From an uncultured archaeon (GTDB lineage Archaea > Iainarchaeota > Iainarchaeia > Iainarchaeales > CSSED10-239): a stretch of 21,260 bases of DNA. The DNA lies in contig CAYXAY010000007.1 of the NCBI GenBank assembly GCA_964463155.1, positions 6,237 through 27,496 on the forward strand. The letters are read 5' to 3'. Every line of letters starts with the position of its first letter. Positions within the stretch are counted from its first letter, which is position 1. Below the pieces are notes generated by a model. That model was not told where the DNA came from. It searched no databases and saw nothing but the letters and a program-made list of their open reading frames with translations. Of the stretch, positions 1 through 21,260 are shown in pieces. Position numbers and translations under genes: made by a program.

Positions 1-25
1 CTGGGTTCAAATCCCAGCCTCTGCG
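1..25 (+). tRNA. 3' end of a tRNA gene truncated by the window edge (T-arm plus acceptor 3' strand); isotype undeterminable
   Basis: CTGGG-TTCAAAT-CCCAG T stem-loop at 1-17. It is followed by a 7-nt acceptor strand CCTCTGC, a discriminator, and a T-rich trailer. Confidence 0.6.
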
Positions 26-430
26 ATAGCTTTTCTTCAAAAGAAATCCCCGGAAAAGTAAGAGCTTTTTAAAAAAGAAAAGTATTTCATTCTAAAAGAA
101 AAACGGTTCTACTTAAAACAAAAACCATTTAAAGAAGGCATATCTTTTAGGTTAAGAGGTGGTTTTGATTCGTGCGTTTTAAAAATTAGAAAAAAACATA
201 AAAAACAGGCAGTGGTATGATGTTCCTTTTGTAAAGATGTCGGTTCTTTTCTCTACATTGATGATTGCTAAGTGGTGGCCAGATATCCTATGTCTTGATT
301 GGTATTATTATCTAACACCTTGAATTTTGTTTGCAATCATCCCATTAAATAAAGTCTTTAAAAAATAAGCTTTTCAAACAGAATATCTTTAAATATCTAA
401 TCATACACAATAATATCAAAAGTGATATTT

Positions 431-685
431 ATGAAAAGAGACGATCATGATAAGATTCTTCAAGAAGTAGTCTATGGAACAGGCGGAATACCGAAACCAG
501 AAATTGGGGCAGTTTCTGTTGACACAAGCAAAAGAAGAAGAAACGAACAGAATTTCTTTCAAAGACTATTTAGTCCAAGAAAGGTAGTTAGAAAAGCCCA
601 TAAGGCAAAAAAGCCAGGCTTCTTTGCAACTCTTTTTGATGGTCCAAAGTTTAGAAGAAAAGGCAAAGGCATAGATGGTTTCTAG
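431..685 (+). CDS. Hypothetical small basic protein (84 aa from the ATG; the ORF track starts at GTG 422)
   Basis: Open frame with an internal repeat FFxxLFxxxK (FFQRLFSPRK / FFATLFDGPKFRRK). A TATA-like CTTTAAATAT lies about 35-45 nt upstream of the ATG. No recognisable family. Confidence 0.3.
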   Translation: MKRDDHDKILQEVVYGTGGIPKPEIGAVSVDTSKRRRNEQNFFQRLFSPRKVVRKAHKAKKPGFFATLFDGPKFRRKGKGIDGF

Positions 686-874
686 AGGAATAAAATAGAA
701 GTTACAAACAAAGACATAGAAGACATCTTTGTTAGAAAACTAGAAATAAAACCAAAATCTATTTTTAACAGTCCCTAGATAATGTCCACAAGACTATTTA
801 TCTTCTTTAATCTCCGGCAGTATATTGCACATTTCTGTTCTGCTGAATGCCGAATAAATATTTTTAAACTATAT

Positions 875-1227
875 TACTTATAAATTTTTGCGGAGTTGTA
901 AAGTGTGGTAACTTCTGGATGCCAAGCATTCGCAGAACATTAATGTCAGTTAATAGCTCTGTTAAACGACGATAAGAACATTTGTGGCGTTCTTTTAATA
1001 TAAGCAAATATACGTGAACAAAGTTATTGTAAATTTGTTAGAGTACTTAGAAAAATGAAAAGGCAATCTAACTTCACAAAAAACGCGTTCAACTTGTTTG
1101 AAAAAGGTATTAAAACTTATCGGTTGTAATATATTTAACAGAAAACTTCAAAATATATATGTCGCAAGACAGATATGTTATTTATGTTACATAAAAATTA
1201 GGAGTAATAGCGGGTTTCTACAAGCCC
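875..1227 (-). mobile_element. Solo truncated copy (~350 bp) of the transposase-proximal end of the IS element found at 1463-2155
   Basis: Collinear with 1797-2155 with scattered substitutions, including a 70-nt exact run (1079-1148 = 2012-2081). Both copies end at the same GGGTTTCTACAAGCCC terminus (1212-1227 and 2140-2155), after which the sequences diverge. Confidence 0.75.
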
Positions 1228-1335
1228 GATATAATATTAAAAATGAATAATTTATAAACCCTTTTTATCCTTAATTATATTATAGTTAGTATTATACAAA
1301 TTCTAGCCGCGCGTTGACAAAGCGCAACCGGTCAT

Positions 1336-1417
1336 GCTAGGGTTCCCAAGCGGTCAAAGGGGCTAGACTCAAGATCTAGTGCTTAGTGCTTCGCAGGTTC
1401 GAATCCTGCCCTTAGCA
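1336..1417 (+). tRNA. tRNA-Leu (anticodon CAA), class II with long variable arm, no encoded CCA
   Basis: The 7-bp acceptor stem GCTAGGG/CCTTAGC contains one G-U pair, and the discriminator is A. The D-loop carries GG. The anticodon stem is CTAGA/TCTAG with loop CTCAAGA (T33, CAA, G37). There is a 13-nt variable region. The T-arm is GCAGG-TTCGAAT-CCTGC. Confidence 0.9.
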
Positions 1418-1462
1418 TTTTCTCTTTTTTGAAAATTATTTAATTAAATGGTCTTTTAATTT

Positions 1463-2155
1463 GGTTCTGTAGAAATCCTTTTACAATAATAATATTGTAA
1501 AAGAAATAGCTTTTTTGTTTTTACTCAGAGGTTCTAAATTATAGGTTAATACCTTTAGGATAATCTGCTTTTGCTGGTTATCCTGTTTAGTGGCAGTAAC
1601 AAACCCGCCGGTTGTTCGCTTGATTGCAGAGATTACTGATTCTACAATCGATCTTTTGTTATAAGATTTTGTTCTAAATCTTTTCATCGTTTTTATTCTA
1701 TTATCAGATACTGACTGATAACTCGGAAGCTTTCTAAACGGAATGTGCACGGTAATGTTGTTGCCCCAACAATATGCTAGTTTTTGTAAAATGTCTTTAC
1801 TTATTCTGCTTACAAATTTTTGTAGAGTTGTAAAGTGAGGTAATATCAGGATACTAAGCATTCGTAAAACATTTATGTCGTTTAACAACTCTGTTAAACG
1901 ACGATAAGAACATTTGTGTCGTTCTTTCAATATAAGCAAATATACGTGAACAAAATTGTTGTAAAGCTTGTTAGAGTACTTAGAAAAATGAGAAGGCAAT
2001 CTAACTTCGCCAAAAACGCGTTCAACTTGTTTGAAAAAGGTATTAAAACTTATCGGTTGTAATATATTTAACAGAAAACTTAAAAATATATGTGTCGTAA
2101 GACATATATGTTATTTATGTTGCAATTAAGGAGTATAGAGGGTTTCTACAAGCCC
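1463..2155 (-). mobile_element. Internally deleted (non-autonomous) IS4/IS5-type insertion sequence, ~690 bp
   Basis: Imperfect terminal inverted repeats: GGTTCTGTAGAAATCC (1463-1478) against the reverse complement of GGGTTTCTACAAGCCC (2140-2155), 12 of 16 matching. It encloses the transposase-remnant ORF. No target-site duplication is evident. Confidence 0.6.
1481..1999 (-). pseudogene. Truncated DDE transposase remnant (172 aa, TTG start in the ORF track)
   Basis: The C-terminus carries the IS4/IS5 Y-x2-R-x3-E-x6-K signature (YNKRSIVESVISAIK). The N-terminus has the SYRRL...PHFTTLQKF helix-turn-helix-like region typical of these transposases. At 172 aa it is too short to hold the two catalytic Asp regions, so an internal deletion is inferred. 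Confidence 0.55.
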
Positions 2156-2393
2156 AGAAAATAAACCAATATATTTATAAAGTTTTTGGTCTTTATAAAT
2201 ATTATATGCTCCTGTCTAGTTTAGTTATATTTGTGATTTTCTCAAAATTTTGGAAAAAAACAGACGATTTTTGTAAATTTAGTAGTTACAATACAGCTGT
2301 AGCTATAGGCCGATATTAGAAAAACTAACTATCCAGCCATCAGTGTTTACAAGTTTTAACAAGAGCAAACATTACAATTAAAGGTGTTAAGGT

Positions 2394-2813
2394 ATGCCAG
2401 GAATAAAGACAGACTACGGTTTAGAAGATGATTATAGCTTTGATGATATAGATATCAAACCAGCTAAAGAAGAAACCGAAGAAGAAAAGGTTTCTTTTGA
2501 CAGTTTTGATGATGACGAAGACGAAGAAGACCCAAAAGGCAAAGGCAAGAAAAAGAAAGTTAAGAAAAGAACAAGAAAAGTAAAGGAAGAGATAAAACAC
2601 TCTTACATCCCAAAGCACGAGATTGTTTCAACAGATCAACTTGAAAAACTAATTAACGAACAAAACATCAATCTAGAAAAATTACCACTAATTTATATTG
2701 CAGATCCAGGCATCGCTCACTTGGAAGTAAAGGTTGGTGATATCATAAAGATAACCAGAAAGAACAGAACTATCGGAGAGGTTATATATTATAGAAGAGT
2801 TATATTAGTTTAA
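2394..2813 (+). CDS. rpoH: DNA-directed RNA polymerase subunit H (Rpo5) with a ~65-aa N-terminal acidic/basic extension
   Basis: The C-terminal ~75 aa match the RpoH/Rpb5 C-domain pattern (IPKHEIVS..LPLIYIADPGIAHLEVKVGDIIKITR..IGEVIYYRRV). AGGTG Shine-Dalgarno sits about 10 nt upstream. The gene sits directly upstream of rpoB as in the canonical operon. Confidence 0.85.
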   Translation: MPGIKTDYGLEDDYSFDDIDIKPAKEETEEEKVSFDSFDDDEDEEDPKGKGKKKKVKKRTRKVKEEIKHSYIPKHEIVSTDQLEKLINEQNINLEKLPLIYIADPGIAHLEVKVGDIIKITRKNRTIGEVIYYRRVILV

Positions 2814-2833
2814 GTTTAAAAATGTGAAAAGTT

Positions 2834-4300
2834 ATGAAGAGTTTAGATAAATGGCCAGTAATTGAATCATATTATTATTTGCATAGTCCAGTTCAACAGC
2901 AGATTAATTCCTTTAATCAATTTATTGATGAGAAGGTTCCAGAGATTGTTGAAGAAAACGGATTTATTAGTTCAAGCAACAATGTTGATGTTACATTATC
3001 AAATGTAGAAATAACAAACCCACAGATTGTTGAAGCAGATAGAACCGCAAAGTTTAGATTAATGCCAATGGAAGCCAGACTTAGAAACCTAATCTACTCT
3101 GGTTCAATATATCTTGACATCAAGCTTTACAGAAAAGGAGTACTTCAAGACGAAAAAAGAGCTTATGTTGGAGAAATGCCAATACTTGTAAAGTCAAATA
3201 GATGTAACCTTTATGGTTTGTCTCCTGATGAATTGATAGAGAATGGAGAAGACCCAATGGATAAAGGAGGTTATATGATCATCAATGGTTCAGAGAAAGC
3301 ATTAATCACTCAAGAAGTTCTTGCATTTGACAGGATTCTTTTAAATGACGATGAAGAAGTAACAAATGCACAAGTAATTTCTGTTAAAGGAGCATTCAAA
3401 GGAAAAGTAAGAATATCAAGAACACAAGACGGATTATTCACAGTAACCTTTCCATCCTCACCAAGAAAACTAATGTTTATAGAGTTATTAAACGCAATCG
3501 GTTATATAAAACCAAACCATATCTTAGAGTTGTTCCCAAAAGAACAAATAATTCAAAATGAAGTTCTTTTAAATTTAGACAAAGTAGAACTACAATCAGA
3601 AGAAGACGCTTTAGACAAGATTGGTAGATCAGTTGCACCATCTCAAACAAAAACATACAGACTAAGAAGAGCAAAAGAAGTAATTGATTCTTTCTTGTTA
3701 CCGCACCTAGGTCAAGAAAAAGATGCAAGGACAATGAAGGCGCATTTCTTGGTTGCAATGGCTGTTAAGATTATAGAAAAAGCATATCACTTAAGACCAC
3801 AGGCAGATAAAGACCATTATGCAAACAAAAGATTAGAGCTTTCAGGAAAATTAATGGAAAATCTTTTTAGATTCTCATTTAAACATTTTACAAAAGACTT
3901 AAAGTTCCAGATTGACAGAACAATCTCAAGACACAGAAAACTAAACATTAACACCGTTATTAGACCTGATGCCATAACAGAAAGAATAATGTTTGCAGTA
4001 AGCACTGGAAACTGGATTGGTCAATTGACTGGAGTTAGTAAATACATGTCAAGAGACAACTTCTTAACACCAATAACAGACCTAAGAAGAGTAAAGTCAA
4101 CTTTAGATTCATCAAGAGAACTTTATGAAGCAAGAGATGTTCACGGAACACATTGGGGAAGACTTTGCCCAATTGAAACACCAGATGGACCAAACTGTGG
4201 GCTTGTTAAAAACTTGTCAATGATGGCAAAGATTACAACAGACACAGACCCTGAAGGAATAAAAAAAATATTAAAAAATGAGGGTGTCACTTCTGACTAA
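2834..4300 (+). CDS. rpoB2: DNA-directed RNA polymerase subunit B'' (N-terminal half of split Rpo2)
   Basis: Rpb2-family motifs GGYMIINGSEKALITQE, DKDHYANKRLELSGKLMENLFR and HGTHWGRLCPIETPDGPNCGLVKNLS. It ends where split archaeal B''/B' genes divide. Confidence 0.95.
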   Translation: MKSLDKWPVIESYYYLHSPVQQQINSFNQFIDEKVPEIVEENGFISSSNNVDVTLSNVEITNPQIVEADRTAKFRLMPMEARLRNLIYSGSIYLDIKLYRKGVLQDEKRAYVGEMPILVKSNRCNLYGLSPDELIENGEDPMDKGGYMIINGSEKALITQEVLAFDRILLNDDEEVTNAQVISVKGAFKGKVRISRTQDGLFTVTFPSSPRKLMFIELLNAIGYIKPNHILELFPKEQIIQNEVLLNLDKVELQSEEDALDKIGRSVAPSQTKTYRLRRAKEVIDSFLLPHLGQEKDARTMKAHFLVAMAVKIIEKAYHLRPQADKDHYANKRLELSGKLMENLFRFSFKHFTKDLKFQIDRTISRHRKLNINTVIRPDAITERIMFAVSTGNWIGQLTGVSKYMSRDNFLTPITDLRRVKSTLDSSRELYEARDVHGTHWGRLCPIETPDGPNCGLVKNLSMMAKITTDTDPEGIKKILKNEGVTSD

Positions 4301-4327
4301 ATTAAAAATATTTAAGAGTGAAATAAT

Positions 4328-6148
4328 ATGGCAAAATCAAGAGCAAAAGTTTATGTTAATGGTGGAATTGTTGGTTTCCACGACGACCCCGAAAAATTAA
4401 GAGTAGATTTACTTAAGAAAAGAAGAGCATTACAGATTGAACCACAGATAAATATAGCTTTTAATGAAACAACAAATGAAATCTATATCAATACAGATGC
4501 AGGAAGAGTGCAAAGACCAGTAATTGTTATTGACAAAGGACAATCAAGAGTAACACCAGAGATTGTTGAAGACTTAAAATCAAAAAAACTTTCTTGGCAA
4601 GACCTTCTAGCTAAAGGAATTGTTGAGTTTTTGGATGCTGAGGAAGAAGAAAATTCCTATATCGCATTAACAGAAGACGAAATAACTCCTGATCACACCC
4701 ATCTAGAGATTTCTGGAACAGCAATCTTTAGTATTGTTTCATCAATGATACCATTTATTGAGCATAATATGGCTGGAAAAGCAATTCATGGTGCAAAGCT
4801 TTACAAGCAGGCGATCGGGGTTCCTGCTTCAAACTATAACTTAAGATTTGACACAGAAATGCATTGCTTATATTATCCACAAAAGCCATTAGTTTATACA
4901 AGAACGTCAAGATTACTTCATATGGAAAAAAGACCAATGATACAAAATGCAATTGTTGCAATCATGCCTTACAAGGGTTTTAATATGCTTGATGCTTTCA
5001 TAATTAACCAAGGGGCAATACAAAGAGCAATGTCAAGATCATCATATTACAGATCATACTCACAATCTGAAACCAGGTATCCTTCTGGACAAACAGACAA
5101 ATTCTGTATACCTACAGAAGACGCAAGTGGATTTAGAGGAGAACGCGCTTATGCTAATCTTGATGAAAACGGAATAATCAATGTTGAATCAAAGATATCA
5201 GAAGGTGGAGTAGTTATTGGAATGACATCTCCTCCAAGATTTGTTGAAGAAGTTTCAGAGTTTGGAGTTGTTACAGAAGAAAGAAGAGACACTTCTGTTT
5301 GCTCAAGAAAACACCTTGACGGTTTTGTTGACAGAGTAATGATTTCAGAAACAATTGCTGGAACAAAGCTATGTAAGGTTAGAATTAGAACATACTTAGA
5401 GCCACAGGTTGGAGACAAATTCACAAGTCATCATGCGCAGAAAGGTGTTGTTGGTGCCGTGATTAAAGAAGAAGACATGCCTTTTACAGCAAACGGAATA
5501 AAGCCAGACTTTATTTTAAACCCACACTCAGTCCCTTCAAGAATGACTCTTGGTCACTTGTTTGAAACAATAACAGGAAAGACTGTTGCAGCAAGTGGAA
5601 AAACAATTGATGGTACTGCATTTTGCAACGACAAAAATGAAATTTTTAAATTACTTCAAGAATATGGTTTTAGACCTGATGGTAAAGAAACATTTTATGA
5701 TGGGAAGACTGGAGAAAAAATAGAAATGCCAATATTTGTTGGTCCTCTTGGTTTTGAAAGACTTCAAACACACTTAGTTGTTAACAGAATACAAGCAAGA
5801 GACAAAGGTCCAGTACAATTATTAACAAGACAACCAACTGAAGGAAAACAAAAAGGTGGAGGACTAAGGTTTGGTGAAATGGAAGGCGAAGCTTTAGTTG
5901 CCCACGGTGCAGCAATGACGCTTCAGGAAAAGCTAATGGAAGATGCAGACGAAATGAACATCATGGTTTGTGAAGACTGTGGAATACCAGCAGTTGACGA
6001 TAAGATAAGAAACAAGAAGTTCTGTCCAGTATGTAATGGAACAAATGTTCACCAAGTAAAGATTAGTTATGGTTTCAAATTACTTCTTGACGAACTAAAA
6101 GCAATGGGAGTATATCCAAAATTAGTACTTGGAGATAAAATAGATTAA
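4328..6148 (+). CDS. rpoB1: DNA-directed RNA polymerase subunit B' (C-terminal half of split Rpo2)
   Basis: Motifs PSRMTLGHLFE and GGLRFGEMEGEALVAHGAA, plus the C-terminal zinc ribbon CEDCG...CPVCNG. Confidence 0.95.
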   Translation: MAKSRAKVYVNGGIVGFHDDPEKLRVDLLKKRRALQIEPQINIAFNETTNEIYINTDAGRVQRPVIVIDKGQSRVTPEIVEDLKSKKLSWQDLLAKGIVEFLDAEEEENSYIALTEDEITPDHTHLEISGTAIFSIVSSMIPFIEHNMAGKAIHGAKLYKQAIGVPASNYNLRFDTEMHCLYYPQKPLVYTRTSRLLHMEKRPMIQNAIVAIMPYKGFNMLDAFIINQGAIQRAMSRSSYYRSYSQSETRYPSGQTDKFCIPTEDASGFRGERAYANLDENGIINVESKISEGGVVIGMTSPPRFVEEVSEFGVVTEERRDTSVCSRKHLDGFVDRVMISETIAGTKLCKVRIRTYLEPQVGDKFTSHHAQKGVVGAVIKEEDMPFTANGIKPDFILNPHSVPSRMTLGHLFETITGKTVAASGKTIDGTAFCNDKNEIFKLLQEYGFRPDGKETFYDGKTGEKIEMPIFVGPLGFERLQTHLVVNRIQARDKGPVQLLTRQPTEGKQKGGGLRFGEMEGEALVAHGAAMTLQEKLMEDADEMNIMVCEDCGIPAVDDKIRNKKFCPVCNGTNVHQVKISYGFKLLLDELKAMGVYPKLVLGDKID

Positions 6149-6165
6149 GTTTATGGGTTGATAAG

Positions 6166-8757
6166 ATGAACACATCAAAGAAAATAAAAAGCATTGAATT
6201 TGGAGTATTAAGTCCAGAGATGATTAGAAAGATGTCTGCTGTTGAAATCTCAAGAGCAGAAACTTACGACAAGGACGGTTATCCTATTGAAAGAGGACTA
6301 ATGGACCCGCACCTTGGAATTATTTCTCCGGGTTTGAGATGTAAGACATGTGGACAGACAATGAAGAATTGTCCAGGCCATTTTGGTTCATTAGAACTGA
6401 TTAGACCAGTAATTCATCCAAAGTTTGGTGAAAAGCTTTACTATGTTCTTGCGTCAACCTGTCAGGAATGTGGAAGAATGCTTCTTGATGATGAGGAAGT
6501 AAATGAATTGATGTTGATCTCTGAAGACACAGACAAATGCGTTAAAGAAATACTTAACAGAGTAAAAGGCGAAAAAAAATGCCCACATTGTAAAGCAGCA
6601 GTTAACAAAATAGCTCTTGACAAACCAACAAATTTTTTCAAAAACGGAGAAAGACTTTATCCTGCCGAAATTCTTGATTGGTTAGTAAAGATATCAGACA
6701 AAGATCTTTTCTTGTTTGGTTATTCAGACAAACTAAAACCACAATGGTTTATTGTTACTGTTCTTCCAATATCTCCAGTTTCAATAAGACCATCTTTGTC
6801 TTTAGAAAACGTAATAACTTCTGAAGATGATCTAACTTACAAATTGCTTGACATTGTTAGAATAAACACGAGATTACAAGAAAACATTAATGCTGGAGCT
6901 CCACAGATAATCATTGAAGACCTTTGGGATCTTTTACAATATAACATAACCACTTATATTGACAACAACACCGCGGGCGTTCCACCAGCAAAGCAAAGAT
7001 CAGGAAGACCACTTAAAACAATAGCTCAAAGACTAAAAGGAAAGAAAGGAAGATTTAGATATAACCTTATTGGTAAAAGAGTAAACGCCTCCGCTCGTTC
7101 AACAATCACACCATCTGTTGATATCAAATTTAATGAGCTTGGTATTCCAGAGTATGTTGCAAATACTTTAACTGTTCCTGAAAAGATAACTGCTTGGAAC
7201 AAAGAAAAAATAAAAGACTATATACTTAAAGGAAAAGTAAGTTATCTTCTAACAGAAAAGGGACTAAGAAAAATAATAACTCCTGAAAACAGAGAAGAAC
7301 TTGCAGATACAATAACAGAAGGAATGACTGCAAAACGAAAATTGCAAGACGGAGACATCGTAGTATTCAACAGACAGCCAACTCTTCATAGAATATCAAT
7401 GATGGGGCATTATGCAAAAGTCCTTCCTGGAAGAACATTTAGACTAAACCCAATAACCTGTGATCCATACAATGCTGATTTTGACGGTGACGATATGAAT
7501 CTTCATGTTCCTCAAAGCGAAGAATCATATGCTGAAGTTAAAGAGCTTATGGTTGCAGACAAACATGTTATAAGTATTAGAAACGGAAAGCCAGTTATTG
7601 CTCCAGACCATGACCTTCTTTCAGGAGCCTATCTATTAACAAGAGTATCAACTGAATTTTCCAGAAAAGAAGCAATGAATATGTTATATTCTATCGGCAT
7701 AACTGAACTTCCAACAGCAGACAGAGGAAGAGGATATTATTCAGGAAAACTACTGTTTAGCCAAATACTTCCAAAAGGACTATCAATTGCTTACAAGAAC
7801 AAGCTTTGTGGTATTGTTTCAAAAGCAAAAGACTGTAAAAAATGTAAAAAAGAAAAATGTGCTTACGATTGTTATCTTAAGATAGAAAAAGGGAAAATTC
7901 TTTGCGGAGTAATTGATGAAAGAATTGGTTCACACAAAGGCCTTATTGAAACAATCTATAGACACTTTGGAGCAGAGGAATTAACTGAATTCTATTATAA
8001 GTTTTCAAAACTAGTGTTCTTTGCAATAAACAAACAAGGTTTGACTGTTGCTCTTGACGAATACAAGGCAGGCGAAGAACTACAAAAAGAAATAAGAGCA
8101 AAAGTAAAAGGAATGATGGCAAGTTCAAATGCAATCATTAAGAAATTTGAAGACAGAAGCTTACAATTAATACCAGGGAAAAACCTTGAAGAAACATTTG
8201 AAAGCGAGATATTAAATGTTACTGGCGAAATGAAAGAAAAGATATCAGATAAGATTCAAGAATTAAAGCTTGAAGAGCTTATGTCAGAAACAAAGAAATC
8301 AAACAACAACACAATACTAGTTGCAAGTATTGGCGGGGGTCGTGGAAGATTACTAAATGTTGTTAACATGCTGGGACTTTGGGGGCAAGTAACTGTTAGA
8401 ACAGGAAGACCAAAAGCAGGATTTTCAGAAAGACTATTAAGTTTAAGTCCAAAAGGAACAAACCAAGTAATTGATTTTGGATTTGTACAAAGCAATTTCT
8501 TTGATGGAATGAATCCAAGAGAATATTTCATACACGCTATTGGCGGAAGACAAGGTGAAATAGACACCGGTGTTGCAACTAAAGTTTCTGGTTATCTTTA
8601 CAGAAGACTATCAAATGCACTTAAAGACCTTGTTGTTAATGATGAATTAAAAGTTACATCGGCTGATGGTCAAGTAATACAATTTATGTATGGAGAAGAC
8701 GGTCTTTCCCCAGAAAAAGCATATCTTGGAAAGAACATAAACTTTTTCAATGAGTAA
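6166..8757 (+). CDS. rpoA1: DNA-directed RNA polymerase subunit A' (Rpo1N)
   Basis: N-terminal zinc sites CKTCGQTMKNCPGHFG and CQECG...CPHCK, then NRQPTLHRISMMGH and the catalytic YNADFDGDDMNLH. Confidence 0.95.
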   Translation: MNTSKKIKSIEFGVLSPEMIRKMSAVEISRAETYDKDGYPIERGLMDPHLGIISPGLRCKTCGQTMKNCPGHFGSLELIRPVIHPKFGEKLYYVLASTCQECGRMLLDDEEVNELMLISEDTDKCVKEILNRVKGEKKCPHCKAAVNKIALDKPTNFFKNGERLYPAEILDWLVKISDKDLFLFGYSDKLKPQWFIVTVLPISPVSIRPSLSLENVITSEDDLTYKLLDIVRINTRLQENINAGAPQIIIEDLWDLLQYNITTYIDNNTAGVPPAKQRSGRPLKTIAQRLKGKKGRFRYNLIGKRVNASARSTITPSVDIKFNELGIPEYVANTLTVPEKITAWNKEKIKDYILKGKVSYLLTEKGLRKIITPENREELADTITEGMTAKRKLQDGDIVVFNRQPTLHRISMMGHYAKVLPGRTFRLNPITCDPYNADFDGDDMNLHVPQSEESYAEVKELMVADKHVISIRNGKPVIAPDHDLLSGAYLLTRVSTEFSRKEAMNMLYSIGITELPTADRGRGYYSGKLLFSQILPKGLSIAYKNKLCGIVSKAKDCKKCKKEKCAYDCYLKIEKGKILCGVIDERIGSHKGLIETIYRHFGAEELTEFYYKFSKLVFFAINKQGLTVALDEYKAGEELQKEIRAKVKGMMASSNAIIKKFEDRSLQLIPGKNLEETFESEILNVTGEMKEKISDKIQELKLEELMSETKKSNNNTILVASIGGGRGRLLNVVNMLGLWGQVTVRTGRPKAGFSERLLSLSPKGTNQVIDFGFVQSNFFDGMNPREYFIHAIGGRQGEIDTGVATKVSGYLYRRLSNALKDLVVNDELKVTSADGQVIQFMYGEDGLSPEKAYLGKNINFFNE

Positions 8758-8787
8758 ATAAACTGAAATTAAAAAAAATGTGATAAA

Positions 8788-9960
8788 ATGAAAGCGTTGC
8801 CAATTACAATTGTTGAAAAAATAGAGAAATATGCATATATGAAAAAACTTAGTAATGATAAGAAGAAAAGACTTCTTGATGTTACAACTAAGAAATACAA
8901 TGATGGGCTTGTTGTACCAGGAGACGCGGTAGGACTTATCGCAGCCCAGTCTATCGGAGAACCAGGAACTCAGCTAACTTTAAGAACAAAACACTATGCA
9001 GGTTCTTTAGAAGTTTCGGTAGGCCAAGGAATACAAAGGGTTATAGAGATTGTTGATGCAAGATCACAAGCAAGATATTCATCAATGAAGATTTATCTTG
9101 ATAGAGACAAACTAAAAAGAGAAAAAGACGTTGATGAGTTCTGTAAGAATCTTGTTGATGTAAAGGTTATAGATGTTGGAACATTTGTTGAAGATTTCTC
9201 TGAAAAATTGGTATCCTATAAGTTTGACTCAGAAAAAGCAGAGATACATGGAGTAAGCCAAGAGGAAGTCATGGATAGCATCTATGAAAAAATAGAAGAC
9301 ACTTACGATTCTAAAAGATTTACAAACAACAAGCAACAAATAAATTTCCATTTTGGGAACAAAACTCCTCTGTATAATATTAGAAAAGCAATATTAAAGT
9401 GGAACAAGATTCCCTTGTGTGGTGTCAAAGGAATAGAAAAAGCAGTTATAATTGAGGAAAACAGAGAAAAGGTAATACATACAAAAGGTTCAAACCTTAA
9501 GGAAGTTTTAAAACTTGAAGGAGTAGACACTTATAGAACATTTACAAACGACATCTTTGAGATATACAAGGCATTTGGTGTTGAATCCGCAAGAGAAGCA
9601 ATTGTTAAAGAGCTTAAATACACATTTGATACAAACGGAATTGCAATAAATATTAGACACATTTATATCCTCGCAGACATGATGACTTCCTCAGGAACAA
9701 TACAAGGAGTTGTAAGAACAGGTATTACCGGAAAGAAAAAAAGCCCATTTGCAAGAGCTGCATTTGAAGAGACTATTAAGCATATTATTACTGCAGCATT
9801 TAATGGAGAAGTTGAAGGTCTAGTGGGCGTTACAGAAAACATAATCGTTGGACAGCCAATTTCAGCAGGAACCGGAAAGGTAAGATTAACTCTTGATGCA
9901 AAAGGCCTGGAAAAAATGATTAAGGCCCGGGCATTACAGGATAAGAAGACAGAAGAGTGA
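8788..9960 (+). CDS. rpoA2: DNA-directed RNA polymerase subunit A'' (Rpo1C)
   Basis: Trigger-loop region [28 protein letters not shown]. Size and position immediately after rpoA1 fit. Confidence 0.95.
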
Positions 9961-10034
9961 TTTATAATATTTTTGTAGCTAAAATATATTAGTAATTCTA
10001 TTCAAAGTAAATAAAAAAGGAAAGTGAAAAAAAT

Positions 10035-10601
10035 ATGAATTGGACAAGATTCAATCAGGAAGTAAGAAACGCAATAGATACAGGAAACATAATTATAGGA
10101 GCAAATCAGGCAAAAAAGGAATGTCTAATAGGAGAACCTAAACTATTAATTGTAAGTTCAACAGTTGACCCTCAAAACAGGGATTTGTTTAGACATTATG
10201 CAAAATTGCTTGGAATAAACCTAATAGAATATCCAGAAGGCAGTAATGAACTTGGCTCTGTTTGTGGGAAACCGTTTGGAATATCAATTATTGCAATTAT
10301 TAATGAGGGAAAATCTTCCATCTTAGAAGTAATTACTGAAAAAGATTTTGAGAAAAAAGAAGATAAAAAATTAATTGCAAAAAAAGCTAAAAAAGAAGAA
10401 AAGAAAACAGCTAAGACTACAAAGAAAACAAAGAAAGATGCTGATGAAGACTTTTCGGAAGACGAATTAACTTCAAAGAAGAAAAGAGACGCAAAAAAAG
10501 GTCCGAAAGTAAAAGAAGAGAAAAAAGAAGAAGAGGAAAATAATATTCCAATAACTGAAGATAAGATGTTTAAGGACATTATCAAGATAAAGAAAAAATA
10601 A
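10035..10601 (+). CDS. rpl30e: Ribosomal protein L30e with a ~90-aa Lys/Glu-rich C-terminal extension
   Basis: The first ~100 aa fit archaeal L30e (AIDTGNIIIGANQAKK...LGSVCGKPFGISIIAIINEGKSSILEV), and the position after rpoA2 is canonical. The remainder is a K/E/D low-complexity tail. Confidence 0.8.
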   Translation: MNWTRFNQEVRNAIDTGNIIIGANQAKKECLIGEPKLLIVSSTVDPQNRDLFRHYAKLLGINLIEYPEGSNELGSVCGKPFGISIIAIINEGKSSILEVITEKDFEKKEDKKLIAKKAKKEEKKTAKTTKKTKKDADEDFSEDELTSKKKRDAKKGPKVKEEKKEEEENNIPITEDKMFKDIIKIKKK

Positions 10602-10622
10602 ATTTAATTAAGGTGAAAAATA

Positions 10623-11048
10623 ATGGCAAATGGAGAATTTTCAGCAAGAAAATTAATAAAGGACAGAAAGAAATGGACAAAGAAAGACCCAAGAAACAAA
10701 AGAAAACTAAAGGTTGACAAGAAAGCAGGACTTATGAGGGGGGCACCTCAAGCAAGAGGAATTGTTCTTGATAAGAAAGGAATTACTGCAAGACAGCCAA
10801 ACTCTGGTATTAGAAAATGTGTAAGAGTTCAGTTGATTAAGAATGGTAAAGAACTTACTGCGTTTGCTCCAAAAGACAAAGCAATCAAGTTTATTGATGC
10901 ACACGACCAAGTTACTGTTGAAGGTATTGGTGGAAGAAAAGGCGGACCTATTGGTGATCTTTGGGGTGTGAGATATAAGGTTGTTAAGGTTAACGGTCAA
11001 TCACTTGAAATGTTAAGAAAAGGTAAAAAAGAAAAGACAAAGAGATAA
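10623..11048 (+). CDS. rps12: Ribosomal protein S12 (uS12)
   Basis: [26 protein letters not shown]...[22 protein letters not shown] Shine-Dalgarno upstream. Confidence 0.95.
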
Positions 11049-11066
11049 ATTTAAAAGGGATAAAAA

Positions 11067-11666
11067 ATGAAATTATTTGACAAATGGGAAACAAAAGGAA
11101 TAAACTTCAAAGATGTTGGTCTTTCTAAATACCTGAATTTAGAAGACAAGGTCATACCACACACATTTGGTGCAACAAACAAAGAACCTTCCAGAAAAAC
11201 GAAAATCAATATTGTTGAAAGACTGGTAAACAAGATGATGAGATCAGGACAAGGAAAGAAAAAGCTTTCAGGTAAATATGTAAGACACAGAATGGGTTGT
11301 GGAAAGAAAGAACAGATGTTAAAAGTTGTTGAAGAGGCATTTAATCACATACATAAAGTAACAAAGGAAAACCCAGTTCAAGTTCTTGTCACAGCTGTTG
11401 AATACTCAGCACCTAGAGAAGACATTACTAAGCTTCAGAAAGGAGATATCACTTACACGCAATCAGTTGACTTAGCTCCAATCAAGAGACTTGACGAAGC
11501 ACTAAAGAATATTGCTCTTGCGGCCTTTAAAAACACATACAAGAACAAAAAAGAACCAGCAGCAGCATTAGCAGAAGAAATAATAGATGCTTCAAAAAAC
11601 GACCAAAAAAGCTTTTCTGTAAAAAGAAAAGACGAAATAGAAAGAATTGCACAAGGTTCAAGATAA
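11067..11666 (+). CDS. rps7: Ribosomal protein S7 (uS7)
   Basis: Archaeal-length S7 (199 aa) with the C-terminal KRKDEIERIAQGSR-type ending, immediately after S12. Confidence 0.9.
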   Translation: MKLFDKWETKGINFKDVGLSKYLNLEDKVIPHTFGATNKEPSRKTKINIVERLVNKMMRSGQGKKKLSGKYVRHRMGCGKKEQMLKVVEEAFNHIHKVTKENPVQVLVTAVEYSAPREDITKLQKGDITYTQSVDLAPIKRLDEALKNIALAAFKNTYKNKKEPAAALAEEIIDASKNDQKSFSVKRKDEIERIAQGSR

Positions 11667-11692
11667 ATTAAAAAGGAACCTTCTTCATTCTT

Positions 11693-12598
11693 TCAATTTT
11701 TTTTATAAAAATATTCTTTAATCTGTATTTTACAATTATCTAAATGGCCTAATAAAATCTTCTTTAAAATAAATATTATAAAATTGATGTATACCCTGGC
11801 ATTTTTTTTTAATTTGCACAAATCACATAGCGGTAAATATTTCCTATATTCTAGCCCTCTCGATAATCTCTTATTGTGTGATAAATATAATTCCCAAGTA
11901 AAATTACTTGGGTGTGGGTAATTGCATATACAAAGTGGAACATTTTCTAAAAAAACTTTTTTTATATTTAATTTTTTTATTTTAGCCAAGTAATGTTTTG
12001 TTATAGGGAGTGATACAATTTCTTTTTTACAATAATCTTTTTTAAAATTATAGAAACGAGGGTATGAAATTCTAATTTTATTTAAATATGGAAAGGTAGT
12101 ATTTAGCCAAATAATCATTTCACTTAACGTTTTATAATTGTGTTTTGTGATCACCGTGTTTGTACTAACTTTTATGTGCTTCTTAAACTGTTGGAATATA
12201 GATAACGCATTAAGTGCCACATAAAAACTATTTTTATTTTGTGAAATTTTTGAAAAGGTGGTGCGATTATGTGAATGAAAAGATATTTTAAATTCAGTTA
12301 TGCCTGCTGCAATTAATTGAGACACATACTCTTTAGTAAAGTTTGTTCCATTTGTCTCAATCAATATATTTTTATAGTAATGTTTAGCATATTTAACTAT
12401 TTTTAATAAATCTTCGTGTAAGGCGGGTTCCCCACCAGTAATAGTGATACGCGAAAAATTATTATTTAATGTCCTGTCTATATCTTTATATATTTCTTTT
12501 AAGGTGGGTTCGGGATTATAATGTTTGTTTACCGAACAAAAAATACAATTATTCAAACATTTTCCAGTAATGTGTATTTCTACTTCTTTCATCAACAA
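11693..12598 (-). CDS. Radical SAM enzyme (MoaA/PqqE-like core), possible C-terminal auxiliary Cys motifs
   Basis: CxxxCxxC at the N-terminus (GKCLNNCIFC), a GGEP motif (ITITGGEPAL) and ETNGT. C-terminal Cys pairs are PLCIC and PLCDLC. The gene is very AT-rich, convergent on rps7 and divergent from the 12733+ operon. Confidence 0.8.
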   Translation of the reverse strand: MLMKEVEIHITGKCLNNCIFCSVNKHYNPEPTLKEIYKDIDRTLNNNFSRITITGGEPALHEDLLKIVKYAKHYYKNILIETNGTNFTKEYVSQLIAAGITEFKISFHSHNRTTFSKISQNKNSFYVALNALSIFQQFKKHIKVSTNTVITKHNYKTLSEMIIWLNTTFPYLNKIRISYPRFYNFKKDYCKKEIVSLPITKHYLAKIKKLNIKKVFLENVPLCICNYPHPSNFTWELYLSHNKRLSRGLEYRKYLPLCDLCKLKKNARVYINFIIFILKKILLGHLDNCKIQIKEYFYKKN

Positions 12599-12721
12599 TC
12601 ATCAATAATAATATTTGTTAATATTATTGTATTAAATAATATTAAAAAACCGATAGGTTATTAATATTATATTAAATAGATAGCGTGAATTTTTTATTGT
12701 AAAAAATAATCAACTGATGTC

Positions 12722-12729
12722 TTTATAAA
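12722..12729 (+). promoter_or_regulatory. TATA-box-like element (TTTATAAA) for the + strand island operon
   Basis: It lies in the divergent intergenic region. A transcription start about 25 nt downstream would favour the internal ATG at 12769 as the start of the small ORF. AT-rich context makes this weak. Confidence 0.3.
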
Positions 12730-12732
12730 TTA

Positions 12733-12909
12733 ATGGGAGCCAAAGCATTATTATATGGCGGTTTTATTATGGGTGATAATATCAATTTAAATCAAAATAA
12801 ACTTCAAAATCTAGAAAAAGAAAAGCAATTTTCAATACACAGATTACCAATTACTGCTAGAGAAAAGAAAGGCATTTTTGAAGCGTGGGCAGAATCTAGT
12901 GATTTATAG
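12733..12909 (+). CDS. Candidate precursor peptide / small ORF (58 aa; alternative in-frame start 12769 gives 46 aa)
   Basis: Hand-translated and below the ORF-track size cutoff: MGAKALLYGGFIMGDNINLNQNKLQNLEKEKQFSIHRLPITAREKKGIFEAWAESSDL. It ends 7 nt before the PqqD-like gene, in the precursor position of pqqA/mftA-type clusters. It has no Cys and no family match that I can assert. Confidence 0.3.
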   Translation: MGAKALLYGGFIMGDNINLNQNKLQNLEKEKQFSIHRLPITAREKKGIFEAWAESSDL

Positions 12910-12916
12910 ATTGCTT

Positions 12917-13165
12917 ATGAAAAAGATAATAGTTAAAAATAAAGAATTTTGGTATCGACAAGAAGAAGATTTATTTATTTTATTTGAAAAATCTAATTAT
13001 TATTATTTAGTTACTGGGCTAATTATATTTATTTTAGAAGAATTATCTCAAAATAGGGATTTAAATACAATTACTGCAGAAATTAAAAAAAAATATGATA
13101 TTGATGTGTCTATTGAATTTTTATTGCAAAAATTAAGCGAAATTGAAGGTTTAACAATATGTTAA
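12917..13165 (+). CDS. PqqD-like RiPP recognition element (RRE) protein, 82 aa (ATG start preferred over track TTG 12878)
   Basis: Size and pattern resemble PqqD/MftB: a short beta-strand region (WYRQEEDLFILFEKSNYYYLV) followed by helices (IIFILEELSQNRDLNTITAEIKKKYDIDVSIEFLLQKLSEIEGL). Its stop overlaps the start of the downstream rSAM/SPASM gene (ATGTTAA). Confidence 0.5.
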   Translation: MKKIIVKNKEFWYRQEEDLFILFEKSNYYYLVTGLIIFILEELSQNRDLNTITAEIKKKYDIDVSIEFLLQKLSEIEGLTIC

Positions 13166-14148
13166 AATATTTTAAAACTCCGCTGTTTCCGAGTATTGAT
13201 TTAAGTTCAAATTGTAATTTACAGTGTATTCATTGTAGAAACGACAAAACAAAAAACACTAAAATAGATTACAATAAGGTTATTGATTTAGTTGATGAAT
13301 GTGAACGATTAGAGGTTTTTCATCTATCTTTTGCAGGAGGAGAGCCGCTTTTATATCCTCAGATTTATGATTTGCTAGATTATGTCCAAAAATTAAATAT
13401 CCCCAAAATTACAATAGTTACAAATTGCACCATTTTAAATAGAGAGAAGTTAAAATCATTAGATAAATCAAAAATAAGATTTGCAGTAAGTTTAGATGGA
13501 CCAAGAGAAATACATAATAAAATAAGGGGGGCAAATATCTTTGATAATGTAATTAGTAACATCCAATTCTTATTATCTGAAGGATACTATGTTTTTTTAA
13601 GTTGTACTTTAATGAAACAAAATTATAAATATTTTGATGACATAATACAAATTGCTAAGGATATTAAAGTTAATCAAATAAATTTTTCAAAAGTTTTTCC
13701 AGTACATCCAGAGATATTATATTTTATGTTATCAAGGTTGGATTTAGAAGAATTATATAAGAAATACCAGAAATATTCCGATGAAAAAGATATTATAATT
13801 TTTTTAGATAAAGGGTATATGGGATTTCCTGAAGAATATAAAACAGATGTTTCTTTTGCTATGGGTTGTAGGGGCGGTATATCTCAAATAAACGTATTAT
13901 CAGATGGTTCTGTTGTGGGCTGTAAATTATTGTCTAATGTTATTGCAGGGAATATTTATAAAGAGAACTTGGAAAATATTTGGAAGAATGATAAAAATTG
14001 GACATTGTTTCGTAATATAGATGAAAATATAGAAAATAAAAAATGTAATTCTTGTAAATATTTTAGTGCTTGTCGCGGTGGTTGTAGAGCCTATACTTAT
14101 TATATTACTGACAGTTTCTATAAAAAAGATCCATTATGTCCGTTGTGA
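13159..14148 (+). CDS. Radical SAM / SPASM-domain peptide-modifying maturase
   Basis: N-terminal CNLQCIHC (CxxxCxxC) and AGGEPLL. The C-terminal SPASM signature is GCRGG...DGSVVGC followed by CNSCKYFSACRGGC (C-x2-C-x5-C-x3-C) and a terminal DPLCP. Confidence 0.85.
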   Translation: MLKYFKTPLFPSIDLSSNCNLQCIHCRNDKTKNTKIDYNKVIDLVDECERLEVFHLSFAGGEPLLYPQIYDLLDYVQKLNIPKITIVTNCTILNREKLKSLDKSKIRFAVSLDGPREIHNKIRGANIFDNVISNIQFLLSEGYYVFLSCTLMKQNYKYFDDIIQIAKDIKVNQINFSKVFPVHPEILYFMLSRLDLEELYKKYQKYSDEKDIIIFLDKGYMGFPEEYKTDVSFAMGCRGGISQINVLSDGSVVGCKLLSNVIAGNIYKENLENIWKNDKNWTLFRNIDENIENKKCNSCKYFSACRGGCRAYTYYITDSFYKKDPLCPL

Positions 14149-14152
14149 GAGC

Positions 14153-15805
14153 ATGTCTAAATATACTATAAGTGAAATAATAATTTTTTTCTTGAAATTA
14201 CAGAAAATAAAGTGTGTTTTTGGAGTGCCTGGTTCTAACATGGATTTTTTGAATTATATTTCAAAAAATAACAAAATAGAATTTATATCAAATAAAGAGG
14301 AAAAAAATTCAGTATATATGGCAATGGGATATTCTAAAGCATCTAATAATGTAGGTTGTTGTTTTGCTAGTTTAGGACCAGGAGTTTTTAATTTAATTCC
14401 AGGAATCATTTCAGCATATTATGAATCTACGCCTATATTAGTTATTGGGGGACAAAACTCTGCAATAAATTTTGGGCAAAATGTATTTCAAGAGGCCTCC
14501 GGAAAATCTAGAACTGTAAGTCAGATTGATCAGTTAAAAAAAATCACACTATATTCTGTAATAATTGATCCTAACAAAATTTATTTGCAATTATCTTTAA
14601 TCCATAAATATTTGCATTGTTCTAGACCAGGGCCGGTATATTTAGAATTTCCGCAAGATTTAATGAACTTAATTATAGATTTTAATGAAAATAAACTCCG
14701 AAATATTTTAATAAAACAAAATAAAATTACATCTAAACAAAATCACAAAATAAACCTGAAAACAATGAAATTATTGTGTAAAGAAATTTATTGTGCTAAA
14801 CACCCAGTATTTATAATTGGTGGAGGCGCAAAAAATGTTAAAAATTACATTAAGATTTCGGAACATTTTTCAATACCAATTGTAACAACATTTAAAGGAA
14901 AAGACAAAATTCCAAATAATTCAAAAAACTATTTGGGATGTATTGGTTTGATTGGGGCGCAGAGTACAAATAGGTACATATTTAATTCTGATTTGATAAT
15001 TGCAATAGGAACTAGTTTAGGACAATTTTCTACAGATAATTGGAAAATCATTTCTCCTCACAGTAAAATATATCGCATAGATATTTATACAACGGATTTA
15101 ACTAAAAATTATTTGTCCAATTTAATTCAATGTGATTTATTTTATTTTTCAGAGGTGTTTTCTAAAGAAATGCACCTATTTAAAAAGAACAAATTAGAAA
15201 TAAATATACGGAAAAACGAAATATTAAAAGTAAAATCCGAAATAGATAAAGAAATTAATCCTAAAAAAACAAATTCTAATAAAATAAAATTTATTAAACA
15301 ATTAAGGAAAAAACTGCCTAAAAATGCGATCGTTGTTAACGAAGATATTTTTTTAATTGGGAAATATTTCCCTTTTTTTGAAGAGAATACAAATCTCAAT
15401 TTCACTAATCTAGCGCCCATAGGGTGTGCTTTGTCTGGTGCCATAGGTGCAAAAATTGCAAAACCTAACAAAACAGTGGTCGTTGTGTTAGGCGATGGTG
15501 GATTTAATATGTCTATATCTGAATTAAATACTATTTTTAATTATAATATAGATTTGTGCATTTTTATACTTAATAATTGTTGTTATGGAGTAGTATATAA
15601 ATATCAAAAATATAAATTTCGGGAATCATTTTATACAGAATATAAGAACCCCGACTATAAGAAATTAGGAACATTGTACGGTTTCAAAACCCAAATTCTA
15701 AATAATGGAAAACTAAGAAATATTACTCAATTTAATAAAAGTGATAGGTTATTATTTAATATAATTATTGACAAGGATGAAAAGATGAATATAAAAATAT
15801 ATTAA
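14153..15805 (+). CDS. Thiamine-diphosphate-dependent enzyme, acetolactate-synthase-like three-domain architecture (550 aa from ATG 14153; track start 14066 overlaps the upstream gene)
   Basis: The N-terminal PYR domain reads FGVPGSNMDFLNY...KEEKNSVYMAMGYSK...GPGVFNLIPGIISAYYESTPILVIGGQ. The central domain reads PVFIIGGGA...IPIVTTFKGKD. The C-terminal ThDP motif is LGDGGFNMSISELNT...ILNN. It starts 4 nt after the SPASM stop. Confidence 0.8.
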   Translation: MSKYTISEIIIFFLKLQKIKCVFGVPGSNMDFLNYISKNNKIEFISNKEEKNSVYMAMGYSKASNNVGCCFASLGPGVFNLIPGIISAYYESTPILVIGGQNSAINFGQNVFQEASGKSRTVSQIDQLKKITLYSVIIDPNKIYLQLSLIHKYLHCSRPGPVYLEFPQDLMNLIIDFNENKLRNILIKQNKITSKQNHKINLKTMKLLCKEIYCAKHPVFIIGGGAKNVKNYIKISEHFSIPIVTTFKGKDKIPNNSKNYLGCIGLIGAQSTNRYIFNSDLIIAIGTSLGQFSTDNWKIISPHSKIYRIDIYTTDLTKNYLSNLIQCDLFYFSEVFSKEMHLFKKNKLEINIRKNEILKVKSEIDKEINPKKTNSNKIKFIKQLRKKLPKNAIVVNEDIFLIGKYFPFFEENTNLNFTNLAPIGCALSGAIGAKIAKPNKTVVVVLGDGGFNMSISELNTIFNYNIDLCIFILNNCCYGVVYKYQKYKFRESFYTEYKNPDYKKLGTLYGFKTQILNNGKLRNITQFNKSDRLLFNIIIDKDEKMNIKIY

Positions 15806-15816
15806 AAAGATTACTT

Positions 15817-16125
15817 ATGAAATATAAAATAGACTATATAGTTGAAGGCAACTTTTCAGGCCCTATAAAAATAATAGATTCTTCTTATGATTATAAATTA
15901 GTTTGTGAGGGAGATGTCTTATTAATTAAAAAACCAAATCCAGACATCGTTTTAAGTTTTGGAAAAATTACTGGTATAATATCTGAAGTAGGCGGGAAAT
16001 TATCTCATATCGCGATTGTTTCAAGAGAGAATAATATCCCTTGTGTCAGATTAGAAAATGCAACAAATATTTTAAAAAACGGAGTTGTAATTTCAGTTCG
16101 TGATGGTTTTATATATGTTAAATAA
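15817..16125 (+). CDS. Stand-alone PEP-utilizing-enzyme mobile (phosphohistidine swivel) domain protein, 102 aa
   Basis: GDVLLIKKPNPDIV...GIISEVGGKLSHIAIVSRENNIPCV...NGVVISVRDGFIYV matches the GG-x-(T/S)-SH-x-AI-x-(A/S)-R-E-x-x-IP swivel-domain signature with the catalytic His. Confidence 0.8.
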   Translation: MKYKIDYIVEGNFSGPIKIIDSSYDYKLVCEGDVLLIKKPNPDIVLSFGKITGIISEVGGKLSHIAIVSRENNIPCVRLENATNILKNGVVISVRDGFIYVK

Positions 16126-17122
16126 TGAATTATTTATAAAAATAGGCAAAGATCTGAGTAGAATTCAAAAAGGTGGAGGAATTGATACTCAATGGCCATT
16201 TGTATTGCCAGATTTTGAAATCTCATTTGGAGAAGATATAATAAACCATTTAAACTTTGTTTTATGTAAATTTTTAAACACACACACAATAGATGATGCG
16301 GCAAATTTATTGAAATGCCCTTCTAAAGTCTCGCAATATATTTTATTAATTCATAGCGCTAAACACCTAAATAAAAAAGATAGAAAAAAGTTAATTTTAA
16401 CATTAACCAGTATTTTAAAAAAATTAAGAAAAAATTATCTTTGTGAAAACGGGACTAATCAACTTAACAATTTTGATTATAAAAATTATTTAAATCACAC
16501 ACAATTTACAAAAGAAGATACCAAAAAAATTAATCAATTGTCTAGCACCCTTTATGCTTATTTAGAAAAATTATATCCCACGATGATGCGATTAGGATTT
16601 GAATATCATGGACCATATATTTATAACAATAAAAAATATATTTTTAAGGAATATTTTGATTTAAACAACAATTATATACCTAACTGTAAAATAGATTATA
16701 AAAATATTAAAATAGTTTATGAAATAGATAATGACGTGTATGTAGACTTTTTTGGACACATATATGGCGATGGCAAAACAAAAGTTGTAGGTTTATATAT
16801 AGATGGTAATAAAATAAGCGATATTACAGAGGTGTTTAATAAAATAAAAGACATTTATGAATATCAAAAGTCTTTATTTTTAAACTATAATTATAAAGAT
16901 TATGCAAAAAATTTAGTATTTGGCATATTTTTTTCTTTAAAACCCATCTGCGATAAAATCGGGGTAGATTGGAAACCTCGCAAAAATGTTATTGAAAAAA
17001 CTAAAAATTTTAAATTAATTTTTCCTTTAGAAAATGTATTAAATAAAATACATCAAACACCTACAGAAGATTTAGAAAGAAAAATCACAAAAAGCTTTTC
17101 TGAAATATTTGATGATAAATAA
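16115..17122 (+). CDS. Hypothetical protein (~335 aa), N/K/Y/I-rich, no recognisable motif
   Basis: Long open frame whose ATG at 16115 overlaps the upstream stop by 11 nt (the track gives a GTG at 16100). It lacks the PEP-utilizer C-terminal TIM-barrel signature (no G-[ST]-N-D-L). Confidence 0.6.
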   Translation: MLNNELFIKIGKDLSRIQKGGGIDTQWPFVLPDFEISFGEDIINHLNFVLCKFLNTHTIDDAANLLKCPSKVSQYILLIHSAKHLNKKDRKKLILTLTSILKKLRKNYLCENGTNQLNNFDYKNYLNHTQFTKEDTKKINQLSSTLYAYLEKLYPTMMRLGFEYHGPYIYNNKKYIFKEYFDLNNNYIPNCKIDYKNIKIVYEIDNDVYVDFFGHIYGDGKTKVVGLYIDGNKISDITEVFNKIKDIYEYQKSLFLNYNYKDYAKNLVFGIFFSLKPICDKIGVDWKPRKNVIEKTKNFKLIFPLENVLNKIHQTPTEDLERKITKSFSEIFDDK

Positions 17123-17176
17123 CAAAAATATGTATATTATATTCTATTTTTAAAGTTTCTTTTTCTATAATTATAT

Positions 17177-18121
17177 ATGTCTTATATTAGATTCTTTAAA
17201 GACCTTACAAAAGACTCAGTAAGCATGGCTGGCGGAAAAGGCGCATCTCTTGGAGAGATGAACAATTATGGTTTTCCAATACCCTATGGTTTTGTTGTTG
17301 TTTCTTTAGCCTTTGAAGATTTTATTAAAGAAAACAAAATTGGTTCGAAAATAAAAGAAATATTAAAAACAGTAGACACAAACAAATCAGACACCTCAGA
17401 AAAAGCATCAAAAGACATTGAAAATCTAATTTTAAATGGTGCACTAAATAAAGATTTAGAAAAAGAAATACTAGATTCTTTTAAGCAATTAAATACAGAA
17501 TATGTTGCAGTAAGGTCAAGCGCCACAGCAGAAGACTCCTCAAGTGATGCTTGGGCAGGTCAACTTGATTCATTTCTTAACACTAAAGAACAGAATTTAT
17601 TAGAAAATGTAAAAAAATGCTTTGCTTCTCTTTTTACTCAAAGAGCAATTGTTTACAGAATTGAAAAAGGACTACTTGATAAGAAAATATCGGTTGCTGT
17701 TGTTGTTCAAAAAATGGTTAATTCTGAGAAATCCGGAATTGCTTTTTCAGTTAATCCAGTAACTAACGATTACTCACAAATGATAATTGAAGCAGGATAT
17801 GGTCTTGGAGAAGCCATTGTTTCTGGGCAAATTACTCCCGACAGTTATATTGTCTCAAAAACACACGAAATCTTGGACAAACACAAGGGCACTCAAAGTA
17901 AAGCATTATATCGCTCACCAGACGATCAAGGAAATATTTGGAAAGAAATCACAAATGAGAAATCAGAACAAGTTTTATCTGATAATCAAATAATTGAATT
18001 ATCAAAAATAATTGATAATATTGAGAAACACTATACCTTCCCAGTAGATGTAGAGTGGGCTATTGAAAATGGAAATTTTTACATTCTCCAAAGTAGGCAA
18101 ATAACGACATTAAAAAAGTAA
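17177..18121 (+). CDS. PPDK_N-type ATP-grasp (nucleotide-binding) domain protein of the PEP synthase / pyruvate phosphate dikinase / rifampin phosphotransferase superfamily, 314 aa
   Basis: MAGGKGASLGEMNNYGFPIPYGFVV...YVAVRSSATAEDSSSDAWAGQLDSFLN...VAVVVQKMVNSEKSGIAFSVNP...EAGYGLGEAIVSGQITPD...VEWAIENGNFYILQSRQIT. It has no swivel or TIM-barrel domain. It has its own TATA-like TTTTTAAAG about 25 nt upstream, and its base composition resembles the core genes. Confidence 0.85.
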   Translation: MSYIRFFKDLTKDSVSMAGGKGASLGEMNNYGFPIPYGFVVVSLAFEDFIKENKIGSKIKEILKTVDTNKSDTSEKASKDIENLILNGALNKDLEKEILDSFKQLNTEYVAVRSSATAEDSSSDAWAGQLDSFLNTKEQNLLENVKKCFASLFTQRAIVYRIEKGLLDKKISVAVVVQKMVNSEKSGIAFSVNPVTNDYSQMIIEAGYGLGEAIVSGQITPDSYIVSKTHEILDKHKGTQSKALYRSPDDQGNIWKEITNEKSEQVLSDNQIIELSKIIDNIEKHYTFPVDVEWAIENGNFYILQSRQITTLKK

Positions 18122-18263
18122 TATATATAAACCATTCTTTACTATATTATATATTAGATATAGTCTATTTTTTTAAGTATTCAAGTGACTTGAAAAAGAC
18201 CTTTTGAGACTATAGCTATCTTTAGAATATTAATTATAAATCATAACTAAAAATGGAGAAATT

Positions 18264-20462
18264 ATGGGACGAAAAGAACTAGTTGCAGAACTTGCACAAA
18301 AATTAATGAGTAATACTAAAAATATTAGAAATATTGCAATCATTGCACATATTGATCATGGAAAATCAACATTAACTGATAACCTTGTAGCAACTGCAGG
18401 TCTAATCTCTAAAGAACTAGCAGGACAACAAGTATTCATGGATTCTTATATCCTTGAACAAGAAAGAGGAATTACAATCAATGCCTCAAACGTTTCTGTT
18501 CCTTGTGAGATTAATGGAGAGAAGTTTTTGGTAAATATTATTGACACACCAGGACACGTTGACTTTGGTGGAGATGTTATTAGAGCAATGAGAGCTGTTG
18601 ATGGAGCAGTCTTAGTTGTTGATGCTGTTGAAGGAGTTATGCCTCAGACAGAAACCGTTTTAAGACAAGCATTAAAGGAAAGAGTTAAACCAGTTCTTTT
18701 CATTAACAAAGTTGACAGATTAATAACTGAAATGAACGTTGCTCCAGAAGATATGCAAAAAAGATTTATTAAAGTTGTAATGGATATTAATAACTTGATT
18801 GCAAAAAACGCAGCAGAAGAATTTGCACAAAAATGGCAAGTAAATATTAAAGATGGTTCTGTATGTTTCGGTTCAGGATATCACAACTGGGCATTATCGG
18901 TTCCAGCAATGACTAAATACAATATAAAGTTTAGTGATATTGTTGATTACTGTAAAAACGAAAAACAAAAAGAACTTGCACAAAGAATACCAGTAAGTGA
19001 AGTTTTCTTAGAAATGGTTTCACAGCATTTACCAAATCCAATGGAATCACAAAAATACAGAATTCCAATTATCTGGGGTGGAGACTTAGAAACACCAGAA
19101 GGAAAAGCAATGACTGAATGTAATCATTCAGAAAACAACATTGCAATGATGGTCACTGACGTTGTTCTTGACAAACACGCAGGAGACATAGCTTCAGGGA
19201 GAATATATACAGGAACTATAAAGAAAGGGATGGACTTAAATGTTCTTGGCGCAGACAAAACTGCTAAAGTTCAGCAAGTTGGTATTTACTTAGGTCCCGA
19301 AAGAGTTATATTAGATGAAGTTGTAGCCGGTAACATTGTTTGTGTTATTGGTATGAAAGAAGTTTATGCAGGACAAACATTATCAAATAAAGAAATAAAA
19401 CCATTTGAAAGCTTTATGTCAGATGTTGAACCAGTAATGACTGTTTCAATTGAAGCAAAGAACAGCAAAGATCTTCCAAAACTAATCGAAGTTGTTCACA
19501 ACATCACAAAAGAAGACCCAAACATTAGAGCTGAACTAAACCAAGAAACAGGAGAGCACTTGATTTCGGGTATGGGTGAACTTCATTTAGAAATTACTCA
19601 ATATAAGATTGAAAAAGACAATAATATTCCAATAACTGTTAGTCCGCCAATTGTTCTATATTACGAAACAATACAAAAAGCATCACCAACAATTGAAGGA
19701 AAATCACCAAACAAACACAACAAGTTCAAGATTTCTGTTGAGCCTTTATCAGAAGAGATGCTTGCAAAAGTTAGAGCTATTAAGTTTGATGGAAGAATCA
19801 GAATAAACAAAGATGTAGAAATACAAAATAAATTTGTTGATGCTGGTTTTACAAGAGATGAATCAAAAAATATCTGGGCAGTTCATAACAATTGTATATT
19901 GATTAACAGAACAAAAGGTATTCAAAATCTGTTTGAAACAAGAGAACTTGTAATTGACGCATTCATGGATGCAACAAAGGAAGGACCAGTTGCAAAAGAA
20001 AAGGTTTCAGGAATAATTGTAAATCTTGAAGATGCAACTCTTCACGAAGATGCTATACACAGAGGTCCTGCTCAAGTTCTTCCCGCAATCACTAGAGCAA
20101 TATGGGCTTGTGTTCTTTCATCTGATTATACATTGTTCGAACCAAAGCAAAAACTTTCTGTTTCTGTTCCGCAAGACTTTATGGGTTCAGTTAACAGAGT
20201 TCTTGCAGGCAGAAGAACACAGATTGAAAGAATTGATATGGAAGGAGAATCCTGTATTGTTATTGGTAAGATTCCAGTTAAGTCATTAATTGGTTTAAGC
20301 CAAGAGATGAGAGGAGAAACCCAAGGAAGAGCAATTTGGACAGCAGAATACGCTGGTTATGAAAAATTACCAAAATCCATTCTTATGTCAACCATCACAG
20401 AAATAAGAACAAGAAAAGGAATGGAACCGGAGCCAAAGCCTGCAGAATTCTTCATGGACTAG
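18264..20462 (+). CDS. fusA: Translation elongation factor 2 (aEF-2)
   Basis: G-domain motifs AHIDHGKST, DTPGHVDF and NKVDR. The diphthamide-site region is HEDAIHRGPAQV. Length is 732 aa, with a GGAG Shine-Dalgarno upstream. Confidence 0.95.
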   Translation: MGRKELVAELAQKLMSNTKNIRNIAIIAHIDHGKSTLTDNLVATAGLISKELAGQQVFMDSYILEQERGITINASNVSVPCEINGEKFLVNIIDTPGHVDFGGDVIRAMRAVDGAVLVVDAVEGVMPQTETVLRQALKERVKPVLFINKVDRLITEMNVAPEDMQKRFIKVVMDINNLIAKNAAEEFAQKWQVNIKDGSVCFGSGYHNWALSVPAMTKYNIKFSDIVDYCKNEKQKELAQRIPVSEVFLEMVSQHLPNPMESQKYRIPIIWGGDLETPEGKAMTECNHSENNIAMMVTDVVLDKHAGDIASGRIYTGTIKKGMDLNVLGADKTAKVQQVGIYLGPERVILDEVVAGNIVCVIGMKEVYAGQTLSNKEIKPFESFMSDVEPVMTVSIEAKNSKDLPKLIEVVHNITKEDPNIRAELNQETGEHLISGMGELHLEITQYKIEKDNNIPITVSPPIVLYYETIQKASPTIEGKSPNKHNKFKISVEPLSEEMLAKVRAIKFDGRIRINKDVEIQNKFVDAGFTRDESKNIWAVHNNCILINRTKGIQNLFETRELVIDAFMDATKEGPVAKEKVSGIIVNLEDATLHEDAIHRGPAQVLPAITRAIWACVLSSDYTLFEPKQKLSVSVPQDFMGSVNRVLAGRRTQIERIDMEGESCIVIGKIPVKSLIGLSQEMRGETQGRAIWTAEYAGYEKLPKSILMSTITEIRTRKGMEPEPKPAEFFMD

Positions 20463-20490
20463 AATTAAAAAATTCTTTTCCGCCTTTTTT
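20461..20490 (+). terminator. Putative terminator after the EF-2 gene
   Basis: 6-bp hairpin AGAATT-AAAA-AATTCT overlapping the stop codon, followed by T4 and T6 tracts (archaeal oligo-T termination signals). Confidence 0.45.
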
Positions 20491-20552
20491 ATTTTCCTAA
20501 TTTTTCTTTTTCGTAATATTTTTTAAAAAACACACGAAATTTTGGACAACAC

Positions 20553-20606
20553 ACAGATATTTGGACAATCTTGATTTAATGGTCTGTGGCAGAGCCAAAT
20601 ATCTGT
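20553..20606. repeat. Perfect 12-bp inverted repeat with a 30-nt spacer
   Basis: ACAGATATTTGG (20553-20564) is the exact reverse complement of CCAAATATCTGT (20595-20606). TTGGACAA motifs sit at 20542, 20561 and 20654. Confidence 0.7.
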
Positions 20607-20742
20607 TTCGGTGGTATATCGCTTAAAATAAGGCTTAAAAACCTGTAAGAAATATTGGACAAAACCAAATAATAAGCTTTATATATCTATCTTGCATATA
20701 TATAGATAATTTTAATATTAATATTAAGAGGGGGGAAAGAAA

Positions 20743-20778
20743 ATGGCAGCAAAGAAGAAGAAAGCAAAGAAGAAATAA
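20743..20778 (+). CDS. Mini-ORF encoding MAAKKKKAKKK (11 codons)
   Basis: A purine-rich Shine-Dalgarno GAGGGGGGAAAGA (20728-20740) lies immediately upstream. TATA-like TTTATATAT is at 20677-20685, and a strong hairpin plus T-tract lies just downstream. Translation is unproven. Confidence 0.35.
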   Translation: MAAKKKKAKKK

Positions 20779-20789
20779 TTGCATAATTA

Positions 20790-20839
20790 GAAAGTAAAAA
20801 GGTATTATTTTTATTAAACTTTTTTTACTTTCCTTTTTT
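20790..20839 (+). terminator. Hairpin plus oligo-T terminator-like element after the mini-ORF
   Basis: GAAAGTAAAAA (20790-20800) pairs perfectly (11 bp) with TTTTTACTTTC (20822-20832) across a 21-nt loop, followed by T6 at 20834-20839. Confidence 0.5.
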
Positions 20840-20903
20840 ATATTTTAAACTAATTAAAAACCAAACAATCTTTTTTAAAGACCGTTTATATATATTATAT
20901 ATT

Positions 20904-21260
20904 ATGATAAAAAGAATTTTAGTTTTAGCAAGTCAAAGAAAGAAATCACAAGAGGCAATTTCCTTTTTCTCTAAATATCCATGTAAATTCAAGATATCCG
21001 CATTAATGTGTACTGATGAAAAACAACTAGATTTCTTTAAAAAACAGATAAAGGAATTACAGCCAGACATTGTGTTCTTCCCTAACAAGAACAGCGCAGA
21101 ACAGATTACTGATGAGTTTAATATAAAATGTTATTCTGATTATCTACAATATAATCAATTTCTTAAAGACAGCAACAGTGATTTGGTTGTTTCTGATCTA
21201 GTAGGAATTGATTCTGTTAGATTGATTCTTGCAACAATTGGTGAATATAAAGACATTTGC
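20904..21260 (+). CDS. Dxr-like (1-deoxy-D-xylulose-5-phosphate reductoisomerase N-domain-like) protein, 3'-truncated by the window end
   Basis: Hand-translated as MIKRILVLASQRKKSQEAISFFSKYPCKFKISALMCTDEKQLDFFKKQIKELQPDIVFF...DLVVSDLVGIDSVRLILATIGEYKDIC. It is collinear with the E. coli Dxr N-terminus as I recall it (K-LTILGSTGSIG...FRVVAL...FSPRYAV...[30 protein letters not shown]), but GSTGSIG is replaced by ASQRKKS. Confidence 0.4.
   Translation, partial: MIKRILVLASQRKKSQEAISFFSKYPCKFKISALMCTDEKQLDFFKKQIKELQPDIVFFPNKNSAEQITDEFNIKCYSDYLQYNQFLKDSNSDLVVSDLVGIDSVRLILATIGEYKDIC

Follow-up and report, generated by a model that had tools for sequence, protein, structure and literature searches.

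Why do the genes for S7 and EF-2 lie far apart in this archaeon, and what stands between them? In the window, the whole stretch of 21,260 nt analysed here, 6,597 nt separate the two genes (between 11666 and 18264), which confirms the split described in the initial annotation. The gap holds seven ORFs of at least 80 aa and one conserved small ORF. The probable answer is that about 6.5 kb of it (approximately 11705-18223) is a flexible island of Iainarchaeota (DPANN) with a RiPP-type cluster, which was gained before the split from the L032 lineage or was spread by recombination, and of which the copy in the window is decaying. The features of the locus are as follows.

11067..11666, plus strand: rps7 (S7), left core flank, 199-aa ORF
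11667..11715, plus strand: spacer after S7, left edge of the island (alignments with L003, L004, L005 and L032)
11693-12598, minus strand: HxsC-like radical SAM gene (Pfam Radical_SAM E=5.6e-20; CLNNCIFC motif)
12599..12768, no strand: intergenic region flanked by the divergent radical SAM and precursor genes, putative promoter region (G+C 0.149 over 12599-12732)
12769..12909, plus strand: candidate precursor peptide gene, 46 aa, MGDNINLNQNKLQNLEKEKQFSIHRLPITAREKKGIFEAWAESSDL, a conserved small ORF with an alternative start at 12733
12917..13165, plus strand: predicted PqqD-like RiPP recognition element (RRE), 82 aa (open frame as searched 12878-13165; weak Pfam PqqD match)
13159..14148, plus strand: putative radical SAM/SPASM peptide maturase, 329 aa (Pfam Radical_SAM and SPASM; CNLQCIHC motif)
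14153..15805, plus strand: ThDP-dependent, acetolactate-synthase-like enzyme, 550 aa (three Pfam TPP_enzyme domains; ORF 14066-15805, likely start 14153)
15817..16125, plus strand: stand-alone PEP-utilizers swivel (phosphohistidine) domain, 102 aa, motif GGKLSHIAIVSRENNIPCV (PF00391 E=1.4e-14)
16103..17122, plus strand: 339-aa protein, the "340-aa" domain (ORF 16100-17122)
17177..18121, plus strand: stand-alone PPDK_N ATP-grasp (nucleotide-binding) domain, 314 aa (PF01326 E=1.5e-95)
18122..18263, plus strand: spacer upstream of EF-2, right edge of the island (alignments)
18264..20462, plus strand: EF-2, right core flank (ORF call)

The limits of the insert can be read from its flanks. S7 of the window is 91% and EF-2 93% identical to those of L003, L004 and L005, and downstream of EF-2, synteny with relatives restarts at a DXR-like gene from 20904. 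On both sides, the spacer flanking the island is homologous to the uninterrupted S7/EF-2 spacer of island-free relatives, namely the spacer after S7 (11667..11715, by alignment) and, before EF-2, 18224-18263, about the last 40 nt including GGAG; a T-run lies at 18168-18174. At the left edge, homology between the window and L032 ends at 11704 and restarts at 11728. In the HxsC-like gene, a 1-nt deletion within 11802-11815 puts the conserved C-terminal CQGxHxFYNxYF motif out of frame. The last 21 codons in the alternative frame (CQGIHQFYNIYFKEDFIRPFR) agree with all orthologues and end at a stop at 11736-11738, and Logan contig L031 encodes the identical 299-aa frameshifted product. Thus, the distance of 26 nt between this gene's stop and that of rps7 given in the initial annotation is a consequence of this frameshift, as the conserved frame stops 69 nt from the S7 stop. 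For the same reason, the oligo-T run at 11697-11704, which had been placed inside the 3' end of the gene, belongs to the spacer 3' of S7. The absence of an integrase and of a flanking tRNA was borne out: no integrase was found in or beside the island by Pfam domain assignment, and the sole tRNA (Leu-CAA, 1335-1418) lies 10 kb upstream. No significant flanking repeat explaining mobility was found around the island.

The distribution of the insert among relatives is informative. S7 and EF-2 are only 60-140 nt apart in three close relatives (L003, L004 and L005) and two outgroups (L007 and L008), and the insert is therefore an accessory island, as had been proposed. However, the identical junction holds the same island in L032, L033 and L035, contigs of three further sequencing runs; its identity to the window copy is 79-82% in nucleotides and 71-88% in proteins. 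The picture of a single recent drop does not survive this comparison; the insertion is not recent. By EF-2, the window falls within the star-like L002-L005 clade. Among more distant relatives, the junction is filled by other genes in L009, L010, L011, L013, L015 and L020, and at least six different gene contents occur there among Iainarchaeota. It is a recurrent insertion hot spot in this phylum rather than an inviolate locus. In more distant relatives, the cassette also occurs at other loci, in L022 (from the same MAG as EF-2 contig L012), L025, L026, L027/28 and L038. The HxsC-like gene of the window is nearest to the L025-L027 type, and the SPASM, RRE and ThDP genes are nearest to the L022 type. 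All close homologues found lie on Iainarchaeota-type, very AT-rich contigs, and any donor was therefore probably within the phylum. The island may have been acquired at S7/EF-2 before the lineage of the window parted from that of L032; alternatively, it may have been passed between lineages by homologous recombination via the conserved flanks. Homologous recombination has been reported to shape a related Diapherotrite population (PMC5905446). The window copy is in decay: the islands of L032, L033 and L035 carry an extra SDR gene, which is missing here, and the HxsC-like gene is frameshifted, so that this copy may be non-functional.

Base composition had been taken as a sign of foreign origin. 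The AT-richness itself is real, since the G+C content of the cassette (11716-17122) is 0.254 versus 0.343 for the rpo, rps and EF-2 genes (chi-square 133, p ~7e-31), and the PPDK_N gene is indeed less AT-rich (0.320) than this stretch. As evidence of origin, however, it is weak. Codon positions 1 and 2 account for 83% of the gap, which thus reflects amino-acid usage; FYMINK residues make up 45% of the island proteins versus 33% of the core proteins. The GC3 deficit is small, at 0.190 in the island versus 0.235 in the core, and in two other hosts GC3 of the cassette equals that of neighbouring genes. The island genes, at 0.24-0.28 G+C, lie inside the span of ordinary genes in relatives, which is 0.21-0.34 per gene; the gap to the core is 0.091 for the island versus 0.033-0.049 for ordinary non-core genes. 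After the amino-acid effect, the compositional excess of the island is modest.

Could the island be ancestral instead? If so, it stood at S7/EF-2 in the ancestor of the genus-level clade, later disappeared precisely from L003, L004 and L005 and was never transferred, and its AT-richness is that of proteins under weak constraint in a genome rich in A+T. This history is unlikely but deserves some weight. The divergence of the island between the window and L032 matches what an ordinary non-core gene shows when the window is compared with L002-L005 (72-80%), the G+C gap sits mostly at codon positions 1 and 2, the decay of the window copy fits a path towards loss, and mobility genes were not found. 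However, S7 and EF-2 are adjacent in the outgroups L007/L008 and in Micrarchaeota locus L019, so that adjacency is probably ancestral. Purely vertical descent also needs three separate clean losses (a single one should L003-L005 be monophyletic), each restoring a homologous spacer. Moreover, other Iainarchaeota have the cassette at unrelated loci, where its gene order is rearranged and its similarities form a mosaic, and the GC3 deficit against the host core is 0.045 for the island and about zero for ordinary non-core genes in relatives. Misassembly of the insert is unlikely, and the specific case of a foreign AT-rich contig wrongly joined between S7 and EF-2 by assembly or binning is hardly credible. 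Logan contigs of the same run do break near both junctions: L031 ends 14 nt beyond the radical SAM ORF stop, and L001 begins inside the 340-aa gene. The L002 contig breaks at EF-2 codon 10. However, L001 runs from the 340-aa gene through PPDK_N into EF-2 (codons 1-108) with 100% identity, and L031 independently covers the radical SAM gene. In the three other runs, the S7 3' end is followed by the island, and L032 reaches the EF-2 start.

What, then, does the flexible island encode? The initial annotation called it biosynthetic, and its gene content supports this. The small ORF lies immediately 5' of the RRE gene in eight further versions of the cassette (nine including the window). Its leader and C-terminal tail are variable, and the core I-x-E-x-W-x-E-x(1-2)-D is invariant in every version (I-F-E-A-W-A-E-S-S-D-L in the window). 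The residues unchanged across precursor versions are I, LPIT, K and I-x-E-A-W-x-E-x2-D, and the distant variant L118, in which all seven gene families still occur together, retains I-x-E-x-W-V-E-S-D. The 82-aa protein is predicted to fold as an RRE. Sequence support for this is weak (Pfam PqqD E=0.006; hhalign E=0.03), and NCBIfam WgkC matches three of five orthologues (best E=2e-5). RREs make up 11 of the 15 best PDB fold matches of its AlphaFold model (pLDDT 89), including SkfB, TbiB1, lasso B1, LynD/TruD, ThcOx and CteB, with weak Foldseek E-values (best 0.076). The nearest solved structures to the SPASM enzyme are SuiB (E=1e-12), CteB and anSME, and only seven clusters among 5.8 billion proteins searched exceed 50% identity to it. 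The minus-strand radical SAM protein aligns with the HxsC model near full length (residues 8-265 versus 29-283 of 292 model positions) at 80.9 bits, below the cut-off of 267.9. The ThDP enzyme, with BbmA/CsmA and AHAS as nearest solved structures, scores below every NCBIfam cut-off. None of the island enzymes reaches a curated family cut-off, so that no reaction can be assigned.

The last three genes appear to form one enzyme. The swivel gene lies immediately 5' of the 340-aa gene in every context examined. For the 339-aa protein, which has 128 representative homologues, no Pfam or NCBIfam family was assigned, and its model (pLDDT 96) gave no PDB fold match at E<=0.001; its proposed role in a phosphotransferase is to bind the acceptor or to carry out catalysis. 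PPDK_N had been regarded as a separate last gene, but it belongs to this module: P0199 is a fusion of PPDK_N, PEP-utilizers and the 340-aa domain, the trio stands alone in L029/L030, and PPDK_N is within the same cluster in L032. In L022, L025 and L026, PPDK_N does not adjoin the cassette and the trio is incomplete in cis.

We infer the following chemistry, order of steps and product. The LPIT-motif leader of the 46-aa precursor would be bound by the PqqD-like recognition protein, which would present it to the radical SAM/SPASM enzyme. This enzyme would modify the invariant core (E-x-W-x-E), and the most likely change is a cross-link, carbon-carbon or carbon-oxygen, in which Trp takes part. 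Later steps may involve the second, HxsC-like radical SAM enzyme, the ThDP-dependent enzyme as carboligase or decarboxylase, and the PEP-synthase-like enzyme split over three genes, which would use ATP for phosphorylation or activation. In the latter, the PPDK_N ATP-grasp would charge the swivel histidine, and the swivel would hand the phosphoryl group to a substrate on the new 340-aa domain. The product might be a peptide with a cross-link, or else a small molecule derived from a peptide, as PQQ and mycofactocin are.

It is improbable that the substrate of the enzymes is a free small molecule such as a cofactor or sugar derivative, and that the small ORF and 82-aa protein are incidental. The ThDP enzyme, the SDR (L032, L027) and the PEP-synthase-like kinase are of types usual in small-molecule metabolism, non-peptide SPASM enzymes (AhbD, NirJ and BtrN) are among the matches, and no conserved protease or exporter was found within the cassette. 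Against this, a small ORF with an invariant core directly precedes the RRE gene in every version, the 82-aa protein has a predicted RRE fold, and the solved SPASM structures nearest to that of the island, SuiB and CteB, are of enzymes that mature peptides. Still more improbable is a role of the island in anti-virus defence, such as that of a viperin-like radical SAM system. PADLOC pVip models match both radical SAM proteins (E=5e-22 and 3e-17), and cassette genes in L025 and L029 have defence-like neighbours (restriction-modification, Schlafen-type helicase and PIN). However, the pVip matches are confined to the generic radical SAM core (residues 6-164 of the HxsC-like protein and 15-193 of the SPASM enzyme), the NCBIfam viperin score of 63 bits is below the cut-off of 180, the remaining island proteins have no PADLOC match, and the architecture of precursor, RRE and SPASM enzyme is unlike viperins.

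No published description of the cassette was found in the literature, but parts of it resemble known systems. Like flexible islands that lie between conserved core genes and are exchanged by homologous recombination, it shows presence or absence at a fixed site, cargo varying by lineage and no integrase; unlike them, it sits inside the archaeal str-type ribosomal/translation cluster, and recombination is here what we infer. With PQQ (PqqA/D/E) and mycofactocin (MftA/B/C), the RiPP-type cluster shares a short precursor whose invariant core is tiny, a PqqD-family chaperone as a protein of its own, a radical SAM/SPASM enzyme and additional tailoring enzymes of small-molecule type. The core of PqqA is E-x3-Y. 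However, the island core uses Trp instead of Tyr, its scores are far below the cut-offs (PqqE 82.7 versus 381 bits; MftC 110.6 versus 265 bits), and homologues of PqqB/C/F and MftD/E/F are absent. Its tailoring set (ThDP enzyme, HxsC-like radical SAM enzyme and PEP-synthase-like kinase) and its DPANN archaeal host also differ. Streptide/SuiB, WGK/WgkB-WgkC and related Trp-cross-linking RiPPs are similar in that SuiB is the nearest solved structure to the SPASM enzyme, WgkC is the sole NCBIfam family matching the RRE, and the core likewise has an invariant Trp. However, the WgkB score is 99 against a cut-off of 650 bits with low identity, the precursor has no KxxxW or WGK motif, and those clusters are not known to have the extra enzyme set. 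The His-Xaa-Ser system (HxsB/HxsC) also pairs a SPASM enzyme with a second, non-SPASM radical SAM enzyme, but the HxsC score is low (80.9 versus 267.9 bits) and the island precursor has no His-Xaa-Ser repeats. Finally, PEP synthase, PPDK, rifampicin phosphotransferase and PigC share with the island the PPDK_N ATP-grasp and the phosphohistidine swivel domain, and the domain order of the P0199 fusion is that of PEP synthase. Unlike these enzymes, that of the island is split over three genes, scores far below all family cut-offs, and has the 340-aa domain in place of the PEP/pyruvate-binding TIM barrel or the rifampicin-binding domain.

The core genes of the window run from rpoH through the RNA polymerase subunits to L30e, S12 and S7, and EF-2 follows beyond a long insertion.

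rpoH, first core gene from left to right
2834-4300 and 4328-6148, the two halves of rpoB
6166-8757, rpoA'
8788-9960, rpoA''
10035-10601, L30e (188 aa), then S12, then S7 (end at 11666)
11693-12598, minus strand, HxsC-like radical SAM ORF (301 aa)
12769-12909, small precursor ORF
11716-17122, whole cassette
17177-18121, PPDK_N gene
18264-20462, EF-2, 6,597 nt beyond S7
20904-21260, DXR-like gene (DXP-reductoisomerase-like, PF02670)

Pfam searches returned the same gene calls as the initial annotation. The L7Ae/L30e domain matches only residues 6-97 of the L30e ORF; the C-terminal 93 aa have no Pfam match, and this extension is kept in the close island-free relatives L003-L005 (186-194 aa). The classical cluster has NusA between L30e and S12; here that place has no separate NusA ORF. 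Since the gene next to EF-2 is the DXR-like gene in place of EF-1alpha/S10, the classical str-type order was already broken on that side across the whole clade. Another break in a normally tight core operon is found in the close relative L004, where an extra AT-rich ORF (172 aa, 0.235 G+C) lies between rpoB' and rpoA' (L004:3743-4261). An Rfam search of the window matched the tRNA only, and a scan for bacterial-type promoters and terminators was uninformative, giving 52 sites against 50 expected.

A scan with EF-2, restricted to one genome per species, gave 20 loci, nearly all from MAGs labelled Iainarchaeum, 'ainarchaeum' or unclassified archaeon; the Candidatus Forterrea multitransposorum genome, which is complete, is also among them. 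G+C is 0.23-0.31 in the loci fetched from these genomes and typically 0.20-0.29 in their non-core stretches. By EF-2, the window falls within a star-like clade (L002-L005) with mutual identities of 91-95%.

The S7/EF-2 junction is textbook-conserved in archaea. The gap between the two genes is just 60-140 nt in L003, L004, L005 and the outgroups L007 and L008, and the genes are also adjacent in the Micrarchaeota outgroup L019. When all window proteins were compared by tblastn with the loci of the EF-2 scan, no island gene was found in L003-L005. Synteny resumes on the far side, where L002-L005 have the orthologue of the DXR-like gene behind EF-2. The spacers of the uninterrupted relatives align with the spacer after S7 (to ~11704-11715) and with the last ~40 nt before EF-2 (from ~18224). 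More distant loci carry other genes at this place.

Contents of the S7/EF-2 junction in other loci of the EF-2 scan
L009: 1.95 kb with a Bro-N protein
L010: two unknown genes
L011: unknown gene, stand-alone PPDK_N and methyltransferase
L013 (Forterrea): unknown gene and methyltransferase
L015: antisense ORF
L020: 5.8 kb with a 1,276-aa PPDK_N/PEP-utilizers fusion

In L014, no S7 lies within 10 kb of EF-2. The junction is thus far from fixed in the Iainarchaeota phylum, and a place regarded as conserved turns out to be a recurrent insertion site within one phylum. The 1,276-aa protein, with an N-terminal PPDK_N and two PEP-utilizers domains, is found upstream of EF-2 in a sister clade (L020:5360-9190; L012:1-457), and a conserved methyltransferase of 209-210 aa stands directly upstream of EF-2 in L011, L013 and L020.

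The island itself is shared between samples. A look-up of the closest homologue of the RRE, the 82-aa PqqD-like RiPP recognition element, led to contigs from several other samples. One of them, L032 (7.5 kb), opens in the final S7 codons, followed by the spacer behind S7. Two minus-strand genes come next, for an SDR and the HxsC-like enzyme, then the genes for the precursor, RRE, SPASM enzyme, ThDP enzyme, swivel protein, a 335-aa protein and PPDK_N; the contig closes with the same spacer as in the window and the start of the EF-2 coding region. The left junction is the same in L033 and L035. Window and L032 are 79% identical over 6.6 kb (proteins 71-88%), and the window does not have the 818 nt of L032 that carry the SDR gene. 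Between the window and L002-L005, nucleotide identity is 82-88% in core genes and 72-80% in the non-core DXR-like gene. The island has diverged about as much as ordinary non-core genes of the clade. It has either resided long at this site or moved between lineages by recombination through its flanks. A related Diapherotrite is reported to undergo homologous recombination (PMC5905446), which makes flank-mediated exchange of the cassette plausible. Two contigs from the window's own run agree with the assembly: L001 runs at 100% identity from the 340-aa gene through PPDK_N into EF-2, and the radical SAM gene is on L031. The island is very unlikely to be an assembly artefact. It was also considered whether PPDK_N is an older resident beside EF-2, as in L011 and L020; for the window this was rejected, because L003-L005 lack the gene and L032 has it within the island.

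The island does not have the features of an integrase-mediated genomic island. Pfam found no integrase or recombinase domain in it, no tRNA target adjoins it, and a repeat search over 11300-18500 gave only short AT-rich chance matches. At the island edges, the only direct-repeat candidate was an 8-nt similarity (AAAATATT/AGAATATT), which is not significant at this composition and was made irrelevant by the comparison with L032. Elsewhere in the window, a direct repeat of ~170 nt (1062-1232 and 1997-2160) brackets tRNA-Leu(CAA) at 1335-1418 and, on the minus strand, a fragment of a DDE transposase (1481-1999). The repeat holds a GGGTTTCTACAAGCCC hairpin (folding z = -1.84) and matches nothing in Rfam; in L027/L028, a copy with 85% identity adjoins the cassette radical SAM gene on its upstream side (L027:1-168; L028:1-75). 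This repeat may be a MITE-like or IS-end element of the lineage.

The initial annotation took low G+C as a sign that the island was acquired horizontally. Its hand counts were borne out by a computed sliding-window profile, in which core genes have 0.32-0.38 G+C, positions 11500-17250 0.22-0.28 and PPDK_N 0.30-0.34, and by the difference between cassette (0.254) and core genes (0.343; chi-square 133, p ~7e-31). For foreign origin, this composition is weak evidence. By codon position, the gap between core and cassette is 0.152 (first), 0.077 (second) and 0.045 (third), so that positions 1 and 2 supply 83% of it; correspondingly, the island proteins are rich in N, K, I, Y and F and poor in G, A, R and V. 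Ordinary genes next to the core genes of four relatives are lower than these by 0.033-0.049 in G+C and by at most 0.008 in GC3, and single ordinary genes range from 0.21 to 0.34. Where the cassette occurs in the contigs L022 and L025, its GC3 is close to that of its neighbours (0.096 vs 0.094 and 0.174 vs 0.181), yet its overall G+C is 0.024-0.027 lower; the cassette proteins are thus intrinsically AT-coded in every host. The higher G+C of PPDK_N is explained by its strong conservation. A modest excess of AT is left in the window, with a GC3 of 0.190 in the cassette against 0.235 in core genes and 0.252 in the 119-codon DXR-like fragment; this fits exchange with a more AT-rich relative, without proving it. 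Tetranucleotide correlation between cassette and core (r=0.07) was judged unreliable for 5 kb of 25% G+C DNA and is confounded by homology among cassette copies. Low G+C beside highly expressed core genes reflects mostly amino-acid usage and, alone, gives no basis for calling horizontal transfer.

The SPASM enzyme of the cassette has just 7 clusters above 50% identity among 5.8 billion proteins, the next level being 29%, and the RRE likewise has 7. The conserved unit consists of the HxsC-like radical SAM gene, the small ORF, and the genes for an 81-83-aa protein, the SPASM enzyme, the ThDP enzyme, the swivel protein and a 320-340-aa protein; the position and orientation of the HxsC-like gene vary, and the SDR gene is found in the units of L027/28 and L032. 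Units occupy unrelated loci: on L022, a contig of the MAG that has its EF-2 on L012, the unit lies between a nucleoside phosphorylase and a SLAC1-type transporter. All seven families are kept in the distant variant L118, whose 340-aa protein is 33% identical. A metagenome scan with the SPASM enzyme added a single close locus, L038, the others being generic SPASM enzymes at 34% identity or less, and a scan of viral contigs gave no match. Literature searches brought up no description of the cassette. Neighbours of the cassette or of the phosphotransferase trio are often of defence or mobile type (L025:6555-10040, L029:8292-14876; MazG-like, Schlafen-type helicase, DNA methylases, type I restriction-modification, PIN, NUDIX), which indicates residence in variable genome regions. 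In L038, a secreted protein of 712 aa with a HEFTH zinc-protease-like motif is encoded just upstream of the precursor gene (L038:860-2998); it is not conserved in other versions and is possibly a processing protease.

In the window, the HxsC-like ORF departs from its four orthologues after CDLCKLKK and does not have their CQGxHKYYNxYF ending. Relative to L032, L033 and L035, one base has been lost within 11802-11815; the adjacent frame reads CQGIHQFYNIYFKEDFIRPFR and then stops at 11736-11738. The frameshift removes the conserved C-terminal Cys/His motif, and the same product is present in L031, so that it is not an artefact of one assembler. As the conserved frame stops at 11736-11738, the 26-nt convergent overlap with the S7 terminator region, to which the initial annotation had drawn attention, disappears as an effect of the frameshift. 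Together with the missing SDR gene, the frameshift suggests that the window copy of the cluster is decaying.

The small ORF, adjoining these genes and with a conserved core, has the character of a RiPP precursor; the window version is MGDNINLNQNKLQNLEKEKQFSIHRLPITAREKKGIFEAWAESSDL. In the alignment, I, L-P-I-T, K and I-x-E-A-W-x-E-x2-D are invariant, and nine close versions and L118 have I-x-E-x-W-x-E-x(1-2)-D in common. The L118 peptide ends KIAEFWVESD, which reduces the universal core to I-x-E-x-W-x-E-S-D. The SPASM enzyme has both the Radical_SAM domain (Pfam E=4e-21), with CNLQCIHC as its CxxxCxxC motif, and a C-terminal SPASM domain (E=2.7e-9); its nearest solved relatives are SuiB, CteB and anSME. 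The 82-aa protein was modelled with pLDDT 89, and its best PDB fold matches are nearly all RREs, led by SkfB (probability 0.98). By sequence its relation to RREs is weak: the orthologue profile matched nothing in the PDB, and hhalign against fused PqqD domains gave E=0.03. The ThDP enzyme contains all three ThDP-enzyme domains in Pfam and is nearest, among solved structures, to BbmA/CsmA and acetohydroxyacid synthases.

The remaining genes form a phosphotransferase module, in which a PPDK_N ATP-grasp (PF01326 E=1.5e-95) is combined with a swivel domain (PF00391 E=1.4e-14) that has its histidine in GGKLSH. The 340-aa protein has 128 representative homologues and a model with pLDDT 96. It belongs to no Pfam or NCBIfam family, Pfam was uninformative across 56 family members, and no PDB fold matched at E<=0.001. 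Among its conserved residues are E151, E163, H165, Y168 and D211, counted in an alignment whose first row begins at window nt 16115. In the homologue P0199, PPDK_N, PEP-utilizers and the 340-aa domain are fused in the order known from PEP synthase, the new domain standing where that enzyme has its PEP/pyruvate barrel. L029 and L030 carry the PPDK_N, swivel and 340-aa genes as a module without any radical SAM gene, and the swivel gene is directly upstream of the 340-aa gene in every context examined. Thus, PPDK_N belongs functionally to the island. For the natural-products field, this adds a confidently modelled domain without a structural relative in the PDB, which some organisms have in fusion with the ATP-grasp and swivel parts of a PEP synthase.

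From these components a pathway can be proposed. The RRE would recognise the leader of the precursor, whose E-x-W-x-E core the SPASM enzyme would then modify by radical chemistry; later steps may be radical, ThDP-dependent, redox and phosphoryl-transfer reactions. The end product would be either a cross-linked peptide or an excised small molecule. An excised molecule is favoured by the shortness of the invariant core, by tails that vary and by the small-molecule type of the enzymes; the absence of a conserved protease speaks against it. The joint reading, to which we would give somewhat less than an even chance, is an undescribed archaeal class of peptide-derived products built on the invariant Glu-x-Trp-x-Glu core, either a Trp cross-linked peptide or a PQQ-like small cofactor derived from Trp/Glu. 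It would be matured by two radical SAM enzymes, the ThDP enzyme and a split PEP-synthase-type phosphotransferase whose acceptor domain is a new fold, and exchanged among genome-reduced Iainarchaeota via conserved core-gene flanks. In DPANN archaea, whose genomes are very small and which are thought to live in dependence on other cells, a modified-peptide or cofactor pathway of seven to nine genes is a substantial investment; an interaction or a redox function relevant to their lifestyle may lie behind it. For natural products, it would provide a new precursor family and an unusual tailoring mix of a ThDP carboligase-like enzyme and a PEP-synthase-like kinase.

Comparison with known systems places the cassette apart from each of them. 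PQQ biosynthesis differs in its radical SAM enzyme (PqqE 82.7 bits vs cut-off 381) and in PqqB/PqqC, domains not found in the island. For mycofactocin, MftC scores 110.6 bits (cut-off 265), and the island precursor ends in ESSDL, not Gly-Val-Tyr; for the His-Xaa-Ser system, HxsC scores 80.9 bits (cut-off 267.9), and the precursor has no HxS repeats. Prokaryotic viperin defence was rejected at 63 bits (cut-off 180), PADLOC giving only generic radical SAM core matches to pVip. Biosynthetic acetolactate synthase (TIGR00118) reaches 267 bits (cut-off 538), and rifamycin phosphotransferase 255 (cut-off 999), within its N-terminal 313 positions. PpsA reaches 324 bits (cut-off 598) over its N-terminal part only; the TIM barrel of PEP synthase/PPDK (PEP-utilizers_C) was not found in the island. 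Since all enzymes score well below the curated cut-offs of PqqE, MftC, HxsC, WgkB, PpsA, Rph and ALS, the cassette belongs to none of these systems. Judged from its sequences, it probably works like a radical SAM/RRE RiPP pathway.

Follow-up and report, generated by a model that had tools for sequence, protein, structure and literature searches.

Peptide-modifying systems that pair an RRE with a radical-SAM/SPASM maturase are the closest described relatives of the locus examined here. In the PQQ (PqqA/PqqD/PqqE) and mycofactocin (MftA/MftB/MftC) systems, a peptide gene, an RRE and a SPASM enzyme occur in that order, and SDRs accompany mycofactocin systems. SuiB, the streptide enzyme, carries its RRE fused. 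RRE domains have the order beta-beta-beta-alpha-alpha-alpha. A leader protease and/or an exporter is common but not obligatory in RRE-dependent radical-SAM RiPP clusters. We know of no experimentally characterised archaeal radical-SAM peptide maturation system, and our literature searches returned neither a publication on the cluster layout described below nor a paper on radical-SAM peptide maturation from small-genome DPANN lineages. Among streptide/SuiB, WGK and other Trp cross-linkers such as WprB, radical-SAM/SPASM enzymes that join Trp to Lys or Arg have been described (PMC5491770, PMC11851443).

The window analysed, a stretch of 21,260 nt, lies on contig CAYXAY010000007.1 of an AT-rich, uncultured archaeon (Iainarchaeota; Iainarchaeales; CSSED10-239), and the nearest named relative of its cluster is a Candidatus Iainarchaeum MAG. 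A sequence-only reading had proposed a three-gene module of peptide, RRE and maturase. The module is present at 12733-14148, but the description was incomplete: the cluster also includes, as conserved members, the enzymes encoded downstream and a radical-SAM gene that lies upstream in divergent orientation (Table 1). The window, L001, L004, L005 and L013 all carry the set of peptide, RRE, SPASM enzyme, ThDP enzyme, swivel, acceptor and second radical-SAM enzyme. The same set is found in the divergent clade L017/L101/L103, where the block of SPASM, RRE and peptide genes is inverted, so the gene association has survived rearrangement. The gene island is small, and its family is very rare. We consider it probable that 11693-18121 forms one biosynthetic cluster in which a ribosomal peptide is modified enzymatically, with a scheme that runs from RRE-guided radical-SAM modification to ThDP- and dikinase-dependent processing. 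It looks like a new pathway whose product is either a modified peptide or a small molecule derived from one.

Table 1. Predicted components of the cluster, with positions in the window
Feature	Position	Strand	Description
Second radical-SAM enzyme, HxsC/MoaA-like	11693..12598	-	no SPASM domain; divergent from the peptide gene
Precursor peptide	12769..12909	+	46 aa; no Cys; MGDNINLNQNKLQNLEKEKQFSIHRLPITAREKKGIFEAWAESSDL; no Pfam/NCBIfam family
Discrete PqqD-family RRE, predicted peptide chaperone	12917..13165	+	82 aa; linked profile evidence
Radical-SAM/SPASM peptide maturase	13159..14148	+	329 aa; no fused RRE
ThDP-dependent enzyme, acetolactate-synthase superfamily	14153..15805	+	550 aa; Pfam TPP_enzyme_N, _M, _C
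Stand-alone phospho-His swivel domain	15817..16125	+	102 aa; PEP-utilizers
Putative acceptor/substrate subunit of dikinase	16103..17122	+	339 aa; uncharacterised family
Stand-alone PPDK_N (ATP-grasp) domain, PEP-synthase-type dikinase	17177..18121	+	314 aa

By its sequence features, the locus falls into the general RRE-dependent radical-SAM/SPASM RiPP class, with a short conserved precursor ORF, a PqqD-like RRE and a maturase that combines CxxxCxxC with a seven-Cys SPASM domain. It resembles the PQQ system in the order of peptide, discrete PqqD-family chaperone and SPASM enzyme, in the few invariant peptide residues that include Glu and an aromatic one, in its enzymes of small-molecule type and in needing no exporter. 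However, the peptide motif is E-x-W-x-E rather than E-x-x-x-Y, and the cluster contains a ThDP enzyme, a dikinase and a second radical-SAM enzyme instead of PqqB or PqqC domains. Likeness to streptide and WGK lies in SuiB as the nearest solved maturase, WgkC as the best curated match of the RRE family and an invariant Trp in the core. In contrast to those streptococcal systems, there is no fixed Lys/Arg-Trp spacing, the hosts are archaea and the accessory enzymes are ones absent from those systems; unlike in SuiB, the RRE is a separate protein. Membership in the PQQ, mycofactocin, streptide/WGK, Hxs or PEP synthase families proper was rejected on model scores or on missing motifs or domains.

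The precursor peptide and its RRE

The small ORF at 12733-12909 proved to be real and Cys-free, with the sequence given in the earlier reading; its start is what changed. Translation most likely begins at ATG 12769, since most loci of the clade to which the window belongs have a Shine-Dalgarno-like stretch (GGAGG/GGCGG) 7-9 nt before this codon, and the closest relative (L010/L013) has no in-frame ATG farther upstream than its counterpart. An orthologous ORF lies directly upstream of the RRE gene in 13 loci from two divergent clades. It was kept beside every homologous maturase for which upstream DNA was available, the maturases of the two clades being about 35% identical to each other. Compared with its closest relative, the ORF showed 8 synonymous and 1 non-synonymous difference in 24 codons (pN/pS 0.03), and pN/pS over the 13 loci ranged from 0.03 to 0.67, with every pair below 0.7. 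Judged from these comparisons, the ORF is a real gene under purifying selection and not a chance reading frame.

All 13 peptides contain the internal stretch I-x-E-x-W-x-E, and about six residues are invariant overall. Another conserved stretch, I-x-x-[LF]-P, is located 11-12 residues before the Trp. We infer that the latter is the leader motif and the former the core. The tail after the core is variable, with 0-4 residues in some peptides and as many as about 20 acidic ones in others; the peptides end in ...ESSDL, ...ENNDI, ...ES, ...ESD, ...EGPD or about 13-20 extra acidic residues, and none ends in Val-Tyr. W-x-E is invariant with A, V or I as its middle residue. The position of Lys relative to the core Trp is not fixed (-5 to -7), and no Lys or Arg is found at a constant distance. 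W-[AVI]-E may be regarded as an aromatic-X-X unit of the kind closed by SPASM enzymes into the three-residue cyclophanes of triceptides. Here the motif is single rather than repeated, and the 25 best NCBIfam matches of the maturase include no triceptide maturase model.

Cys is absent from 13 of the 13 peptides, so a thioether bond is impossible, in agreement with the earlier exclusion of sactipeptide- and ranthipeptide-type chemistry. Membership in those classes was also rejected on the scores of the maturase, which were far below the cut-offs of the PapB (82 bits; cut-off 340) and AlbA (66; 850) models. Whatever bond is made by this compact gene set, with its very short invariant Cys-free core, cannot be a thioether.

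C-terminal processing as in mycofactocin had been considered as well, but the variability of the C-terminus, in a peptide whose invariant residues are internal, makes it unlikely. We give almost no credence to a pathway of oxidative decarboxylation and cross-linking at the last residues. The gene order does resemble mftA-B-C, an SDR gene adjoins the cluster in L006, L007 and L013, and the MftC model aligns with the maturase over its full length (residues 8-327). Yet that alignment scores 110.6 bits, well under the cut-off of 265; the C-terminus is the least conserved part of the peptide and lacks the terminal ...GVY, and homologues of MftD, MftE and MftF were not found in the window or the related loci.

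The acidic tail and the motif bring to mind carrier peptides. LysW has an EDWGE tail to whose Glu aminoadipate is attached, and pearlin pathways use scaffold peptides. By analogy, the peptide could be a carrier or scaffold on which a small molecule is built at a Glu of E-x-W-x-E, with the dikinase activating the carboxylate and the ThDP enzyme extending the cargo. The accessory enzymes, which are of small-molecule type, would suit such a role. We nevertheless regard it as very unlikely: the peptide has no zinc-ribbon Cys and no Pfam match, neither a LysX-type RimK ligase nor a LanB-like PEARL enzyme is encoded in the cluster, and the motif Glu is C-terminal in none of the 13 peptides. The pairing of an RRE with a SPASM enzyme instead points to direct radical chemistry on the peptide. 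Membership in the LysW/ArgW carriers proper was rejected, since only the E-x-W-x-E pattern is shared with the C-terminal EDWGE motif of LysW (PMC10433800), and there is no Cys, no terminal Glu and no LysX.

The assignment of the 82-aa protein as a PqqD-family RRE holds at the level of profile comparison. Taken alone, the window protein scored 17.9 bits against Pfam PqqD (threshold 23.4; E 0.004) and matched NCBIfam WgkC with an E-value of 1e-4. Its syntenic counterparts in the second clade (L017/L101/L103) match the WgkC/PqqD chaperone models (WgkC E 8e-11 to 8e-10), and the one from L101 passes the Pfam PqqD gathering score (25.0 bits vs 23.4). The profile of the window-clade RREs was linked to these second-clade proteins by hhalign with a probability of 90% and an E-value of 1.7e-6. 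A direct profile comparison with the PqqD domains of fused maturases gave a weak result, with an E-value of 0.014 and a probability of 3%, and a PDB sequence search with the RRE profile found nothing significant. The AF2 model, built from an alignment of two sequences, has the order beta-beta-beta-alpha-alpha-alpha; as its pLDDT is only 65, the fold search was uninformative and its matches are meaningless. The overlap of the RRE stop with the maturase start is present as described (ATGTTAA, 7 nt), and the two genes overlap by 4-8 nt in 5 of the 5 related loci in which both called genes were compared.

The two radical-SAM enzymes

The maturase exceeded the Pfam gathering scores for both Radical_SAM (E 4e-21) and SPASM (E 3e-9). 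The two motifs on which it had been named were found as C19-x3-C23-x2-C26 and C296-x2-C299-x5-C305-x3-C309. Along with C237, C255 and C327 they make up ten Cys, all invariant in 9 orthologues, of which seven are the SPASM Cys beside CxxxCxxC. Since the radical-SAM motif begins at residue 19 and an N-terminal RRE is absent, the maturase would need a discrete one. Seven orthologues are 51-88% identical to the window maturase, and the next match is at 29%. A scan of the genome collection with the generic motif CNLxCIHCR detected unrelated SPASM enzymes only, at 29% identity or less, and no orthologues.

The best solved relatives of the maturase are SuiB (5v1q; E 3e-23), CteB, anSME and PqqE, and the closest of these, SuiB and CteB, are peptide cyclases. 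None of the curated thresholds for PQQ, mycofactocin, streptide, WGK, Hxs or sactipeptide/ranthipeptide families was reached, with scores of 83 bits for PqqE (cut-off 381), 66 for the KxxxW cyclase (500) and 99 for WgkB (650). The highest NCBIfam bit scores were those of AhbD (128) and NirJ1 (123). These scores, and the sub-threshold match of the window RRE taken alone, could be read to mean that the SPASM enzyme acts on a tetrapyrrole or another non-peptide cofactor, as AhbD and NirJ do, with the small ORF and the 82-aa protein being unrelated to it. Such a function appears highly improbable. The AhbD and NirJ1 matches are split into two stretches and fall 4-5 fold under the cut-offs, and the best solved relative by profile is SuiB. 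The peptide and RRE genes are strictly syntenic with the maturase gene in two clades, the RRE and maturase genes overlap, and the second-clade RREs are clear PqqD-family proteins. Moreover, no tetrapyrrole genes were found near the cluster by Pfam on the window and inspection of the related loci. With a Lys-Trp cyclase as its nearest solved relative and curated models, AhbD/NirJ included, about 3-5 fold under their cut-offs, the maturase was not placed in a non-peptide family. Placement in such a family was one of three outcomes that, according to the sequence-only reading, would undo its proposal, and none of the three was borne out.

The second radical-SAM enzyme (Pfam Radical_SAM, E 6e-20) is encoded in every complete related locus, either up- or downstream of the cluster. 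The combination of a SPASM and a non-SPASM radical-SAM enzyme is reminiscent of the His-Xaa-Ser system (HxsB and HxsC, with the HxsD peptide), and the second enzyme aligns end to end, over nearly full length, with NCBIfam HxsC (E 7e-23). However, the score is 81 bits against a cut-off of 268, and the peptides contain no His-Xaa-Ser repeats. The alignment of the second enzymes shows conserved Cys at C14, C18 and C21 as well as C223, C258, C261 and a fourth Cys (C-Q-G) that is missing from the window copy. As sequenced, the C-terminus of the window copy is frameshifted at a run of nine A (A9; 11802-11810). When one A is added to this run, the consensus tail KCQGIHQFYNIYF...PFR returns and the stop falls at 11736-11738.

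The ThDP enzyme and the split dikinase

The ThDP gene directly follows the maturase gene in all loci of the RiPP type; it was seen only alongside the peptide genes and is absent where the dikinase pair occurs alone. Its product has an intact GDG...NN ThDP motif in translation and scored 268 bits against the NCBIfam model of the AHAS large subunit, for which the cut-off is 538. The best PDB matches were BbmA (E 1e-49) and AHAS (E 1e-40); literature searches found no publications on BbmA/CsmA. The cluster links a maturase to an acetolactate-synthase-like ThDP enzyme and a phospho-His dikinase, enzymes for which, to our knowledge, there is no report in RiPP clusters.

The dikinase is predicted from the three genes at 15817-18121, which together supply PPDK_N, the swivel His and a third domain. 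Among PDB entries, PPDK_N (Pfam E 1.5e-95) matched 8a8e, a PEP synthase of archaeal origin (E 2e-65), and 5hv1, a rifampin phosphotransferase (E 8e-55). The swivel (Pfam PEP-utilizers, E 1.4e-14) matched chains of the same two enzymes and has an intact catalytic motif, GGKLSH64IAIVSRE, with His64 within GGKLSHIAIVSRE. Its gene overlaps the next at the 3' end in 4 of the 4 loci with both genes called. In fusion protein P0222 (796 aa), PPDK_N, PEP-utilizers and the acceptor domain follow one another in that order, which is like that of PEP synthase; since this relative has all three fused, the three parts are predicted, by domain composition, to form one enzyme. The locus shares with PEP synthase, rifampin phosphotransferase and PigC-type dikinases the plan of PPDK_N, phospho-His swivel and substrate-specific third domain. 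It differs in that the parts are encoded by three genes and the third domain is neither PEP-utilizers_C nor rifampin-binding. The third domain of PEP synthase is the PEP-utilizers_C TIM barrel, which binds pyruvate/PEP, and this domain was not detected in the acceptor by Pfam or Foldseek.

The acceptor subunit belongs to no Pfam, NCBIfam or PADLOC family. Only 6 relatives emerged when 5.8 billion proteins were searched by word index, while a profile search reached 251 cluster representatives. One relative, P0186, fuses the acceptor domain to a HAD phosphatase, and no relatives were found in viral contigs and plasmids. The AF2 model has a pLDDT of 85.7 and a pTM of 0.88. In Foldseek its best PDB match had an E-value of 0.14 and a TM of 0.16 or less, viral structures gave no match at E <= 0.001, and a PDB sequence search with the acceptor profile found nothing significant. 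A new fold is predicted for the acceptor subunit from this model. The gene fusion suggests that the acceptor family supplies the third domain that had been missing from a group of PEP-synthase-like enzymes. This would be a first clue to function for a family whose fold is predicted with confidence but which has no relative of solved structure.

The swivel and acceptor genes also occur as a pair without peptide, RRE, radical-SAM or ThDP genes (L011/L012, L099 and L100), so the substrate of the dikinase need not be the peptide. Restriction-modification, PIN, SLFN, ORF6N and AAA_14/DUF4143 genes are the neighbours of the stand-alone pair. An alternative is that the dikinase protects the host by phosphorylating and inactivating the product, or is an unrelated travelling module, and that the other genes make the product. 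Its parts occur alone elsewhere, with or without PPDK_N, like orphan immunity genes. PPDK_N adjoins the pair in the window, L013-L016 and L011/L012 but not in L001, L004 or L005. In addition, PPDK_N and swivel match rifampin phosphotransferase, which phosphorylates rifampin, about as well as PEP synthase. On the other hand, within the cluster the swivel and acceptor genes are flanked by the ThDP and second radical-SAM genes, a placement more typical of a pathway enzyme; their overlap is kept in both divergent clades, and the acceptor has no similarity to the rifampin-binding domain. We consider a protective or unrelated dikinase unlikely, though worth keeping in view.

A proposed pathway and its product

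Most likely, the RRE guides a radical-SAM modification that has the Trp/Glu core at its centre, and ThDP- and phosphoryl-dependent steps then process the product. By analogy to PqqD/PqqE, MftB/MftC and SuiB, the RRE would bind the leader stretch I-x-x-[LF]-P and present the core I-x-E-x-W-x-E to the SPASM enzyme. Hydrogen abstraction via the 5'-deoxyadenosyl radical would then lead to a carbon-carbon or carbon-oxygen bond. From conservation, our best guess is that one partner in this bond is the invariant Trp and the other is a Glu on either side of it, in E-x-W or in W-x-E. Only conserved synteny underlies the roles proposed for the remaining enzymes. The second radical-SAM enzyme, with its HxsC-like sequence and C-terminal four-Cys motif, may process the modified core. 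The ThDP enzyme may perform acyl-anion chemistry, decarboxylation or carboligation on a 2-oxo group. In the dikinase, PPDK_N would use ATP to charge His64 of the swivel, from which the phosphate would be handed to a substrate bound by the acceptor subunit with its predicted new fold.

The nature of the product can be narrowed slightly. Only about six residues are invariant, the tail is variable and the accessory enzymes are of a small-molecule kind; neither a leader protease nor an exporter or other transporter is conserved in the clusters of the window, L001, L004, L005 and L013. A small molecule derived from the peptide, or a modified peptide of very short length, made by the logic of PQQ and mycofactocin, fits these features somewhat better than a classical exported macrocyclic RiPP. 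This preference is weak. A more specific version, put forward tentatively and with more doubt than conviction, is a hitherto undescribed route in which a ribosomal peptide yields a small molecule derived from Trp and Glu, be it a cofactor or a toxin, by radical-SAM cross-linking of the E-x-W-x-E core, ThDP-dependent C-C chemistry and phosphoryl transfer from a three-part dikinase with a new-fold acceptor. If true, no earlier pathway of this kind to a peptide-derived metabolite would be known from DPANN-type archaea, and a family of about 250 clusters of PEP-synthase-like dikinases would receive its first assigned role. A cofactor-like product would extend the short list of peptide-derived cofactors, which includes PQQ and mycofactocin.

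Other scans and neighbouring loci were also inspected. Rfam and tRNA scans of the island gave no match, and a scan for sigma-70 promoters, which is not applicable to archaea, was at background level. The PADLOC matches of both radical-SAM genes were to viperins and reflected no more than the generic radical-SAM core, so they were not counted as evidence for a defence role. A neighbouring candidate, the SPASM locus L019 from Woesearchaeota, is a different system. Among the window, L001, L004, L005 and L013, a SLAC1-type transporter gene lies two genes downstream of the cluster in L001 only.

The precursor peptide gene

The small ORF, the 82-aa ORF and the radical-SAM/SPASM ORF that the sequence-only reading had joined in one module were all found as described. 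For locus comparison, DNA was retrieved around relatives of the maturase and around relatives of one downstream gene. The small ORF lies directly upstream of the 82-aa gene in every locus that reaches far enough and is kept beside homologous maturases, with 13 peptide sequences from two clades. The consensus in clade 1, that of the window, is ...[KE]-L-[FY]-x-I-[KR]-x-L-P-I-T-x-x-x-K-x-x-I-[FY]-E-[AS]-W-[AVI]-E-[SN]-x-D..., and that in clade 2 (loci L017, L101 and L103) is ...E-I-A-K-F-P-x-x-G-E-x-x-K-I-A-E-F-W-[VI]-E.... A proline and the core I-x-E-x-W-x-E are invariant in all 13, and the Ile at Pro-4 is kept in 12 (Val in L009). Cysteine is absent from all 13, as had been noted for the window peptide. 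The tail after the core varies from zero (L103, ending ...FWIES) to about 20 acidic residues (L006 and L007). The L006 and L007 peptides are identical except for one added GDDD unit in this tail (…DDGDDDGDDDGGGSQ vs …DDGDDDGDDDGDDDGGGSQ), and the acidic tail therefore evidently evolves through repeat expansion.

Coordinates of features in the window and in compared loci
Feature	Locus	Position	Size	Remarks
rpoH, rpoB'', rpoB', rpoA', rpoA'', L30e, S12, S7	window	left part		
Second radical-SAM enzyme	window	11693-12598, minus		divergent from peptide gene
Precursor peptide (small ORF)	window	12769-12909	46 aa	
RRE, PqqD-family	window	12917-13165	82 aa	
Radical-SAM/SPASM maturase	window	13159-14148	329 aa	
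ThDP enzyme	window	14153-15805		acetolactate-synthase superfamily; follows maturase; three TPP domains, GDG...NN motif
Phospho-histidine swivel domain	window	15817-16125	102 aa	stand-alone; His64 within GGKLSHIAIVSRE
339-aa protein	window	16103-17122	339 aa	overlaps swivel gene
PPDK_N ATP-grasp domain	window	17177-18121		stand-alone
aEF-2	window	from 18264		right part
Peptide	L006	1884-2018		
Peptide	L007	1773-1919		
TTTTAAAA box	L017	3760-3790		
TTTTAAAA box	L101	8970-9000		
TTTTAAAA box	L103	8487-8517		
SPASM enzyme	L019	6227-7425		Woesearchaeota contig; locus of enzyme and 34-aa ORF
ThDP gene	L008	2028-3671		two called ORFs
SDR gene (adh_short)	L006	1048-1800		
SDR gene (adh_short)	L007	937-1689		
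SDR gene (adh_short)	L013	116-886		
Swivel + acceptor pair	L011	2445-4876		peptide-free
Swivel + acceptor pair	L012			peptide-free
Swivel + acceptor pair	L099	1748-3017		peptide-free
Swivel + acceptor pair	L100	9583-10936		peptide-free

The window peptide and its closest relative differ by 8 synonymous changes and 1 non-synonymous change over 24 codons (pN/pS 0.03), and pN/pS is <0.7 in 31 of 31 peptide-gene pairs. These codon comparisons show that the peptide gene is under purifying selection; conserved and so constrained, the small ORF is by these sequence criteria a real gene. Its proposed start at 12733, giving 58 aa, did not hold. Since a GGAGG-like motif stands 7-9 nt before the position of ATG 12769 in most clade 1 loci, and the closest relative of the window peptide has no further-upstream in-frame ATG, the peptide is assigned 46 aa. 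No Shine-Dalgarno motif was found upstream of the three clade 2 peptide genes. There a TTTTAAAA box precedes the ATG by ~20-27 nt, suggesting that these genes are transcribed from promoters of their own into leaderless mRNA.

The chaperone and the maturase

The 82-aa protein had been called PqqD-like. It scored 17.9 bits against Pfam PqqD, under the 23.4 threshold, and matched the NCBIfam WgkC chaperone at E 1e-4; three of eight clade 1 RRE members gave a PqqD match at E < 1. The clade 2 RREs matched WgkC at E 8e-11 to 8e-10, those of L101 and L103 also matched lasso-peptide PqqD models, and the L101 RRE exceeded the Pfam PqqD gathering score with 25.0 bits. Profile-profile comparison linked the RREs of the two clades (probability 90%, E 1.7e-6), and their genes have an equal position and a stop codon overlapping the maturase start, in the window through the reported ATGTTAA. 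Because of this profile link, the equal position and the overlap, we accept the protein as a PqqD-family RRE on sequence and synteny. Gene callers, among them that of the public record (P0127, 95 aa), place its start at TTG 12878, so that it would overlap the 3' end of the peptide gene (12878-13165); ATG 12917 is favored by the N-terminus MKKII…, which all orthologues conserve. The structure model shows three strands and then three helices, which we take to be the RRE topology; its pLDDT is 65, as no more than two sequences could enter the alignment, and a fold search with it returned no meaningful match.

The maturase exceeds the Pfam thresholds for Radical_SAM and SPASM. Both cysteine motifs reported earlier are present: C19-x3-C23-x2-C26 and seven more cysteines, including C-x2-C-x5-C-x3-C, are invariant in nine orthologues. 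A search of 5.8 billion proteins gave seven close relatives (51-88% identity), the next match being at 29%. None of the curated NCBIfam thresholds was reached (best scores in bits, cut-off in brackets: AhbD 128 [500], NirJ1 123 [650], ACGX 117 [400], MftC 111 [265], WgkB 99 [650], PqqE 83 [381]). When the family profile was compared with solved structures, SuiB, a Lys-Trp cyclase, was closest (E 3e-23), followed by CteB, anSME and PqqE. The radical-SAM motif lies directly at the start of the protein, and since the maturase has no RRE of its own, it would depend on the discrete one. An unrelated SPASM enzyme in L019 (29% identity), with no separate RRE, is directly preceded by a 34-aa ORF, MENYDKSIPVQVEFLDSDSDSEIFVINESICLYD, and the two may be another archaeal peptide-maturase pair.

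Accessory enzymes and a probable split dikinase

The second radical-SAM enzyme aligned end to end with HxsC (81 bits, cut-off 268). As sequenced, its gene loses the reading frame at an A9 run (11802-11810, minus strand; region 11736-11830), and with it the conserved C-terminus (…KCQGxHKYYxLYF…) and its fourth conserved Cys. One A added to the run regains both, with a stop at 11736-11738. This could stem from an error in sequencing or assembly, or the gene could be truly frameshifted or a pseudogene. A short-chain dehydrogenase (SDR) gene adjoins the second radical-SAM gene in L006, L007 and L013 and is absent from the window. The best PDB relatives of the ThDP enzyme are BbmA and AHAS, and among the compared loci its gene occurs only alongside peptide genes. 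In L008 it is called as two ORFs separated by a gap, 101 aa and 354 aa long, which may reflect a frameshift, pseudogene or assembly error.

The 339-aa protein matched no known family. A word-indexed search gave six relatives only; an exhaustive profile search gave 251 cluster representatives, 149 at E < 1e-10. Its AlphaFold2 model is confident (pLDDT 85.7, pTM 0.88), and Foldseek found no similar structure in the PDB (best E 0.14, TM <=0.16) and nothing among predicted viral proteins at E <= 0.001. Related proteins carry gene fusions: P0222 (796 aa) combines PPDK_N, PEP-utilizers and a 339-aa-type domain in the order of PEP synthase, P0271 fuses PEP-utilizers to a 339-aa-type domain, and in P0186 this domain stands in front of a HAD phosphatase. 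Given these fusions, the products of the swivel, 339-aa and PPDK_N genes most likely act together as a single dikinase of PEP-synthase/rifampin-phosphotransferase type, in which the 339-aa protein would bind the acceptor. The family of the 339-aa protein seems to supply PEP-synthase-like dikinases with a third domain not described before. PPDK_N adjoins the cluster in the window and in L013-L016, not in L001, L004 and L005.

The set of peptide, RRE, SPASM, ThDP, swivel, 339-aa and second radical-SAM genes recurs in L001, L004, L005 and L013, and again in clade 2 (L101 and L103; L017 starts inside the cluster, upstream of the swivel gene), with the SPASM/RRE/peptide block in inverted orientation there. 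These loci always include the second radical-SAM gene, in varying places. That the association outlasts rearrangement and divergence to ~35% sequence identity argues for one pathway. In the main rival reading, the dikinase would serve immunity or inactivation, as rifampin phosphotransferase does, or would form a module of its own; in favor of this reading, the swivel and acceptor pair also occurs in loci without a peptide, RRE, radical-SAM or ThDP gene. A divergent PPDK_N lies alongside the pair in L011 and L012, and in L099 and L100 the neighbors are of defence-island type. Neighbors of the peptide-free pairs include restriction-modification, PIN, SLFN, ORF6N, UvrA-like and AAA_14 genes.

A proposed pathway and the genomic setting

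The gene set and its conservation, a coding peptide, a PqqD-family chaperone, complete radical-SAM and SPASM cysteines, and an intact catalytic His and ThDP motif are established at the level of sequence, and gene fusion speaks for the unity of the dikinase parts. By analogy with PqqD/PqqE, MftB/MftC and SuiB, we propose that the RRE would bind the conserved leader stretch and that the SPASM enzyme would perform radical chemistry on the invariant core. Since an invariant Trp stands between two invariant Glu and cysteine is lacking, the simplest guess is that the Trp is joined to a Glu of the core through a carbon-carbon or carbon-oxygen bond; an E-x-W bond would parallel the Glu-Tyr bond of PqqE, and a W-x-E bond the three-residue cyclophane. 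The variability of the C-terminus among the 13 peptides makes C-terminal processing as in mycofactocin, offered earlier, unlikely. Synteny suggests that the modified core would then be worked on further by the dikinase, the ThDP enzyme and the second radical-SAM enzyme. A small molecule derived from the peptide is weakly preferred over an exported macrocycle: the invariant region is very short, the tail varies, the enzymes are of small-molecule type, and no protease or exporter is conserved across the cluster loci. A LysW-like carrier role was considered for the likeness to EDWGE, the C-terminal end of LysW (PMC10433800), and was judged unlikely as the defining LysW features are absent.

The module seems to share its way of working with the PQQ, mycofactocin and streptococcal radical-SAM RiPP systems, but membership in any of them is ruled out because all curated thresholds and defining peptide motifs fail. 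Its recognition logic is familiar, unlike its core motif, its accessory enzymes, its dikinase subunit of predicted new fold and its host lineage. Full-text search found no paper on an archaeal cluster of this composition or on a RiPP cluster joining a ThDP enzyme and a PEP-synthase-type dikinase, an absence that is no proof. Independent loci number about a dozen, all metagenomic, which makes this a very rare family; a Candidatus Iainarchaeum MAG is the closest named carrier of the cluster.

The window DNA is AT-rich and archaeal. Between the end of S7 (11666) and the start of EF-2 lie eight genes, none translation-related, so that the cluster (11693-18121) interrupts an otherwise conserved rpoH-rpoB-rpoA-L30e-S12-S7-EF2 string. 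G+C is 0.253 over 11693-17122 vs 0.336 and 0.326 in the flanks, and GC3 differs little despite this. In other genomes the surroundings are unrelated and variable (Fic, AAA_14/DUF4143, restriction-modification, SLFN). The insertion, the low G+C and the variable neighborhoods suggest that the cluster is mobile. Elsewhere in the window, a tRNA-Leu (CAA; 1335-1418) is the sole RNA family detected, and the L30e/L7Ae-family protein (10035-10601) carries its domain at residues 6-97, followed by a Lys/Glu-rich C-terminal extension of ~90 residues.

Follow-up and report, generated by a model that had tools for sequence, protein, structure and literature searches.

A predicted three-component dikinase with a free-standing phosphohistidine swivel protein and a candidate new acceptor family, encoded beside a RiPP-like gene cluster in a tiny-genome archaeon

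In the 21,260-nt stretch of DNA analyzed here (the window), which comes from a tiny-genome (DPANN-type) archaeon, three neighboring forward-strand genes encode, in this order, a phosphohistidine swivel protein of 102 aa (15817-16125, +), a 335-aa protein of an undescribed family (16115-17122, +) and a free-standing ATP-grasp (PPDK_N) protein of 314 aa (17177-18121, +). Each is an open reading frame with its own stop codon, not a segment of a single polypeptide as in PEP synthase or PPDK. A sequence-only reading of this DNA had described the first and last of these as stand-alone domains, with an 11-nt overlap after the swivel gene and a 54-nt gap before the ATP-grasp gene, and we find the same: the swivel protein matches PF00391 (E 1.4e-14) with its catalytic His present, the ATG of the 335-aa gene at 16115 precedes the swivel stop codon, with the reading frame ending at 17122, and the ATP-grasp protein matches PF01326 (E 1.5e-95). 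A GTG at 16100 is not needed as a start because homologues of the 335-aa protein begin at the same Met (ATG 16115). The compositional split described earlier is also present; the swivel and 335-aa genes are AT-rich (GC 0.278 and 0.235, GC3 0.165 and 0.173, respectively), whereas the ATP-grasp gene is core-like (GC 0.320, GC3 0.213, GC1 0.432), as judged against core genes (0.30–0.37) and the other genes of the surrounding island (0.22–0.27).

The swivel protein carries the motif GGKLSHIAIVSRE; its catalytic residue, His64, is encoded by codon 16006-16008 within GGKLSH, and a Leu stands before this His where PEP synthase has its regulatory Thr. Its best NCBIfam and PDB matches are to the swivel region of PEP synthase (NF005057, 1.2e-15), and a PDB sequence search also recovers the rifampin phosphotransferase (RPH) structures 5fbs/5hv1 (E 7.8e-9). 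A word-indexed homologue search with the 102-aa protein as query returned three matches; among the free swivel proteins that adjoin the partner gene at loci L001-L026, the His of GGxx[SC]H is invariant. The PF01326 match of the ATP-grasp protein is full length (2-313 of 328 profile positions). Its best NCBIfam match is to residues 5-339 of PEP synthase (NF005057, 1.4e-96), at 324 bits as compared to a PpsA cut-off of 598 bits, and its matches to NF041857 (1.5e-75) and NF052631 (3.1e-68), models of the RPH and PigC/RedH group, are likewise under the curated cut-offs; the best PDB match is 8a8e, with 5fbs/5hv1 at about 8e-55 in a PDB sequence search. The TATA-like element that had been claimed for this gene could be located: CTATTTTTAAA lies at 17144-17154 (+), 22 nt upstream of the ATG, and the identical 11-mer occurs in the otherwise diverged spacer of a related locus (L003). 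It is suggestive of an archaeal TATA box, weakly so in a region of 25% GC and an AT-rich genome, and as such could give the ATP-grasp gene a separate, leaderless transcript.

The 335-aa protein had been called an orphan, which is correct as to annotation libraries, since it has no sequence match in Pfam, NCBIfam or PDB, but not as to sequence space, where a sequence search finds six close homologues and a profile search 251 representative clusters, mostly from DPANN/CPR-type uncultivated organisms. A 59-sequence family profile found no relative in PDB or Pfam. The earlier claim that 16115-17122 encodes no TIM barrel is upheld: Pfam and NCBIfam searches gave no PF02896/PEP-utilizers_C match in this or any other island protein, and the AlphaFold2 model (pLDDT 87.9, pTM 0.89) predicts a helical bundle with an antiparallel sheet instead of a beta/alpha barrel. 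The comparison that the sequence-only reading had proposed, of the predicted fold with RPH and TIM-barrel structures, was made with Foldseek against the PDB, which includes RPH (5fbs/5hv1), PEP synthase (2ols, 8a8e) and PPDK, and gave no match (E<=0.001, TM<=0.2), nor was there one at E<=0.001 in BFVD. Conserved throughout the family are W27, P28, P69, N115, E151, E163, H165, G166, Y168 and D211, with an E-[FY]-H-G-P-Y motif around E163-Y168. The six strictly conserved polar residues among these (N115, E151, E163, H165, Y168 and D211), retained in relatives of 16–71% identity, suggest a putative active site, although the protein could alternatively be a scaffold or regulator and not provide the acceptor site.

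Upstream of the trio lies what appears to be a RiPP-like pathway. A conserved small ORF (12769-12909, +) encodes a 46-aa precursor peptide that ends in ...LPITAREKKGIFEAWAESSDL and has an E-x-W-x-E motif; such an ORF precedes the PqqD-like gene in L003, L006, L009, L013, L014 and L017 as well. The PqqD-like peptide-chaperone (RRE) gene (12878-13165, +; true start probably the Met at 12917) has matches to PF05402 (E 0.0058) and NF050069 (WgkC-like, 1.6e-4) that are both under curated cut-offs, but its homologues in L014 and L017 also match PqqD, and its position is conserved. It is followed by a radical SAM/SPASM maturase gene (13159-14148, +; PF04055 4.1e-21, PF13186 2.7e-9), so that precursor, PqqD-like protein (by a weak match) and maturase, the constituents of a radical SAM/SPASM RiPP-type cluster, are all present. 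Next comes a ThDP-dependent enzyme (14153-15805, +; 550 aa from ATG 14153) with three acetolactate-synthase-like domains (PF02776, PF00205, PF02775), which falls under every NCBIfam equivalog cut-off and whose gene is directly upstream of the swivel and partner genes in L003, L006, L008, L009, L012, L013 and L014. A second, HxsC-like radical SAM enzyme without SPASM (11693-12598, -; PF04055 5.6e-20) matches TIGR03977 (HxsC) at 7.4e-23, below the cut-off; its homologue overlaps the 335-aa-type gene in L009, L013 and L014 and in L012 is fused to it as one 621-aa ORF.

The swivel and 335-aa-type genes recur together in at least 48 uncultivated lineages. Our survey, with loci collected using alignments (A3 and A4) narrower than the 59-sequence alignment (A2), comprised 71 loci, which group into 48 lineages at 70% identity. 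In 46 of these the 335-aa-type gene is directly adjoined by a free swivel gene, the stop of one almost always overlapping the start of the next, and in a 47th the two are one protein. The matched regions abut or overlap in most lineages, and the called genes overlap by 8–32 nt. As read from gene arrangement, the two thus form an almost obligate, translationally coupled pair, which is the conserved unit. Two fusions are informative: P0152 joins a swivel to a 335-aa-type domain, and P0103 joins PPDK_N (49-289), swivel (323-392) and 335-aa-type domain (460-767) in the order of PEP synthase, with the 335-aa-type domain in the place of the TIM barrel and the N-terminal 400 residues aligning with PEP synthase positions 95-462. 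The proposal of a split dikinase relay therefore gains support from the coupling in 46 of 48 lineages, the P0103 fusion and the missing TIM barrel, but its description as a dismantled enzyme does not; modular assembly, of an imported pair with a resident ATP-grasp protein, is the better reading. Nor can a RiPP-specific role be the general one: the surroundings of most family members are of a non-RiPP kind, and phosphohydrolases are frequent neighbors. The phosphohydrolases recurring beside or fused to the 335-aa-type partner belong to four superfamilies: HAD (fused, P0067), MBL-fold Lactamase_B_2 (L035, L040, L049, L045), His_Phos_1 (L064) and, a weaker case, Metallophos (L065, L019). These neighbors fit the idea of a phosphorylated product.

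On balance we incline to the view that the trio works as a three-component dikinase, passing phosphate from ATP via His~P to an acceptor bound by a new type of domain, and that it has here been recruited to a RiPP-like cluster. The ATP-grasp protein would bind ATP and phosphorylate His64 of the free swivel protein; in PEP synthase and RPH, this step takes the beta-phosphate of ATP and yields AMP and Pi. The swivel and 335-aa proteins would be produced in a fixed ratio from their overlapping genes, and the phosphorylated swivel would dock on the 335-aa protein, a substitute for the pyruvate-binding TIM barrel of PEP synthase or the rifampin-binding domain of RPH, which would bind the acceptor and catalyze transfer from His~P, probably via E151, E163, H165, Y168 and D211. 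Observed here are the domain identities, the catalytic His, the gene coupling, the fusions, the distribution of the family and the lack of known acceptor folds; the direction of phosphate flow, the stoichiometry, the docking site and the acceptor are inferred. The ATP-grasp protein, its gene possibly transcribed separately and probably resident, would serve the pair and perhaps further swivel-bearing clients, and the island pair would have been recruited to a pathway of precursor, PqqD-like chaperone, two radical SAM enzymes and ThDP enzyme, an intermediate of which would be the acceptor.

One could instead envision the ATP-grasp protein as a mere neighbor, functionally unconnected with the island, that belongs to a resident two-component dikinase whose other component, a C-terminal-swivel protein of ~480 aa, is encoded at another place in the genome, an explanation that we consider unlikely. 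It draws on a sister genome (L027) whose EF-2 and S12 are 93% and 96% identical to those of the window: this genome is without the island and, at a distance of 1.2 kb from EF-2, encodes a 77%-identical ATP-grasp protein and after it a 477-aa PF00391 (swivel) protein. The same pairing of ATP-grasp with a ~480-aa-type partner is found in Woesearchaeota (L030-33), similar free ATP-grasp proteins number more than 7000 in what is a very large DPANN/CPR family, and the core-like composition and conserved TATA-like box of the window's gene point the same way. Because the L027 copy has a different partner, the adjacency in the window could be partly fortuitous; because L027 keeps this copy without the island, the window's gene is probably a resident one serving an imported module, and the earlier suggestion that the partners have different histories is borne out. 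That the gene might be a housekeeping neighbor of fusA, also raised in that reading, is right as to residence near fusA (L027) but not as to its being unrelated to the pair, which it adjoins elsewhere. No 477-aa partner follows EF-2 in the window, since nothing recognizable was found there, and the ATP-grasp gene abuts the pair without a ~480-aa partner in L003, L001, L017, L037, L038, L041, L053 and L055 as well. Although it is a facultative neighbor of the pair (9 of 48 lineages), in independent arrangements (downstream, divergent, directly upstream, convergent or fused), nine lineages in which a one-per-genome gene lies within ~1.4 kb of the pair greatly exceed what chance would give, and the P0103 fusion also argues for a functional tie. 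L027 encodes an extra free swivel as well, and the 126-aa and 159-aa ORFs beside it have no match to the 335-aa family at E<0.01.

The pair may alternatively be self-sufficient, the 335-aa protein charging the swivel His from a PEP-like or other phospho-metabolite in the manner of the C-terminal domain of PTS Enzyme I, with the phosphate then passing to another client or being used by the ATP-grasp protein, running backward, for ATP synthesis. In principle a dikinase reaction can run in either direction, as is established for PPDK, and a second swivel-bearing protein, expected of a relay, adjoins the pair in L019, L065/66 and L072. Among the 16 lineages whose flanks both extend >=2.5 kb, an ATP-grasp gene is near the pair in 5 and none is nearby in 11, and L014, L040 and L049 have none within +-8 kb; in such cases the donor may not always be ATP, or the ATP-grasp protein may be encoded elsewhere in the genome. 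Since nearly all DPANN/CPR genomes have free-standing ATP-grasp genes, the protein could act in trans, and this, the recurrence of the linkage in nine lineages, the full PEP-synthase order and intact ATP-grasp domain of P0103, and the lack of anything pointing to a donor lead us to give self-sufficiency a small probability. Smaller still is that of an ordinary split PEP synthase/PPDK or RPH/HpeH-type dikinase whose acceptor domain has diverged past sequence recognition, which we regard as very improbable. Two-component RPH-type enzymes are already known, and the ATP-grasp and swivel proteins strongly match PEP synthase and RPH models, but against it are the lack of a PF02896 match, the non-barrel model (pTM 0.89), the empty Foldseek search of the PDB and the family profile without PDB or Pfam relatives. 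This profile also has no match (E<0.01) in the N-terminal, acceptor regions of the 477/501-aa partners of DPANN, and BLAST similarity between these and the N-terminal 330 aa of P0152 is confined to the swivel.

A bolder reading, a real possibility but one that we hold tentatively and with some doubt, is that the free swivel is a diffusible phosphocarrier and that in DPANN archaea and CPR bacteria a single resident ATP-grasp protein charges several interchangeable swivel-bearing clients, which would amount to a phosphorelay of the PTS type made up of dikinase parts. The 335-aa family would then be a new class of His~P-dependent phosphotransferases and the pair a plug-in cassette, which here would activate a Glu/Trp-containing peptide intermediate. 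The clients would include the common ~480-aa partner and the pair of swivel and new-fold protein, which would move between genomes, and the peptide intermediate would be activated for ThDP- or radical-SAM-dependent chemistry.

Returning to the three-component dikinase that we favor, known dikinases of the PEP-synthase/RPH type consist of one or two chains and have two kinds of acceptor domain. The locus defines a third, undescribed family of candidate acceptor proteins, which comprises ~250 representative clusters and for which there is neither a Pfam model nor a solved relative. Our literature search found no described three-component system, free-standing PF00391 protein or such DPANN RiPP cluster, and this appears, as far as literature searches show, to be the first layout that makes the phosphohistidine carrier a separate polypeptide. 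Many "hypothetical" gene pairs thereby become interpretable, and a concrete, testable role emerges for the free-standing ATP-grasp genes that abound in ultra-small archaea and bacteria. The locus also flags a DPANN RiPP-like pathway that combines two radical SAM enzymes, a ThDP enzyme and predicted phosphotransfer, a chemistry without a described counterpart.

Of the features that characterize PEP synthase and PPDK, the trio has the PF01326 ATP-grasp and the PF00391 (GGxxxH) swivel, both matching PpsA best, a presumed ATP -> His~P -> acceptor chemistry and, in P0103, the domain order of PpsA. In contrast to these enzymes, it has an unrelated new predicted fold instead of the PF02896 TIM barrel, three polypeptides instead of one, and Leu in place of the regulatory Thr. 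RPH and the PigC/RedH ligases, which phosphorylate or activate a secondary metabolite, share the chassis of ATP-grasp and His swivel; each of them runs in one polypeptide from ATP-grasp through substrate domain to swivel, whereas the trio has no rifampin-binding-like domain joined to its swivel, and by Foldseek their substrate domain has no detectable relation to the 335-aa protein.

The two-component dikinases HpeHI, CreHI and phenylphosphate synthase PpsAB have been proven biochemically to act in trans (PMC12167813). Like them, the trio has a separate ATP-grasp protein predicted to act in trans on the swivel His and no TIM barrel, their acceptor not being pyruvate; however, they have the swivel joined covalently to a rifampin-binding-like acceptor domain (about 600 aa), whereas here it is a separate 102-aa protein (PMC12167813). 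They thus have two components and the trio three, its acceptor candidate being of a different predicted fold. In comparison with PTS Enzyme I and HPr, the trio is without a PEP-binding barrel, HPr fold or EII components, and its probable donor is ATP rather than PEP, but its swivel is homologous to the N-terminal His domain of Enzyme I and, as a small His~P carrier between separate partners, would be HPr-like in logic.

Every feature that a sequence-only reading had described for the three genes is present; of the HMM searches it had proposed, those for PF00391 and PF01326 were positive and that for PF02896 gave no hit. The product of the swivel gene (15817-16125), 102 aa long, consists solely of a complete PF00391 swivel domain (E 1.4e-14) and carries His64 within GGKLSH; the middle gene (16115-17122), which overlaps it by 11 nt, encodes 335 aa; and, after a gap of 54 nt, the third gene (17177-18121) encodes a 314-aa full-length PF01326 (PPDK_N) ATP-grasp protein (E 1.5e-95). 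The swivel and ATP-grasp proteins both match PEP synthase best and RPH-type enzymes second. No sequence match to the 335-aa protein was found in Pfam, NCBIfam or PDB, and no PEP-utilizers_C barrel in any part of the island. The same reading was right about composition: the swivel and middle genes are AT-rich (GC 0.28 and 0.24, GC3 0.17 for both), and the ATP-grasp gene (GC 0.32, GC1 0.43, GC3 0.21) lies within the values spanned by the core genes on either side.

A word-indexed search with the 335-aa protein returned only six homologues (33-100% identity); an exhaustive profile search returned 251 representative clusters, 149 of them at E<=1e-10; almost all members stand alone and are 320-385 aa long. 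In 59 members that are 16-71% identical, W27, P28, P69, N115, E151, E163, H165, G166, Y168 and D211 are near-invariant and a motif E-[FY]-H-G-P-Y is conserved, a pattern characteristic of catalytic or ligand sites more than of scaffolds. The AlphaFold2 model, built from a six-sequence alignment (pLDDT 87.9, pTM 0.89), predicts a helical bundle at the N terminus, an antiparallel sheet of six strands and helices at the C terminus. At E<=0.001 Foldseek retrieved no match to this model from PDB (best TM about 0.2) or from BFVD, and neither the 59 members searched against Pfam nor the family profile searched against PDB sequences yielded a relative; RPH, PEP synthase and PPDK are present in PDB, where the ATP-grasp protein matched them by sequence. 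On these results the 335-aa protein is not a TIM barrel, and not a rifampin-binding-like domain either, the two folds that the sequence-only reading had wanted compared, and its claim that the barrel is missing is borne out. It defines a family whose predicted fold is new.

Homologue look-ups, one species-representative genome scan and one metagenome scan gave 71 loci with a family member (numbered here with the prefix L), which we annotated with local HMMs and grouped into 48 lineages at 70% identity. A free swivel gene of ~100-125 codons lies directly upstream on the same strand in 45 of the 48; in one lineage it lies directly downstream (L075), in one the swivel is within the same polypeptide (L018), and it is missing only in L057. 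The matched regions abut or overlap in most lineages, called genes overlapping by 8-32 nt, and all free swivel proteins of L001-L026 retain the catalytic His. The pair is a conserved unit. The named genomes that carry it are DPANN archaea (Nanoarchaeota, Micrarchaeota, Pacearchaeota, Iainarchaeum), and at least one locus is bacterial (L019).

Fusions supply the functional link among the three components. In the 796-aa homologue P0103, PPDK_N (49-289) is followed by a swivel (323-392) and a 335-aa-family domain (460-767); over its first 400 residues it aligns with PEP synthase positions 95-462 (of 798), so that the family domain occupies the exact place of the pyruvate-binding barrel. In P0152 an N-terminal region without assignment precedes a swivel and a family domain, and P0067 joins a family domain to a HAD phosphatase. 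P0152 (bacterial, 789 aa, L019 7667-10370; N-terminal region 330 aa) is preceded by a second free swivel gene, so two phosphocarrier domains occur in one operon. The family gene also overlaps that of an HxsC-like radical SAM protein in L009, L013 and L014, and in a Micrarchaeota MAG (L012, 2099-3964) the two form one continuous 621-aa ORF, either a genuine gene fusion or an error of assembly.

The window covers archaeal RNA-polymerase and ribosomal-protein genes (rpoB and rpoA subunits, L30e/L7Ae, S12 and S7 at 11067-11666, EF-2 at 18264-20462); a tRNA-Leu(CAA) gene (1335-1418, +) 5' of the RNA polymerase operon is the sole RNA family detected in it. S7 and EF-2 are adjacent genes as a rule; here a very AT-rich island of 6.4 kb separates them. 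It holds genes for an HxsC-like radical SAM protein (11693-12598, minus strand), a small precursor peptide (12769-12909, +), a PqqD-like protein (12878-13165), a radical SAM/SPASM protein (13159-14148) and a three-domain ThDP enzyme (14153-15805), the swivel, middle and ATP-grasp genes making up the rest of the region. The longest ThDP ORF begins at GTG 14066 and overlaps the SPASM gene by 83 nt (14066-14152); homologue lengths of 549-554 aa indicate ATG 14153 as the probable start. The junction is variable: 11667-18263 holds the island and the ATP-grasp gene, and the corresponding interval of a close relative (L027, 4657-6564; S12 96%, EF-2 93%, S7 91% identical), which is without the island, holds only a periplasmic-binding-protein gene.

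The precursor gene, previously unannotated, was not among the features that the sequence-only reading had listed; it lies 5' of the PqqD-like gene, and its product has 46 residues and ends in GIFEAWAESSDL. Precursors at six other loci end in FEAWAESSDL (L003, 1937-2077), FEAWVENNDI (L006, 1052-1195), AEFWVESD (L009, 3662-3760, minus strand; also L013), AEFWIESD (L014, 11060-11158, minus strand) and REMWGEGST (L017, 13528-13677, minus strand), and all seven cores share E-x-W-x-E, pointing to a radical-SAM modification centred on Trp/Glu in DPANN archaea; we found no described RiPP or cofactor class matching such a precursor. The island block is collinear in L003 and L006; in L009, L012, L013 and L014 the order is ThDP, swivel, 335-aa family and HxsC-like radical SAM, with the SPASM and PqqD-like genes and the precursor on the opposite strand. 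Because this block recurs, we conclude that in the island subfamily the pair works inside a peptide-derived pathway, an intermediate of which would most plausibly be the acceptor; speculatively, the conserved Glu carboxylates could undergo acyl-phosphate activation. L013 (CAZBZG010000295.1), binned as 'uncultured Planctomycetaceae bacterium', is probably misbinned, as its cluster is almost identical to that of the DPANN-type L009/L008. In one Pacearchaeota MAG (L015, 5890-10251) the ThDP, family and HxsC-like genes are each split into several frames, and the cluster looks decayed or misassembled.

Most family members lie outside such contexts, so the pathway-specific role read earlier from placement in a RiPP-type operon cannot be general. 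In L023 the pair stands alone beside toxin-antitoxin genes. An MBL-fold Lactamase_B_2 gene overlaps the pair downstream in L035 (5732-6667), L040 (9131-10087) and L049 (9122-10021) and lies upstream in L045 (393-1226). In this ~370-aa branch the MBL-fold protein, of about 300 aa, directly adjoins the pair (overlapping in three loci, abutting upstream in one) and is likely a third component or a product hydrolase. His_Phos_1 occurs near the pair in L064 and Metallophos in L065 and L019 (weak Pfam matches). These recurring phosphohydrolases, with the HAD fusion, argue that a phosphorylated molecule would be made and that the pair serves as a general cassette instead of being tied to RiPP pathways.

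The best explanation, which we favour at somewhat better than even chances, is a three-component phosphotransfer system in which the ATP-grasp protein, with ATP, would phosphorylate the free swivel protein on His64, the swivel protein would then dock onto the co-translated 335-aa protein, and the latter would pass the phosphate to its bound acceptor. It is improbable that the 335-aa protein instead has a donor role, with the pair independent of ATP, and equally so that the ATP-grasp gene is a mere neighbour of the pair. DPANN and CPR/Patescibacteria abound in free ~314-aa PPDK_N proteins (>7000 matches at E<=1e-30; the best 120 nearly all 311-330 aa, 57-77% identity). These are usually partnered by a protein of 474-501 aa, encoded downstream, with the swivel at its C terminus (L027-L033), and such an arrangement of two components has been proven for HpeHI, CreHI and PpsAB (PMC12167813). 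The function of this very common dikinase appears undescribed; its genes often have a phosphatase gene beside them, as with His_Phos_1 in L027 and Metallophos in L030. In L027 a 77%-identical ATP-grasp gene lies 1.2 kb 3' of EF-2, and the gene for a 477-aa swivel protein comes after it. In this part of L027 (8863-9948, minus strand, and 10001-12372, +) the ATP-grasp gene has that partner on one side and on the other a divergent operon of two unannotated ORFs (126 and 159 aa, with no relationship to the 335-aa family) and a second free swivel protein of 92 aa, which hints that one ATP-grasp may serve several swivel clients. In the window, CTATTTTTAAA lies in the spacer 22 nt 5' of the ATP-grasp ATG, has an exact copy within a diverged spacer at a related locus, and is compatible with a leaderless promoter of its own, weak evidence because the DNA is so AT-rich. 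Given the L027 counterpart, the core-like composition and this TATA-like box, the window gene would most simply be a resident one.

Such residence near EF-2 would go in part against the sequence-only reading, but the gene is not without a tie to the pair: an ATP-grasp gene adjoins the pair in nine lineages and in varied layouts, namely downstream in the same orientation (window, L003), divergent (L001), immediately upstream (L037, L053, L055), 1.1-1.4 kb upstream (L017, L041), convergent 35 nt apart (L038) or fused (L018). No ~480-aa partner was seen in these loci wherever flanking sequence exists. Among 16 lineages with at least 2.5 kb on both flanks, five have the ATP-grasp gene in the locus, many more than a single-copy gene would lead one to expect; because the other 11 are without it, the linkage is facultative. 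That the acceptor domain is a diverged form of the ordinary PEP synthase or RPH one is highly improbable, being largely refuted by the model fold and the profile and Foldseek negatives.

We found no description of such a three-component system in the literature. Its chassis is familiar; the acceptor family and the free phosphocarrier are not, and neither is the tie to abundant, unexplained DPANN/CPR genes. The trio would work like PEP synthase, RPH and HpeHI, but falls outside the PEP synthase and RPH families in its acceptor domain and chain organisation, and it differs from the two-component dikinases HpeHI, CreHI and PpsAB in that its carrier is a protein of its own and its acceptor fold is unrelated to theirs.
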